DNA of 63,999 nucleotides, the filler included, from Folioceros fuciformis (lineage: Eukaryota): assembly GCA_049999805.1 (NCBI GenBank). It is 5 parts of 4 records of this genome, joined end to end, with 100 filler letters (N's around TTAATTAATTAA, not from the genome) between each part and the next. Parts side by side here need not be neighbours in the genome. Positions count along the whole stretch, not along the records: positions 49,138 to 61,883 come from JBNGIO010006012.1; 4 more parts are not named here. The stretch is one strand, 5' to 3'. Of this stretch, positions 1-63,999 are shown one piece after another. Position numbers and translations under genes: made by a program. The first letter of the stretch is position 1; every line of letters begins with the position of its first letter. A model generated the notes under the pieces. It was not told the origin of the DNA. It searched no databases and was given only the letters and a program-made list of their open reading frames with translations.

Positions 1-78
1 GGCTCTCGTTTGCACATCGTACATATATCAATGTCCGATAATTGATACACTTCACCTCTTGGCCTTGTCCATAGTGAC

Positions 79-2757
79 TTGTGTGGACCCCTGCCGAAGT
101 CCCTCGGAGGCAAGGAGTATTTCTTGACGTTCATAGATGATTACACACGTTTTTGTGTGGTTTATTTCTTACTCCGTAAATCTGCTACTTTCTCCTGTTT
201 CTTGGAGTACATTAACTGGGCTGAGCTGCAAACAGGTCACAAACTGAAGGCCCTCAGGAGCGACAATGGCGGTGAATATATTGCAGGAGATTTCCTCAAC
301 TTCTGCAAGCAGCGAGGCATTGTCAGGCAGTTTACAAATCCGCATACGCCACAGCAGAATGGAGTGGCCGAAAACAAAAACTGGGCTCTGGAAACCATGG
401 CCTCCAGCATGTTACAGTATGCACAGCTGCCCAAATGCTATTGGGCTGAAGCTGTCGCTTATGCAGCCTACATTCAGAACCGAATATCTCACAAATCCGT
501 ACCTGGTGCCACGCCATACGAGCTATGGACGGGAAGCAAGCCTAGTGTATCTCATATGCGTGTCTTCGGTTCCAAGGCGTATGCACAGATTCCTAAAGAC
601 ATCAGACGAAAATTCGAGCCAAAGTCAAGCCCCTTCATATTCGTTGGTTTTACAGAAGGCGTAAAGGGGTTTAAGCTGCTCAACAGGCAAACTAGACAAA
701 CCGTCCACTCCCGTGATGTAGTATTTGTCGAAGGTGTAGAATCTTTGCATACAGTGGGAGCAGATGTCGGTGACTGGCAGCTCTCAGATGAAGACTCACA
801 GGATGAGGACCAGGAGATCCTTCTTGGCGATGTCCTTATGCCATTGCCAGCACCACAGACTGCAGCTCCACAAATACCTGCAGCACCGCAGTCTGTACGC
901 CCACAAACACGCACCAGATTCCAAGCACCTCCGCAGTCACAACTATCTGTACAGCAAAGACGGAGATTAAAGCATGCACATCTGGAGCCTAGGACATCTA
1001 GCAGAACACGAAGGCAGCCTGAATTCTACGAATCTGAAGATTTCAGGCACCCCAAGTCGCATTTAACATATTGCTTGGCCTCCTATTCTGCTTGGTATGA
1101 ACCTCCAACATATAAGGATGCATTGTCGTGCCCAGATGCACAGTTGTGGCAGAAGGCCATAGACTCGGAGCTGAGCTCCCTATATGAGAACAAGACTTGG
1201 GTCTTGACCAGTCTCCCACCAAATAGAAAGGCAGTAGGGAGCAGATGGGTGTTTAAAGTTAAGCTCCGGGCAGATGGCACCGTTGAGAGATACAAGGCAA
1301 GAGTTGTTGCAAAAGGCTACTCCCAAATTCCAGGAATAGATTACGATGATACCTTTAGCCCAGTGGTAAAGCTGACCACACTCAGGTTGTTCATTGTCCT
1401 GGCCGCGGTCAATGATTATGAATTGGAGCAACTTGATGTCACAACAGCTTTTCTGTATGGAAACCTGCAAGAAGACATTTTTATGCAAGTACCGGATGGC
1501 GTCAGCATCCCCCCTGACCTGCAAAACCCAGTCTGTAAGTTGCTCAAATCGCTGTATGGTCTAAAACAGAGTGCAAAGGCATGGTTTGGGAAGATAGATA
1601 CCTTCCTGCAGGAGTTGGGGTACGCAAGCTTGAATGCTGACACCAATGTATACATGAGACGTGAAGCAGGTTCCTTCATAGCTTTGGCCATATATGTAGA
1701 CGATATCATAGTCCTTAGTAATTCGCCTCGGCTGATCTTCATTCTCAAGCGTCAGCTGAGCAGCGAGTTCAAGATCAAGGAAGCGGGGGCACTTACTTTC
1801 TGTCTAGGCATGCAGTTGCAGCGAAATCGAAAAGAGGGCACGATTTTCCTGCATCAAACAAAATATGCCATGCAAATCTTAGAACGATATGGAATGACTA
1901 AATACAAGCCTATCTCTACACCTGTAGAACAAAACACAAAGTACGAAGCTCAGGTTGGAAGCATACCTGAGGATGAAGCAGCCATCGTGGATCAGTATGC
2001 CTCCAAGAACGGGTCAGTCATGCATCTTATAATAGGCATAAGGCCTGATTTAGCTTTTAGTAGCGGGCTGACCTCAAGATTCGTCTCCAACCCAAATTCG
2101 AAGCATAATGATCTGATGACGAGGCTGTATAGATACATTGCAGCCACCGTGGACTGGGGCATCCTGTATAGCTCAAAGGCACACAAAGCATTGCAAATGG
2201 TCGCCTACAGCGATGCGGACTGGGCCGGAGACTCTGACAACAGGAAGAGTATCTCCAGCTACGTTACCTTGCTAGTTGGAGGCGCCATTGGCTGGAGTAG
2301 CAGGAGGCAGCCGACTATTGCGCTCTCTTCGACCGAAGCTGAGTACAAGAGCCTCACTGAGGCATGTAAGGAGGTCACCTGGATAGTGGGAGCGCTCACC
2401 GAGCTTGGTGTACCACAGACCCTACCGGTGACTCTATTCTGTGACAATCAAAGTGCTATAGCCTTGACTATGAACCCCAGGTTCCACGCGCGCACCAAAC
2501 ATATAGAAATTCAGCACCATTACATAAGGGAAGTTGTAAATGCTGGAACAGTCAGAGTTGAGTATTGCCCGACGGAGCTGATGACAGCAGACATCTTGAC
2601 GAAGGGGCTCGGACGCATGAAGCACTATCAACACGCAACTGGGCTCGGACTCCGCGCATCAGACAAGGACTTGAGGTGGAGTTCGGCTCCAGATCCAGTA
2701 ATCAGGAAGGGCAAGGCGATGGCGGCGCGCGAAGACAAAGACGAAGATGAAGACTGA
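79..2757 (+). CDS. Copia Pol (integrase, reverse transcriptase, RNase H), partial
   Basis: Uninterrupted 892-aa ORF with IN-RT-RH order diagnostic of Ty1/Copia; an in-frame TGA at 43-45 lies upstream. Confidence 0.92.
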   Translation: MCGPLPKSLGGKEYFLTFIDDYTRFCVVYFLLRKSATFSCFLEYINWAELQTGHKLKALRSDNGGEYIAGDFLNFCKQRGIVRQFTNPHTPQQNGVAENKNWALETMASSMLQYAQLPKCYWAEAVAYAAYIQNRISHKSVPGATPYELWTGSKPSVSHMRVFGSKAYAQIPKDIRRKFEPKSSPFIFVGFTEGVKGFKLLNRQTRQTVHSRDVVFVEGVESLHTVGADVGDWQLSDEDSQDEDQEILLGDVLMPLPAPQTAAPQIPAAPQSVRPQTRTRFQAPPQSQLSVQQRRRLKHAHLEPRTSSRTRRQPEFYESEDFRHPKSHLTYCLASYSAWYEPPTYKDALSCPDAQLWQKAIDSELSSLYENKTWVLTSLPPNRKAVGSRWVFKVKLRADGTVERYKARVVAKGYSQIPGIDYDDTFSPVVKLTTLRLFIVLAAVNDYELEQLDVTTAFLYGNLQEDIFMQVPDGVSIPPDLQNPVCKLLKSLYGLKQSAKAWFGKIDTFLQELGYASLNADTNVYMRREAGSFIALAIYVDDIIVLSNSPRLIFILKRQLSSEFKIKEAGALTFCLGMQLQRNRKEGTIFLHQTKYAMQILERYGMTKYKPISTPVEQNTKYEAQVGSIPEDEAAIVDQYASKNGSVMHLIIGIRPDLAFSSGLTSRFVSNPNSKHNDLMTRLYRYIAATVDWGILYSSKAHKALQMVAYSDADWAGDSDNRKSISSYVTLLVGGAIGWSSRRQPTIALSSTEAEYKSLTEACKEVTWIVGALTELGVPQTLPVTLFCDNQSAIALTMNPRFHARTKHIEIQHHYIREVVNAGTVRVEYCPTELMTADILTKGLGRMKHYQHATGLGLRASDKDLRWSSAPDPVIRKGKAMAAREDKDEDED

Positions 2758-2836
2758 ACCCTAATTCAAGTTTCTTATAAGTTAGAGTACTTTATGTAAA
2801 TAACTTGACTATACTAACCCTGCACCTGAGTGGGAG

Positions 2837-2991
2837 TGACAGGTTATATTTAATTTTCTTTTTATTAGTTCAGGTTAGGGTTAGGGGTTAGGTGATGGTT
2901 ACAATCAATAACCGTCACCTGGTCAAGTTCATATGACATGTATCGTGACATTCTATTCAATTCCCTTCTTTATCTACACGCGAACATGTCA
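2837..2991 (+). repeat. Short (155 bp) 3' LTR of the Copia element
   Basis: Starts TGACA right after the PPT and ends TGTCA (5-bp terminal inverted repeat). The flanking Gypsy gag frame is broken at this point. Confidence 0.75.
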
Positions 2992-4042
2992 CCTCTTGCT
3001 TGGCCTTGGCTAGATCCTTTGCCTTCCTTGCTTCCTTCTTCCGCCTAGCCAGCTCTTGCTCCTTCTTCTTCAATCTTTTCTTGACAGCCTCGTCCTCCGA
3101 GGACTCCTCCTCTAGGCTGTCCCCTGCTGAAGATGAAGAGGTCTCTGCTGCTGATTCTTCTAAAGAATCGCTCTGCTCGGAGGAATCTTCATCCGAGGAA
3201 GATGTCTCCCTCTTCTTGTTCCCCTTCCTAGGCCTGTTCTTCTTCTTGTCCTTCTCCCTCACTCTCTCCTTCTCCTTCTTGGATCTCCCTTTGCCCCACG
3301 GATGAGACTCCACATAATTGAGGGCTGCCCTTATAGCCCTGTCCACATCTTTTTCTGCGAACAATTTCACATGGCCCCCCATCCTTGATCCTAAGCCTCC
3401 AGCGAACCACCTAATGGCTTGTAAGTCTGAATGAGGTCCACAACGATCCCACAGGCTGTGGAACCTCTCCACATAGCCCTGCAAGGTCTCCTTCCTCCTC
3501 CTCCTCCTCCTCAAGGCCTCCAGCTTGGACAGCACATAGCCCTCTACGTCTATCCCCCTGAACCGCTCACAAAAGGCCCTCTTCAACACATCAAAAGTTG
3601 CTGGAAATGTGCGAACCTTGAGGTACTCTCTCCTGTTCCACTTGGCAGGCCCTCCACGCAGTACACCATAGAACAATTGGATGCGCTGTGCATCCGCTGA
3701 TTCTTGGTTAGCAAGGGTCAGCTGCTCAAACCTCTCCACAAATTCATCCGGGTCCTCATACCCCTTCTTCTTCCCATACAAGGGGTTCACTTGCTTGTTG
3801 GCCATTGCAATAGCTGGGGCCGCCATGGTGCCTGCACTCACCACTGCAGTTGCGGATCCAGCAGCTCCAGCAACTGGAGTTGGGCTGATGTTGCTGAATC
3901 CTTCAGCCCTTGCACTCCTAATCACTTGCACCAGTCTAGGATGAAGACCAAGGAGTAGACTTGGATTAGGTTGCCCTGGATTAGGCCTCCTCCCAATAGC
4001 TGAAAGTTGAGGGTCTTGTTCCAACGTGATTGATTCCCCCAA
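2992..4042 (-). pseudogene. Retrotransposon Gag, truncated by nested insertion
   Basis: ORF 2957-4042 with retrotransposon gag-like motifs and a charged low-complexity tail; the last ~11 codons come from the inserted LTR. Confidence 0.75.
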
Positions 4043-4298
4043 GATCTGCTGGTTGCTTGCCCCTCTCCTCCTCCTCTCTAGTGTATGCCCTGGCTATGCC
4101 CTCCTTAGCTCCCTCTCCACTGCTCTTTGCTCACGCTCCAATACTTGCTGCTGCCTCCTTACTTGAGCTTGAGCTCCCCCTTCAAAGCTAGAGTTGAAAT
4201 CTTCAGCTCCTATGCGGGGCATCCATCAACCCTGCCACATTCCCTTGTACAGTCCCCTATCTAGGTCAGTCCTCTCCAAACCTTGACAGCAATGTCAC

Positions 4299-4316
4299 TC
4301 CCCAGCAACGGCGCCA
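4299..4316 (-). promoter_or_regulatory. Primer binding site (Athila-type, TGGCGCCGTTG...)
   Basis: TGGCGCCGTTGCTGGGGA, 3 nt downstream of the LTR terminal CA. Confidence 0.8.
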
Positions 4317-5299
4317 AAATGTGGACTGATTTCTTGCACACCCAAGAACCACCAAGGGGCCACACTTCCCCTTATTATCGTTGCAGTCTTATGATTCGCT
4401 CCCAAGGGAGTGAACTAATGTCAAGGTTACCTACATCCCCCTAATCTCACCTTATCTATCAGCATATACCAAGTGCTACAGCAATAGATCAGAATTCTCG
4501 GTCCTGTCTTCGGCTCTTACCACAAAACCAACCCCAGCCTCAACAAAATGAGAACTCCAGCATTGTCTTCAACCCTCGTTTCCATCTCCAAGTATCAATC
4601 ACTTCAGTGCTGAGAGGAGTCTCCAGCCCCAAGTCTGGCCTCCAACTCTTAGCACCTAGTGCGAGCTACCTCCGCAGTTGAACGAGAACCTCAACTTCAG
4701 CTAGCTCCTCATTCCAGCTTCAACACTTCATTCCACCACTTCAGCACTTCACCCCAGCATTTCAGTCCTTCACTTCAGCACTTCACTTCACCCTCTAGCC
4801 CCTCACGTCAGCTCAACTCCTCACTTCAATACTTCCACTTCCAAAATTTGCAACTCAACCCTTCTCTCCTGCAATTTGGAACACAACAGCCTTCCCTCTT
4901 GCAGCCTTCAAGGTAGAGGCGAGGCCTAGGGCTGGGTAACCTCCTTGGCTCACGGCACTACAACCTCACGTCGGCCAGCATGCAAGGTGGTCAGCCATTG
5001 CGGATCCGGCCACACGAATCTTGGCAGTCTTGGGATCTTCCACGTTCCCCAAGTGGCAAGGGAAATCAGGACCTTGGTTTAGTCTCAACCAGCTCAGCGC
5101 CCTAAGCCAGGAGTTCTGCACCCAAGGTCCAGGGAAATCGCACCGTAGACAGCCCCCTCCTCAATGGCAGGTCTAGCCTCTTATACTACCTTGGCCCAAA
5201 CCTCCATCTCTATGTAATAGGGTTAGCCTCAGTCAACCACCCAGCAATCTCTCTCTGACCTAAGCCGCCCCTAATTCTGACCTAACCCTAACTTTGACA

Positions 5300-6979
5300 T
5301 ACTCATGAGGAACTATGGAAATGTCACACATGCTAGGAAAATCTAGTTGAAGCAACAGTTCAACAACTTGTCACGAGGTAGCAGATCCATACTCGTGTAT
5401 ACAACAGAGGTGAAGACCATAGCTGATCAGCTTGCTATAATCGGTGCAATTGTGACGGAAGATGACATGGTTGCAGTTACTCTGAACGGACTTGGCAAGG
5501 AGTATAAGTCCTTTGACACATTAATCTCTCTGAGAGTTGAGTTCCCAAGTTGGGATGAATTGGTTGATTTGTTGCTACCTGAGGAAGTTAAGCTTGGTCT
5601 GAACACAGGTTCAGGTATATCTCGAGGGAGGGACACTGTTTTGTTTTCTAACCAGCGTGGGAGAGGCCACAGAGGTCGTGGTTCATTCTGAGGACGGGGT
5701 GATGCTCGGAACACGCAGAATCAGCAAGACAATTGGCGTGGAGGAAATGCGCAAGGCCAGAGAGAATCTAGAAGTTTTAGAGGCGTAGGTAGAACCACAA
5801 GAGGAAGAGATGGTTCTTTTCAATCTCATGACCATTCCAATAGAGACAAGGAGTGTTACTACTGTGGTAAGGTTGGTCATATTGCTAAGGACTACTATAA
5901 GCAGCAAGCAGACATGAGAGGAAAAGGAAGGCAGCATGGGACCTATGCCTCCTCTAGTAATGCTGGAAATGACCAGGATAGGTTGTTTGCCATGCAACAT
6001 CTCTCTGAACAAGATGGGCAAAATGATGAGAGATGGTACATTGATTCAGGAGCATCAAACCACATGACTCCGCATGGCGAGTGGTTTAACAAGATGGATG
6101 CAGGTCCCCATGGCCATGTTTGTACAGGAGATGACACACAACATGACATAAAGCATAGAGGAATTGTTCCTCTTAGGATGCCGAATGGTCAGCAGAAGAG
6201 TCTGCAAGATGTGTTGCATGTTCCAACCATTACGAAGAACCTATTGTCTGTTGGGCAAATGGCTGAACAAAATCTGCAGGTTCGATTCAATAAAGATGGA
6301 TGCTTTATTGAAGAAAAAGACAGAGGGCGCAATCTGATTGCTAAAGGTAGTAGGAATGGACGGATGTTCACTCTGGATGCATCCATTCCAGAGCTAAATG
6401 CAGCAATGTTTGCAAATGATGCAGGTGCCATACGTGATGTTGAAATATGGCATAAGAGGATTGGGCATGTGAACATAGAGAAGCTGAAATCTATGCAATA
6501 GAAAAGCGTGGTGGAAGGATTGCCCAAGTTCAAGTATGCTGATCTTGGTCATGTGTGTTTTGCATGTCAATTTGGAAAACAGTCAAGGTTTCCATTTGTG
6601 CGACACGTGCAGAACAGCTCGAGACCTTTGCAATTGATACACTCTGATGTATGGGGTCCTTCACAGAATGCATCGTTTGGAGAAGCCCACTACTATGTCT
6701 CCTTCATTGATGATTTCAGCAAGTACACGTGGCTGTACATACTGAAGCATAAGGATGAAGTGTTCGAGTCTTTCAAGGACTTCAAAAAGCATGCTGAAAA
6801 TGAATTCAGCTGCTCCATCTCTTGTCTAAGATCAGATGGAGGGGGAGAATATGTCTCAAATGAGTTTGACAGGTATGTTGCAGATCACGGTATACGAAGA
6901 CAACTGACTTGCAGATACACACCACAGCAGAATGGTGTTGCAGAGAGGAAGAATAGGGTAGTCATGGAAACAGCAAGGG
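5300..6979 (+). mobile_element. Degenerate Ty1/Copia element (gag, Zn knuckle, protease, GAG-pre-integrase, integrase N-half)
   Basis: Fragments ARKI*LKQQFNN, CYYCGKVGHIAKD, WYIDSGASNHM, WHKRIGH, CFACQFGKQ, HSDVWG, RSDGGGEY, QQNGVAERKNR with several in-frame stops; cut at both ends by other LTRs. Confidence 0.9.
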
Positions 6980-7864
6980 TATTAGAATAAAATACCATTT
7001 AGGCATAAATATATTATAGTAATTAAACCACCCGAAACGATATGGCTGGTGGAACCGCTTGGCTTGGCTTGTTTCTGGCTAGCCACTATTGGTATTGGTA
7101 TAGGCATTATTACAATCTTTAGTACTCTTTTTTTTTCTTGTTTTTTTTTGGAGCAAATAATAATATAATCTCAAGAGAAGACAACATATTTGTAATCTTT
7201 CTTTGGAGTAGAGAATTTCATAATAAGATATAATATTAGTTAATATTAATAAATATCTCTAGATATTTTATCTACATATATGTAGGAAAAAAAAACTCTT
7301 ACTGCATTCTTGGAAAGAGTGACGTGTTAATAATGGAGGGACGTAGGGTTTAGGGTGGCTCCATGATTAACACTACGTAGGTAGATGGGTAGACTCAACT
7401 ACAATACCTAGACCGTAGGTATCTTGCAAATGTGTGGTAGAGGGTGGTTTGGACCCATGGTTGTCTTGGTTGCAAAAACACTCATGGATACGTCACTTTC
7501 TTTGCTACCTCCAACCTGGTTGGTTTGCACAGGTGACCCGACTCCGAGTCCGACTCATGAAGACCAAGCAAGAAGCCAGGAAGCAAGAGGAATTTGACTT
7601 ACTTTCTTGTTGTTTTTGTTATTCGTAACGTAACTCCTTTTCATGATACATATTAAGCTTGCCTAGTTTTTAGGGTGTGTGTGCATATTATTATTGTTAT
7701 TGTAAGACACTTCCATATGAACAAAGCATTTTACTTTGCACGCTACTCTTAGTTTACATCTCTGACATGGTATCAGAGCCATGCAGATACGCCTAGAGGA
7801 ATTCTGGAATCATGCCGAGACGCAGTGCATCTTCTAGGGGCAGACACGGATGCAAATCTTTCAG
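6980..7864 (+). mobile_element. 5' LTR (~6980-7767) and tRNA-iMet PBS of a further LTR element, cut by contig end
   Basis: TATTAG...CTGACA ends (decayed TGTTAG/CTAACA), followed immediately by TGGTATCAGAGCC at 7768-7780; interrupts the Copia integrase frame. Confidence 0.7.
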
Positions 7865-7964
7865 NNNNNNNNNNNNNNNNNNNNNNNNNNNNNNNNNNNN
7901 NNNNNNNNTTAATTAATTAANNNNNNNNNNNNNNNNNNNNNNNNNNNNNNNNNNNNNNNNNNNN
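7865..7964. other. Artificial contig linker (N44-TTAATTAATTAA-N44)
   Basis: Identical stop-codon spacer recurs at 32665-32764, 49038-49137 and 61884-61983. Confidence 0.97.
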
Positions 7965-8237
7965 AAACGCCACTAGGTTGCAAGTTGCAAGAATGAATGG
8001 CTAGAAGACAGTTACAAGCAAGCGGGATACTAAACGGGAGAAGCTGCTGAGCTAGAGATGCTTACGATCTCCAAGGCGGGTTAGGGATCACGAAGCAAAA
8101 TGAAGACCACTGAAGTGCTTCTTCCTCAGTCACTATCCGTGTTCGGAAATTCAAAGAAACGCCACTAGGTTGCAAGTTGCAAGAATGAACGGCTGGACGA
8201 CAGTTACAAGCAAGGAGGATACTGAACGGGGGAGGTC
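7965..8237. repeat. ~80 bp imperfect direct repeat (7965-8043 and 8157-8237) in the ndhM intron
   Basis: AAACGCCACTAGGTTGCAAGTTGCAAGAATGAA... occurs twice. Confidence 0.85.
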
Positions 8238-8336
8238 AGGTGAGACACGATCACTGTTGACAGCACACGAGCATGTTGACATGTAGTTTAGGATATGCAA
8301 GCAATGCAACAGGGGTTTTCGGAACAGGTGACTCAC

Positions 8337-8738
8337 GGCGTAGTTGTCCACCAGCTCTGTAAAGTACGCGTACACCTGTTTCTCCTTATCCTCGGGCCAA
8401 ACGAACTCATTGTCGGGATCCAGGATGAGAGACAGCTTGCCGAGCTTCTCATCGGACTGGTCCAGAATTCTGGTCTCGGGATTTAACTCACCGGCGAAGA
8501 GGCGCACATGCCTAGTGGTGCAGCTAAGCCAGCGGCCTCCCTGCTGCTTGGACAGTCCGGATCCCTCCGCTGCGACCTTCAGCGGCTGCCATCTCCGGCT
8601 CTTGCTGCTCCCCTCAGACACACCTATTGCCAAACCCTGGCCGCAAAGTTGCCCGCGCTGGTGAATGCCTGTGGAGGAACACTGAAGGCTCCCGCGCGCA
8701 AGGGCCACGCTCTGCTGAGCGGCTACCACACCTGCCAT
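8337..8738 (-). CDS. ndhM: NAD(P)H dehydrogenase-like complex subunit M, chloroplast precursor (exon 1; rest missing at contig end)
   Basis: Transit-peptide-like N-terminus, then WLSCTTRHVRLFAG...LSLILDPDNEFVWP...YFTELVDNYA; GTGAGT donor at 8336. Confidence 0.85.
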
Positions 8739-9227
8739 CCCCACACTGCCAAAATCCTTCCAATGCAGCTACGCCCGAGCTGCCCCTGCTACGCCAGCCT
8801 GCATTAAGGAGACCTGTTCCACAACGGCCACGACGCAAGATGGAACCGCAGATGGATAATTCGCCGCGACGGGTACGCCGATCCAAGTGCCAGGGTTTCA
8901 AAGCTTCAGCTGACATACACTCTGGAGGTTGGGCTTGACCTTCTAACTGGATAGGCTTTTGTCTGGCCACCATTGCATGGAGCGTCATCCTCCTGAGATC
9001 GCACTCAGTGGTTCATTATTATCATAAGACCATAACACTCTCTTCTGAGTAGAATAAATAATCTAGAATTGCTTTTTAGGCCACACCAATTCAGGGCTAC
9101 CGACGATCAAAATCATCGTTCGGATGCCCTAACTCCAAGGTGTGTAATCAACTGCACTACAGCAGAATTTAAGAAAAAATTAGACGTCAACAAAATCAGA
9201 TACGGTTGAGCCGATAAACAAGTCAGG

Positions 9228-12200
9228 TCATCGCCGCTTCAAATGCTGCAACAAAATGACTGCCGCTGAATCCTTCGCCTTCTTCACACTGGGCATCGGC
9301 TCGCCGACGTACTCTTCAGTCCACCCCTGATCTGTCGTGTGCACACGAACAGAATAGGTGAACCTCTTGGCGTGTGCTGGACCACCTTCAGTCACGCATC
9401 TGCACAGCGCGTTACAGTAACCGGCATTAGGAGATAATGGAGCGTGCGGAGAGCAGTCAGTCGGAGGAGGAAAGCGCTCGGGAGTTGTAATGCTTACTTG
9501 TACTGGGGCATGGGCCACTGCCGTCGAAGGCAGATGTCGTTCAAAGTCTGCCTAGTGAAAACAGGGGTTTTCGTTGTCTTCCCTGATTCGGCGGCAACAG
9601 CCTTTTGCGCTTCCGCTTCGTTCAGTTCCTTTTCCTTCAGTATGGCCAAAGCATTTCTTGCAGCCAACTTTTGAGCCATTTTCTTCTGAGGGTTCTGTGC
9701 AATGCCGATTTGCACGCCATCCACATATACCTCAACTGTGGCCACATTACCTTCACGGGTGGCCTTGTACTCCAGACCCTCGGCTTGCTGCTGGCAACGC
9801 TCCTGCAGCTCCCGGACAGGGTGCATGGGTAGTGTTTCCGGAGTCACCATGGGTTGTAGGAGGGGTTCAAAAACCTATAGGAAAGGCAGTTAGCAAAAGG
9901 GAAAACAGTGCTGAAGGCAGACAACTATGTTAAGTTACATAACAGGTAGGAGGGACACCTTCCACACGCCGTCTGTGTCGAGGCCGTTGTCAAGGAAGAT
10001 TGCTCCGGCCACTGACTCCAGAATATCCCCAAGTACCTTCGGCGCTTTAAAATCACCCAGCCCAAATGAATTAACTCCAGGCTTGTCTAATTCACTTTGG
10101 ATATCCTTAACAAAATCTCGGATCTGAAGCAGAAACAAGAACACAAATGGAAACCATTAGCTCGCAACTTCAGTCCAGGCGGACAAGGATTCAAACATTC
10201 TGTCAGAAAATGCATCAGACAACATAGACAGTGTGAGTTCACCTGAGTCTCCAAAGCACTAGACCCATGCCGTAAATGCACGTGAAGCTTATTCTTCACG
10301 GTGACACGGGCAAAATTTTCGTTGTTGACAGCAGCCGCTCGCAAGTCTGTCAACCGACCTGGAGGAAGGTCTGTATAGCTGAAGAAGAGATGACGAGTGA
10401 TCAGATGGTCTAGTACAGCATCCCCAACAAACTCTAGTCGCTGATAACATGGCACTCCGGAGGATGGCCGAGAGGCATGTGTTATTGCTTCGACGAGGAG
10501 ACTCTTCTCCCTGAATGGGTAACCAATGGCAGCCTGTAGCCCATCAAAGTCTATGCTTCGGGCAACCGTCTCTGGTACAACAGAACCGGCCCTTGCTTTC
10601 TGGCTATCTGTTTCATCGAAATCCACGGGTATCCCAATCCAGTTCATCACATGTGCTGCAGCTTCTTGGCCACCCTCAACATAGTAGATTCCAATGAGCG
10701 CCTCCACAACATCAGCAAGCGTTTTGCTTGAAAGCACCCGATATGAACTAGAATCCCCCTCTATCTCTCCGTCCTCCATAGCTTCTGAATCATCCTCGAT
10801 TTCCTGAATGTCACCATTCTCCGCCCCAACCACCTTGATAGTATCTTTTTGCTGATGATGAACCATTTCACCATCCTCTGTCTCCATCTTGTCAACTTCT
10901 TGCACCTCCTCAGTAACCGGAGGAGATGACCAATCTGCATCTTTAGTGTCCTCATCAAAGACAGGGAGGACCCCAGGTGCAGCCCAACGGGATGGAGCAA
11001 AACGATCAGCCTGTATATAACTTTGCAACCCTTTCTCGAGTGCAAATTGATACAGTACTGAATTACTGACTGTTTGCTGTCGCATACGTGTTAGCTGTCC
11101 CTCATGCTTACTTGGAAACTTCAGAAACAGCCGACGACTGACCACCCACTTCAGGTATGCATCGCCCAACAGCTCAGCACGTTCATAACAGAATGTCTCC
11201 TGGCATGAAGCTGCAGTTAATGCCTCTAACACCTGTCACACTCACACCCCACCTCAGATACTTTAAAGTCCTCAACCTGAGTACACCTTGAGGACAGGAG
11301 AGAATGTGCAAGTAGATAAATGATGACAGAATTGCCCATAATCGTAGTAGACGAATACTTTGAGAAGTCTTACATGCCCATGCAGATCTTGACCTATGCA
11401 AGAAGTCTCACAAGTGGAACGGACTATTACCTTGGCTGCTGGAATAGGGTAGGCAATCTGGTGCTTAAGCTGAATGGCCAGCAACATACTCTCGACCCTT
11501 CTCATTACAGAGGGCAGACGCTGAGCACCTCGTACTAACGGACCTGGCAAAGGGTGTACAAGGCACAACTCTGGGGGCAACATGACGAAGTATGTCTTGT
11601 CCAGCTGCTCATCAGCACTGGTAGCATTACCTGGATTCCAATTTACAACATTATTGTATGGGCATTCCGATAGAGAACAAGTTCTAACAAAGACTAGTGG
11701 CATGGACAACAACACTTCTGCTAGTTTCCTTATGACCATCTCCACGGACCAAAACCTACCATCAGTAGACTCAAATCGAGGGGAAAGCAGGTTCTTGCAA
11801 TGCGAAACCCCTCTGCCCCTAAGGAGAGCTTGAGTTTTATAGCGAAGATCAACACCATACCTGCAATACAGGTGCAAGAAAAGTGAGCAACTAGCTCAGC
11901 ATCAAAAGCCTGGGTAGGAATGCACAACATCAACATCTACAGAGAAGGTTACTTTTGCTTGTAATAATCCCCGTAAGTGCTGTATTCTAGAGGACCCAAA
12001 TATCCTTCTTTCCTTGGGAAGGAACTATTGGCATTCATGTCAACTCTCACAGAGTCAACATAAAACCTCTTTCCAGAATGCACCGCTGTGACAATCCTCC
12101 CAGCTAGGCCATCAATGTCAGCCACACCATCTGCCATCCACAGCTTGCCAGGCTCAGGAATTGAATCCTGTATGATGGACGCAGAGTCTCGACCAGGAAC

Positions 12201-15200
12201 AAGACCTGACGCCTTTACAATATCATACTTCGCAACAGCTCCACGTATTCCATAGGTGGGATGGGCTTTCTGGCCCAGAGAATAACCATGACGCAGTTTT
12301 CCAAATCCATATTCTCTGCGATCGCCACCAAGAGCGCGCTCATCTGTTCCAAGATAGACATCTGGACGGGCCCTTTGTAAAGGATTGGACCAGGCTCTCG
12401 TGTCAAGAGTTTCCTCAATATATTTCCAATCAACAAGGGCATCTCCATCTGATGTGCCTTGAACGATGGGGACAAAAAGATAGGCTTTCACAGGATCCCA
12501 CGGGGTTGTTGCTGGTTCAACATCAATGTCGAGAACAATACTCATCAACCTGACATGGAAGCTCTTTAGCTTGTCTAGCTGCACAAAGCACAAACAGACA
12601 TCTGCAGTTAGCAGGTTGAACAGAAGCCAACCAGAGGCGCACTGAGCAGAGGTGTACCCTTCTTGGTATGAAGCCAGTCACCTGGGATGCATCAACTTCC
12701 AGCGAACCACAGTGATGGAGAGATGCTCTTGTCGTCATAGTTCTTGAGACAAACAAATCCATTGACATTGCCAGAACCTGGACGGAAAAAACAGTATTGC
12801 CAATCCGTCAAGCACTGAGGCCAAGACTACCCCTTCAAGGCTGAAGTTATAGGAATTTGAGAAAACGATGCAGTTCAAAACCATGCAACTATAAAATTGG
12901 AACACTGACCTCAGGATCCACTTCTTTGTCAAAGAGCAGCGCGAAGTCACATGTTTCCGTCAGCAGAGAATCTCTAGAAAACCCCATGTTCTGGCAAGAA
13001 ACCTTGTAGAAAGATAGTGACCATCTCTCTGTAAGGTCTTTTCCACCAAGAATCCAATCCCCCTGGAAGAGACAATATTATGAACACTTCAAACTGGCAC
13101 ACAACCATGACTTCTGCAACCAATTGCAAACCGAACACATAAGTTACCCACCCTTAGAACCTCAGCAATTCCCTCAGGATAATATTCCCTGTGACGTGCA
13201 GTTCCAGGTAGGGGTTCGCCTTCCTCTGCCTCATCCATCTTTTCAGCTTCTTCTCCACTCCCCTTATCCGGTAACAGCATGTCTGTAAATGCTCCCATCT
13301 CATGCAGCTTCTTACATGCTTCAAGGCATACGGCCTGCAGCAGGAGAGCGTTAGATGGAACCTGGGAACCATGTCACACAACAGGGAAGCATGAACAATC
13401 AGTTGTGCATCATTTCCCACCTGCTGTGCACCTCGAATAGATGAGCACACTGGACCCTCAATAACTCCAATAGGCGCATTACATGGTAGCTGCAACTTGC
13501 AGGAGTATTTTGGAGCCCCATTTTCTTTGTCAATTTGGGTCATAAAAAAATCCGGTCGCAGAATCGAGTATCTAATAATAAGGACAAGTAAGCCAAGCAC
13601 AGGACTAACGGATCCAGAACGTTACCAAATGACCATGTCGGAAGATATCACAGGACAGTGATAGCAAATACCTGTCACTTGGCAGCTGCGAGCAGTAGAA
13701 GTGAATCAGCCCCACCGCAGAATTCCGGCTGACTGTGGCACCAGTTGAAGGAACCTGATACACATCACCACCATCTGGTTCCGATGGTTCAAATGCTTTA
13801 AAGTCAAGACTTGTCCTCTCAACAGCTTCTTTCCGAAGGGTTTCCTCACTATTTCGAGCATTTCGCAGAAAAGCCTCGTGAGTCAAGTTGCCTCTGTAGA
13901 CATCCAACAACCATTTAAGTACCACCACGTTAAGTCAACTACTGACATGCTACATGCTGTTACTCCCACAACATTCAACTTCTTGCTTACTTCTCCAACA
14001 TCAGAATGTAATCTGAACCCGGCTTACGAGCACGACCTCGTGACTGAATATACGCAAGCACAGTCTTGGCTAGATCAAAACGAATCACCACATTGCACTG
14101 CCGAATATCCAAACCTTCTTCAGCAACACTTGTGGCCACGAGCAGCGTAACCTAAAAATGACAGAGCCACCTTGAGATCAGCCCCTGAGAGATGTGGTTT
14201 CCATTTCTTCCATTGACGTCAGCCAGTAGAAAATCTACATCAATTTTGGCAATACACCCAGATGAACATTTGGGTGTACATCCAAAATATACATAGATTT
14301 TCACTTCTTCGACAGAGTCGATCCCTATGGCAACAGTCGTGGCAGTCAAGGGAGTCTCCTGCGTTGACAAAAGCAACTTGGTGCTCCGGTAAGGGTTGTA
14401 GTACCCCGTCATGGATAAATGGAACCAAATACCATCATGGAATACGGATTCCCCCATCGCGGGTTAGTGCACTGTCGTGTGTCATGATGGGTGCTTGCGA
14501 AGTCACGCAACAACCCCATCACGCGTTACTAGTATCCCATCACAATGCTTTGAGCAAGCATACTTGAAACAACATCCAACAATCCCCAATCTAAACCAAG
14601 GAACACTACGAAGTGAAAATAAGAAACCACACACCCTTCCATCACGAAACTTCGAAATTGTCTCTTGCATTTGCCGCGTCCGCATATCTTGATTATTGTT
14701 GTGCCCGATGAGGCTTGCGCACTTCACAAATTTCAAGGATGGCAACTCGGCAAAAACCTGTAAAAGAAATTTTGCAACCAGAATACCATTCAGACAGAGA
14801 CAAACACAGATAACGCCACTTTCCACTCCCTAGTTGATCGATATTTATGCCACAGTGGACATGTACCTTAGGAAGGACCAAAGCAGCAACGACCCGCTCG
14901 ACAAATATGATAGCTCGGAAATCATCAGTGTGTTGATAACTTAACAATATCTTGATCAGGGCCTGCACCTTTGGTGTCACCCTGCCACCTGCCACGGCTG
15001 CTCCAAGAATCTCATCCACATGCTCGCCCCCAGAAACAGCTGCAAGTTCGGTAGACAAAAGTTAGCACATGCAACAAATTGAATGACCTACGTCCACTGG
15101 GTATTCGTAAGACTGGATAATGTCTAAGCTGCCAACCTTGGATGTCAGGAAGCTCGCCATCCTCAACTTCACCACCACCTTCGACTTCATCCTCCACCTC

Positions 15201-17081
15201 TCCTGCATCTTTGCTCCCGACAGCCCCTTCAGAAAGGCGGCATCGGAGAATGTCAACGACCTTCTTCAGGTAGGACTCTTGGAATTTCACATCAAGCTGA
15301 TGATTCGCACGTTCATCATTTCGTAGGGCGGTGAGAAATGACAAGGCTACCTGGCATGCAGAGATAGGACCACTGTCAATCGGGGGAGCTCAACAGGATC
15401 ATAGGCTGATGATCCAGACATACAATTCTGACCTGAGAATACCTACCTTGTATGCACACCACTGACCAAGCTCATCAAGAGCATAGACAACAGCGCGTAA
15501 CTTTTGTCCCAAGCTCGCAGCACCATCACTCTCCGTCCTCTCTGAAACTCCATACACCAAACGAAGTTCCTCTTTTGAGCCAGCATCTCTAGCACCCATG
15601 AATCTCCACTTACTTCGCTTAGAGCTTTGACTGGCTGCTTGTTCAACAGTAGACTCCATACTCTTAATCTGCTCCCGTAAGGACCATAACACAGCGGCCT
15701 TGTCATACTCTACCACAGTTTCTGACGGTGTTGGCACGTACATCTCCAATTCCTTCCTGTCCTTAATTGTGCACACAATAGAATCAAGCTTGCTCTCCAG
15801 ATTCCGAATCTTTACTGCACAATCTTCCTGGTTGGACACGCCTGCATTGACAAATGCCGCTGCCGTCAAAGGGCCTCTCTCCGTATACATGGTTGCCTGC
15901 ACAAAGTTAAATGCACATACCCTTCAAGTTGACTGGGGACGCTGTCATGCCGAAAACTGCAGGCCTCTTCGTTTTGCTGGTCATGTGGTAGAACTCAGAC
16001 ATCACCAACGAGTAAGGATGCTTTTTGACAGCATGATGACATTCGTCCAGGATAAGGAGATCGATAGATTCCATTCTGACAATGCTATGCCTCAAGATGT
16101 TCAGCAGAATTTGGGCAGTCATTACAAGGACCTGAAGGCACGACAAGGAAGAGCTGAGAGACACAGAAGCTGTGAAATAGATCAAAGTCAACAGTGTGAC
16201 GGTCAACCACATACTTCATTGGTTTCAAACTCCCGCTGCCACCTTCTTGGATCCCAGAAATCTTGACCCATCTCACCACAGTAGTGTCCCACACTGAAAC
16301 CTGTCCCTTCTCGAATCACTTCTGCTTGCTGCACACAAAGGGTGCACGGATCTGATTACAACTCTCCCTCAACAAGCCAGACAGCGAAACAAACTCACGA
16401 TCCACAGCGTTCCTACGAGCTTCCGTCACCTCCACATGAACTACATACCTGGTAAACCAGCGGCACCTTCGGCACGAGAAACACCGCCAGCATCTTCTCC
16501 CCATTCTGTCGCATCATTTCATACTTGCTCTTCATCAGCATGACTGCTATGAGAGTCTTACCGGCCCCCGTCTCAAGAAACGCGATAGTGTTCTTCTCCT
16601 GAGCCTGTCCCAACACCTCTAGCTGATACTTCCTGGCACATTCATCCCCCGACTTCTCCTTCTCGGGAGCCACAGGCTTAACAGAGGAGCCATTAGCAGC
16701 TGCCAATTCATGCACCCTGTCCCTGACCCTGTCTCTGTCCCGATCCCTGTCTCGATCTCTGTCCCACTGTTTCTCCCTATCCCGCTCCCTGTCCCTGACC
16801 CTTGCTCTTTCCCGTTCCCTCTCCCGCTCGCCATCTCGGGGTCGCAACCGATCCCGCCGAATAGGCAACGCCCTTCTCTCCCTCTCCCTGTCCCTTAGCC
16901 TTTCACTATACCTATCTCTATCACGATCACGGGCGAAATCGAAAGCTCTATCGCTTACGTGCCCACTCCTTCGAGATCCTTCGTCTCTCAGCTTCCTTCG
17001 CTTGTCCTCCCTCTCTGAATTGCCTCCGCCTGCCCTCCCGCGCTTCAGCTCCCCATTCCTGTCCACCTCCATGCTGTCCAT
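9228..17081 (-). CDS. DCL1: Dicer-like 1 (multi-exon)
   Basis: Exons encode an RD/RE-rich N-terminus, DExD helicase ([23 protein letters not shown]), HELICc (ATSVAEEG), DUF283 ([13 protein letters not shown]), PAZ, RNase IIIa ([12 protein letters not shown]), RNase IIIb ([12 protein letters not shown]) and two dsRBDs ([20 protein letters not shown]). Additional 5' exons are possible. Confidence 0.96.
14229..14302 (-). ncRNA. Candidate pre-miRNA hairpin in DCL1 intron 7
   Basis: Two 35-nt arms (14230-14264 and 14267-14301) pair in register with G:U wobbles and about 5 mismatches; located in the unusually long intron 14152-14634. Confidence 0.55.
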
Positions 17082-17625
17082 CCTTCCCTACTACAACCTT
17101 CCCCCGCGAGGCAGCGACTCACTTCCGACAACAAGCTGCAATTCTTCCCAAGGCGCCGCCCACAAGCTCGCAATTGCTCCACCTCCACTGTCAGCAGCTG
17201 GCCTTCCAGCTGCTACTTAAAACCCCTTGCTAAGCTCGCTGTATGTACGAAACACCGGTACAGCACTCACTTTAGTTCACGTTTTTCCGTTTCTCTCGCG
17301 TGATAGCCACTTGTTTGCTGCTATAGTTGGCGTGAACACCCATTTTTCTCTCGCTCGTTCCAGGTACGTTACAACCATGGAGGGACGACCGACACATCGT
17401 TGCGGGACTTCAAAGCGAGAGTTTCCAGTCGCATGCTTCTCTTCCAATCTTCCAAATTTTTTTGTAAAAACGGACGACTGGTGATGGAATAGGAAAGAGT
17501 GAAACGAACACTTTACTATAAAATTTTCGAGAAAGACGAACGAAGTTACAAAGTGATGGGCCTAAGAAAACTTGCCTCCAAGATCACCATTTAAAGGACT
17601 AGCCTCTAAGATTGCCATTCTCTAT

Positions 17626-18070
17626 CTATGAGTGAACAATGTTTGCCAATGCTTTTATTAGAGCAATGGACACTTGTTGTTGAAAGAAGGTCACAATATA
17701 GAACAAAGAAAGACCAACTCTCCTCTTCTTATTGTGGTATGTCTTTGACATAGTTTTAAGAAAGCTGGAGAATGCGCATTCATGCCTTGCATGTAGCCCC
17801 ATAAATCTCGATAGCAAGGGGAAGGAAGGATTGTCCAACCTGCATAGAGGTATTTCTGTGGACCTTGGCCCATGTACGCCCACCCTTAAGTTTGAGGATG
17901 ACGTGCATGTAGACAAAGTTCGGTGTGAGGGTTTGTAACAACTATATCAGCCATTGAAACTTGGTCCCCTAGATAAGAAGAAATCAACTCGAAGGGCAAC
18001 TCCATAAGCAAGGTATAAGGTGCTCCATATAGGATAAGAAGCTACCCACATTGACCAAAGAAAGAACGAT
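17626..18070 (-). mobile_element. Degenerate C-terminal relic of an RLE-type (CRE/R2-like) non-LTR retrotransposon
   Basis: Frameshifted motifs MADIVVTNP, FLPLAIEIYG and FFQQQVSIALIKALANIV resemble the restriction-like endonuclease end of such elements. Confidence 0.45.
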
Positions 18071-18235
18071 ATCTCACACTACAGCATGACTAGTGATATG
18101 TTGCCATCGAGCTAGATGTGTGCCTAAGTTGTGCATAGGCACCTTATAGCTACATGTTTCAAGAGAGCAAGCTTGAGGTTGGGTCACATCAAACTCAAAC
18201 TTTATCACAGTAGACAAAGTTGTTTGTGCAATTTG

Positions 18236-18486
18236 CAAAGCCATGATGCATGGCCATGCCAAAAGACCCACAACTACTACCAAGCATAGTGTGTTGAGCC
18301 ATGATGCATGGCCATGCCAAAAGCCACAACTTCCCAGCATCATATGTTAAGCCATGATGCATGGTCATGCCAAAAGCCACAACTACCAAGCATCGTGTGT
18401 TGAGCCATGATGCATGGCCATGCCAAAAGCCATAACTGCCAAGTATAGTGTGTTGAGCTATCATGCATAGTCATGCCAAAAGCCAA
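18236..18486. repeat. Tandem repeat, ~53-58 bp unit, ~5 copies
   Basis: GCCATGATGCATGGCCATGCCAAAAGCCACAACT...GTGTTGA repeated. Confidence 0.9.
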
Positions 18487-18917
18487 GTGTTTGTCGTGCA
18501 TGCAAATAAAAATTAGTAAATAATTAAGTTATAAGTAACATTAATTGTACTTAATAAAATATTTAGATAATATAATCAAAGAATCGAATATAACTAGGCG
18601 TGTAGACATGGTTATGCTTGTAGCATGCCTCAAGTACAGAGCACAAAAGCCTAGCTCAGTGGGCACCACCTGTTGTAATCTTGGTTTTTTCTTGTACTGA
18701 GTACGAAAACTTAGCTCAATGAGCACCACCAGTTGTAAGTTTTTTTTTTCTTCAGTAGGCTTTCTGTTGAAGAGGCATTTTCTAAGTGTATATCATATTA
18801 TATTCTCTTGTTTGAAATTCAATTGAGGTGTGGACGTGCGTAGTGTATAAAACCACATAACTTGATTGTACATTTCAGAAGCCATACTACAACTTTGAGA
18901 AGTGTGGATGCATGTGG

Positions 18918-19181
18918 TGAAGATTTTGCAATATCACTTTGAATAGAGCAGCACCACTGTGTAGTGATTAACATGAGTATAATGTGGTGTGGTATAGATA
19001 GTTATTAACTAATGAACCATGCATGAGTATAACGTGGTGTAGTATAGATAGTTATTAACTAATTAATGAACTAGGCATGAGTGGAGATTTTGCAATATCA
19101 CTTTTAATAGAGCAGCACTACTATGCAGTGATTAACATGAGTATAATGTGGTTATAGTTATTAACTAGTGAACCAGACATG
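18918..19181. repeat. Local imperfect duplications
   Basis: GATTTTGCAATATCACTTT...CATGAGTATAATGTGG occurs twice and CATGAGTATAA..ATAGTTATTAACTA three times. Confidence 0.8.
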
Positions 19182-19739
19182 GTACGATAACTACGATGTG
19201 TAGTGACATAGTTTGACACAAACTAGCAATTCTTTCTTGAGCATGAGTGTAAATGAGCTGGAAATGGCCGAAAGATAGCATGATCAAAAAAAAGATTCAA
19301 TTGCTTTTGCTTAAGGTGCTTCTCAACAAAGAAGTTTAAAGTCTATGAATCTTTATAGGGGAAAGTGATGAAACGTAAGGCATAGCAACCTTGTTTTAGT
19401 CGAAAGAAAACCCCTTGCAAAATTTTGGAACACTTGCAAAAGGAATGCACCCTCTTCAACATTAAGGATTCTTGCGAAGGGAAGACACCCTCATGGATAA
19501 TTCAGATGTAAGATCCATATATGCAAAAATTCTAATCTCTTTAAATGCAATAGGATATGTAAGCAAAAACAAAAGAGCAAAAGTGCTCTTGTACCATACC
19601 ATAATGAGAATAATAAACTAGCTCAAAGGATGCATATTGCAATCTATCTTGTGATAGCGAATACATGTCTTTAAATAAGCAAACTAGTTATAATCATAAG
19701 GTAGTTATAAATAATAAAATAACTATTAAATTAAACTAC

Positions 19740-20000
19740 CTAGTGCTTTAAGAATAAAATAATGTATGAAGTCTGAGGTGCCCTTATAGTGTGCTCTTCC
19801 ATCACTTTAGGCAGCCCCTTGGTCAAAATGTTTGCAGCATTAGTTGCAGTATGGATATGTTGTGATAGAACAATTCCATTCTCAACTACTTGCCTTATAA
19901 AAATGAAAGTAAATCTTGATGTTTTTCTGAACAAGCATGCAAAATAGAACTTGTTGTGAGTGCGATTGCCAATTGATTATCACATTGCAATATGGTTGCT
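19740..20000 (-). mobile_element. Copia RNase H relic
   Basis: Degenerate CDNQLAI...FIFIRQVVENG...NAANILTKGL. Confidence 0.65.
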
Positions 20001-20004
20001 TCCA

Positions 20005-20410
20005 ATGCATCTGATTATGGCATGTCTAGTGTCTAGTGTATCTGATTTGGGAAAAGTCTTATGTATCTGATTATGGAAAAGTTTTATCCACATGATCTCA
20101 TGTCTAGTGTCTAGTGTATCTAATTTGGGAAAAGTCTTATGTATCTGATTATGGAAAAGTTTTATCTACATGATCTCTCGTTCTTATGTATCTGATTATG
20201 GAAAAGTCTTATCCACATGATCTCTCGTCCTGCAAGGAAGAGGACATAAAGACATGTCCAGTGTATCTAATTAAGGAAAATTCTTATCCACATGATGTCT
20301 CGTCGTGCAAGAAAGAGAACTTTTGCAAGAAAGAGAACTTTAGGCCATGTCTTCTATATCTGATTATGGAAAAGTCTTATCCATATGACCTTCCGTCTTG
20401 GAAGGAAGAA
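20005..20410. repeat. Degenerate tandem repeats (ATGTATCTGATTATGGAAAAGTCTTATCCACATGATCTC core)
   Basis: Core repeated about 7 times with variation. Confidence 0.8.
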
Positions 20411-20669
20411 AACTCAATATTCAGCTCCATAATAATGGACATCAGCTTGGACTGCCTATTGATAATTAAATCTTGCAAGGATATATCATCAATGGCTAAA
20501 GATTTTCTTCTATCCACATCCCTAACCCAATATGAAGTAAGTATGCTATTACCTATGTGCCAATTCCTCATACACATATGTTGCATGCCTTGTCAGGAAC
20601 ATCGCGAATATCAGGACATGTTCATCCAGTTAAATATAGAAGGCTTGCTACCATCTCTTTGAAGGTAGA

Positions 20670-21190
20670 GATTAACATTTTCTACTTGTTCAACATGAGG
20701 AAGGCTCCTCCCACCTCATTGACATTTTCTACTTGTTCAACATGAGGAAGGCTCCTCCCACCCGATAGACATTTTCTACTTGTTCAACCTCCCACCCGAT
20801 AGACATTTTCTACTTGTTCAACATCAGGAAGGCTCCTCCCACCTAATTAGACACAGGAAGGCTCCTCCCACCTGATTAGACNNNNNNNNNNNNNNNNNNN
20901 NNNNNNNNNNNNNNNNNNNNNNNNNNNNNNNNNNNNNNNNNNNNNNNNNNNNNNNNNNNNNNNNNNNNNNNNNNNNNNNNNATTAGACATTTTCTACTTG
21001 TCCAACATCAGGAAGGCTCCTACCACCTAATTAGACACAGGAAGGCTCCTCCCACCTGATTAGACATTTTCTACTTGTCCAACATCAGGAAGGCTCCTAC
21101 CACCTCCTTGTTCACTGTTCAGCATCAGGAAGGCTCGTACCACCTCCCGAGAAGGTAAAGATTGACATTTTCTACTTGTTCAACATCAGT
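20670..21190. repeat. Tandem repeat array (GACATTTTCTACTTGTTCAACATCAGGAAGGCTCCTCCCACC), spans a 100-N gap
   Basis: Unit of roughly 45-47 bp seen many times on both sides of the gap at 20882-20981. Confidence 0.88.
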
Positions 21191-21390
21191 TGCTTGTGGG
21201 ACTGTGGTCAATAGAAAGCTTGTGAGCTTATCCAAGGCTTATGTCCATCCCATCGTTTAAGAGGACCGTGATTAAATAAGGGCTTTACTGGCAGCAGAAG
21301 ATTGTGGACATAACGGACACCTACTACCACTTCTGCCGGACCTGAGGTCATTAGGATGGAATGGCATGTAATTCATGATATTGTACACTT

Positions 21391-24300
21391 TTACGAAAAC
21401 TTTGCATCAACGACCATACTTCCATCACTTGACTCAAAGACGGCAGTCACAATCACTAGCTCAGCACCTCGGCAAGGATCTCCTTCCCCGAACGACGAAG
21501 GTGGTTGAACTGATACAGGAGCCCTCAATAACTTCACTCCTTGTTTCCAAAATGTCGGATTACTTCCTGCCAACAGACGTAATGAGATACATTAGTGATA
21601 TCTCTCAGGCCCTGCACACGATTCCCAGCTGCTTAGAATCGTTGGATCATCTGCTCCATCTTTGCTGTACGAAAATCTCCGGACTATCGGTACCTGATGG
21701 ACCTGTTGAGTATACCAGCTCTCCACTCTCGTCGTAGACCCAGTCGATCCATAGAACAAGTGCATGACAGATTCCGGATTGAGTGACGGGAACCTGCATG
21801 ACAGAGCTTAGTGATTTATGGACACTCTTTAGACACTCTGGGTGTAACACATGGTGCATGATTTGGATCTCCCCAGAGACAAGATTTACAACCTTTATTT
21901 CACCTCGAGCCGTTTCCACCTTCCTGTCGAAGTTGAATTCGATCAAATTGAATGCCTCTGTTAGTTCCTGTTGACCAGAAGGACAGCCGCATGTGTTACA
22001 ATGGAAGTAACGCATCTCCACTACTTCGCATATATAATGACGCATCATACTCCGACTCTTCACCTTCATGTGCCCACATTGCCACAATGCGTACGACAGG
22101 ACTGGTCCTTCAAGAGGCTCGGGGAGCTGGCCACATGCACCCAGAGCCACATTCACACACGAGTGATCGAAACCCTCAACTAATCCAAGACTACGCCTGC
22201 TTTGCCACAAATCCTGCACTTCCAAACCATGGCAGAGTGAGGTTCCATATCTCTGGCTCAAAGGTGAAGACAGTAAGTGTTCGCTAGGTTACGTACAGGA
22301 AGGTATACAGCCATTCCCCGGAGAATTGCCCTGAATGGGACAATAGTGAAGTTATCTGCAAGAAGGGGGTCCAAAAGAGTTCTCTCAAACCTGGCATGCA
22401 TGCGCCGTGTTAGACACGTAACATTGGCAGCTTAGTTGTGTTTGCGCTTTGAGGGTGATTGAGCCACTGAGAACACACCAGAAGCGGAAGTTCTGCCATG
22501 GAAGGCAGCCCTCATTATCCCAGTAATATGGTTCAGCTAGTATGATATCCACCTGCTCCATTGCACAAACTGGTTAGAACCACATATTCCAAAGAGATCA
22601 CACACAAGTAGCAATGGGACCTTCAACACGCTACAGGCAGCCATGTGCACACCCTCTGGCCATTCAAGTCTTCCGAAGTCAAGGACGATGCATTTTTCGA
22701 TAACACGTTAATGCGCTGAGGCTGGATATTATTCCTCTCCAGCACGCTCCGTATCAGATCAGGGTTGTGATTTTTGAGCCCAGGCAACAACGTTGCGACT
22801 TCTGAAGGCGTATTTGCCCGTGCTGCTGCCAGAGTCATAAGCAGGCTATCGTCTAATACAAGACATCTGGACAGAGATCTTCCTTCAGTCTGCATTTCAC
22901 AAGTACCTTAGCCTCAGATAGCGAACCTTTCCTGCTGTTATCATTGCTGGTTGTCAAGGCCACAAATATCAAGGCTAGCTTCCACAAGTTATGTTTCCTG
23001 ATCGTGTTCGCAAGAGGCAGACGATACCCTACCACTTTGGTGACAGCTGCCAGCACTAGAGATCGCAGTTGTTGGTCACCCAGCATGCCAACTCTTTCCG
23101 ACTTCATTGCCAGTCGTGTACAGTTCTTGGCTGGTTCGGATTGATGACATGCGTCACTGACTGATTCTTCTTGATCCGAATTGTGGATATGATACCGCAC
23201 ACTTATTTTGTCATGAACCGCTTCAATCTTCAACGTTGCATCACAAGCAACCTCCAAATCTTGGCGCCCAAAGAGCCACACTGCTTGCTTCCAATGTTCT
23301 CGCCAAAGCGAAACACCTAAACAGCACGACAGAGCTGTCAGTGATCAGATCAGATATAGTCACATCATCAACCAAGGGATCTGAGAGATATGTACCGACA
23401 TCAGGCGCACTGCTCAAGAGCTGGGCCCACTGAGGAGCAGTGGAGTAAGTCACTGAGCATTCTTCATCCAAGTGCAGCACCCACCTGGATCGCAGTGATT
23501 AGTTTATTTGCCAACCAGGCTTAGAAATATCCAAGATTCTAAAGCTAATGCGGATGTGCGACATTCTTCTCATAATCCTTTGAGTGCGAACCTGGCAACT
23601 GCTACTAACCATGAAACCAAAGCATGCACCTTTCCACCTTGAGTGACAGGAACCTCAAGCACAATCTGCCGGTAATCACTCGGCATCTTGGAGAAATCAA
23701 AGGTAAAGACCTCAAACTGTTCTGAGAGCTGCACACAAACGCCCCAAAGTTCAACGAAGTCCCTGACAACCTTAACCCTACCTCCTTAGAATGCCACGAA
23801 TATGTAGGCAGCACCACTCCTTACTACTCGTAAGTTGTTTGAGAGTGCGTCAATTTGCAACTCGCACTTTGTTGGCAAAAAGCTGTCCAGAGAAGCATGA
23901 AGGACCAGCCCATCAGCTTCGCTGCCCCTAAGGTCACAGCATCTCCTCAAGAATTCGCATTCCACGAGCTGCAAGCAGACAGGCCACGATATTCTTTGCG
24001 TTCGATACATATACATAAGGTCGACAATATGCCAAGACATAGCATGCTACCATGAGACAAACCTGACCATAAATGGTAGCCTTGAAGGGCACAGTCCGGG
24101 GATTGGGTGTGAGCAAATGAGCATGTGCGTGCTGCAATGTTGGGATAAGCCCTTCGCCTAGGAGCTCTGAATCCAATATCTCGCTGACCTGAATCAAGGA
24201 AGCACGGTGGTCAGGCACAATCCAGGAAAAAAACATGCTCGCCTTACACCCTGTAAGTTCTCTCTGAACTGAGGGCTGAAATTTGAAAATCAGCCCACTA

Positions 24301-24912
24301 CCCACCAGAACATCGGACCGAGAGGGCATGTCAATCCCAACTTGCATCTCATCAGAACGCTTATGGACAAGGCGCACACCAAAACTCATCCCATTGGCAC
24401 GTAGCACCTTTCTGGCCAGCCGAAGCATGGGCAGAAATGATTCGCAGGATGTGACTCTCCTATTTTCAGCAGAGTCGATCCATTCCAGATCTCCTGCAGC
24501 ACCTTGTTCCCGCATGGCACGTAAAGCCATCATAGATAACAATCCTGTTCCTGAGCTGCAAAGACAAGAAACATCTGAGAGCCGAGGCAACCCACCCTCT
24601 CCTCTGCTTGCCTGGGCATCAACAGGACGAGCGAGCCAGCATCTCAAACTGGCACTCATACCCAATGTCCAGAACATGCCGAGCACCCTGCACCGCCTTT
24701 TCGATTGCTCTAGAATAAGCTGCGTTGCGCGCACGGTCATTGAGCATGTCCAGGTAGGAGGTCCCGCTGAGCTCCCATTTTGCAGCAATGGTGCAATCGC
24801 CCTGGCGCTGGTCCTCGTCCTGTTCCTGGTCCGTGACCACCTCCCATTCAGACACCCCAGTGAGTGGGTTCAGCCGCTGTCGCAGAATCACTGCCGGACT
24901 AGCTTGGCCCAT
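21391..24912 (-). CDS. PRMT7: Protein arginine N-methyltransferase 7 (multi-exon)
   Basis: RLNPLTGVSEW, SYLDMLNDRARN, VLDIG/SGTGLLSMMA, SEILDSELLGEG, a second degenerate MTase half, and C-terminal LVLWIDW...WKQGVKLL. Confidence 0.9.
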
Positions 24913-25455
24913 GGCGGCTCCACTCCAATTACGCTGACGCCTGCCCTTACCAGCACAGACCCGCGCAGGGTGATGCAAGTAAAGCTGCTTGGACAGCTTC
25001 AGACAGGCAGCCAACTTCATGTAGTGTTACTGACAGTTGCTTGCCTGCAACAACAACAACGACTCACAGGATAGAATTATTTTTGCAGTAATCCAGTCCG
25101 ATGGACCTACGGAAGTGGAAAGCCATTGGCCATGGAAGCCCATCACCACTTTCCACCAGGCAAGGAATGTCCGTCGATATATTCGCTTGTACTCTCACAC
25201 AGGAGAGGATGCGCTCCTGACGGCCACCATCCTCTGCAGTGCAAGCACCTCGCCCATGGTTAAGCTCACAATCAGCTTGCAACTGGCTTAGGAATCATCC
25301 GCATCTTCTTGGCTGGTCCAATCGGGCAAGAAACCGGCACATATTTTAAGGACTTCTGTTGAGAATTTGGGAGAAGTTGCATCCCTCCCAACGTACCAGC
25401 GATGGATCCCGAGTAGCGGCAGGATCGTGTTACTGCCTGTGCGGCGGGATCAGCC

Positions 25456-28400
25456 ATGAGCGTTGTGCTGCCCACTGCCTCTGTGATTCTGGGTTGTAGG
25501 GAGCACCGCTGCTTCTGCACTTACCACGGCTGGGAGAGGAATGCCAAGGTCAGGAGGGCTGCCCAAGGGTCCAGCCGTTTGAGTCTTTTGTGGCCGCCAG
25601 GATATAGCAGGAAGAGACGCAAGGCCTCCATCAGATGCAGTGGATCAGAGCAGGACTCTTTCAGGAAGGATGAAGGAAATGGATTAGCGGGGCAGCTCAC
25701 AGGCGCCAATTCCCCTCTCAGAGCTCCTCCTAAGGTGGCTCCGACACATGAAGGTCTGGTGGGTCGGAACCCAAGTGGAGAAACTTCCAAAGAAGCGGAT
25801 GCTTCCGGAGACTGCATTGTGGACCCCGAGCTGCCATCGGAGCAAAAGGTGAGCTGGTTCTTAATTCGTAACATGGTGTGGGGTAGCAATTAGTCATGTG
25901 GAAGGTCTAACACGGCTAAGCGTGTGCTGCAGAGAGTGGGATCCGACTTGAAGACCCTTATCAGGAGATTCTGGAAGGTAGCTGCCCCATATTGGAGCTC
26001 AGAGGATAAGGTGCAAGCACGCCTCCGGCTGGCTGGCGTTTTTGCGCTCACCTTGGCAACCACTGGGATAAGTGTAGGATTCAACTTTCTTGGGCGTGAC
26101 TTCTACAACGCCCTGGCCAGTGAGTCAATCAAGCTTGTGACTTTTTTACACCATTGTTTGAAGCTCAAACTCAGTCACTCCTTCTGTTCGTGGCTCCTTA
26201 CCCATGGCTCTTGCTCGTCCTTGTTCTAGGCAAGGATGAGGAACGTTTCAGGACTCAGCTACTGTATTATCTGGGAGCCTTCATTGCCGGAATTCCGGTG
26301 AGCATATAGCCGTAATTGCTTGGCTACTATTCTCTGAAGCGAAATCAACATGCATGATACATTGCATGTCCTCAAGAAGGGGTTTCTTGCTTACCACTGT
26401 AATTCGGTAGATGGTCTGCCACCCTAGCTGGAGATGTAGATTGGAGCTCAGTTTATGCTCCTGCTCTCCTCTCAAGTCTGATTGCATTCACTCAAACGAT
26501 CGATGTCTATTCACTGATTTCTTATGTCTGAAGTGGTTCTTGTTAGGTTTTCGTGTTCCGAGACTACGGGAGGGAGACATTATCACTGCGCTGGCGAGCA
26601 TGGATGACTAAATTCTACATGAGCAGATACTTTGACAACAGGACATTCTACAATATTCAGTCGCAGTCCCTCATCGATAACCCTGACCAGAGAATTGTGG
26701 ATGACCTCAATGCCTTCACAGGCACAGCCCTCTCATTTGCACTTGCAATATTTAATGCGACAATAGACCTTATATCGTTCAGCGGCATTTTGTATGGTAT
26801 ATACCCTCCACTATTTGGCGTGTTGATTGTCTACTCCCTTGGAGGAACGGCAATCAGTGTTGCACTGGGCAAGGTGAGGTGAAGCTATGCAGACATCATT
26901 GCGTGACCTTTACGCAGTACATCTTGCTGGCATCCTCCTGTTGGATGAGACCAGGAACTAATTCTATGTCATTTCCAGGGCTTGGTTGGCTTGAACTTCA
27001 TGCAGGAGAAGCGTGAGGCCGATTTCCGTTACGGCCTTGTGAGGGTGCGGGAAAATGCTGAGTCCATTGCCTTCTATGGGGGAGAACTGAATGAGATACA
27101 GTTGCTTATCCAGCGGTTCAAGGAATCCTTCAACAATTACAGCGTGAGTTCCCCAGTCTGCGTGGCAGAGTGCGCCCATGAAGTGTTGAGGTGTTTGCTT
27201 ATTTTGTCACGACTCATCAGCCATCTGACGATGCTTTTTGTCGCACAGAAATTGTTGATAGCTTCCAGAAACTTGGACTTTTTTACAAGTGGATACCGTT
27301 ATCTCATCCAACTTCTCCCTGCTGCAGTCGTGGCACCTCTATACTTTGCCGGGAAGATAGAGTTTGGTGTCATCAACCAGTCCTTTTCTGCTTTCAACCA
27401 CATACTTGGCGATTTCTCTATTATCGTGTACCAGTTTCAGTCGATTAGTGCATTTTCAGCTGTGGTGGATCGACTTGGTAGGTTTCCTGACCATAGCCTG
27501 ACAGGCGCTTTCATGATGTAGATCACACAGTGTTGTCTCATGATGCAACTCTCTGGTTGAGCAGGGGAATTCAGTGAAATATTGGACCAGCAAAACGGCC
27601 CATTAGAGGAGTCTGCGGCAGGAGACTCCACAAAGGATGCTTATACAGCGCAGATATCGCTTCTTGATATGCCTCTTAAGCAGATGGATAGGGAGCAACT
27701 ACATGGACAGGTCTTGCTGGAAATATGTAACCTGACGTTACGAACACCTCAAAACACCATGACGTTGGTAAACGACCTGTCTTTACGTGTGCATCAAGGT
27801 GAACACCTGCTGGTGAGAGTCCCAGTCACACAAATGTTTGTAATCTATAGAAGGTGGTTATGGTGTTTTAGCCTGGTGTAGTGACCCGAGGTCCCCTTTC
27901 CACCAGGTCATGGGGGCGAGTGGCACCGGAAAGACATCACTGCTTCGGGCTGTTGCTGGACTTTGGCGTTCGGGTGATGGCACCATCAAACGGTACGTCC
28001 GATCAGAACAAAACGAAGTGCACGCAGCTGATGGAACGTCACAGGAGGAGTTGTCCACTGCTCCTGCACCAAACCTCGTCAACTCAGATGTCGGTGTCTT
28101 CTTCGTACCTCAAAGGCCTTACATGGTGCTAGGCACGCTTCGACAACAGTTGCTGTATCCCACCTGGACCCAGGGTCCTGCTGAAACCGCTTCTGAAGTG
28201 AAAGGTGATGAATCAACTCCGTTCCATCTTTTGCTACTACTGGTTCTGTGAAGTTGGATGATGTTAGCTAACAAAACGAGGCTCTCCCATTCCAGATTCG
28301 CTATTCTTTCTTGGCAAACCTGAATCTCACTCTGTGGGACGTCCCATCGACACTGCCCCGGACGACGACGAACTGCTCCGAACTCTTGAAAAGGTGAGAT

Positions 28401-28887
28401 TGGAGCACCTCATGTCACGCTGTGACGGACTGGACTCCCGTGTGGAGTGGTCGAGCGTGCTCTCCCTCGGAGAACAACAGCGTCTTGCTTTTGCTCGGCT
28501 TCTACTCACTCGACCAGCTCTGGCTCTCATGGATGAGTCAACAAGTGCACTGGACGAAAGCAACGAGGTACACATCCACTCCATGCCTCCTCCCATCCCC
28601 ACTCAACTGCACCTCCCTCTGAATTCCATCAACCCGCGAAAACACCCACACCCTCGTCTCATGCAAGAGCTCAATCTGTCCTGCAGGCCCATCTCTACAC
28701 TCAGGTGAAGGCAGCAGGAGTAACCTTCGTCAGCGTGGGCCACCGCAGCACCCTCCTCAAGTATCACACCCACATCCTTCAGTTAACAGATTCTCAAGAC
28801 ACCACCGGCTGCAAATGGACAGTAAGCCCAATCCAGGAACGTCTCCCACACCGACCAGAGATCCAAACCACGTCTAGATCTGATTAG
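25456..28887 (+). CDS. ABC transporter D family half-transporter, plastid type (ABCD2-like; multi-exon)
   Basis: Transit-peptide-like start, IDNPDQRI, EADFRYGLVRVRENAESIAFY (EAA motif), Walker A GASGTGKT, signature LSLGEQQR, Walker B LMDESTSALD, SVGHR. Confidence 0.92.
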
Positions 28888-29960
28888 CCCTTCAGCCAAC
28901 ACTCTTAGGGGCAGACGATGTCCATCAGCTGACGTGTATGTATCAACACAATCTACTCCCGCTCCTTTACAGGAGAAGTTAAGATAAGCTCACCCTCTCT
29001 CCAGTGCCCCACCCCCATCTGGACTTCCCACCCAACCAGCCACTCCCTGGCATCTGTTACTGTGTCACCAGTACATGGCACCTGCATATATATTTCCTCA
29101 AAAGGCGGCAAGGTTCGGTTACCGTGCACTGTACCCATATCCCACCTGCCTTCTCAAAAGGTCCTCAGGGTACGCACTACATGCCAACTGACAAGAACTT
29201 CCTCTCTCTTTCCGTCCTGTTCTCGGTACGGCCCACGCTTGTGAGCCCACCACCGTGGCCCACTGTATAAGCCATCCTCCATCGGGATTATTACCTTGAC
29301 CAGTCCATTCGTCCTTCTTGAATCCACTGGAACCACAGGCAGGCCACTAATTCTCTCAAATGAGATCAAGTACATACGTCGCTCTACTATGTTGTTGTAA
29401 ACTACCTGAGTACCTCTGTGCCAAGTTCCTCCTAGTACAGAAATCCTAAGAAAGCTGGATTGAGGCCCTGAGAATGCTGGGAAGGAGCCCCTAAAAGTGG
29501 TGGCAAAAGACCCTAAGAAACTGAATCCAAGCCCGCAAGCTTCTGAACTGGAGGCCTTAACCAGGATGACTTGCGAGTGAAGTGTTGGTGGTTACCAGTG
29601 GTGGGCAGTTTGAAATGTGGGAGAGCGTACATCCAGTGTAAAGGAAGCAGCAGTTAGGTAGTGCCAGAAGAGTGCAGAACTGGACGGATACTCTGTGCCG
29701 TCCTTGACCCGTTGCAATAGCGAAATGGATATGGGCTTTCCCCGATAGTCGGAATCTAGGAATAGCGGCGTGGTGTCCCGGACTCTTCGCTCGCTGCCGC
29801 GCTGTCTTCAGACTCGATCGTGCCAGAAATGGCGCAATGCGTGCAGCCCACAGGCTCCCTTGGCCCGAGACCTCTCCGGGTTGCCCATCTCCTTCCCTCT
29901 TCCTCTGCCTCGGTCTCTGGAGCCAACCTACCCGCCAGGCGCAGCCATGCGCCCGCTTAG

Positions 29961-30017
29961 GTCTGCTGCTGCTACTGCTGCTGTTGCTGCTTCTGCCTCC
30001 GCTGCTGCTGTTGCTGC
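29961..30017. repeat. Imperfect (GCT)n microsatellite upstream of the RLK
   Basis: CTGCTGCTGCTACTGCTGCTGTTGCTGC... Confidence 0.8.
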
Positions 30018-30447
30018 CTGGAGCGCCCGCTGGACAGGCGGATTGGAGCTCGGATGCGCATGCTCCTGGAAGACCAGGATCTGCGTCCCGGGGCGTGCGC
30101 TGTTGTTGTAACGGGGAGCGGGCTGGCACAGGATTATCATGTTACGGACAGTTAGCGCGGCTGCCTCTGGGAAGATGAAGTGGTTACTCTCCACCTCGGA
30201 TCTGGCTCCTTCCCTCCGCTGCGATTTCATGAAGTTTTTGAGGCTTGCTGGGCTGTGAGTGTGGGACAGCTCTCCCAGCGTTGGGAAGGGAAAACAGGGA
30301 TTTGGTGCCTCAGCCATGGATGCAGCGGATTTTGCACGCGGAGTGCTGGCGCTGGTGCTGATGCTGTGCAGCTGGAATTGACAGGCCTTGCGTACTTGGT
30401 TTCCGATCCGACGGAAGGGAAGCTGGGTGTGAGCGCAGAAGCTGCAG

Positions 30448-32235
30448 ATGCCGGGTCCTGGAATGCGGGGAGTCATGAAGCTCGTCTTCCTGCTCTTGCT
30501 GCTCTTGGTGAACGCGGGTGTGGGTTCTACGGCTTCGAGGCATCATCGCCACCACAGTAGGAGGACGCATTTCTTCGTGCAGGCGCCGAGCCCGAGTGCG
30601 TCACTCTGGGGTCCTGCTCCTCCGCCGACGCCAGGAGCTGACTATGTTGCGGTGCCGTTTAAGGATGATTCTCCTCCTCCTTCTCCTACTCCATCTCCCT
30701 ACGGTGAGTGGCCAGATCCCGAGGATGTAGAATCCCCGGATCAGGGGCCCTCGCCTGATCCGTCTTCATCAGGGCCTGCTCCATCCCCTATCATGCTGTC
30801 CTGGGGTAGCATCCTGCCCCCTGCAGATAGTGCTCTACCGCCTGCCAAATCCTGGTTTGAAATTCCTCCTCCCACTTCCGGGGATGATGTGCCTTCCCAG
30901 CATTTGCCTCCATCGCCCACCTCGGGTGGTGATGCTGGGCCTTCTTCTTCCCCCGGTGAATCGCCATCGGGGGCTGCTGCTCCGGGAAATGTTGAGCCCG
31001 GCCCGTACGCATCCCGGCCCGCTCCTCCGCCGGAGGAAGGAGCGGCCTCTGCTGTTCTGCCTGTCTATATTCCAAATGCTGGCATGTTGGGTCCTGACGG
31101 GTCTGGGTCTGATAGGCGGATTTCGGTGTGGGTGATGGCGGCGGTGGTCGGAACCGGAGCGGTGACGATGGTGGTGTTTGTTTCCGCAATGATCTTTGGC
31201 TACAGAGTGTTGAGGAAGAGGAACGGGGCGGCAGTGCGGCCTTGGAAATTCGGCATGAGCGGGCAGATGCAAAAAGCGTTTGTGACTGCCATCCCTGCCA
31301 TCAGCCGGGCCGAGGTTGAGGCTGCCTGCGAGGATTTCAGCAACATCATCGGGTCTTCACCGGACAGCGTGGTGTTCAAGGGGACTCTGGAGGACGGGAC
31401 AGAGGTTGCTGTGACCAGCATTCGAATCTCGGAGGAGTCGTGGACACCCAAGTCGGAGATCTTCTTCCGGCTGAAGGTGGAGAGCCTGGCGCGAATGAGC
31501 CACACCCACCTTGTGAATCTGGTGTCCTACTGCGCGGAGGACGATCCATTCACGAGGATGTTGATTTTCGAGTACGCTTCGAACGGAACATTGTTCGAGC
31601 ATCTGCATCGGAAGGGAGGGGATCCTTTGAGCTGGTCTACCAGGATGCGGATTATCATGGGAACAGCATACGGACTGCAGTACATGCATCACGAGCTGCA
31701 ACCGCCCACCAGCCATCTGAACTTCAACTCCAGTGCTGTGTACCTTACAGAGGACTTCGCAGCCAAGCTGGCGGAGTTCGGGGTCTCCAAGGCTGCTGTG
31801 GTGAGAAGTGATCGGAGGAGATTCCGCAGCAGCAAGAGCAGTGGTGGGATGGAGTACGACGACACGGAGGGTTCTGACAGGCACTCGCCGGACTTCGAGG
31901 AGAATGTGTACAACTTTGGAGTGTTCTTGTTGGAGGTTGTGACAGGTCGGCTCCCCTACAGTGAGAAGGAAGGATCGCTGGTAGACTGGGCTGGGCAGTA
32001 CATCAGTGCACCGGAGAACCTGGACTGCATGGTTGATCGGTCCCTGGAGTCGTTCGACCGGAGCCAGCTTCTGGCCATCTGCCAAGTATCCCGCCTTTGC
32101 ACGGACAGCTATCCTCATCGACGGTTCACCATGAAGGAGGCAACCAAGATGCTGGCCATGTCATTGAAGATCACGGCAGAGATTGCAGCACCCAAAGGCT
32201 CTTTGCTGTGGGCAGAGCTCGAGATTCTTTCTTAA
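30448..32235 (+). CDS. Intronless receptor-like pseudokinase with Pro/Ser-rich ectodomain (MRH1/MDIS-related kinase domain)
   Basis: Signal peptide (MKLVFLLLLLLVNAG), Pro-rich ectodomain, TM (VWVMAAVVGTGAV...), family motifs VRPW.GMSGQMQKAFVT, ELE-like EVEAACEDFSNIIG and C-terminal LLWAELEILS. Catalytic VAVK/HRD/DFG are replaced by VAVT/HLN/EFG. Confidence 0.9.
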   Translation: MPGPGMRGVMKLVFLLLLLLVNAGVGSTASRHHRHHSRRTHFFVQAPSPSASLWGPAPPPTPGADYVAVPFKDDSPPPSPTPSPYGEWPDPEDVESPDQGPSPDPSSSGPAPSPIMLSWGSILPPADSALPPAKSWFEIPPPTSGDDVPSQHLPPSPTSGGDAGPSSSPGESPSGAAAPGNVEPGPYASRPAPPPEEGAASAVLPVYIPNAGMLGPDGSGSDRRISVWVMAAVVGTGAVTMVVFVSAMIFGYRVLRKRNGAAVRPWKFGMSGQMQKAFVTAIPAISRAEVEAACEDFSNIIGSSPDSVVFKGTLEDGTEVAVTSIRISEESWTPKSEIFFRLKVESLARMSHTHLVNLVSYCAEDDPFTRMLIFEYASNGTLFEHLHRKGGDPLSWSTRMRIIMGTAYGLQYMHHELQPPTSHLNFNSSAVYLTEDFAAKLAEFGVSKAAVVRSDRRRFRSSKSSGGMEYDDTEGSDRHSPDFEENVYNFGVFLLEVVTGRLPYSEKEGSLVDWAGQYISAPENLDCMVDRSLESFDRSQLLAICQVSRLCTDSYPHRRFTMKEATKMLAMSLKITAEIAAPKGSLLWAELEILS

Positions 32236-32889
32236 ACGTGTGCGGCGATCTCAGCAGCTCACCATGCGGATGCGGGCGGCCTCCCCTTCTGATATGTAGC
32301 AAGTGATTAGTCCATCAATTGTACATACTTCGCTGCAACACTGGAAGGGAGCTTAGCAGAAAACCTGTACAACAGCACTCTCACGTCTTGCAGATTATTT
32401 GCAGTCCCTGCGGTGACAAAATTGCGCACATGCAGGACTCGTCCATCTTTCTTTCTATGGGGCGCCTGTAAAGTAGTCCAGGGAAGGGATCTGCTTTGGG
32501 TTGAGTTTCAGTTTATTCTTTCTTGGCTTGGCATCGGAGGTATGTCCCATGGCCACATCCAACAATAAAACCCTCGAAGTAAATGTTTTGATTTTGGGTG
32601 CCAGTGTTTTCCGATTTCAATAATTGACTGTTTCTCTCGTTCAAGGAGTGATCAGTTTGTAGAANNNNNNNNNNNNNNNNNNNNNNNNNNNNNNNNNNNN
32701 NNNNNNNNTTAATTAATTAANNNNNNNNNNNNNNNNNNNNNNNNNNNNNNNNNNNNNNNNNNNNCTTTGAAGGCTAGAAGCTTTTGATTTCATTAACTCT
32801 AAATGAATGTCCAACTTCAAATATGTTTCATAATCTGCCTAGAAATGACAAATCATGCATTATTATTCATTGTAACATGAGGGAAATAG

Positions 32890-34330
32890 TTATGTCTCTA
32901 TCATTGTTACAAGTTACTTTGTTTTGAATTCATGAAGTTTGCTTATGTTGGAGTTAAATTGTTATACCTTAGCTGCGTCGAAGTATTGAAGCAAGTTTCG
33001 ACCAAGAGAGGAGACCACTGTAGGGTATTCTTCAAATCTTCTTTCTTCACCTCTCATGACATGCTCATCAACTCTTTGGAAATAATTAATGATATTTTGT
33101 AGGTCATTTACCTTCTCTTCTAGGTGGACAACATTCCATCCTATTTCATTGTTTTGAGCTCTGAGCTTGTTCACATAATTGTGATCAATAAATAACCGTA
33201 GTACCACCGAAGGATCATGACAATCCATATGCATAATAAAATAATGTCCTTAAACTAAGAAAGGGCACAAAATATTGGAGAAACTCAATTCAATTGAGTT
33301 CTATGTAGGGCACAAGAGAATGTACCTGCAACAGCAATGACCATTTAGCCCTTAAGCATGCACAATACTTTACTTGACAAAGCATATAAAGGCTAGAATA
33401 AGCCTTGTAGTGGCTAATGCACTTCATCTAACTTAGGTTACGTAAAGCCTTACAAAGCATCAGAGCCAACTTAGATTATGAGGAATCTTATAGTAATCAG
33501 TGCAACTTAGGGTAGGACAAGTCTTGTAGAGTTTTTGAGTCAAGTCAAATTATGATGGTCTTCGTAATAGCCCATATTGTACAACCATGCCAACCTGGGT
33601 TAGAAAGAGTCTTTTGCTGACCAAGAGCTTGATCCAACTTTAAATATGAAGAATATCATTAACATTGCAACAACCTTACTAGATAGCACAATGAAGTGCA
33701 CCCTATAGTAGCTCTACACTTAGGTTTGTCTAGCTTAGGTTAGGGAAGTCTCTGGATGACCTAGCACTTGACCCAACTTAACATATGAAAGAATGTACTA
33801 AGGTTCCAACAAGTCCTATGGCTAGATCACACATAAACTCAGCTTAACCTAAGTTTGAAAAAATCTAACAAACAATGCAAAGGTACTCAACTTAACTTTG
33901 TTGTCCTCCTCATCCTTCTACAATAACTCCATACCCGCATTACAAAGAGCATATGCATTCCCAGAGGAGCCGTAAGCTATGGTTGGAAATAGTGGAAGCA
34001 GTGGAATCATTCCTAGACAATAGCATATGACATAGATCAACGTTATCCTTCAAAATAGTAGAAGGAATCCTTGTAAATAACCTAGGACATAGATCAATTT
34101 TGCATGGGCAATAACTTAGGATATTGATTGATATGATCCTTTTCAATGATAATAAGCTAAGAGGCGGTAGTAATAAGCTATTGAATGACAAGTATAGACT
34201 ACGTAGACGATAATAAATAGTCTAGTAGATCCATCTCACTGATAACAAAAGGTTAGTAGATTCTAGAAAATACTAGTTACTTGGTTTAAATTATGCATTA
34301 CATCAATTATTTCTTATATTTTAGACTACT
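32890..34330 (-). repeat. Copy 1 of a diverged ~1.45 kb direct duplication carrying an orphan ORF (32962-33234)
   Basis: Collinear similarity with 37215-38670, e.g. CTCAACTTAACTTTGTTGTCC and TTCTAGAAAATACTAGTTACTTGG in both copies. Confidence 0.85.
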
Positions 34331-34802
34331 CCATTACATGGAAACTTTATTTTAAAGAAGAGTTGGAGACCTATCTACCCTACAAGAAAAGGAAACACCC
34401 TCGTAAAGGGCATTTAAACTAAGGAGATGTTATAGTATGGACATAAGAATTTGTCCACATACATTACTCATAGACAGTGTGTGATTACTTAATAAAAACA
34501 AGATGGAAAACCCTCTACCTTGAAAGGAGTGAGACAAACCACCAAAGGTAACCAAACCACCAAGGCCAACCCCTAAAGCTATTAAGCCTAAAAACTACCA
34601 ATAGCACCTAAGATATTATGGTTTGGAAGAAGCAAGAGTCTACCCATTGAAGTTGTTCACATCTCCTCTCAAACCCTAGATAAGGAAAGGGTCAGTTTGG
34701 ATAGAAACAGAGTCCAGTGTATGAGCACTCCTTGAAGGATAGAGAATCGGCCTCCTCGGCCAACAAAAGCATGACATCACACACAGCATCGTGTATAGTG
34801 AT

Positions 34803-34970
34803 ATGGGCAATGGGCGAGATGAGTAGTATAGTGATTGAGTAGTGTTCCACAACTACAAGACGAGAGAGGGCAGGGTATAGCGTTGCATTGTCCTCCCATG
34901 GGCAATGGGTGAGATGAGTAGTATAGTGATTGAGTAGTGTTCTACAACTACAAGAGGAGAGAGGGTAGGA
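34803..34970. repeat. ~73 bp direct repeat, 2 copies
   Basis: ATGGGCAATGGG.GAGATGAGTAGTATAGTGATTGAGTAGTGTT.ACAACTACAAGA occurs twice. Confidence 0.85.
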
Positions 34971-35379
34971 TAGCCTATTCTCTCTCCTCACAACAAATTA
35001 TAGTAGTGTTTCAACCTTTGGCAAAGATTGAACCAAACCAAAGTGAAACATGACAGAAGAGAATGTGGCTAGTGCAACTTGGAAAGCCTGGATGCTAGGT
35101 CTAGTCAAGAGGCCAAGAACTTTTGTCCTTTCCCTAGCAAGAACGAAGCTGCAATCGAATAGGCCGAGGAATAGAAGAATTTTGAAGAAGGTTGAGTTGT
35201 ACTTTCTTGTATTCCTTCTTAAGAGGAGAAGCTTGGAGCCCTCAAATTCCCATTGCGGAAAGAGAGGAAAAATTGAGGCATACCAACCCTTACCACAAAA
35301 GAAAAAGAGTCCTTAGTTGACCTTGGGGACACTCACAAAGGGAGGGCACTCTCCTCAACATTAGGGACAAAAGATTCCA

Positions 35380-35800
35380 AAATGCAGCAATCACAGACAA
35401 GGAAATGAGAAGTTAAGATAGGCTCCTAAGAAAAGCTGCTAGTGTCAAAAATCTCTTTGTGGCCAGCAAACCAATGCTTCCAAAAACGATAGCAAGAGAT
35501 ACCTATTGCCTTGCACGATCCTTGGGTCCTAAGATCATCGGGTCGTATTAGTCCAAGGGGGCATAACCAATTATATCCCTAAAAACCTCCATGATCCTAT
35601 TGTCAAAGCTCCTCAAGCTTGCTAGGAATGTTGAAGAGGGTATGGTCCAGAAAAGGTACAATGAATAGTGTGTAAAACATAAGGAGAGGATGCCAAAAGC
35701 CACTACAGGTCCCTTAAATTGGGAAGGTCATCCACATGAATTAGGTCCTTCTCAAAGACTGCATCCATGATTCCTTGGACAAAGGTTAGATGCCCCACTT
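35380..35800 (-). mobile_element. Degenerate CRE/R2-like non-LTR retrotransposon relic (post-RT region)
   Basis: ARQ*VSLAIVFGSIGL...AAFLRS resembles the QAxLPxxxGGLG...AAFLGS segment of RLE-type elements. Confidence 0.4.
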
Positions 35801-37214
35801 AGACCTCTAAGACCCGAGGTGTCTATATCTTTATCTGTAAAAATAAGTAAAATATATATTCCTAAAATTTATTTAGTTATGTAAATGCTCAACATACCTT
35901 ATACTACACAACAACTAAATCAATGCATGTGTGCATATAGCTTCCTTGCTTAGTAATGTTTATATTTCAAGCTCTATTAATGATAATCTTGGATAACAAT
36001 CCCTAGACACAATTAAAGAGTCGAGACGTTTTGCATTGTATTAGAAACTCAAACAAATTAACAAAACTAGCTTTCACACATATGTGTGATGTGGTGAATA
36101 TATATGTCATTCCTTCCTAGAGAGCTCTACATCATGTCTTCCTTCTTCCTCATTTGGGATTGGTATATTTTAAGGTTTTCATTAGAGGCATTGAGAAACA
36201 AGCCTCTTCCATATTAGCTTATGGGCTTTTTGTGGTATCCTCTTTACTTTGGGGTAGATAAGATGAAAAACAAAATCTCATAGGCTATATTTTTTTAAGA
36301 TTCTAGCATTTTCTTATGCGCAGTAAGAAATTTATGTAAAACTTTTTTTGTATCGATTCCACTAATACAATTATTCGAGGCTAACAAGAATTGTATGAAG
36401 TTTGCAAGCTTAATTAAGATTACACAATTTAGAATGTATTAAAAAGGCACACTACTTGTTTCTCCATTATTTGATAATTATAAACTACATCAATAAATAC
36501 CGCACTCGACAAATAATATTATTTAGCATAGAGAAGTTTTTGAAGTAACAAAAATTAATAATGAACCTTTAACATATCTAAGTACCTAGAGACTAAAATG
36601 CTTACTGACATGTAAAGTGGAAACATCACTTATGAGAGAGCCATGTTTCTTCCAAAAGCCTTGCACTCATCATTTTAATAGGTTGCAAATGTAGAACTCT
36701 TTGGGTATCACCATAAGGAATTGAAAACTTAATAGGAATTGTATAAGGTATGGGAATTGAATACTGCCCACTAAATATTACATGAAGTTCTCTACTTATC
36801 GAGGTGTACATCTTCATGTCCGCAGTGTCAAATGCTAAGTTTCTCAAAGCTTTGAACAGAATCACCACATTATTGTGGATTGTTTGGAGATTACTGGGAA
36901 AGAAGGTGTTCAAAAGCACACCATCACGAAGTGTAGCAGTTTGAATTTCATTCAAACAAGTGTGCATGCCTTGCTCATGAGCATCTAGTGCAGCTAGAAA
37001 TTCTTGCATTGTACCCATAAGTTGTTTAAGCATAGGTTTCTGTACATTGTTATAATTTATCCGTCTCATCAACTCCGTGTACATTTCATGTTCGTTCTGT
37101 ACATTACAAAACATGCATCGTACAAGAGTAAGTAGAGTTAAGCAACCCTAAAGTTCCTCATAAGTGAGAACATGCTAAAACTAACCATTCAAGGTTATGA
37201 TAAGAATTAATTAC

Positions 37215-38670
37215 ATCTCTATCCTTCTTGCAAGTACTTTGTGTTGAATTCACTAAGTTTGCTTATGTTGAGGTTTAGTGCTTACACCTTGATTTGTTCA
37301 GTTTGAAGTCTTGTAGAATAGAGTTCCCAGATGGGTCGTAGCAAATATCGACGAGCACATGAGATCAATGTGAAATTTTCTTCTTCTGTGGGATGGTCAT
37401 TGATTCTGGTAGGCCCATGGTGGTTTGAAAAATAATTCGTGATGAATTTTATGTCATTCATGTCCTCTTCTAGCTGGGTAATCTTCCATTCCAATTCATT
37501 TATTCTAGATCTGACGCTATTCACAAAATTGTAGTCAATATGTAGTTGATGATCCATAGGATGATAATCATCCATGTTCATAATATAATAAGTTCCACAG
37601 AATATTGAAGAAATTCAACTCAATTAAGTAAGATGTACGTTGCAAGGCAATGTACTTGTGACCACAAAGGTCACAATGACCATCTACACCTTTAGCACGA
37701 AAGACACTTTGCTTTACAAAACATATGAAGGCTAGAACAAGCCTTGTAGTAGCTAGTGCACTTCCTCCAATTTAGGTTACATATAGCCTTTCAAAGCATT
37801 GGAGCCAACTTAGATTGAGAGGAACCAAGCTAACTTAGATTGAGAAGAACCAAGCTTCCTGTAATCAATACAAATACACTTCGTCCAACGTAGGTTAGGA
37901 GAAGCCTTATGAAGCGCTTGAGCCAAGTCAAAATATGAAGGTCCGTGTAATAGTAAATACCCTGCATCCACTGTGGGCTAGAAATAGCCTTTTGATGACC
38001 AAGGATTGGACCCAACTTTAGATATGAAGAATATCACTTATGTTGCAGCAGGTTTACTATTGAGCATATGTACAATGAACTGAGCCTAATAGTAGCTATG
38101 TCCTTAAGTTCATCTAACTGAGCTTAGAAAAGCCTTTGGATGACCTAGCACTGGACCCAACTTAGAATATGAAAGAATATCACAAGGTTGGATGTAGCTC
38201 GTCCTTCTAGATAACGCATGAACTTAGCTCAACCTAAGTTTGGAAGAATCTTACAAACAATGCAAGGGAACTCAACTTAACTTTGTTGTCCTTCTACAAT
38301 AACTCCATACCTACATGACAAAGAACATACGCTTTCCCTCGGCAATAAGTTGTGGGTGGAAATAGTGGAGGCATTCCTTGAGAGTAGCCTAGGACATAGA
38401 TTAATATTGTCCTTCGAAATAGTGTAAGGATTCCCGGACAATAACCTTGGGCATAGATAAATACTAACACGGTAATACTTTAGTAGATCAATTGATATGA
38501 TTCTTATGTTAAGAATAAACTAAGAGATGATAATATACCAGAAGGTGGTAATGGATAGGTTAGTAGATCTACCTTATTCATACCAAAAAGTTAGTGGGTT
38601 CTAGAAAATACTAGTTACTTGGTGTAAATCATGCAGTACATTTATTATTTCTTTCATGTCAGACCCCTTC
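37215..38670 (-). repeat. Copy 2 of the diverged duplication, carrying ORF 37282-37581
   Basis: Collinear with 32890-34330; ORFs align (IDHNYVNKLR...NEIGW...LEE.VNDL..I.NYF vs IDYNFVNSVR...NELEW...LEE.MNDI...TNYF). Confidence 0.85.
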
Positions 38671-39534
38671 ATGACCAGATCTTAGACGTATAGAATTTAT
38701 TTATAATAAATATATATAACAAAAAATATCAATAGGTAATTGCAGTACATTTATGAGCATAATAAGTTTGAATAATAGGACCAAAGTAAGCCCATGTAGG
38801 CCGACCAAAAGGTAGAAGCCTAATCGAAGCTAGAAGATGTACAAACGGCGACCAAATCTGTTTGGAAGCATCTATCTTACGTTTTGCATCAATAGAACGT
38901 AGGGAGCATCGAGAGCGGTTGCAAAAGTCACGATCCAGATGGCTTGGCCTCGGACAGTGGATGTACACTAGAAGGATGTTTGTTTGCAGAGGACACTGAT
39001 TAAGTCTCATGGATCATTCAGTGTTATGTCAGCACTTCCCGATGCCATGGCTTACCTTCTAGCGGTTGTAGGTGAAAGGGATTGGCAAAGTCACGCTCCA
39101 GAGGTGGAGGATAGTGGCTGTACACTGAAAGAACAAGAGTATTTGCGGAAGACACCCATTTAAGGCTCAAGAACCCAAAGGATGTATGGGGGTACTTCCA
39201 TACGTTGCTCTTACCTTCTAGCGGTTGTTTCGTGCTACGGGCTTGGGTGTGCATTGTTTCTGAGCAGGCAGAATCACACGCTGTTGCCGCCCCTCCGGGA
39301 CAACCCAATGGCTGCAGACTTACTTAAACCACACTTCAGTGTGGAGCAAATAAATAGCCTGATGTACAGTGATCACCCCTAGCAGCAACTAAGTGTACTT
39401 GTCTTTGATGCTCTGGAGGAACTGGCTGTAACGTTTAGACTTCTCAGCTTCCCTGGCGAGACACCAGTGGGCATTGTTAGGACACTTCAGAGTAGGGTGT
39501 CTGATGCTCTGTGAGTGGCCTCGGGAGAGAGAGC

Positions 39535-40985
39535 TTACAGTCTTTCCTTCTCCGCTGCACTTTCTGCAGTCTCTCGTGAGATGAGACTTGGAGGTGGAGG
39601 GCGGAGGACATCGAGAGGCGAGACCGGGAACTTGATGGGTGCAGGCCCTGTCATTGGCCTTAAACTCCGCAGTGCTCCATCAAGATACTGCCTAACAAGC
39701 ATGTCAGAATGAAGAGACAGGTACAAATTCCAAGTTCAGTGCTCGGTCCAGAGCTCCAACCTACCCGCCTGTCCAGCTGGTAGATGCCTTGCTGACCCCG
39801 CATGCCGAATGGCACTGCCAGTCTCTGCATGACGTAAATGGTCATGTTCCCACTGTGTTCATGATGCAGATTAGAACACAACACGACACTTCAGGAACAT
39901 CCAGACATAACAACAACGAAAGCCAACCTGAGGATCCTCACAAAGCCAGCAATATTCCGTCATACCCCCTTCCAGTCGCACCTGCAGCCATCCAACCTTC
40001 CTGTCATCACTTTACAAACTTGCTACATGATGCAGAAGTTTGAGCTGAAGGCGATGACAAAAATCAGAAGGAACGAGTGGACAGAACAACAACTTGAACC
40101 CACCATCACCCTTCCTCCATGACAACAAGAGCAGACACAAGTGACAGTCTATTGCACCTCCAAGGTTGTGGTTCGATTCAACTTACACCTTCAGTTACAT
40201 CTTGCCAGCTGACCAGATCCTCAAGCTTCATGCAACCCACAACATTCACACAACCTGCAGTACGCAACGAACAGCCCACAACCTGAATATGATGTCCAGA
40301 AAAAAAAGAGAAATCACTTCGGGAAGGACACATATCACAATCTCTACACAGCATCAATTTGTCCAGCACAAAAGTTACCCAAAAGCACCGATGTGGGGTA
40401 GTGCGGGGGAAACTGGAACTCTGTAACACCATCCAGCCCGTACGCGTACTTGTAGAACCTCTCAAGACCCTCAAGCATCTCTCTCTCCGGGGGCCTGGCA
40501 GCTGCGTGTATCCATAACCGACCTGCATCCAACCTCCAGTGTCAACCAAACCATACCCACCTCCTTCCTCAATTCCACTTCCAAAAACACCTGGAAGAAC
40601 AGCTCTGACCTGGGAGAAGACTCTTGGGGGCAGGCCAGGACCGTCCTTCTATTCTCTTGATCCCGTGTATGAGCAACGATGCCCACGGCTGGTGCAGCGT
40701 CATGCAGGGATCCGTGATCTTCTCCGCCATGCCTGGGTGCGTGGGCCGGCCCAAGTAGCTCGAAAAGCAAGCCACTCCTCGCCTCATAGCCCCGCCCTCC
40801 ATATGCATGGAAAACAACCCGATAGCAATCCCAGCAAGCCCCTCCCGCACCTGCACCTGAATGCCATACCCGGGCTTGCAACATTTCAAGTTCTTCTGAT
40901 CAGACCTCCTCCATCGCCAAAGCCTCGGGTAGTGCGGAGTGTGCTGGACAGGCGTCGCCAAGGTCAGGAGAGTCCCCGCCGTCAT
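39535..40985 (-). CDS. ASCH-domain (PUA-like, putative RNA-binding) protein, multi-exon; start uncertain
   Basis: CMTLHQPWASLLIHGIKRIEGRSW / GRLWIHAA / HYPTSVLLG / CVNVVGC / YCWLCEDPQ / RLAVPFGMRGQQGIYQL, with GT-AG introns between the segments. Confidence 0.85.
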
Positions 40986-41215
40986 CGTCTCCCGCGTATC
41001 TCAGCTCCTCCTGCCATCTCCGCCTCGGGTTAGTTTAACCCGCTTGGATTACTTTCCTGACTTTGGTTACAAATAAGGGTCAGGTCAGGTTAGGTTAGGT
41101 TAGGGTAACTGTATACGAATAGTAAAGGTGTGCCTGCCTACCTACAAGGAGGAGGAGGTTCGATCAAGGCGTTCTTTTCTGAGCGCGAGGGGGCCAGGAG
41201 TTCGGCGGCAGGGAG

Positions 41216-41836
41216 ATGAAGCACAACAACGTCGTGCCGAATGGCCACTTCAAGAAGGACTGGCAGAACTACGTGAGGACGTGGTTCAACCAGCCGGCAC
41301 GTAAGAAGAGAAGACGTCTTGCGAGGCAGAGGAAGGCTGTGAGGATCTTCCCGCGGCCGACGGCGGGGCCGCTGCGACCTGTGGTTCACTCGCAGACGCT
41401 GCGTTACAACAGCAAAATCAGGGCGGGACGCGGGTTCACCCTGGAGGAGCTGAAGGAGGCAGGGATCAGTAAGAAGCTGGCCCCGACCATCGGAATTGCG
41501 GTGGATCATAGGAGGAAGAACCGGTGTCTGGAGAGCCTGCAGGTGAACGTGCAGAGGCTGAACGCGTACAGGGCGAAGCTGGTGGTGTTCCCCCGGCGGG
41601 GGAAGAAGACGAAGGCTGGGGATGCCACTCCCGAGGAGCTGAGCTCCGTGACTCAACTGCAGGGCCCTGTTTTGCCGATTGTGAAGCCTCGGCCTGAGGT
41701 TGGACTTGTGGAGGTGGACACGGACATGACGGGCGGGAGCGCGTACAAGAAGCTGCGGGTGGAGAGGATGAACGAGCGGCTGGTTGGGAAGAGGAAGGCG
41801 AAGGCAGCGGAGGCAGAGAAGGAGGAGAAGAAGTAG
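41216..41836 (+). CDS. RPL13: 60S ribosomal protein L13 (eL13), intronless CDS
   Basis: [34 protein letters not shown]...[12 protein letters not shown]...VDHRRKN; intact 206 aa. Confidence 0.97.
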
Positions 41837-41839
41837 ATG

Positions 41840-41961
41840 TTTTTTTCGAGGAGGAGTAGAGGGTTTTTCGAAGAGAAGTAGAGGTTTTTTTCGAGGAGGA
41901 GTAGAGGGTATTTCGAAGAGGAGTAGAGGTTTTTTTCGAGGAGGAGTAGAGGTTTTGTCGA
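41840..41961. repeat. ~23-24 bp tandem repeat x5 directly after the RPL13 stop
   Basis: TTTTCGAGGAGGAGTAGAGG and TTTCGAAGAG(A/G)AGTAGAGG units alternate. Confidence 0.9.
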
Positions 41962-42772
41962 CAGGATGGGTCAAATTGGGACTCAGATGTTGTGGTGCTT
42001 CATTTTTGAAAGATTTTGGCACCTGCACGCCTTTCGTTTTTCGTGTGGTGATTCCTGCAAGCTGCAGAACGTACTTACTGCGAGGTTTAGTCCTCTCTGA
42101 TATTCAACAGACCTTTGCTGCCGAGCGATTCTTCTTCTGGCTCCTTTGTTGGATGAGTGAAGGAAATGTCTTTGTTTCTGGATGTAGGTTTAGGGGTGCA
42201 TGTCTAGCAGAGTGAGTGTCCCCGTACCCCCGGTGCTTTGCTGATGGAAAGGCTAAAACTTGTTTAGCTTTTAATGATCCCCTTAGTTCATTGGCCCGAC
42301 CGCCTCCCACCGTTGTCAAGCTTAGTGCTTTCGGTTTATGCGATGTTCGTTGTCAGTCTTAGGGCTCGTATCCCGGGTGTGGCCCAGCAATTGAACGTGC
42401 GTTGTTTCACTTGCATACGAAGAGTGGGTCAGGCAACGATGGAACTCCGCGCGTTTGGAGAGAAACAAAAGCTGGGTGTTTGGAGAGAAACAAAAGCTGT
42501 CTGATAATGATAACATTCACAACTTGTTGAAGAGTTCTCTTAGTTGTCGTATAAGTGAAAGCGATACATCCAGGCAGTGCCCGCATTTACAAATCAATGA
42601 CTGTATTGCTCCCCATTCTCATACGGGAGGTGAAGTATTTCCGGTGAGATGTACTAAAGTTACATACGAGACCAAAAAAAAAATTGCACCCTCTCCAAGT
42701 CGCATAGGTCTTCAAATTTGCGCTATGGCAACTATGGTGCAACCCTGGAACACATTAGATCAGTTAGGAGTG

Positions 42773-45700
42773 TCACATCCGTGCGCCGTCTTGCATACAT
42801 CGCCTGCAGCTGCTACTCCAGCATTCTGCGATACAGGAGCTACTCCAACAATCTGTGCCAGTGGCTCCTCCCCAATCCTCTGCCACGGCGACTCCAGCAC
42901 CATCCTGTAATGCAACTGCTCCTCCACTATGCTCTGCTATGTCGGCTATCCTGAAATTCTCTGGTATGCCTGCTACAAAGCCCTTCTCCGCTGTATTGCA
43001 GTTCTCTGCTTCAGTGATGCGTTCCTCTTCAGACAGGCGGCTGAAGGCGTAGGCTCCCTGTGGAGTGTTGCCTCCCTGCTGGATTTCATTTCCCGGTCCA
43101 CGGTCCCCTGCGCCGGAATCGTTCTCTGCTACAGCCGATACCGAGCCTTCCTCTACTACAGCTGCTACTCCCGCATCCTGTGCTATAGCTGCTATTTGAA
43201 TTTTCTGTGGCCCGGCGGCTACACCGCCGTCCTGTGCTACAATTGCTACTCCACTATCCTCTGCTATATCACCCACTTTCAGATCCTCTGCTACACAGCC
43301 CTTCTCCGTTGAGTCTCCTTTCTCTGCAGCATCTGCTACACAGCCCCGATCCGGTGTATCGCATAGCTCTGCTACATCTGCTACACAGCCTTTCTCCGGT
43401 GTGCCGCATTTCTCAGCTGTATCTGCTACACAGCCCTTCTCCGGCGTGTCACAGTTCTCAGCTTCAATCATGCGTTCCTCTTCCGAGAGCCAGCTAGAGA
43501 ACTCCAGCGGTTTCTTCGGATAGTCTAGGAGAAAATTGTTGTCCACAAAAAAGCGAAGACACTGTAGAATGTGACTGTGGTCTCTTTGCACCTCAGGTTC
43601 CAGCAGTTTGGTCAACAGACTCGGCTCCCGCTGGGCTGGCACCTCCACCATCTGCTGGCCCCTGTTCTCTCGTCCCATGCCTTTATGCCTGGAATTACGT
43701 TCGTGGCGAAACTCACATCTCCATCCCTTCTTACACCGGCCTCTCAAAAAGTAGTGACAGGTCCGTGTTCCTTGCCTTGACTGCCGGGTGTCTGCTAAGT
43801 TGTCTGGTTCCTTACCATCTACTACCTCTGAAATTGGCACCACGTTACCACCTGCTATGGAAGTCCCACCCTCTTCGGCAGTGTCATCAACCTGAGAGTC
43901 ATTCTCTAGCCTTGCAACCTTGGCCGGCCTTTCTCCGTTCACACAATTGAGTGTAGTGTTCAGCGCAGTATCCTGCTGGATTCTCCTCTTCCCATTCACT
44001 CTGGTCTGCCCAGCAGGCCTGCGCCCAGCCCCATAAGTATCTCTCAACATGTAGTCTGGAACCTCAGCAACTGCACACCCCAATTGAGCTTGCTTTGCCA
44101 AAACCTCTTTTAATCTCTGCCAGTACAACAGCACATCAGTTAATAGGAGGACCATTAGGCAGCAAAAGATACTTTGCCACACAAGCAGGTCATTGCTATA
44201 AGTACAAACAGTGAGAACAGACACAGACCTCCCTCCGCTTGCAAGCCTCCTCATCCATCATCTCTCCTCTTGCTCTGCGGGCAGCTAGTTCTTCCTCCTG
44301 CATCCAGCTACAGAAACTCAGATACTCCACATAGAGAAAAGGAGAAACCTCTGCACAGCCCTGAGCAGGGTCATACCCTGCGCTTCACGTTGGCCACTGT
44401 AGGATAATTTTTTCGCCGCTCATCTCGCCATCGCTGTGCTTCAACTTCTGCTTCTTTGGAAATGGGCTTTCTGTAAAGATGGCATCAGCAAGAAACTCAA
44501 CAAACCAATTTCGTGATAAAGCCAACGTGAAAAAGACTCACTCCCATGGTACCTGGGTGCAACCGGCTCCAGAGATGGTTTCTTGCCATGTGTGACCTTG
44601 TGTTCCTTGACGATCCTTGCTGCTCCAAACACAAAATTTTACAGAGTACTTAAAACATGGCAGACTTATCGCACACATTGCACACTCGGATTGGGAGGAC
44701 GATATAGAAGAACTACGCAAATGAGCTCAAGGACCTGAGTTTGGATTATACAAGAAGAACCACAAAGACACATCTCAGAAAAGTCAGCATAGGTAGAGGC
44801 ATGCTTACTAGAAGCCTCAAACGTGCAGCCCTGTGCATCACACTTGACATGAGTGTTCATGTGCGCAGCTCTTTGCTGACTGCTAAAAAATGACCGATCA
44901 CAAGCTGCACAATGCAGCTGCCTGATTACCATGATAACCACACACACATCACAGAGAGACCTAGAAGGAAAAGTGCAGCCCCGGATAAGCGAATGGACAA
45001 AGCAGCAATCTACTCACTCAGTCCGCTTCTGGGAGCTCAACACATGAGGAACAGAGTTTTCTATTCCTCGGTTCCCTTCAGGTGCACTTCTCCTGGAACC
45101 ACCACCAGCCCCAGGATCCATGTACCCAAAATCAGGGGGCAACGGGTGAAACTGATTCGCTTCATGCGGAGGAGGCATTCCACCATACCAGCCTGGACCT
45201 GGTAGACCCTGACCCCATACTGGCTGCCCACCAAAATACTGATAACCCGGAGGAGCGGATGGATGGGGTGCACGCAGTAATCCCACACCTGGCATCATCT
45301 GTGGTGCCTGATGAGGTTGCTGCTGGAAAGCATGAGAATTCGTCTGATGCAGGCCATGACCATAGACAGGGTTTGGAATCCCCTCACGTGTCATCGCCAT
45401 ACCACCGTTGAACTGTGGCTGTGGTGGTCTACCCTGCGAGAAGCCACGGCTAGTCAAAATACGTACCGAAATATGACCAAATCCACATAGTCCTGCAGAG
45501 ATTCCCTCCTCACGATCGGCTTACGGTACCACACCAACACCCAGGCTCACCTGTGCAAACACACCTGATACCCAGCCCCTATTATCAGGTCTAGGGTTCA
45601 TCCAGCCCTGGTTCATGACTTCCCCACCCTGCATCACTACGCCTCCCTGCAGATACTCATACTGCCCAGGGCCCATTGGAACTCCCAAAGCCGGTATACC

Positions 45701-45832
45701 AGGGGCGGCAGTCCCTGACCCAGCCATGTAGCTGGGATGTGGCAAGCAAGGTCCATGCTGGGAGGGAAGCTGTGGACGCGGGAGAGGCGGCCGCACGTAG
45801 CCGTATGAAGGCGGCTGTTGCGAAGGCCTCAT
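42773..45832 (-). CDS. NUFIP1/Rsa1-like box C/D snoRNP assembly factor with C2H2 and CCCH zinc fingers (multi-exon)
   Basis: P/Q/G-rich N-terminus, C2H2 (CAACDRSF...HMNTHVKC...GCTFEAS), NUFIP1 motif RWRDERRKNYPT, CCCH (CHYFLRGRCKKGWRCEFRH), SLLTKLL...ILQCLRFFVDNNF, then a repetitive tail. Confidence 0.8.
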
Positions 45833-46687
45833 CCTACGTTCGAGCCCAGCACACTCCAGCCCAACCCAGACTCAGTCTTCTTCTTCTTCCAAAACTGTCC
45901 CACCGTAGTGCCTAGACAACGACAAGGGACCCATTGCCCCAGTCATGACCCCCATCCAGTTTCTCCGACTACGGCCTCAACTATTAATGTCGAGAGTGTC
46001 GAGCACGTCAGAACCATCCATCTGAGCTCATTCAACATTCCCCCACTCCTTACGAAACACTCAGCCAGAATCCCAACAGTCGAGAGATCCAATTCAGCTG
46101 AACGGCTCTTAATTGAGCACCTCCTTCAAGTTCCCAACCGGGACATATAAATTAGGGCTTTGCTCAGCCCTATTCGGAATCTCCGACACTGGAACGGAAG
46201 TACTGTAAGAAACGTTTCTGGGAAGTCAGTCTCTCAACTCTCGGAATCTCGGTCACGTTGAGACATTTCGCAGGCAGGTTCAGAAATTCCCGCACTCCTT
46301 TGAGCGCTGAATTGCGCTGGGAAGGGCTCTGTGGCCGTGAATTGGAAGCGTCTCCTTGCTGTGATCAGCTGGATGGTGCATGCCATTCGTTGCATCTGAT
46401 GCATTTGTGCCTTTGAAAAGTTGCTAGTGTGAAGCAGTCGGAATTGCAGTTGTGAAGAGTGTGAGGCAAACAATCTTCAATCCCCAGGAGGAATGGGGAT
46501 TTTGGCGGTCCTGTAGCTCTGTGACTGTAAGGTGTTCGCGGAAGATCATTTCTGGTTCTTGCTGAGGAAGATGTGGATCGCCAGACAGGTTTTCCGGGAA
46601 TTTTTTACATGAGAGCAGTCGCAGCGGATTGTGTCTCACTCTTTTGAAATTCTAGCCCCGCGTAGACTCCGCTCTGACGACGTTCGA

Positions 46688-47922
46688 ATGGCATCCGTCC
46701 GGGCTGCTTGCCTCTCCTCTATAACCCTTTCATCTCTGGCTTCACCTTCTTCCCCTACCTTCTCGCTGCTTCAAGTAGGGGCATTAAGGTGGGGGCGTCT
46801 GCAAAGGACGTGGATAAGACGTAAATGTGTTCCAGGTGATGCCCGCTGCTGCCAGTTGGGAAGGGGTTCTCAGGAATCGTCCGGGAGGCGTGGGTTTCAT
46901 GGAGAAAGGAGGAGGCGAAGGCTGGCAGGGAGGTTGTTTTCAGTCAGATCAGCGGAATGGACGGATGCGGAATCGCCGTACGATATTCTAGGTATGGGCA
47001 GTGATTAGCTTTTGGTCGCTCCCTGATTTGGTCGGCTTTGGGCGTGCGGCCCGTGGAACAGCTATGTGAGTGGTATGTCTCGCATCTGGATGAAGGTGTG
47101 GAGAGGGATGTGAACGACGATGGAGTTAAGACTGCCTATCGGCGTCTTGCCAAAGTGTTTCATCCGGATGGTAAGGGCAGCTTGACTCTCATTCCTGCCA
47201 CGTGATTGGCAGTTCAAGTTGGATATCTTTCTGCAGACATATCTCAGTGCATGGTGGACATGTCCAGTGTATGATGGTAGCACAGAGTTACTGGACGGGG
47301 AAACAGCCGAAGGGCGATTCATCAAGATTCAGGCAGCCTACGAGCTGCTCATGGACAAGGATCAGCGCAGACAATATGATCTGGACCATCGAACGAATCC
47401 TATGAAGGTCCGATTCCAGCTCATGCCATCCCTGCTTGATCAAGACTGTATGAAGCTTCGTGCTTCCGGTATCTTCATCTAACATCCTGCTATTTGGAGC
47501 AGGCGTCAAAATCGTGGGTAGAGTGGGTGATTAAGAAGAAGAAAGCGTTCGAGCAACGTGGGGACATGGCTGTCTCGGCATGGGCGGAGCAGCAACAGCG
47601 GGAGATGAATTTGAAAGCTCGTCGTCTGGCAAGACATAAGGTATCATGTGACATGAAGAAACAACGCGGTCAATGGCGTTCCCTTTTCTCCAATATCTGA
47701 CAAAGTGTGAGTGTGTTGCAGATGGACGCAGAAGAGGAAAGGCGAATTCTGTCCCGAGAAAAGCAAGCTAGTGTTTCAAACTTTGAGACGACGGTGAGGC
47801 GGCATTCTCTAGTTTTGAAGAAAAGGGACATACTGAAAAGGAAGCAGGACGAGGAGGACAAGAAGAAGTTAATACAACAGCTTCTGGCTGCAGAGGGCCT
47901 TGAATTGGACGATGAGGTCTAA
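46688..47922 (+). CDS. Plastid-type DnaJ (J-domain) protein, 5 exons
   Basis: Transit-peptide-like start; SPYDILG/VERD...AYRRLAKVFHPD/VYDG...RFIKIQAAYELL; conserved tail KKAFEQRGDMAVSAWAEQQQ...LLAAEGLELD. Confidence 0.88.
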
Positions 47923-49137
47923 GGAGAACAGATGGAATGAGCTCACAAGTCGCAACATGTACATATAGAGGGCACAGTTGTAACATGGCTGTATTATAAT
48001 TGGCTTCGTAATTGGGGGTGTGTCACCGATTTTCGTTTCTGTTTGACGGTCAATGAGGCCTTAAGGTCTTTAACTTCCTTTCGACCCTCGGTTGTTCTCT
48101 TCTGAGGGTTTTGTTCCGCGCTAAGAAGTCTAAGTCGTGGTCTTTTTTATTTCTAATATAAGACCACAATCTATTTTCACAGAAAAGTATCAAAATGTAA
48201 TTGATTCTCCATTACTCTCCATTACTAGATTCTTGTTGTACAACTATTCCACTTTTAGTGATAAGGTGTTCGGAGAGACCACTTTTACTGATGAAGGCGT
48301 TCTGAGAGAGGAGGTCAGTAGAATTTTTTTTTGGGACTGTGAGTCTGTCCGCTTTGGGAAATGCTTTGGTAATGTCTAGCTCATAAAATAAAAATAAAAA
48401 TCTAAATTGGTCATTCGCACATTTGGTTGAAATATGATGAGGTTACATTCAAAACTTCAACAGCGCCATCCAAATTCTTTCAGCACCCTCATTCTGTCAG
48501 CACCGAATCTAGGCAAGGCATTGTCAGAAATCTATTTATACTATGAGCATAGTGATGGAATAGAACAGGCAAGACAACAAGTGGTGTCTATATATCATGA
48601 TCCAAAAACGTATAATATAAATAACTTGGGTTGTGGGAGAGGGTGGTGCCCCTTCACTCTACCAAACTAACCCTAACGAAAATTGTGTACTTATATAGAT
48701 AATGAACTAAGGGGTTATTTATCTTAATAGGAATGCCAGCTTATGTGGTGAATGGAGGTGTAGGTTGCAACAATGGGTTTTGGGTTCCTTTGGTTTGTGT
48801 TTGAGGCTACTTTGTGGATTCGCGTATGTACATTCGTAAACCCTAAACACCCTAAACCCTACCCTGAGGCTGCCATCCAAGGGGAGGGCAGCCCCCGACG
48901 CGTGCAAGGGAGCTCGGGGGAGATAGCACATAGGCCACCACTGCCTTGTAGGTTGAGAATGGCAGCCCCTGCAGCAAGCAAGGTGGCAAGCGGAGGGCGG
49001 CCCCCCGGGGGACTGTGGGGAGGTAGCACGAAGGCCANNNNNNNNNNNNNNNNNNNNNNNNNNNNNNNNNNNNNNNNNNNNTTAATTAATTAANNNNNNN
49101 NNNNNNNNNNNNNNNNNNNNNNNNNNNNNNNNNNNNN

Positions 49138-49603
49138 TAAGATGTTAGGCTGCTCACATGCGCCATAGCTCACTCCATGTCGTAAAGCTGCAAAAAGGGG
49201 ACTGCCCTCGTCGGGCTGCCCAGAGTTGGTAAGTCACTAGCGGGATGCCACCATCTCCCTTACACCCTCAATCTGCATAGCTCTTCCTTTCATAGACGGC
49301 TAGTGAACAGCAAACAAAGGTTTAGGTCGTCCGGTGGTTCCTCTCATGAGCGACTTCGACAACTGCCTTTTTTCTCGCTGTGTTTAGTTTTTATGTTTGG
49401 TGCCCCTCCAAGCAGTTTTCCATGGGCTGTATGAGCCCACGTGCTTCTAGTGGGCAAGTAGCCATGGCTAGTATTTTAGCCATTTACCTAATTTAGGTTG
49501 AGTTAGTTTAATCACCTATTATCTAATCAACTGAATTCCACTAAACTATCACGTTCACCATGATGCTCTACTATAAGTCCATTTTTGCCACAATTTCACG
49601 ACA
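49138..49603 (-). repeat. 3' LTR (last 8 bp missing at contig end)
   Basis: Aligns to 58366-58831 without gaps. Confidence 0.93.
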
Positions 49604-49805
49604 GCTGTCGTGCTCCCGGTATCAGCTGTTGTGAGCACTTCAATTCAGTCCATCAGCTGCAAGGCTAATGTCTTGTGCACTCAAAAAAAAAGAGAACAAA
49701 AAGATTGTCCATGCCTTCCCCCCCCAGTTGATGGACGGGCTGAAAGCATGAAGAGCACGATAAGAGCTACACTCCTAGGTTGGTCACACCTGCTGTGTCC
49801 GGTTG

Positions 49806-49940
49806 GCACTTGGGACAATACCAAAGTTGCTCCGGTACATGGGTAAGTGGTGGCTGTAAGCAGAAAAGGTGGAAACCCCCATTGCAGCCATCACAAAGTA
49901 ACATGAGGTCAGCATCATCAATGCGTTGACAAACCTGGCA
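49806..49940 (-). other. PHD finger (C4HC3) at the integrase C-terminus
   Basis: CQVC...LMLLCDGCNGGFHLFCLQPPLTHVPEQLWYCPKC. Confidence 0.92.
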
Positions 49941-52900
49941 AGGATAGTCCGCTGGTGGAATCCAATCTGCTGTGACAATAGAAGGATCAAGATTGGGCAA
50001 GTGGCAAGGTGCGCAATTCTTGGTGTGGTCAGTGGTGATCCGACCATCTGAGCCTTGCAATACCAGGATGCCATTAGGCTTGACCTCCTAAATCCGCAAC
50101 ACATGCCGACTGCTAGAAGTGTCCAGGGCATCTGAGGTCTGCCTCTGCAGGTAAACAAAGTCTCCTACCTGGAACTTCCTGAGCTTGGGCCTAAAACTGC
50201 CTCCCCTAGTGTGTGCATAACGAAGGGTATCCCTATGCTGGGCAATGTGCAAGTTAGCCATTGCCATGGGCATGGCCTGTTTGAACAAGGCTGCCCTGTT
50301 ACCTATCACACGTGCCCATGTAGCTGCATCATCCAGCTTGACAACTTCTAGCATTTGTTTGGCTATAGAACTAGGTGGAATTGGTTCTCTGCCAAACAAG
50401 AGGAAGTAAGGGGAAAAATGGGCAAGGGCAGCATGCTTGCTCATGCGGTAACCCATTGCAATATATGGAAGCATGAGATCCCAATCTGTTTTGGGTTCTC
50501 GGAGACACAGCTTGCGAAGCCCCTTCTTCATAGTCTGGACCATGCGCTCGGCTAAGCCATCAACCTGCGGGTGGTCCCGGCTAGTTCTCCTGTGGTCAAT
50601 AAGGGCTGCATCCATTAGATCCTGGAATTCTCCTCGAAACTCAGAACCCTGATATGTGAGACACTCTGCGCAGCCACCAAACCTACTGAGCACACATTGT
50701 AGGAAGGCTTGTGAGGTACTCCTAGAGGTCTTGTCTGGCAGGGCCACTACCTCCACCCACTTGCTGAAGTGTTCCATCATGATCATCGCATACAGGTTGC
50801 CTCGTGGAGACTGCGGGAGCTCACCCATCAGGTCGCATGACCATCTGAAGAATAAACCCATGATGGGCAAAGGGTGCAGCTCTGGGTGCTGCATGGTGAA
50901 GGAAGCCTTGACACGGTCGCATTGCTCGCAACAGGCTACTCGTTCCTTCACTTGTTCATGCATTCGATTCCAGTAGAAATAGGGAGTCAACAGGCTGTAG
51001 GTGCGTTTGACCCCAAAATGACCCATGTCATCATGCACCCTTTTGATGAGGGCAGCACGATCTGCTGGTGGGGGTACCAATCGCTCCACTCCTTGAGCCT
51101 GTTGACGGATGAGATGTCCGTCCCGCCAACAATACTTGGTAGCCCGTTGGTGAACTCGTTCCCTTGTGGCCGCGGTCCAAGTGGGGTCCTCTCTACCTGT
51201 CTGCACATACTGAAGGGTAGCTGGATCCTCCCAAATATCCTTGGAGGATTGCTGAGCTGCACCTACAGGCACCTGTCCCAAGCAAGTCATGGCCACCAGA
51301 GCCGATACGGCAAGCATTGTGCTGTACTCTTCATCTTGGCGAGCTCCAGTGGTATCCACACAACTGCTGTCAGGATTTCGTGACAAGGTATCAGCATTCT
51401 GGTGCTTCACTCCTGGCCGATGTTCAACCTGGAATTCGTAATCTTGAAGGATCATGGCCCAATGTGCGAGTTTGCCACTGAGCTTGGTGTTGGTCATCAG
51501 CCACTTGAGTGGTTGATGGTCTGTCACGAGTGTGAACTTCTGACCATATAAATATGGTCTGAAGTGGCACACTGCCCACACAGCAGCGAGGCATTCACCC
51601 TCGTAGCTGCTATAGTTGGCTTCAACTCGATTGTTGCTACGCAAGGCGTAAGCAACCACACGCTCACAACCTGCTTCATCCTGTTGAGCCAGCACAGCCC
51701 CTAGCCCTAGACTACTCCAATCTGTGTGAACTACAAAGGGCTTGTTAAAATTGGGTCTGGCCAACATTGGTGCAACTGTTAGCTCCAGCTTTAAGGTGTC
51801 AAAAGCTTGTTGTGCCTGCTCTGCCCATGTCCACTCTACATCCTTGCGCAGCAGATCATTAAGAGGCTTGGCAATCCTGCTGAAATTGGGTATGTATACT
51901 CGATAGTAATTGCATAACCCTAGAAATGAACGCAGGGCTGATACGGTGGTCGGTTCCTTAACCTGCATAATTGCCTGAACCTTGGCAGCATGTGGGGTGA
52001 CACCATTGGGGACAATTTTGTGACCCAAATACGCCACAGTGCTCATGCCAAACTCACACTTGGCTGGGTGGCACGTGAGTTGTGCCTTCCGTAATCTTAT
52101 AAACAGGTCTTCCAGGTGTACCAAATGATCCTTGAAGTCCATGCTGTGGACTAGCACATCATCAATGTAGCACATGAGATAGCCGGCTCCAGCTAGTACT
52201 ATGTCCATGATGCGCTGAAAGGTCACTGGCGCATTCTTGAATCCAAAGGGCATCACTAGCCATTCCCATAGCTGTTGAGAACCATGGAAGGCTGTCTTCT
52301 TGATATCTTCAGCTGCCACTGGGACCTGGTTAAACCCTTGTCGCAGGTCCAGCGTGGAGAAGAACATAGACTATCCAAGACGGTCAAAGATCTCCTCTGG
52401 TGTTGGCATTGGGTACCGATCCTGGGCAGTTACTGCATTGATGGGCCTATAGTTGCCACACATCCTCTTCTCAGTCCACAAACCCTGACTGTCCTTTTTG
52501 GGTGGCATCACAGTGGTAGCAGCGTAGTCACTGTTAGAGGGACGTATTAGGTTCGCCTCATACAGCTCCTTGCATCTTGCATCCACCATGTCCCATTCCG
52601 TCTTGCTCAACCTATACCGTCGCCTGTATACAGGCTCTTGGGTGGTAAGGTTGATGCGAAAGGTTGTGACATTGCACCTCTTGAGCTCATGCATGGAAAA
52701 GGCAAAACAGTCCCTGTACCTAAGCAGCAAGTTACGAATGCGGTCCTGTTGCTTCAGACTGAGTTCTGAGCCCATTTTCCACGGGAAATTAACAGCAGAC
52801 AGCTTGGGTGTAGCTCCTGGATCCTCCTTTTCTGCCTTGGCTTGATCAGATGCTGAGTAAATAGTACGTGATGCCAATACTGCGTACTCCCCCCCCCCAG

Positions 52901-53037
52901 CATCTAGCTAGAAAGGCAGCTGTGTGTATCCTGGGAATGGGAGGTGAACAGCATCTCCAGGGCAGATGCTAGCAAACAAGCCTGGGAGTAGCATGGGAGT
53001 GACCTGAGTGTGCAGCTGAAAGGCAAGGCACAAACTC

Positions 53038-53975
53038 ACCAACCATGTGATGGCATGGAGGTCCATGGCTCGTCCTAGAGTGCCCTTGCGCTGCCGATTG
53101 GTGACAGTGGGGGCCGCTGTACTATGGGTTTGAAAACCCATGAGTCGCTCTCGCTCCTCAACTGTTGGTTCTTCCCACCGTTGCGTTTCAGTATTCAATA
53201 ATAAGCCAGGTCCTTCTCCTCTGTAAGCAAATGAACCCGGAAAGCTGACCAGCGTGGGCAACGTCAGCCTTGGCTGACCTGGAATGTTGGTCTTGAACCA
53301 AGGGGCTTTCTCACTGGCCACCACAGGTCGTGGCTGGTGGTAGTTCTCCAATACAGTACAAAGTTGCAGCCCTGGATCCCTGCTAGTGTTCCAGAGAGCC
53401 AAGTCCAACACGGAGACATGGACCAAATTGGTCCAGTAGTTACGAAGCCTGTGGGCATAGCTACCCACCTGCACAGCATCCATGAGGAATGGTGGCCCTG
53501 CAAAATGTCGCACAATGGCCATATCCTGCTGCACCTGTGGCCGGGTATCAAACTGGGCTGGTGTGTTCTCGAGCAGGTATGCACATTGAGAGTTACTATC
53601 TTGTGCCCATGCCAAGATTTGTTGGAGATCTCTAAACAGACCAGAACGTGGATCTGTCAACCCTGCACCTACCCCAGCTTGAGAGAATCCTTGGCATTCC
53701 CAGCCAGCTATGACCATGTCGATGGGGCCCAAGGCTTGGATGTGGCCCTGCTGTATATACTGGACGTCCTGAGGTAAGGACGTGAATGTATTAGCCAAAG
53801 CCTCAGCTGACAATTGCTGTGGGAAACGATGTTGTAGACCCTGCAGCCGAAATGCAGCAATTTGCCTGGCAACGGGGTCTTTGTCACAGTAAAGGTACCT
53901 TTGAATGCTCAAACCTGTCAAGAGCAAAGCTTCTAACCCGGTACAAATACCACCAAACAGTTCAACGACTGTAAG
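53038..53975 (-). other. DNA (cytosine-5)-methyltransferase domain, DNMT3-like, within the polyprotein
   Basis: Motifs in canonical order: I VVELFGGICTG, II CDKD, III QDV, IV DMVIAGWECQGFS (catalytic Cys at 53696-53694), VI YLLENT, VIII DAVQVGSYAHRLRNYWTNL, IX ERERLMGF, X RKGTLGRAM. Confidence 0.9.
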
Positions 53976-56900
53976 GGCTAGCGCAGCCGGTGCCCATATG
54001 ATGACAGTATTGTCCACATAAGATGTGGGACAAGATGATAGGGTCCCGGCCTCCAACAATTGTTGCACCTTGCTGACCTGCTCTTGTGCCTTGGTCAGCA
54101 ATGCCTCTGCCTGCTCTGGACAGTCAGGCTGAACTAGAGCTTGCTGCAAACTAGTACACCTCACTTGGGCCTCTGCAACATTGGTCTCTAGATGCTTGTC
54201 CACTTGGTATGTGTCTTGGACAAGCTCCACCACATTGCTACTTTTGATACCAACTACAGCCGGGCTTTTCACCAAAGTGGCTACATCAACCTCCACCTGG
54301 CCATGCAAATCTAATGGCAGATGTGCAATGCGACGACCTCCTTGCTTCCAGTCAGGCCTATAGAAGGCTTGCTCAGTCCAGTTATCCACACCAACTCCTG
54401 GTGGAAAGAGGAACTCTTGCCCCAACAGCAAATCATAGTTGGTGGCTGTGGTTACCAGGCAGGGCAAGGACAATGTCATGGCATCTGGCGTGCCCGAGTT
54501 CAAGGTGATGTCCAGGGGTTGGACTGTCTCACCACAGACTGGTTCAACAGCCCCGGATGCCGTCCTGATGTTCCAAGGCGAGGTATGCAATGCATCACCC
54601 TGAAGATGCAACCTTGCAGCTAGAATCTTCCCAACGAGTACTGGTTGGGCTCCCGTGTCTAGCAACACCACTCTGGGTGCATACCCATTGATTGTGACGT
54701 GCCCACAACGATTGTCAACAACTGCATTGCTGACACGAGCTTGCAGTCGATTGGTGGACTGCACTCGCGGTTGGCTGTCAACTCCCTCAACTAGCTGTAC
54801 AGTGTAAGAGCCATTGCAGTGACTTGGTGCTGTCTGCCCACCTGTAGAGTGTGACATCGCTATTGGCAGCACCCATTGTGAAGTGTACGCTGTACCCAGG
54901 CTAGGGTCTGCAGATGCAGCCGTGGCTTCAGCAGTTTGAAGAACTTCCTTCAGCCTGCTGGTCGTGATGCCCATGTCCTGCAGTGTGAAAACTGGCACCT
55001 GAGTTAGCTTGGCAGCCAGTTGTGTGACTGTGGTGGTTTGGGGTAAGAGATACACATGCTCTGGTGTTGGCATGCTATGGCCAGGTGTTCTACTCGTGGG
55101 CAGCTGTTCCACACGCAGCGTTGAGTGCTCCTGGCCTCGTACCGGAATTGCAGACCCCGGTGGCAGCGGGGCAAAGGACTTTGGCATGGTAGCCCTAGCC
55201 CCTCGATTCCTGGTGATAGGCCCTAAGGCAGGTGCTATTGTTCCCATGACCACCTGTAAATTCTGCCCCACCCATGTGGCTGGCAACTCCACCTCCATGC
55301 TGCTCTCACCAATTCTGTCAACCATACATACTTGGTGTGCTGGGCCATAATCCTCATCCTCTGGTCCTGGTACCAACTTCACCACATTGGCTGGTTTGGA
55401 AGAGCCGGTGATGCTGGACAGGTTGGCTGTCAAGACTCCAAGTTGAGCTGTCATGGCAGCCATGGAAGCCTCAAGGGAGCTGACCTTGTCAGCAGTGGCG
55501 GCTGCCTTAGCCTTGGCCTTGTCACGCTGCTGCTTATTGCGGGACAACCCAACAACGCTCCTAGTTCCTCCTGCTTCCACACTAGCAATTGTGGCTCCTG
55601 CAGACCCTACGGTACCAATCTTCTGGTATCTTCGTTCGGGGTGCTTTTGGAAGCACACAGTAACCACGTGTCCATTCTTCTGGCAATGGGTGCAGTAGAG
55701 TCCCTCCGGAGGACACTTGCATGCAGGGGACATGTGCTCAGGGCTGCCACAATGGTTACACATGGCTACCACTGCTGCCGTTGGAGCTGCTGCTGAAGCT
55801 ACCTTAACTGGCTTAATCTGACCAGCCTTGGCTCCTGCACCTGTGTTAGCTGCCCCCTTGCTAGAGAACATGGACTGGTAGTGCGTGAAGGCCTTGGAAT
55901 GCCGAGAGGCATAGGCCGAAAAGGCTACCTCCTTCTTCTCAGCTTCTTCATGCACTTGCTCCAAAGTATACTTGTCCCCATATTTGTCCACCAAGGATGT
56001 AACCAGCTGGAAATGAAACAACGGGTCTCCTTCAAGTGCAGTCAAAAACCTTTGCGCTGCTTCCTGATTTGTTAACATCCCTGTACCTTCCCTCAATTTC
56101 TGTAGCCTCCTGAAGCACATCTGGACTGTCTCCCCCTTTTTGCGAGCAAAGGCAGCAAGTTCTGCAATTTTCTCTGGGGTCTTCAGTGGGAATGCCCTCT
56201 CCAAAATAGCTAGGAACTCCTCCACTGGGTTCAGGTACTTGCAAGTGTGTAGAAACTCTTGCACACCAGCTGTGGCAGTAGCCCGCTCTGCTAGTGTCAA
56301 ATTCACCACCGTTGGAAGTGGTGTGGTGGCGGAGATGGTCTTGGCTACAATCTCAGCCTGATGGTCATTAATGGCTGCTGCCAGTTTGGCATTATATGCC
56401 AACTGTAGAGCCGAATGATGGGCTGGGTTAGGAGTGGCAATTGTGCCCGATAGCTCAGCCTGGTGAGCCTCGTACAAATCCAATGCCTCATCTGCTAAGT
56501 AGCTGGACAACTGTTCAAACATGTACTGGTGGTTGTAGGCAGCACCATGTTTGAACTTCACCCTGCTGATGACTGCATTGATGAACAAGCGGAAGTCCCT
56601 TAAGGATTGGGTGCTTGGTCTGCCTGAGAATTTCTCAGGCCTAAACCCTGATGAACCACCCTCCATGGTGTCTGACCCTTCAGACAAGTCACCCAGGCCT
56701 TGCCCTACACCAAGGACAGACCCAGCAAACCCTGGATGTGTCTGCTGTGACCTCACAAATGATTGCTGTGAATAGAGAGACCCTTGTTGTTCAGGTTCCT
56801 CGTCACAAACTAGCTGACCCCCTAAATTTGAGCTAGTTAGCACAACAATCTTGCCCAAGTCTAAGAGGGGTGACCAGCTGGGTTGCCCAACGGATGTTGC

Positions 56901-57584
56901 TGGTTCCAAGTCCTCTCTCAAGTCTTCTTCACTTGCAAGTTGGCGTCGTCGAGCTGCCCATCTTCTCCTCCGTTGTGCACGCTCCGGTGATACCCTGATA
57001 GGAATGTCTCGACTCCTCAATCGGTAACGTAGGCTGGCCTCTTGCTGATCTGGTTGCATACCCCATGCACCCCTGTTACACCTACAGCTGGTGCTTGGCA
57101 AAAACAGTGAGGTGCTGTGCTGCAATTGACAACATCGGGCCTAGGGAAGTGACTCTCGCTGGGACACCACACACTGCTTCAGTTGTACCCACAGTACCTT
57201 CAGGCTTCTACTGGCTGTTGCTGGCCTCCAAATCAAACCCTTGTTCTCAAAGGCAAAACGAGCCCCTAAACATGTGGTTCGAACAAACCACGCATGCAAG
57301 AAATGAGGGTTAGCTCCTCCCAAATAATCTGATGGTGGCCTCCCTTCATGCCGCGTCTGGTCGTAGCTTACAGCTGCCCCCCACAGTCTGAATGAGTGTG
57401 AGCAAAGCTCAGCTACTCCCTATCCAGATAATCCTAGTTTGGGAAAATCCTACCCCTGGAAAATCTCAATTCCCTAGGCTTGCTGGGCAGGTGTAACTGT
57501 GATCAGAAAGCAAAGAAACACAACTTTCTTGGAGTACTGAGGGAACAAGAAATCTACCCCTCCCCAAAGCATCCATGATCAGCC

Positions 57585-57912
57585 ATGTCCCTCTTCCTGC
57601 AGTGATCTGATCCGCAGTGAAAATCTAAGATCAGTCCCTGGAATCAGCTTAAGAGTGAGCACAAAGCATACCAAAATGTTTGCCTCTACAAGAAAAATCT
57701 GTTGGTATGTAGATCAAAGGGAGCCAAGCAGAATTGCGGCCGTTATGTCCTCCTCTTGCAGTGATCTGATCCACACTGAAAATCTAAGATCAGTCTCTGG
57801 AATCAGCTCAAAAGTAAGCGCAAAACATACCAAAATGTTCGCCTCTTCACGAAAAATCTGTTGGTATGTAGATCTAAGGCAGACAAGCGGAATTGCGGCC
57901 GTTATGTCCTCC
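57585..57912. repeat. 159 bp tandem duplication in the 5' leader of the DNMT element
   Basis: GCAGTGATCTGATCC...GAAAATCTAAGATCAGTC...CATACCAAAATGTT...GAATTGCGGCCGTTATGTCCTCCT at 159 bp spacing. Confidence 0.9.
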
Positions 57913-58348
57913 TGAAGTTTGACTTCCACACCCTCAAACCCCAAACCCGAGGCTTAAGTGCGTCAAATGCTGAGCGACTTGCTGGGGCTGCCTCGATGTG
58001 GTCTCTTGGCGGTGCCTTAGCTGCCAGCTCTCCTAAGCCCTGTCTATAGAGCCTTGGATCAACATGTAGCTGCTGCGAGTAGAAAGGTAGTTGCTACAAC
58101 ACTGAGCATGCACATTCCAGACTCACGGCTGCTACAAAGGAAGAGAGGGATTCTCCAAGGCTGCTGCCTGAATGCACATGTCTGGCCGCGCCCCTAGAGT
58201 CCCTACAAACCCTAAATCCCTAGCAATGCAAAGGGAAAATGACAGACTTCACACAAACGGGTCTGGATGGGTGCTCCACAAATGCTGCCTTGCTGTAGCT
58301 GCTTGGCTGCGCTCTAAGAGCTCCTCGCCTGTGCCCTCATTGCCTGAC

Positions 58349-58598
58349 AAAGGTAGTTGTCGAAGTAAGATGTTAGGCTGCTCACATGCGCCATAGCTCA
58401 CTCCGTGTCGTAAAGCTGCAAAAAGGGGACTGCCCTCGTCGGGCTGCCCAGAGTTGGTAAGTCACTAGCGGGATGCCACCATCTCCCTTACACCCTCAAT
58501 CTGCATAGCTCTTCCTTTCATAGACGGCTAGTGAACAGCAAAAAAAGGTTTAGGTCGTCCGGTGGTTCCTCTCATGAGCGACTTCGACAACTACCTTT
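58349..58598 (-). promoter_or_regulatory. Self-priming signature: PBS/U5 junction complementary to the putative transcript 5' end
   Basis: AAAGGTAGTTGTCGAAGT (58349-58366) is the exact reverse complement of ACTTCGACAACTACCTTT (58581-58598). TATA-like CATAAAAA (58623-58616, minus) lies ~25 nt upstream of the latter. Confidence 0.7.
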
Positions 58599-58831
58599 TT
58601 CCTCGCTGTGTTTAGTTTTTATGTTTGGTGCCCCTTCAAGCAGTTTTCCATGGGCTGTATGAGCCCACGTGCTTCTAGTGGGCAAGTAGCCATGGCTAGT
58701 ATTTTAGCCATTTACCTAATTTAGGTTGAGTTAGTTTAATCACCTATTATCTAATCAACTGAATTCCACTAAACTATCACGTTCACCATGATGCTCTACT
58801 ATAAGTCCATTTTTGCCACAATTTCACGACA
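58358..58831 (-). repeat. 5' LTR (474 bp; TGTCG...CGACA termini)
   Basis: Matches 49138-49603; 5-bp terminal inverted repeat; similarity stops exactly at 58831, where an unrelated RT frame resumes. Confidence 0.9.
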
Positions 58832-59645
58832 CAAACAAACTGCTAGCCAAGAGAAGCAAGTGCGTTTTCATGAGGGAGAAATGTGAATACCTTGGCCATG
58901 TGATCAGTGCAGTGGGCATCCAGGTGGATACACGTAAGGTTAGCGCTTTGATGAACTGGCCCTTACCACAGGACATCACCCAGCTCTGGGGGTTCCTAGG
59001 TATGGCTGGTTTTTACAGGCGTTTTATCAAGGGCTTCACTAGTATTGCTATACCCTTGACATATGCTTTTAGGCATTCAGCANNNNNNNNNNNNNNNNNN
59101 NNNNNNNNNNNNNNNNNNNNNNNNNNNNNNNNNNNNNNNNNNNNNNNNNNNNNNNNNNNNNNNNNNNNNNNNNNNNNNNNNNTGAAAGTAGGAAGTTGAA
59201 AGGAGCACAACTGAACTATCCAATGCATGACAAGGAAATGCTGGCCATTACACATGCCCTAAAAGTTTGGCGACATTACCTCTTAGGACAGAAAGTGCTG
59301 TGTCACACGGATCATCCCTCCTTGCAGCACTTTTTCTCTCAGCCCAACTTGAATGCTCGGCAACAATGATGGGGTGAATCCCTTGTAGACTACCACCTAG
59401 AGATCCAGCATGTGTCAGGCTCGACCAAAGTGGTTGCAGATGCCTTGAGTCGGCATGCCTGCACCCTCCTGAAAACATAGTCCCAAATAGTTCAGTTAGT
59501 ACGAGATGGGATTCCCCATGACCCAGCCCTGTTGCAACTGTACAAACAATTATTGACAGATGCACAAATAGGGATCCCCACAGCACTTACCCAGAAGTAT
59601 TCCCTCCAGGACTCTTGTGTTTATAGAAAGGGGAGATTGATCAGA
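58832..59645 (+). mobile_element. Older degenerate Ty3/Gypsy RT-RNase H fragment (insertion target of the DNMT element); contains a 100-N gap
   Basis: NKLLAKRSKC...EYLGHVIS...[33 protein letters not shown]...HTDH; stops and frameshifts. Confidence 0.85.
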
Positions 59646-59661
59646 CATTGGTGGCAGGATG

Positions 59662-60299
59662 TGCTAGGAAAGTCTAAGTAAGTGGCTGGTGATAGCCGAC
59701 TAGGCTAGTGGTCTTATTAAAATAATATTTCTCATGCTAGAGAGAGGTGAAGTCAGAGAGAGAGGCTCCTATAAGATCAGGTGAGCCTGTAGGAGGCAGG
59801 TTGTCACTTTGCGAGCTCTCTCAGGTTGTCCCTGCTTGGATACAGCAGTGTGTGTGCCGGCTGTGCATGTGTGCAGCGTCTGGTAAAGCTTTGAGAAGTG
59901 GTGGCCAGGGTCAAGGGCGAGGTCCCTTTTAATTCTTGATCGCGCTCTCCGTGTTGTGCCCCCATGATTTTTCACTTTCATTTCCTCGCAGGGCTGGAGT
60001 GAGTGCCGACCGTGCTTGCATGGTGTCTGGTAGGATCGTGAGTGGCGGCATGCTTTTCTTTGGGGTTAGTCTAGTGACTCTTGCCGAGTAGGGGGAGTCC
60101 ATAGGGAAGCGTAAAAGGTAGTGGTGTCGTTGTTGGTGTTGGATATAAAACCCTAACATAACTTATGGCTTAGTCTAACCAAAGGTTACTCAGTTAACCC
60201 AAAAGACACACACACAATTTTTGTATTTAAGGATATTTTTCCTTTTATTTATTATTACAATGTTTTCGCTTCCGCAATTAGAAGCATGGTATCAGAGCC
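59662..60299 (+). mobile_element. LTR-like segment followed by tRNA-iMet PBS
   Basis: TGCT...AGCA ends (left end uncertain), then TGGTATCAGAGCC at 60287-60299. Confidence 0.5.
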
Positions 60300-60375
60300 T
60301 AGCTATATGTGTTTTCACTCTAGAATCGGGCATTGACAAGGGCACATTATTTGACAATGTGTCTTGATAATGCCA

Positions 60376-60620
60376 AAGAGCATTGACAAGACACATGCCA
60401 AAGTCAAGGAGTACTTCCATTGGGAAGGGATGCGCGCTGACTGCATAGAATGGGTGGGCTCCTGCTAGTCCTGCCAGCAAGCCAAGCCTAGTCATCTGAA
60501 GACACCAGGTCTACTATTACCCTTGAAAATTCCAATTGGTCGATTCAGGTCAATTGTCGTGGACTTCATCACCACCTGCCACGTACCCGTTCTGGAAAAG
60601 AAATCTTACCTTGATAGTTG
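60376..60620 (+). mobile_element. Gypsy integrase zinc-finger/core fragment
   Basis: IDKTHAKVKEYFHWEGMRAD...SC*SCQQAK...PGLLLPLKIP...VDFIT. Confidence 0.75.
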
Positions 60621-60639
60621 GCGCCCTTGCTGGTGGTTG

Positions 60640-61720
60640 TAATTGGTGTCAGTGCCAAGGGCAATGGGAAAGTGAGTGTCAGAAGAAGGAGGCCAGTGAA
60701 CCGCGAAGGGACCCTAAGATTGCTAATAATGTCACTACTTCTAAAGTTAAAACTTCTAACAGAAATTCTATTGCCTTGGCCATTTGCCTATTGGCGTCTG
60801 TAGATAGGAACTCCTGGCTTCTTGACTCAGCTGCCCCTACTCACATCTATATTCATAGATGGATGTTTACTACTTACACTCCTATGAATGGTACTCATCG
60901 CTTTGATCTCCTTAGCGATGATTCTAGTCTCTCCATTGCAAGGACTAGATCTGTTTACTTTGAGCTACATAATGGCTCTTCTCTTCATTTGCAAGATGTG
61001 CTTCATGTCCCTCAAATGGCCAAGAATATGATCTCAGTAAGTTAGTTGGTACATGGAGGAGATTACTCCTTGGAGTTTGTCGGAGGCGCTAGTCTCCTTA
61101 AACGGACATTTGCGCCTACTTCAATCATAGCATGTGGTCTTCCTTGACATGATTTGTATGTCTTCACAAGCAAACTCAAGCTCCCATCATCAACTTCTCA
61201 ACAGTCACCCTCTTCAGCTATTTGTCGATGTGGTGCGTTCTCCACTAGGGGACACTTCTTTATGGCATCTCATACTTGGAAATATTAACCATGCCAAGTT
61301 GCTAGATATGTCGCAACATGACTTGTTTAGGGATAAACTGCCTACCTTTACACAGACACCACCCCTTTGTGAAGCTTGTGTTTATGCTAAACAATGCAAA
61401 TCTCCGTATCCTACGCTTCCTGCTCGCAAAGCTTCTTAGCCTTTGGAGCTTGTCCATGTTGACTTATGTGGACTGCTCCCTATTGCTTCTCTTGGCGGAG
61501 CGCATCATTTTATGACAGTCGTCGATGATTTCAATCGGTATGCATTTGCTTTTCTGCTTCGCTCTAAGAGTGATTTCTTTGACGTGTTCTCCTTCGTTGT
61601 CACTATGGTTGAATTACAAAAAGGCTGTAAGCTTCAGTGTATTTGATCTGACAATGCAGGTAAACTTAATAATAATCAGTTTAAGGAATTTTTCTCTAAC
61701 AGGGGGATTCTTAATGATAA
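60640..61720 (+). mobile_element. Degenerate Ty1/Copia fragment (protease, GAG-pre-integrase, integrase)
   Basis: WLLDSAAPTHI, LQDVLHVPQMAKNMISVS, LWHLILG, CEACVYAKQ, ELVHVDLCG, VDDFNRY, *SDNAG. Confidence 0.85.
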
Positions 61721-62190
61721 CTAGTGTTGATAATGATTAAAGGGTTTGTGCTATTAAGATAAGATATGTAGAGTTATGTTTAGAATATTTAAGTGACGTT
61801 ACATAAGAGTCACGTCTTAAGTGAACAACTACAACATTTCAGTTAGTTTAAGTTGAGTTTCATGTTTTATAAACTAAGTCTCTNNNNNNNNNNNNNNNNN
61901 NNNNNNNNNNNNNNNNNNNNNNNNNNNTTAATTAATTAANNNNNNNNNNNNNNNNNNNNNNNNNNNNNNNNNNNNNNNNNNNNTGAGCCTAGCCGCTATA
62001 AGGCATGGGGCGTAAACAAGAGCTACAAGAACAGCGAACTTGTACAGAGCTGACTTCAAATTGTCCCGCTCCATTGGGAGCCTATGCCACATAGGGTACA
62101 CACACACGCTCAAGCAAGAAGCCCAGCTGAACTCATAGTCTCCACAGGCTACTCGCGAAGGAGAAGACTGACCGACCCATAATAATCAAC

Positions 62191-62398
62191 AAGTGGGAGT
62201 GATGAGAATAGGTGCTGATTTATTAGGGTTCAGTAATGTTAGCATTTACGGTATGTGTGTACAGGGTTATTATGATTATCATTTTATTACCCCTTCATTA
62301 AGAGTCATGTCCTTAGTGTAAGGTTATGTCTCTTCACAACAACTTAAGTTGAGTGAGCCACTTTCACAAAGTGCTCTTATTGTAATATTCTCTTATCA
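62191..62398 (+). repeat. PPT plus ~200 bp Copia-like LTR
   Basis: AAGTGGGAG, then TGATGAGAATA...ATTCTCTTATCA; shares TAAGAGTCA and TTAAGTTGAG with the LTR-like end at 61725-61883. Confidence 0.55.
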
Positions 62399-62981
62399 AT
62401 AATATAGTTGTTTATTATAGAAATTGGTCTACACCAATCCAATCCAATATATGTCAGTGCCTTCGCTCTGATCGCCCGTCTTTCGCTCACGTCCCATCCA
62501 CCACTTCTACTTCTCGACTCCTCGGTTTCGTTCCTTTTCAAAAGCACCCTTGGACCCTCCTGGTCCTTACTTGGGGTTTTCCTCTACCCGGCCGTTTTGG
62601 TTCAGCTACCCATCGGAGCTCCACCACCAATTGTCTCCTCCATGATGGTGGTTCACCTTCCCGCACCGTTGCTAAGTCACGACTTCCTTATTTTCTAGCC
62701 TAAGTCCACGACCTTCCTCGCNNNNNNNNNNNNNNNNNNNNNNNNNNNNNNNNNNNNNNNNNNNNNNNNNNNNNNNNNNNNNNNNNNNNNNNNNNNNNNN
62801 NNNNNNNNNNNNNNNNNNNNNGTCCGGCTATTGGTCTACCTTGAAACTTCATGGTCCAAGGAGGTCTTGTGTATGTATACCCCTGCTTATTCTCAACTTA
62901 AGCCGCTTTCTCCTTTAGTTCACAAAAGAAAACCAGATCTAACACTTGGGAAGGGGGTTCTCAAATATTTTTTCCTCTACA

Positions 62982-63446
62982 AGCCCTCACTCACGGTAGT
63001 GTCAATCGAGAGACCTCACTCACGGCATTGCCAATCGGTCAGGGCAATGCCAATCGGGAGCCCTCACTCATGGCAGTGCCAATGGGGAGCCCTCACTCAT
63101 GGCAGTGCCAATGGGGAGCCCTCACTCATGGCAGTGCCAATCGGGAGCCCTCACTCATGGCAGTGCCAATCGGGAGTCCTCACTCAGGGCAGTGCCAATC
63201 GGGAGTCCTCACACACGGTAGTGGCAATTGGGAGCCCTGACTCACGGTAGTGTCAATCGAGAGCCCTCACTTACGGCAATGCTAATCGGGAGCCCTCACT
63301 CACGGCACTGCCAATCGGGAGCTCTTACTCATGGCGGTGCCAATCGGGAGTCCTCACTCACGGCGGTGCCAATCGGGAGTCCTCACTCACGGCAGTGGCA
63401 ATTGGAAGCCCTCACTCACGGTAGTGTCAATCAGGAGCCCTCACTC
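62982..63446. repeat. 29 bp minisatellite, ~16 copies
   Basis: GGGAGCCCTCACTCATGGCAGTGCCAATC repeated head-to-tail without spacers. Confidence 0.95.
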
Positions 63447-63999
63447 GGTCCCTTTTATCCACAAACAGGTTAGAGGTAGAGAAAAAAATTTCCTATACAG
63501 TATATATAGGTAGATTAGATGACGTGGTGAGGATAAATAGAGAAATATTCCGTTGATGTAATGGTATATTTTAATATAAAATATGTATTAAAAAATGAAT
63601 GTGTAATCCTATCCGTATCGGTATTCCATAGGCATGCACTTAAGGTTGACAAGCCTTAAATGAAATTCTTGTTTTTCTTATGGCGGGTGATAAGCAATTA
63701 ACTGTTTTGTATATCTAAAGTGAAACATAAAGTTACTACCTAATATCCGTCACATGGTCGAGTGGTCTGAAGAACCAGTCCGACAGGTCGCCCAAAGGTA
63801 TTATAGGACGGCTCACCCCTTCAAGCAGGACGGCTCACGGTTCACCCATTCAGGCTGCTGTGGTCATACATGCGTATGTACAGGGTACCCGGCCGGGGAT
63901 CCGCCTAGACGAGACTTTTGTTAGAGTCATCTTCCGACAGCGGTCCCTGAACGATGGCCACAGTTTGGCAACCGGACCTGTTGTGGACCCAACAAATTG

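Follow-up and report, generated by a model that had tools for sequence, protein, structure and literature searches.

Intron 7 of the DCL1 gene of Folioceros fuciformis carries a hairpin that is real, rare, single-copy and shaped like a miRNA precursor. It lies in the stretch of DNA that was analysed (63,999 nucleotides, filler included; hereafter the window), and positions are those of the window unless a locus is named. By analogy with MIR1047 of the moss Physcomitrium patens, the hairpin is probably a cis-acting feedback site at which DCL1 cuts its own unspliced pre-mRNA. The mechanism is already known, and the gain would be evolutionary: a third DCL1 intronic hairpin, in a lineage that is neither moss nor liverwort, and one that apparently occupies the same intron as its moss counterpart.

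The DCL1 gene and the fold of its intron 7

The DCL1 model (Table 1) is a single, intact open reading chain with GT-AG ends at 19 of 19 introns. Profile matches were obtained for RNase III on exon 17, for helicase C on exon 8, and for DEAD/ResIII on exon 1, the last scoring under the Pfam cut-offs. Among the splice joints listed from contigs of public runs (X1-X4), we found those of 14 of the 19 introns and of intron 3; the spliced exon 7-8 joint was absent among them. One X1 contig spans 16449-17170 unbroken, and therefore no intron lies within 89 nt 5' of the start codon. Searched against the assembly, exon 8 is matched at 100% by one site and at 66% and 60% by the next best, so that this is the sole DCL1-type gene found there. 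Over exon 17, the protein shares 77-78% identity with liverwort DCL1, 74-75% with that of mosses and Diphasiastrum, and 72% with that of Selaginella. In a tree of 15 rows (the window protein and 14 of the 120 listed matches, with three liverworts included and neither a hornwort nor an algal row), the window protein fell within none of the clades formed by mosses, liverworts and euphyllophytes, nor in any supported group, leaving room for a lycophyte placement.

The preliminary description had claimed that intron 7, at about 480 bp, is far longer than the other DCL1 introns, and the gene model bears this out, since the other 18 measure 79-198 nt each. The second longest, intron 16 (11233-11430; 198 nt), has a best 74-nt fold of -25.1. 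Across the 18 introns, the best 74-nt folds range from -7.3 to -25.1 kcal/mol, against the -33.9 kcal/mol of intron 7.

Table 1 Features of the DCL1 gene and its intron 7 hairpin (window positions).
Feature	Position	Strand	Description	Basis
DCL1 coding span	9228..17081	(-)	20 exons, 1819 aa	Gene model, contig joints, domain matches
Exon 7	14635..14757	(-)	Ends ...ISKFRDGR	Gene model
Intron 7	14152..14634	(-)	483 nt, phase 0, between ISKFRDGR and VTLLVATS	Gene model
Exon 8	13991..14151	(-)	Starts VTLLVATS; helicase C-terminal domain	Gene model, domain match
Core hairpin	14229..14302	(-)	5' arm 14302-14267, 3' arm 14264-14229; 74 nt, -33.9 kcal/mol	Folding
Lower stem extension	14218..14334	(-)	14305-14303/14225-14227 likely (0.67-0.84); 14334-14329/14224-14218 weak (0.40-0.49)	
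Predicted 5p strand	14269..14291	(-)	14291-14271 or 14289-14269, both start U	Stem geometry, duplex energies, 15-17 bp rule; prediction
Predicted 3p strand	14238..14260	(-)	14260-14240 (starts U) or 14258-14238	Stem geometry, duplex energies; prediction
Predicted partner of the 5' splice site region	14189..14202	(-)	Partner 14636-14622; pair probability 0.7-0.93	

The core stem is free of bulges and interrupted by two symmetric 2x2 loops; it includes three G:U pairs, and its pair probabilities are 0.93-1.0. Its arms, described beforehand as pairing at about 30 of 35 positions including G:U, pair at exactly 30 of 35 (14301-14267 with 14264-14230), in perfect register around a 2-nt centre. Of the wider hairpin that had been proposed (14213-14322), the core is firm and three further pairs are likely, but the outermost pairing is weak (Table 1). 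The sense strand folds at -35.1 versus -29.0 for the antisense strand, with an MFEI of 1.16-1.25. The segment 14200-14335 gave a z score of -4.80, with 0 of 200 shuffles folding as well, a value that is inflated because the segment was chosen around the stem; folding of the whole intron, which the preliminary description had put forward as a check, gave a z score of -3.12, with 0 of 100 shuffles as good.

The stem is separated from the splice sites by 332 nt on the 5' side and 77 nt on the 3' side; splicing therefore does not set the ends of the hairpin, and a mirtron was rejected. The MIRNA criteria of Axtell and Meyers (2018) reportedly call for a fold-back of at most 300 nt and a duplex in which no more than 5 positions are mismatched, with a limit of 3 in asymmetric bulges. 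They accommodate the fold of intron 7, with its 74-nt stem and with candidate duplexes that have 2-4 mismatched positions, symmetric loops and no bulge.

Copy number and sequence change in relatives

We scanned for in-register stems with 30 of 35 positions paired, at least 25 of them Watson-Crick. The intron 7 hairpin was the sole stem to pass in 191,207 non-N bases (the window and 20 stretches), and no further stem passed in another 165,243 non-N bases (20 stretches of the same genome), the scanned total of 356,450 bases being a non-random sample of 0.4% of the assembly. Run less strictly on a Brassicaceae-like DCL1 locus (L003), which served as a positive control, the code picked up a 30/35 stem (28 Watson-Crick) at 5253-5369, in intron 14 by our numbering; by its position and sequence, we take this stem to be MIR838.

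Searched as a whole, intron 7 gave one DNA match in the 87-Mb assembly, in a search that skips very common words. In a search of unspliced sequence for one 21-mer per arm, with G:U counted as a mismatch, neither had another site in the assembly at 1 or 2 mismatches, and their 3-mismatch matches were at chance level when set against a reversed control (3 vs 1 and 1 vs 3). With the hairpin single-copy, neither a family of miniature inverted-repeat transposons (MITEs) nor a repeat-derived siRNA locus is indicated. Among the five short repeat families found, there was no direct repeat flanking the stem. No Rfam family reached its gathering threshold in the window, where eight weak matches at E up to 10 were returned (best 23 bits vs 90).

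Several other features of the window and the genome were recorded. Short tandem-like repeats were seen by eye upstream of DCL1 (18260-18480, 18990-19200 and 20010-20400). An intronless ribosomal protein L13e frame (PF01294) lies at 41183-41836 (+), with overlapping long open frames on the opposite strand (41466-42103, -). A Ty3/gypsy-type element at 50088-57140 (-) joins a protease and a C5 cytosine methylase match (PF00145, E 3e-5, 24 bits vs a cut-off of 22) in one 1410-aa frame, followed at a distance by reverse transcriptase, RNase H and integrase; methylase-bearing retrotransposons have been reported from charophytes and dinoflagellates (PMC5890265). Elsewhere in the genome, an intron-split LCIB gene (L081, G000:C1919:3950-4891) shows two PF18599 matches above cut-off on one contig and a likely transit-peptide exon. 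LCIB is reported in hornworts and in no other land plants (PMC8075897), which agrees with a hornwort source.

We then compared intron 7 with contigs from 4 of 22 listed public runs (X1-X4), all of them assembled and presumed to be RNA, with only contigs at least 80% alike considered. Such contigs show no molecule ends, strand or level, and the hairpin itself can break cDNA or assembly; gaps in cover (11459-14347 in X1, and over exon 7 in X3) carry no evidential weight. The 3' half of intron 7 is little changed in contigs of three related organisms. In X3, contig 14 (527 nt) runs from 14299 through the stem, the remaining intron 7 and exon 8, and the 222 letters left equal the length of exon 9. 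Over exon 8 and 14152-14299 it differs by 7 substitutions in 304, versus 216 in 3002 in seven listed exon pieces (Fisher p 0.0004), a comparison weakened by exon 8 being a slowly changing exon; its 6 gap letters form two indels (14183-14187 and 14212), both outside the stem. An X2 contig over 14087-14380 spans the whole stem with 10 changes in 289, where the other four X2 pieces that contain introns have 83 in 1093 (p 0.012); 20 inserted letters are unplaced and may fall in the stem. Against the neighbouring piece over intron 8, the difference is not significant (10/289 vs 15/288, p 0.32), and the 5' part of intron 7 differs in X2 at 6 of 30 positions. A 5-nt indel shared by X2-X4 sits just outside the pairing predicted between 14636-14622 and 14202-14189.

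The contigs also bear on how intron 7 is joined to its exons. In X4, contig 17 (3786 nt) carries the 14183 deletion and holds exons 20 to 8 in spliced form, continuing from exon 8 into intron 7; its end, by arithmetic, falls near 14218, short of the lower end of the stem by about 11 nt and below the predicted cut by about 20 nt. In X1, which is near-identical to the window, a piece reaches from the end of exon 7 to 14348, which is 46 nt above the stem, and the 5' contig of this run ends at the point where spliced and unspliced forms diverge; X1 also retains intron 16, wholly and in one contig. Dicing would be expected to leave such a pair, one 5' piece that ends above the stem and one 3' piece that begins below, and we take this as a weak hint. 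Intron 7 sequence joined to spliced exons in two contigs (X3 and X4, whose strand contigs do not give) is likewise a weak hint, of either retention or cleavage. Since X3 starts at 14299 and X2 crosses the whole stem, some molecules are uncut; introns 4, 5, 8, 9 and 10 are likewise kept in X2, which may therefore be pre-mRNA or DNA. A second DCL1-like transcript in X4 (contig 18, 3828 nt, about 83% alike) belongs to a paralogue or to another plant in the sample.

Proposed self-cleavage and its alternatives

In the mechanism that we propose, the DCL1 complex would take the stem for a pri-miRNA while intron 7 is still unspliced, making a first cut about 15-17 bp above the stem base and a second 21 nt higher. 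Cutting would divide the DCL1 pre-mRNA into a 5' piece with exons 1-7 and a 3' piece with exons 8-20, neither of which encodes the enzyme, and the freed small RNA would be a probable by-product. Much DCL1 would favour cutting, and little DCL1 would favour splicing. From its base to the loop, the stem of about 35 bp offers a lower stem of 15-16 bp followed by a 21-nt duplex up to the loop; DCL1 is reported to cut 15-17 bp from the stem base (PMC9864873), and we count the fit of this unbulged stem to that rule in favour of DCL1 feedback. The predicted 21-nt duplexes pair 14291-14271 with 14258-14238, or 14289-14269 with 14260-14240. The feedback hairpin of the preliminary description keeps its precursor-like shape, its single copy, an intron segment little changed in relatives and its precedents, from which we infer the DCL1 cleavage, the cut sites, the competition with splicing and the effect on DCL1 level.

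The other known route of DCL1 feedback runs through miR162, whose site in Arabidopsis is reported at the exon 12-13 junction of DCL1. This junction differs in Folioceros from that of the Brassicaceae-like locus at 8 of 22 positions (compared by eye, 22 nt presumably being the extent of the site), and the miR162 route therefore looks absent, as it is in moss. None of the 19 introns of a Salvia DCL1 has such a hairpin, and the device is therefore dispensable in some plants.

Four alternatives were weighed against DCL1 feedback. A structured intron could slow splicing without any dicing, and retained transcripts would then stop at codon 44 of the intron (14505), the first stop in frame, and be degraded or kept nuclear. 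The intact stem joined to spliced exons in the X3 contig would suit such a delay, as would a masking of the 5' splice site by the downstream segment of Table 1; this pairing is marginal, however, with 23 of 500 shuffles as strong and intron 10 at -18.7 versus -17.1 here, and a delay would leave both the precursor geometry and the placement in DCL1 itself unexplained, so we regard it as unlikely. Unlikely too is a young or neutral inverted duplication (a proto-MIR) that arose in DCL1 by chance and has no regulatory effect. Arms in perfect register around a 2-nt centre are the product expected of a local fold-back duplication, 3 of 1000 dinucleotide shuffles of intron 7 attain the 30/35 pairing of the hairpin, and the other introns of X2 are fairly conserved as well; against this stand the want of a second such stem in the bases scanned and the little-changed intron 7 segment where exons differ by 7-10%, with the three G:U pairs favouring the transcribed strand, although they are too few for a test.

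The hairpin might also be an ordinary intronic MIRNA that silences another gene in trans, with the DCL1 intron a mere host. Many liverwort pre-miRNAs are intronic (PMC9291395), both candidate strands can start with U while forming a duplex with two mismatched pairs, and low sequence change would suit a functional mature strand. Neither 21-mer has a 1- or 2-mismatch site in the assembly within the scope of the search given above, and we judge this improbable; it is compatible with DCL1 feedback all the same, since any dicing before splicing would also destroy the DCL1 message. MITEs are a known source of plant hairpins, and the enlargement of intron 7 would agree with a MITE remnant, an origin that the preliminary description had named as telling against its own reading. 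With one whole-intron match (very common words skipped), arms at chance-level matches and no flanking direct repeat, we hold such a remnant to be highly improbable.

Intron 7 hairpins and known DCL1 systems

The numbering of the Folioceros DCL1 introns agrees with that of Arabidopsis at two landmarks, intron 14 and the exon 12-13 junction (via the Brassicaceae-like locus), and 19 introns are reported to be common in DCL1 genes. Moss DCL1 has the same context at the exon 7-8 junction, as compared at the protein level. A metagenome scan with exon 8 returned two plant DCL1 loci (L002 and L003) among 79 listed of 345 confirmed, both angiosperm-like by eye. In L003, intron 7 has the same codon position, is about 88 nt long and contains no stem. 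Two Dicer-like paralogues (L110 and L111; G000:C3625 and C6060) have an intron of about 100-120 nt, by eye, at the site that matches intron 7, with no stem at 27/35 or better. These shared short introns suggest that the site is old and that only the DCL1 copy was enlarged.

Should the Folioceros and moss introns prove orthologous, the device may be older than the divergence of hornworts and mosses. We offer as a tentative and rather doubtful reading that an intron 7 self-cleavage hairpin was ancestral to hornworts and mosses, perhaps to all land plants, and was kept for more than 400 million years by position and shape alone while its sequence turned over fully. Were this true, the conserved function would be the cut in cis, to which the small RNA would be incidental; in angiosperms, miR162 and an intron 14 hairpin would have taken the place of the intron 7 hairpin. 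The choice between convergence and common ancestry becomes answerable by aligning intron 7 over bryophyte, lycophyte and fern genomes, and the hairpin points to a class of regulatory RNA that may lie beyond the reach of sequence-based miRNA searches.

In the reviews consulted, DCL1 autoregulation through an intronic hairpin is taken to have arisen independently twice, in intron 14 of Arabidopsis and intron 7 of Physcomitrium (PMC3565333, PMC4429486), and only these two hairpins are named (PMC9291395, PMC10721683, PMC3565333, PMC5569507, PMC4788410). A hornwort DCL1 intronic hairpin is reported nowhere in the literature searched, which took in few subscription papers and neither bioRxiv supplements nor the Anthoceros angustus list deposited in Dryad. 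The Dryad list holds 180 novel Anthoceros angustus miRNAs (PMC7027989), and may already contain the locus without a link to DCL1. Four 14-nt words from the arms were absent from 2 supplement files of PMC7027989 and 4 of PMC5569507, and two such words from 8 supplement files of PMC7111516; these absences say little, as the relevant miRNA list is elsewhere.

The precedents named in the preliminary description, MIR838 and MIR1047, are supported by the literature (PMC4429486, PMC10721683, PMC3565333): ath-MIR838 lies in intron 14 of Arabidopsis DCL1 (Rajagopalan 2006, via PMC4429486), and ppt-MIR1047 in intron 7 of Physcomitrium patens DCL1a (Axtell 2007 and Arif 2022, via PMC4429486, PMC3565333, PMC10721683 and PMC11799827). 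By its sequence, the Folioceros hairpin belongs to neither family. miR1047-3p (query from the supplement of PMC4957126; the 3p strand alone compared) matched intron 7 at no more than 12 of 21 positions, which is also the commonest value among 1000 shuffled queries. A local alignment of the intron 7 hairpin with that of L003 scored 18 (9 matches). The 'miR1047' of PMC4702150 and PMC5869740 were set aside as unrelated names.

Mirtrons are likewise intronic hairpins, but differ in having their ends set by splicing. MIR838 shares with the Folioceros hairpin the same logic and a similar unbulged lower stem (30/35 in L003); it differs in lying in intron 14, whereas intron 14 of Folioceros is 92 nt long and unstructured, and in that Arabidopsis also has the miR162 route. 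With MIR1047 the difference is that processing and function have been shown in moss, where PpDCL1a rises and the plants become hypersensitive to salt once MIR1047 is deleted (PMC11799827, PMC10721683), and that here we infer them. The likeness to MIR1047 extends to a hairpin in the intron numbered 7 of a miRNA-making DCL1, to a bryophyte host, to the apparent lack of a miR162 site, and to the same proposed logic of dicing versus splicing.

Follow-up and report, generated by a model that had tools for sequence, protein, structure and literature searches.

Gypsy retrotransposons that carry a DNMT3-type cytosine methyltransferase (DNMT) are already known from the charophyte Klebsormidium nitens, in which the LTR element KnitGypsy-Dnmt3 encodes a non-rearranged Dnmt3-type domain inside Pol (de Mendoza et al. 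2018; PMC5890265). The gene is intronless and present in multiple copies, and its DNMT is under purifying selection, with Ka/Ks < 0.2 (PMC5890265). In a preprint (10.64898/2026.05.21.726589), such elements are named “streptophyte Gypsy-DNMT3”. Retrotransposons of Symbiodinium also bear DNMTs; however, SymbioDIRS-Dnmt3 and SymbioLINE-Dnmt belong to the DIRS and LINE classes and to another eukaryotic supergroup, and are regarded by the authors as independent acquisitions. SymbioDIRS-Dnmt3 is Dnmt3-type and performs de novo CG methylation in yeast (PMC5890265).

We analyzed a window of 63,999 nucleotides (filler included) from Folioceros fuciformis (GCA_049999805.1), made up of 5 parts of 4 records of this genome, in which positions 49138-58831 (minus strand) constitute a 9.7-kb Ty3/Gypsy LTR retrotransposon. 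Compared by description only, this element resembles KnitGypsy-Dnmt3 in bearing a Dnmt3-type domain in the Pol ORF of a streptophyte Gypsy, and the DNMT of the present family is under the same kind of constraint. It differs in its host, an embryophyte rather than a charophyte; in its repeats, which are plain direct LTRs, whereas those of Klebsormidium are DIRS-like according to the Fig. 4c legend (PMC5890265); and in its C-terminal PHD finger, a feature of the family here, while “PHD” has 0 occurrences in the main text of PMC5890265. No Klebsormidium protein was among the 156 matches obtained. Consistent with a preliminary description of the locus, which knew of no well-described embryophyte example, our full-text literature searches yielded no paper describing an embryophyte DNMT-carrying Gypsy. 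New here are (i) an embryophyte host with recent activity, (ii) a large green-lineage family in which the DNMT occupies two different places on one backbone, (iii) a PHD tail on the integrase across the family, and (iv) a catalytic loop that keeps the Cys, but rarely the Pro.

Results

Structure of the element

A repeat search identified the LTR pair as direct repeats of 466 nt each, 9228 nt apart and alike at 461/466 positions (98.9%) in an ungapped alignment. Because the 3' LTR borders on a run of N (49038-49137) at its outer side, neither its true end nor a target-site duplication can be read. No clear tRNA-complementary site was recognized by eye after the 5' LTR, the sequence before the 3' LTR is merely a weakly purine-rich stretch, and no inverted repeats of at least 30 nt were found in the element. 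The gag-pol frame starts at 57140, with its first ATG at 57059 and its terminal stop at 49767-49769 on the minus strand (Table 1), and encodes, in order, a CCHC gag, protease, C5-methyltransferase, RT, RNase H, integrase, and PHD finger. The order of protease (PR), RT, RNase H (RH), and integrase (IN) in one frame, with integrase the last of these Pfam matches, together with the LTRs, identifies the element as Ty3/Gypsy. The extent and Gypsy assignment given in the preliminary description are thereby confirmed, as are the Pfam matches for RT (PF00078), rve (PF00665), and PHD (PF00628) that it had anticipated, in that order. No Pfam zf-CCHC row was obtained for the gag knuckles at E<=0.01, and direct reading of the predicted protein P0003 revealed the N-terminal RT motifs.

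Table 1. Features of the retrotransposon, by position in the window
Feature	Position	Strand	Remarks
5' LTR	58366..58831	(-)	466 nt; TG start on element strand; direct repeat of 49138-49603
Two tandem copies of a 159-nt unit	57590..57907	(-)	leader, 5' LTR to gag; repeat family D2, 89% identity
Single gag-pol reading frame	49767..57059	(-)	first ATG to final stop; four abutting open stretches in one frame
Two CX2CX4HX4C zinc knuckles of gag	55653..55760	(-)	CNHCGSPEHMSPAC and CTHCQKNGHVVTVC, read from translation
Aspartic protease	54408..54698	(-)	LLDTGAQ from 54665; PF13975 E 4.2e-7, PF13650 E 8.5e-7; P0001 residues 815-911
DNMT3-type C5 cytosine methyltransferase domain	53004..53975	(-)	stop-free; between protease and RT; PF00145, phmmer, profile, AF2, Foldseek
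In-frame stop 1	52908..52910	(-)	DNMT-RT interval; another letter in codon in other copies
Reverse transcriptase	52014..52670	(-)	split by stop 2; PF00078 E 3e-24, profile positions 69-205, P0002 residues 3-119
In-frame stop 2	52371..52373	(-)	within RT; another letter in other copies
RNase H	51438..51827	(-)	PF17917 E 7e-37, PF17919 E 9e-33
Integrase, H2C2 zinc domain and catalytic core	50571..51074	(-)	PF17921 E 5e-17, PF00665 E 4e-9
In-frame stop 3	50088..50090	(-)	integrase-PHD interval; another letter in most copies
C-terminal PHD finger	49806..49940	(-)	after integrase; PF00628 E 4e-13
3' LTR	49138..49603	(-)	outer end adjoins N run 49038-49137

The DNMT domain had been described as in frame with gag and pol and free of stops. 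This holds for the domain, which is enclosed by a 1410-codon stop-free stretch (52908-57140), but in the frame as a whole three stops lie downstream of the DNMT; as a result, this copy cannot produce RT, integrase, or PHD finger. All three stop sites carry another letter in other copies. Among the listed differences between this copy and the others, 21 are nonsynonymous, 3 are stops, and 7 are synonymous, a pattern that looks neutral. This copy is a recent insertion that three in-frame stops have since inactivated.

Host and genomic copies

An intact DCL1 gene of 15 exons is located on the same scaffold; its best matches are to liverworts (77% identity), and a tree of 12 rows places it within the moss and liverwort group. 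Judged by this gene, the host is of bryophyte grade, and hence a land plant as had been proposed. In one DNA run, 338 contigs align to the element, of which 101 are at least 99% alike, 81 are 95-99%, 78 are 90-95%, and 78 are <90%. The DNMT region itself is covered by same-organism contigs at least 99% identical, as well as by a diverged copy about 87% identical (126 differences/956 nt). The element is therefore one copy of a multi-copy Ty3/Gypsy family that was recently active, an activity that the preliminary description had deduced from LTR identity of about 99%.

The methyltransferase domain is DNMT3-type

The short motifs quoted in the preliminary description (LLDTGAQ in the protease, then GWEC, ENT, AHRLR, ERLMGF, and LGRAM) are all present and in order, those after LLDTGAQ lying between protease and RT. 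Within the domain, VVELFGG starts at 53969, GWEC at 53705, LLENT at 53576, AHRLRNYW at 53456, ERLMGF at 53150, and LGRAM at 53078. Under what we take to be the conventional I-X labels, motifs I, IV (GWEC), VI (ENT), VIII (AHRLR), IX, and X run in canonical order, with the Cys, Glu, and RxR retained and the Pro of the PC dipeptide replaced by Glu. To our knowledge, this Pro is nearly invariant in working C5-methyltransferases (C5-MTases).

A match to PF00145, which had been suggested as a check, was obtained above the cutoff (24.0 bits, cutoff 22, E 3e-5), but it is a marginal and partial one that spans residues 1125-1177 only (53 residues, motif IV). We nevertheless identify the domain as a C5-MTase because phmmer, a family profile, the AF2 model, Foldseek, and a search of solved structures are all stronger than PF00145. 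With phmmer, 44 distinct PDB sequences matched at E<=1; the top 29 were all DNMT3A/B/C (best DNMT3A, 7e-11), followed by HhaI at 0.18. A 30-sequence family profile likewise ranked DNMT3A (1e-25), DNMT3C (2e-22), and DNMT3B (4e-22) ahead of NtDRM (3e-12) and HhaI (2e-10), with DNMT1 and CMT absent at E<=10 in this search of the PDB. Profile positions 62-288 align collinearly with DNMT3A residues 4-200, whereas the NtDRM match arises solely through a permuted alignment (positions 65-197 against C-terminal residues 229-352), which bears out the earlier statement that the motif order is not permuted as in DRM.

Structural comparison also put DNMT3 first. The AF2 model of the domain (pLDDT 94.2, pTM 0.92) had only DNMT3 enzymes as its top Foldseek matches (DNMT3A E 1e-18, TM 0.84). 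Against all 48,161 solved representatives (VIA), DNMT3B (Z 28.8, rmsd 2.7, 277 aligned) and DNMT3A (Z 27.5) scored above M.MpeI (Z 25.1), HhaI (23.4), DNMT1 (19.5), and ZMET2 (18.7). Matches to 17 solved C5-MTase entries (Z 17-29) span residues 12-345, so that the modeled fold includes the target-recognition part as well as the catalytic one. Whether compared with solved structures by sequence, by profile, or by fold, the domain is closer to DNMT3 than to DNMT1/MET1, CMT, DRM, DNMT2, DNMT5, or bacterial enzymes, in agreement with its first description as DNMT3-like.

Its best matches in sequence, profile, and fold are thus host DNMT3A/3B/3C, with which its motifs are collinear and with which it shares the catalytic Cys, ENx, and RxR; however, identity to the window's domain is only 20-27%, and the catalytic dipeptide is EC here rather than PC. 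The domain is also longer (349 residues aligned, compared with about 285), and a secondary-structure map suggests that the extra length may lie between motifs VIII and IX. Unlike the host enzymes, it has neither PWWP nor ADD and is embedded in a retrotransposon polyprotein.

A large green-lineage family with two DNMT positions

The family comprises 626 representatives at E<=1e-30, in the green lineage. A 30-row alignment of its members shows no variation in the catalytic Cys, the ENx Glu, or AHRLR. The residue before the Cys varies: a loose pattern search across 237 family proteins counted EC in 85, LC in 42, PC in 37, MC in 21, IC in 18, and others in 11, with no match in 23. Relative to one family protein (P0212), the DNMT is 43% identical and RT-RH-IN 51%; relative to another (P0210), the DNMT is 53% and gag-PR 32% identical. 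On these identities, the DNMT is about as conserved as the neighboring enzymes of the polyprotein. Median pairwise dN/dS of DNMT segments was 0.37-0.43 at dS 0.1-0.4, a value based on 1423 non-independent pairs that come entirely from metagenome relatives.

The order PR-DNMT-RT-RH-IN-PHD also occurs in a liverwort, in Closterium (the nearest named algal relatives), and in many metagenome contigs, and is complete in 26/80 metagenome loci; the liverwort Calypogeia fissa has PR-DNMT proteins that are 52% identical. A second arrangement, RT-RH-DNMT-IN-PHD, is found in database entries for Gypsy polyproteins of Chlamydomonas eustigma, Haematococcus lacustris, and Cymbomonas tetramitiformis, as well as of metagenomes; we found no paper on these chlorophyte polyproteins. 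The RT-RH-IN and PHD of these polyproteins share 45-51% identity with the window's, and the DNMTs are homologous (35-41% identity), but they carry the DNMT at the junction of RNase H and integrase, whereas in the window it lies between protease and RT. Across 272 proteins, the junction position was seen in 147, and the position found here in 18. In a DNMT tree of family members with a single outgroup row (P0060, a more distant metagenome PF00145 protein), the junction members group in a single clade (61 rows, SH-aLRT 98), and the window and every PR-DNMT-RT member fall outside it. Chlorophyte algae have a sister branch with the same backbone, in which the DNMT has moved to the RNase H/integrase junction.

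The PHD finger

The PHD finger is 45-51% identical to the tails of the family polyproteins, and its nearest solved counterparts are KDM5/Lid PHD1 (5e-16), CHD4, WSTF, UHRF1, BAZ2, KAT6A, PHF21A, and AIRE. Most of these PHD fingers read the unmodified H3 tail. A chromatin-reader domain at the integrase C terminus, presumably for targeting, is shared with chromoviruses (10.64898/2026.05.21.726589); the reader is a PHD finger here, but a chromodomain there. The window's polyprotein has no match to the chromodomain PF00385 and is not chromovirus-like in this respect, and among 72 long relatives that domain was found in P0243 only.

Discussion

The joint explanation to which we lean, by a little, is that this is a recent, now dead copy of a Gypsy family with a DNMT3-type domain and a PHD finger, in whose intact copies the DNMT marks the cDNA or the integration site. 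We infer that the domain is catalytically active. Alternatively, the DNMT might have lost methylation and act instead as a module for DNA binding, structure, or recruitment, in the manner of DNMT3L toward DNMT3A; it could, for instance, draw chromatin factors or the host's methyltransferases to the pre-integration complex. The GWEC of this copy and the presence of PC in only 37/237 members are consistent with such a role, as is the weak resemblance of the fold to DNMT3L (Z 10.9-11.1). The Klebsormidium Gypsy DNMT domain, moreover, gave no detectable methylation in yeast; however, its authors called this result inconclusive, and human DNMT3B likewise failed in that assay (PMC5890265). Yet the catalytic Cys, the following Gln, the ENx Glu, the motif VIII RxR, and the motif I glycines are all retained family-wide, which one would not expect of a relative without activity. 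We consider loss of methylation unlikely. Methylation of RNA, as by DNMT2 with the same fold, is a considerably less probable function. Its target would be the genomic RNA or the primer tRNA, for stability or marking; it was raised by de Mendoza et al. for the LINE-borne DNMT (PMC5890265), and both the altered catalytic loop and the good fold matches to DNMT2-type enzymes (EhMeth Z 22.8, S. pombe Dnmt2 Z 21.8) are in its favor. DNMT2 nevertheless falls far behind DNMT3, both for the single sequence (E 0.45 compared with 7e-11) and for the profile (1e-4 compared with 1e-25). The conserved RxR and target-recognition region, which we take to align with the DNA-contacting parts of DNMT3A, also count against an RNA substrate.

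The evidence on copies and host bears on a different kind of alternative, that no land-plant DNMT retrotransposon family exists, and that this copy captured a host gene once or lies on an algal, contaminant, or chimeric contig. A 100-N scaffold gap (20882-20981) does separate the DCL1 gene from the element, and the nearest named algal relatives are those of Closterium. Against this alternative, the gap-free piece that bears the element also has a streptophyte-type receptor-like kinase ORF (30433-32235), and the element's words were found in four runs from four studies, all under one organism label. It is also contradicted by the nearly identical contigs and the diverged copy (record 3) over the DNMT region, by the Calypogeia proteins, and by the recurrence of the full domain order in metagenome loci. 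We regard this alternative as largely refuted, and very improbable.

Under the explanation that we favor, marking by the DNMT of intact copies, the enzyme would be made within Gag-Pol and travel with RT and integrase; we infer that it may be released by the protease, packaged, and act on the cDNA. Using SAM and its retained catalytic Cys, the DNMT would deposit 5mC on new cDNA or on integration-site DNA, and the PHD tail could anchor the integration complex at a particular state of the histone H3 tail, in the role that the chromodomain has in chromoviruses. A new copy would then arrive pre-marked like resident heterochromatin, which might let it escape a surveillance directed at unmethylated incoming DNA, or make it less harmful to the host.

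More speculatively, and with considerable doubt on our part, this land-plant retrotransposon lineage might possess a self-contained de novo methylation unit, in which an active DNMT3 with Cys but without Pro and a PHD finger that reads unmodified H3K4 write 5mC on the element's own cDNA or insertion site, independently of host RdDM, CMT, and DNMT3. The module would have descended vertically from green algae to bryophytes, and would have moved within the polyprotein at least once. If this is true, the PHD finger and the DNMT3-type enzyme would share the logic of the ADD and methyltransferase of DNMT3A.

Structure of the element

Between its direct LTRs the element carries a gag-pol frame in which Pfam places, in order, an aspartic protease, a short PF00145 match, RVT_1, RNase H, Integrase_H2C2, rve and a PHD finger; in gag, two CX2CX4HX4C knuckles can be read directly from the translation. 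The preliminary description had recognized a Gypsy retrotransposon here: the element was observed as described, and the LTRs, the frame and the order of the Pfam domains support its identification. The outer end of the 3' LTR adjoins a paired N run, which masks both the true LTR end and the target-site duplication. No inverted repeat of at least 30 nt was found in the element, and DIRS-like inverted or split repeats were rejected on this ground. No primer binding site was recognized next to the LTR; a string beside the other LTR, GGTATCAG, was considered for this role but is on the wrong strand and was taken as chance. Within the window we found neither a second copy of the element nor a solo LTR, and scans of the window with Rfam and for tRNAs returned no matches.

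The Ty3/Gypsy fragment to the right of the element shares 34-35% identity with the RT of the element itself and is broken by a 100-N gap. Nested insertion into this fragment was considered and rejected: the left flank holds no continuation of that RT, so that no empty-site argument is possible. The CCCH zinc-finger ORF and the J-domain-like frames may be host genes.

Features of the window, with positions along the whole stretch
Feature	Position	Strand	Remarks
Copia-type integrase and RVT_2 ORF	46-2757	+	903 codons
Retrotransposon gag ORF	2957-4093	-	
Gag/protease ORF	5692-6501	+	zinc knuckle
DCL1 gene	9234-16679	-	about 15 exons; collinear with Calypogeia fissa DCL1 residues 282-1984
Receptor-like kinase ORF	30433-32235	+	600 codons; protein kinase domain; nearest Atlas clusters are streptophyte receptor-like kinases
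ORF with weak CCCH zinc-finger match	42773-44257	-	
Short J-domain-like frames (DILG...YRRLAKVFHPD)	~47005-47480	+	left of the element
LTR retrotransposon	49138-58831	-	direct LTRs and coding domains
3' LTR	49138-49603	-	466 nt
5' LTR	58366-58831	-	466 nt; aligns with the 3' LTR without gaps
gag-pol frame	57140 (first ATG 57059) to stop 49767-49769	-	four abutting open stretches in one frame
In-frame stops	52908-52910, 52371-52373, 50088-50090	-	split the gag-pol frame into the four stretches
Leader tandem duplication	57590-57907		159-nt unit, 89% identity
Ty3/Gypsy RT and RNase H fragment	58837-59456	+	directly right of the element
Tandem array, 29-nt unit	62981-63502		a 203-nt reference matched in 12 overlapping copies at 29-nt steps
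N runs, pairs of 44 N around 12 bases	7865-7964, 32665-32764, 49038-49137, 61884-61983		
N runs, single 100 N	20882-20981, 59083-59182, 62722-62821		

A DNMT3-type methyltransferase domain

The methyltransferase motifs claimed in the preliminary description were all found in the METHYLTRANSFERASE domain where it had placed them. The match to PF00145 that it anticipated is present (24.0 bits against a cutoff of 22) but weak, covering only 53 residues. Stronger comparisons back the assignment. A phmmer search of all solved chains with the window's domain (P0005, 349 residues, window 52995-54041) returned 44 distinct sequences at E<=1, the best 29 of which are all DNMT3A, 3B or 3C (best 7e-11), followed by M.HhaI at 0.18. 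A profile of 30 family members, searched against the same type of target, matched DNMT3A (1e-25), DNMT3C (2e-22) and DNMT3B (4e-22), as well as HhaI (2e-10); tobacco DRM (3e-12) and Arabidopsis DRM2 (1e-7) were matched only through a permuted alignment, and DNMT1, MET1 and CMT were absent among solved chains at E<=10.

An AlphaFold2 model of the domain, built from a 53-row alignment, reached a pLDDT of 94.2 and a pTM of 0.92, and all of the Foldseek matches listed for it are DNMT3 (best E 1e-18, target TM 0.84). Compared with 48,161 representative chains, the model is closest to DNMT3B (Z 28.8, rmsd 2.7, 277 aligned) and DNMT3A (Z 27.5), then M.MpeI (25.1), HhaI (23.4) and DNMT2-type enzymes (20.7-22.8), with DNMT1 (19.5), ZMET2 (18.7), DNMT5 (18.4) and MET1 (17.2) lower still. 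The Atlas look-up returned 'C5 methylase'. Judged against solved structures, the domain has a DNMT3-type C5-methyltransferase fold with its motifs in canonical, unpermuted order, as had been proposed from the sequence. In this copy it is free of stops and is predicted to fold confidently.

The host is a land plant

The DCL1 gene, which lies on the same scaffold as the element, appears intact, with a helicase, a PAZ domain and two RNase III domains. The best matches of its 382-residue exon are three liverworts (77% identity), followed by a moss (74%), a lycophyte (75%) and then ferns and seed plants. In a maximum-likelihood tree of 12 rows, none of them a hornwort, the gene is sister to the three liverworts (89/88) within a moss and liverwort group (86/87), neither of these branches being starred. 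The matches and the tree together indicate that the host is a bryophyte-grade land plant, in agreement with the land-plant origin first proposed. Between DCL1 and the element lies a 100-N gap (20882-20981); the streptophyte-type kinase ORF is on the same gap-free piece as the element, and all four sequencing runs containing the element's words, which come from four studies, bear one organism label. Contamination as the source of the element is unlikely.

Other copies in the host

Contigs of the four runs were aligned to the internal region of the element. In X1, a DNA run, 338 contigs matched, 101 of them at a likeness of at least 99%, 81 at 95-99%, 78 at 90-95% and 78 below 90%; from this spread, the family in the host is multi-copy, with both young and old members. 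Recent activity of the family, inferred earlier from its LTRs, is borne out by their identity at 461 of 466 positions and by the 101 closest contigs. The DNMT region is spanned by a diverged copy as well (126 differences over 956 nt), which shows that the copy in the window is not alone in having the domain, and the one-off capture that the preliminary description had raised is not what was found. Some X1 contigs show insertions or skips at the leader duplication.

All three in-frame stops have another letter in other copies and are private decay of this insertion: this copy is dead, while its family is young in the host. Of 125 differences between this copy and others, 40 were listed, and the 31 of these in frame comprise 21 nonsynonymous changes, 3 stops and 7 synonymous changes. 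This mostly nonsynonymous set looks like neutral post-insertion decay of the one copy and is uninformative for the family. Across 49604-58365, places where this copy has A or T and the X1 contigs have G or C (A>G 25, T>C 24) are commoner than the reverse (G>A 13, C>T 13), an excess that may reflect cytosine deamination in a silenced copy. Decay at CpG was considered and rejected, as only 3 of the 24 listed places of this kind are in CpG context.

The LTR divergence of 1.07% implies a recent insertion, with an age of the order of half a million years at a plant substitution rate of about 1e-8 per site per year, which is not calibrated for this host. Depth in X1 is about 250-320 for near-identical contigs and about 9-12 for diverged ones; the hint at tens of copies was not taken as a count, depth not being copy number. 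No RNA run is listed among those containing the element's words. In X3, a run whose 'RNA?' label is a guess, a 9251-nt contig spans the internal region plus 292 and 198 nt of the LTRs; we did not take it as a full-length transcript, since a repeat-bounded DNA assembly fits equally well.

One backbone with two DNMT positions

Protein searches returned 84 relatives of comparable length and a further 72 that are longer, the closest at no more than 55% identity. Those with names come from Calypogeia fissa (a liverwort), Closterium and the chlorophytes Chlamydomonas eustigma, Haematococcus lacustris and Cymbomonas tetramitiformis, and the remainder are mostly from metagenomes. When 1.84 billion representatives were searched with a profile, 626 matched at E<=1e-30; the looser tiers of E<=1e-10 (3212 matches) and E<=1e-3 (19773 matches) will take in ordinary C5-methyltransferases.

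We placed the window's own domains on the 272 proteins with any match. In 147 (51 of them complete) the layout is RT-RH-DNMT-IN-PHD, with the DNMT after RNase H and before the integrase; 18 have the window's layout, PR-DNMT-RT..., and in 107 the DNMT alone is visible. Pfam confirmed both layouts on six examples. The RT-RH-IN and PHD regions of the window are 45-51% identical to relatives of both layouts, and in the RT-RH-DNMT-IN-PHD relatives the DNMT sits exactly at the window's junction of RNase H and integrase. By these similarities, one Gypsy backbone carries the DNMT in two positions: (i) between protease and RT, as in the window, also in Calypogeia and Closterium and at about 70 of the 80 metagenome loci, and (ii) between RNase H and integrase in the chlorophytes.

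In a DNMT tree of 81 rows (quick search, LG+G4), the RT-RH-DNMT-IN-PHD rows form a clade of 61 (SH-aLRT 98) that includes all chlorophytes of the set. The window falls among the other 20 rows together with all members of its own layout, Closterium included, and nearest to two relatives, P0210 and P0006. The tree is rooted on one long outgroup row, and the ancestral DNMT position is not readable from it.

When metagenome contigs were scanned, 167 of 181 candidate stretches proved to be relatives, and 80 loci were retained: 26 with complete PR-DNMT-RT-RH-IN-PHD, about 45 with partial versions of that order and 9 with the other layout. Of 74 metagenome DNMT segments, 65 have 1-16 in-frame stops, and in 10 of these the length is also not divisible by three; most of these copies are old and decayed. 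The stops in loci L001-L069, on metagenome contigs of up to 192 kb, suggest substitution-driven decay of many old copies, apparently in one or a few eukaryotic genomes within the metagenome assemblies.

The PHD tail

The PHD finger that follows the integrase (Pfam E 4e-13) occurs in most long relatives, with 45-51% identity among family members. Among solved structures it is nearest to PHD1 of KDM5/Lid (5e-16), KDM5D, CHD4, WSTF, UHRF1 and KDM5A, with BAZ2A/B, KAT6A, PHF21A and AIRE also near; most of these are readers of the unmodified H3 tail (H3K4me0). DNMT3A is guided by an ADD domain that binds this tail too, and by analogy the PHD tail may parallel it, a lead for further work.

Constraint and likely activity

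A 30-row family alignment shows no variation at the catalytic Cys, at a Ser four positions downstream of it, at the ENx Glu or across AHRLR in motif VIII, and almost none at the Gln that follows the Cys or at the glycines of motif I. Identity with the relative P0212 is 43% in the DNMT and 51% in RT-RH-IN; with P0210 it is 53% in the DNMT and 32% in gag-PR. By these comparisons, conservation of the DNMT is similar to that of the neighboring enzymes and exceeds that of gag. For the DNMT segments from metagenomes, median pairwise Nei-Gojobori dN/dS is 0.37-0.43 at dS 0.1-0.4, calculated over 1423 non-independent pairs with stops masked and diluted by post-insertion decay. These pairs cover relatives only; no pair containing the window fell within the saturation limit.

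The PC dipeptide of motif IV has Glu in place of Pro in the window's domain. By a loose pattern applied to 237 proteins, the family has EC in 85, LC in 42, PC in 37, MC in 21, IC in 18 and other residues in 11, with no match in 23; thus the catalytic Cys is kept while the residue before it varies. A dead module might be read from this loss of Pro, and from the Klebsormidium Gypsy-DNMT3 domain, for which methylation was not detected in yeast; this is the only published assay of a Gypsy-DNMT3, and its authors called the result inconclusive, as human DNMT3B failed too (PMC5890265). Retention of the nucleophile and the cofactor-side motifs makes a dead module the less likely reading, and for the same reason we favor an active enzyme with an altered catalytic loop. 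Catalysis, substrate, processing and targeting are likewise inferences.

Relation to published elements

De Mendoza et al. (2018) report that an LTR Gypsy element of the charophyte Klebsormidium nitens has Dnmt3-type domains, with Ka/Ks <0.2, in its Pol ORF, and they propose that the cDNA is methylated by retrotransposon DNMTs; among these, activity has been shown only for a dinoflagellate DIRS element (PMC5890265). The window's element is of the same kind as that of Klebsormidium, whereas its host is a land plant, not an alga. A 2026 preprint, as far as its text was available, uses the term 'streptophytes (Gypsy-DNMT3)' (10.64898/2026.05.21.726589), and the available portion of PMC11982613 contained nothing relevant to Gypsy-DNMT elements. 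In its accessible part, PMC12344493 refers to the 2018 report with the words 'LTR Copia and DIRS families', where the 2018 paper itself says Gypsy (PMC5890265). The full-text literature covered, mostly from outside the subscription journals, contains no description of an embryophyte Gypsy-DNMT, of a DNMT in two alternative positions, of its PHD tail or of variation in the residue that precedes the Cys; prior mention is possible. The element is a land-plant member of the already published Gypsy-DNMT3 kind, the published cases being algal.

Cytosine methylation is the main route of transposon silencing in plants, and a transposon with its own methylation writer would reverse the usual roles. The Gypsy-DNMT3 kind is now found in a land plant, a setting in which much more is understood of methylation pathways and genetics, and the stop-free, confidently modeled domain offers a natural, tractable sequence for assay from a land-plant retrotransposon. 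The family is large across the green lineage, pairs its DNMT with a PHD-tailed integrase in most long relatives and has moved it between two positions, a picture that goes further than the published one. The shift in position, and a catalytic Cys kept while the preceding Pro varies, bear on the mechanism of the enzyme and on how retrotransposons shuffle captured domains.

Follow-up and report, generated by a model that had tools for sequence, protein, structure and literature searches.

Sequence signature of probable Tf1-type self-priming in a DNMT3-bearing Gypsy-order retrotransposon of Folioceros fuciformis and its relatives

Introduction

Self-priming, which frees a retrotransposon from host tRNAs, has so far been tied mainly to the Tf1/sushi/Tcn1 chromoviruses and to one copia lineage. 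The 11 bases at the start of the Tf1 RNA anneal to the primer site, and RNase H cleaves the RNA directly behind them, between bases 11 and 12 (PMC7175516). Self-priming has also been proposed for Tj1, for the Tcn1 clade and for the TAR lineage of Ty1/copia elements in plants (PMC4600332, PMC6317226).

Two further groups of described elements are close to the one reported here. KnitGypsy-Dnmt3 of Klebsormidium nitens combines a Gypsy Pol with a Dnmt3-type methyltransferase, and its repeat structure was described as "the same as that of a DIRS retrotransposon" (de Mendoza et al. 2018; PMC5890265); the terms "primer binding" and "PBS" have 0 occurrences in the main text of that article. Tyrosine-recombinase retrotransposons of the PAT-like and Ngaro types carry repeats in the order A1-internal-B1-A2-B2, and other split-repeat elements restore their ends via internal complementary regions, as outlined in PMC7192593.

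Here we describe a retrotransposon, the DNMT element, in the window (the whole stretch of 63,999 nt of Folioceros fuciformis DNA that was analyzed, filler included). It is like Tf1 and the other self-primers (Tf2, Tj1, sushi, the Tcn1 clade and TAR), as these are presented in PMC7175516, PMC4600332 and PMC6317226, in that it has no tRNA-type primer site, its predicted RNA 5' end is complementary to sequence beside the 5' repeat, and its Pol domains stand in a Gypsy-like order. It differs from Tf1 in the length of the complement, which is 13 to 18 nt in the DNMT clade and 11 in Tf1, and from Tf1-like elements in carrying a PHD finger where those have a chromodomain, in the DNMT3-like domain inside its Pol and in the split direct repeats, as opposed to plain LTRs, of its relatives. 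With KnitGypsy-Dnmt3 it shares a Dnmt3-type methyltransferase in a Gypsy-order polyprotein, and its relatives have the split-repeat structure noted by de Mendoza et al. (PMC5890265), but the window family is a different member of the clade. The order A1-internal-B1-A2-B2 is common to the DNMT clade and the PAT-like and Ngaro elements of PMC7192593, whereas the DNMT clade has a DDE integrase, TG...CA ends and 4-bp target duplications (flanks read by eye). By descent, sequence comparison places the DNMT element with the KnitGypsy-Dnmt3-like elements, while in mechanism all of its testable sequence features agree with the Tf1 type. A literature search found no paper linking self-priming with the DNMT3-like Gypsy clade.

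Results

The DNMT element, its repeats and its open frame

The DNMT element is a Gypsy-order retrotransposon that lies on the minus strand inside one contig (49138-61883), and its domains follow the order protease, DNMT3-like methyltransferase, reverse transcriptase, RNase H, integrase and PHD finger (Table 1). The best solved relatives of the methyltransferase are DNMT3A catalytic domains (E 3e-10). Three in-frame stops (52908-52910, 52371-52373 and 50088-50090) show that the window copy is not intact. The chromodomain PF00385 is absent from the Pol of the window, and the presence of the PHD finger PF00628 at the C-terminus in its place ruled out the classification of the element as a chromovirus. 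No further copies of the element were found within the 64-kb window, and an Rfam search returned a single sub-threshold match, ascribed to chance. A 159-nt tandem duplication (89% identical, 57590-57907) lies in the long leader, which runs from the proposed primer site to where the open frame begins.

Table 1. Features of the DNMT element, with positions counted along the window
Feature	Position	Strand	Remarks
5' repeat (A1; the 5' LTR of the earlier note)	58366..58831	-	466 nt, 98.9% identical to 49138-49603
TATA-like box CATAAAAA	58616..58623	-	Arm 1 starts 24-25 nt downstream
Arm 1 AAAGGTAGTTGTCGAAGT	58581..58598	-	Predicted first 18 nt of transcript, proposed self-primer
Arm 2 ACTTCGACAACTACCTTT	58349..58366	-	Proposed primer binding site, at or just past the 5' repeat end
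Second copy of the last 11 nt of arm 2 (sense CAACTACCTTT)	58083..58093	-	In leader
Open frame, 1410 aa: Gag-like N-terminal part, aspartic protease, DNMT3-like methyltransferase	52908..57140	-	Pfam
Aspartic protease	about 54408-54698	-	Pfam PF13975/PF13650
DNMT3-like methyltransferase	about 53415-53975	-	Pfam PF00145, between protease and reverse transcriptase
Same frame continued: reverse transcriptase, RNase H, integrase, PHD finger	49767..52907	-	Frame end 49767-49769
PHD finger, Pol C-terminus	49806-49940	-	PF00628, E 4e-13
G-rich polypurine tract GGGGGGGGAAGG	49714..49725	-	
B1, from polypurine tract to 3' repeat	49606..49717	-	Ends CACGACA; assigned by analogy with relatives
Perfect 16-nt palindrome CACGACA-GC-TGTCGTG (CACGACAGCTGTCGTG) at the B1/A2 junction	49597..49612	-	CA-NN-TG
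3' repeat (A2)	49138..49603	-	Cut by contig end
Linker (N run, TTAATTAATTAA, N run)	49038-49137		Adjoins cut A2

The 5' repeat A1 begins with TGTCGTG at 58831 (at 49603 in the 3' copy), a start confirmed in public runs by six DNA contigs from run X1 and five from run X2, in which the repeat gives way at that point to the internal sequence found ahead of the 3' copy. The extent of A1 is proven as far as 58366, and its true end lies between 58367 and 58358. Because the contig linker cuts the 3' repeat at 49138 (equivalent to 58366), the repeat end is unreadable in the window; moreover, since B1 begins with A after the G-run, the A at 58366 could equally open a following B segment. For the DNA contigs, none of the rows listed (14 of 65) showed a loose end near 58358-58367, and only one diverged contig piece starts at 58367.

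The 5' flank (58832-58950) is also a repeat, to judge by its depth of 56-98 in the DNA runs, and one loose-end consensus there resembles, by eye, a YxDD-type motif of reverse transcriptases. On account of these two observations, the DNMT element probably sits inside another retroelement.

Complementary arms at the predicted transcript start and the repeat end

Direct reading of the two arms, which the earlier note had described as perfectly complementary over 18 nt, gave 18 perfect Watson-Crick pairs, with the flanking pair mismatched on both sides. A chance test agreed with that description, in that none of 20,000 random (Markov-1) repeats reached 14 nt of complement against the same 40-nt junction window, the maximum being 13 nt, attained five times, and 218 control windows from the element interior gave a maximum of 11 nt. 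A TATA-like box about 25 nt upstream of arm 1 had likewise been reported and is present. The report that no TGG-type primer site follows the 5' LTR also holds, TGG being absent from the 30 nt after 58366. When the RNA from 58598 to 58335 was folded, its 5' nucleotides were predicted to pair with arm 2 with a probability of about 1.

In the 3' copy, arm 1 reads AAAGGCAGT, and so carries the single transition that the earlier note had recorded, a T/C change at its sixth base (58593 = 49365). This position is polymorphic for T and C within the family, and the C form, which gives a C.A mismatch with the primer site of the window copy, was found at depths of 80/308 in X1, 393/656 in X2 and 3.5/3.5 in related organism B. 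Among the differences listed (40 of 101), none was a change of the partner position, 58354, within the family. The perfect match of the window copy may in part be fortuitous, and its extent of 18 nt may result from a C-to-T change that the 5' repeat acquired later. The partial extra copy of the arm that had been noted in the leader proved to be an 11-mer lying 256 nt into it (chance expectation about 0.002 per element), with no counterpart in seven related copies.

ARAGORN found no tRNA genes in the window, nor any tRNA in the related loci (taken as all 182 fetched). Among the public runs, none of those on record as RNA was listed as containing the DNMT element. A possibly-RNA run, X3, was considered as a source of transcript ends and rejected, as its single 9251-nt contig, made up of the interior and a single repeat, overlaps itself by 25 nt, which marks it as a circular assembly with no start or end. 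This contig, from an independent sample, differs from the window at eight positions within 58000-58831, none of them in either arm; such conservation lends weak support to self-priming, weak because the arms make up 36 of the 832 nt.

The same geometry in related families

Relatives were gathered by Pol protein searches of named databases, metagenome contigs, and viral and genome contigs. Matches in the named databases came from Closterium, K. nitens and liverworts, many of them with PF00145 and a C-terminal PHD finger (PF00628); the best was 64% identical to the Pol of the window, and those of K. nitens were 39-45% identical. The metagenome contigs yielded 80 loci (L001-L080) with Pol 44-66% identical, and the viral and genome contigs a few more, L144 among them. 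In a quick tree, built without a mixture model or Tf1/sushi reference sequences and with long branches flagged, the window, the related loci, two retrotransposon proteins of K. nitens, and the Closterium and liverwort proteins formed one clade of 24 rows (SH-aLRT 100); two proteins with a chromodomain fell outside it, as did tRNA-primed elements.

Four of the loci (L144, L083, L084 and L167) have identical contig ends (99-141 nt), indicating circular assemblies. L144 and about 39 other eukaryote-type Gypsy loci come from records whose labels assign them to genome bins of bacteria or archaea, probably through binning contamination.

Three families of relatives, F1, F2 and F3, have Pol sequences 46-62% identical and repeat sequences that are unrelated. 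In F1, the arms are TAGTTTTTCTAGAATT and AATTCTAGAAAAACTA, with a complement of 16 nt in L062, 15 in L018 and 13 in L007; the layout is TATAAAAGG, about 22 nt and then TAGTTTTTCTAGAATT, with the partner AAT/TCTAGAAAAACTA at the 5' repeat end (slash), and 21 distinct copies keep 12 to 16 of the 16 pairs by hand count. In F2 (L073 and L070), AACATAGTTCTTTGAGT lies 27 nt past TATAAAG and is complementary over 17 nt to A/CTCAAAGAACTATGTT. In F3 (L144), ATCTTTGTCAAGT lies 29 nt past TATAG and is complementary over 13 nt to ACTTGACAAAGAT, 163 nt downstream. The distance from the TATA-type box (TATAAAAGG, TATAAAG or TATAG) to arm 1 is thus 27-33 nt in the relatives and 24-33 nt over all four families, and in folds beginning at arm 1 the first bases were predicted to pair with arm 2 at a probability near 1 in every family. 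Across families, the comparison that the earlier note had proposed came out in its favor: the same two positions are filled, in four families, by four unrelated complementary sequences.

TGG was found at the primer site position in none of F1, F2, F3 and the window family; the same search found CA, 2-3 nt and then TGGTGGCAGCGGTGG there in five more distant Gypsy elements (L163, L168, L172, L176 and L177). A junction complement of at least 10 nt was present in 9 of 17 related loci with both repeats, versus 11 of 1020 control windows, and the other 8 of the 17 keep less than 10 nt. The related copies are old and decayed. No additional 5'/3' pairs emerged when another 29 and 19 loci were searched for repeats under relaxed settings, and the self-priming signature was absent from the viral-contig loci L081-L083 (for L084, among repeat pairs only).

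Split repeats in the DNMT3/PHD clade

The repeats of the relatives follow the order A1-internal-(G-run)-B1-NN-A2-B2 (L001-L080; for example, L062, 3957-4272 and 12624-13289), in which B, about 175 nt long (about 113 nt in F2), precedes A2 and recurs after it. A census covered the 59 of 80 loci that match A or B of L062 (family F1) and found, after Pol, B-A-B in 31 loci, B-A in 1, B without a following A in 24 and A only in 3. A-B-A occurred in 0 of these 59 loci, and B stood ahead of the upstream A copy in 0 of 28. Two of the 24 loci in which no A follows B, the A-internal-B copies L027 and L067, carry 4-bp target duplications; such copies may have arisen through recombination between B1 and B2 or through direct integration.

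A G-run stops 0-4 nt short of B in 25 of 25 related loci. B1 of the relatives ends in CA, which is followed by 2 nt and then by the TG of A2, an arrangement like that of a circle junction. Target duplications of 4 bp stand outside the TG that opens A1 and the CA that closes B2, being perfect in 5 of 14 loci and matching at 3 of 4 bases in 3 more (flanks read by eye). In the relatives, the CA end with the target duplication is that of B2, and repeat A ends in ...TTCAAT or ...TTTTCA. In the window itself, the G-run and B1 are followed by the CA-GC-TG palindrome and by A2, and B2 would fall beyond the contig end.

To judge by these sequences, the DNMT3/PHD clade is built A-internal-B-A-B, and the ends set by reverse transcription and by the integrase do not coincide. 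Those set by reverse transcription (the A end at the primer site and the B start at the purine tract) appear to be joined within each copy, and the integrase ends would lie at the B/A palindrome.

Discussion

We consider Tf1-type self-priming to be the best reading of the arms of the DNMT element, with a probability of roughly 0.75. Transcription would begin about 25 nt past the TATA-like box, at or next to 58598 to judge from the TATA spacing, and the first 13-18 nt of the RNA are predicted to fold back onto 58366-58349, next to the 5' repeat end. By analogy with Tf1, the RNase H of the element would cut the RNA past the paired stretch, and the freed 3' end would be extended into the repeat. 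As the plus strand would copy the primer, the site would be rewritten from the RNA 5' end in every cycle, which would explain how the arms stay complementary although their sequence differs from family to family. Self-priming is supported by the recurrence of one geometry in four families of the clade, each with an unrelated sequence. The Tf1-like reading of the earlier note is accordingly supported as to the missing tRNA site and the predicted transcript 5' end that pairs beside the 5' repeat, features that recur in four families, but not as to membership of the chromoviruses, the Pol having a PHD finger and no chromodomain.

The arms might instead form a functional RNA stem, serving packaging, dimerization or translation control or being of the U5-leader type, while another primer does the priming. 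Stems flanking primer sites are known from retroviruses, and an RNA that includes both arms is predicted to form this one with a probability of about 1. We nevertheless think this unlikely. No alternative primer site is visible, TGG being found in 0 of 4 families and the four sites being unrelated in sequence, and in all families the 5' arm lies at the TATA-predicted start and the 3' arm at the exact repeat end, a placement that priming needs and a general stem does not. In addition, the repeat end at the A2/B2 junction maps to arm 2: it varies by 0-4 nt (..TTCA, ..TTCAAT, ..CAATT, ..CAATA), with bases that match the first bases of arm 2, as expected if DNA synthesis starts at the primer site. 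That the arms are a chance inverted repeat with no function we regard as practically negligible, for even though short inverted repeats are common and those of 13 nt stand at background level in the related loci, no random repeat in the simulation reached 14 nt, the placement recurs in four families, and a scan upstream of Pol in the related loci found, outside one tandem-repeat region, no perfect repeats of at least 15 nt other than the arm pairs. A very unlikely alternative is that the complementarity serves a permuted mode of replication, for example by guiding a template switch or end joining, and not minus-strand priming. The A-internal-B-A-B order is indeed unexplained by standard reverse transcription, and internal complementary regions are used by other split-repeat elements to restore their ends (PMC7192593), but we found no scheme in which pairing of the arms makes the A/B junction, and the pairing is exactly what Tf1-type priming needs.

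The earlier note had given self-priming in a more exact form, with the boundary between LTR and primer site placed between ACTTCGACA and ACTACCTTT and a primer made of the first ~9 nt only. The repeat would then end in ...ACTTCGACA (58358), and the 9 nt that come after the primer would pair with the U5 end. This version is attractive in that TGTCG...CGACA would form a 5-nt terminal inverted repeat with the repeat start and in that CA is the usual end of LTRs. The argument from CA fails in this clade, however, where the integrase end, a CA with target duplication, belongs to B2 and not to repeat A, and the 3' copy that would have displayed the boundary is cut at 49138. A 9-nt primer needs a repeat end at ...CGACA, whereas arm 2 begins 3 nt (F1) and 1 nt (F2) before the 5' repeat end, and one diverged DNA contig ceases to match the window at 58367. 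Neither the boundary nor the 9-nt primer was sustained, and we judge this version quite improbable. With only 1-3 nt of the complement inside the repeat in relatives, we infer that the primer site takes up all or almost all of the 18 nt and that the primer measures 13-18 nt rather than 9.

Tf1-type self-priming, as preferred here, leaves the repeat order to be accounted for. Standard reverse transcription from the primer site and the G-run tract would yield B-A-internal-B-A. Several schemes for A-internal-B-A-B that invoke reverse transcription only were worked by hand and discarded, none of them yielding the A/B joint. A two-LTR circle opened randomly at either palindrome was rejected as well, since it predicts A-B-A-internal-B, at odds with the 0 of 59 census loci with A-B-A and the 0 of 28 with an A preceded by B. 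Tentatively, and with more doubt than confidence, we suggest that the provirus is circularly permuted: the cDNA would end at the A end and the B start, the integrase ends would lie inside it at the CA-NN-TG palindrome, and the joined cDNA ends would be reopened there by the DDE integrase before or during integration, with a circular or end-joined intermediate being obligatory. Each full copy would then hold an A/B joint resembling a two-LTR circle junction. The mismatch between the boundaries of reverse transcription and those of the integrase is a puzzle separate from priming, and it could reveal an unusual integration route.

What is new here is the lineage that would use self-priming, the mechanism itself being already known. 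The signature, found across a streptophyte clade with its own DNMT3-like enzyme and PHD finger, would extend that mechanism to a new lineage, and a clade hitherto described by domains and odd repeats only now has a concrete, testable replication model. The PHD finger at the Pol C-terminus may target the integration of the element to certain kinds of chromatin.

The window consists of contigs strung together, with linkers (44 N, TTAATTAATTAA, 44 N) at 7865-7964, 32665-32764, 49038-49137 and 61884-61983 and some 100-N gaps, and parts that adjoin in it may be apart in the genome. Away from the DNMT element, three collinear segments, 78-83% identical and about 4.34 kb apart, link 33335-34337 with 37674-38675. 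A 53-nt tandem repeat occupies 18273-18484, and a tandem array of at least 12 units of 29 nt lies at 62981-63502.
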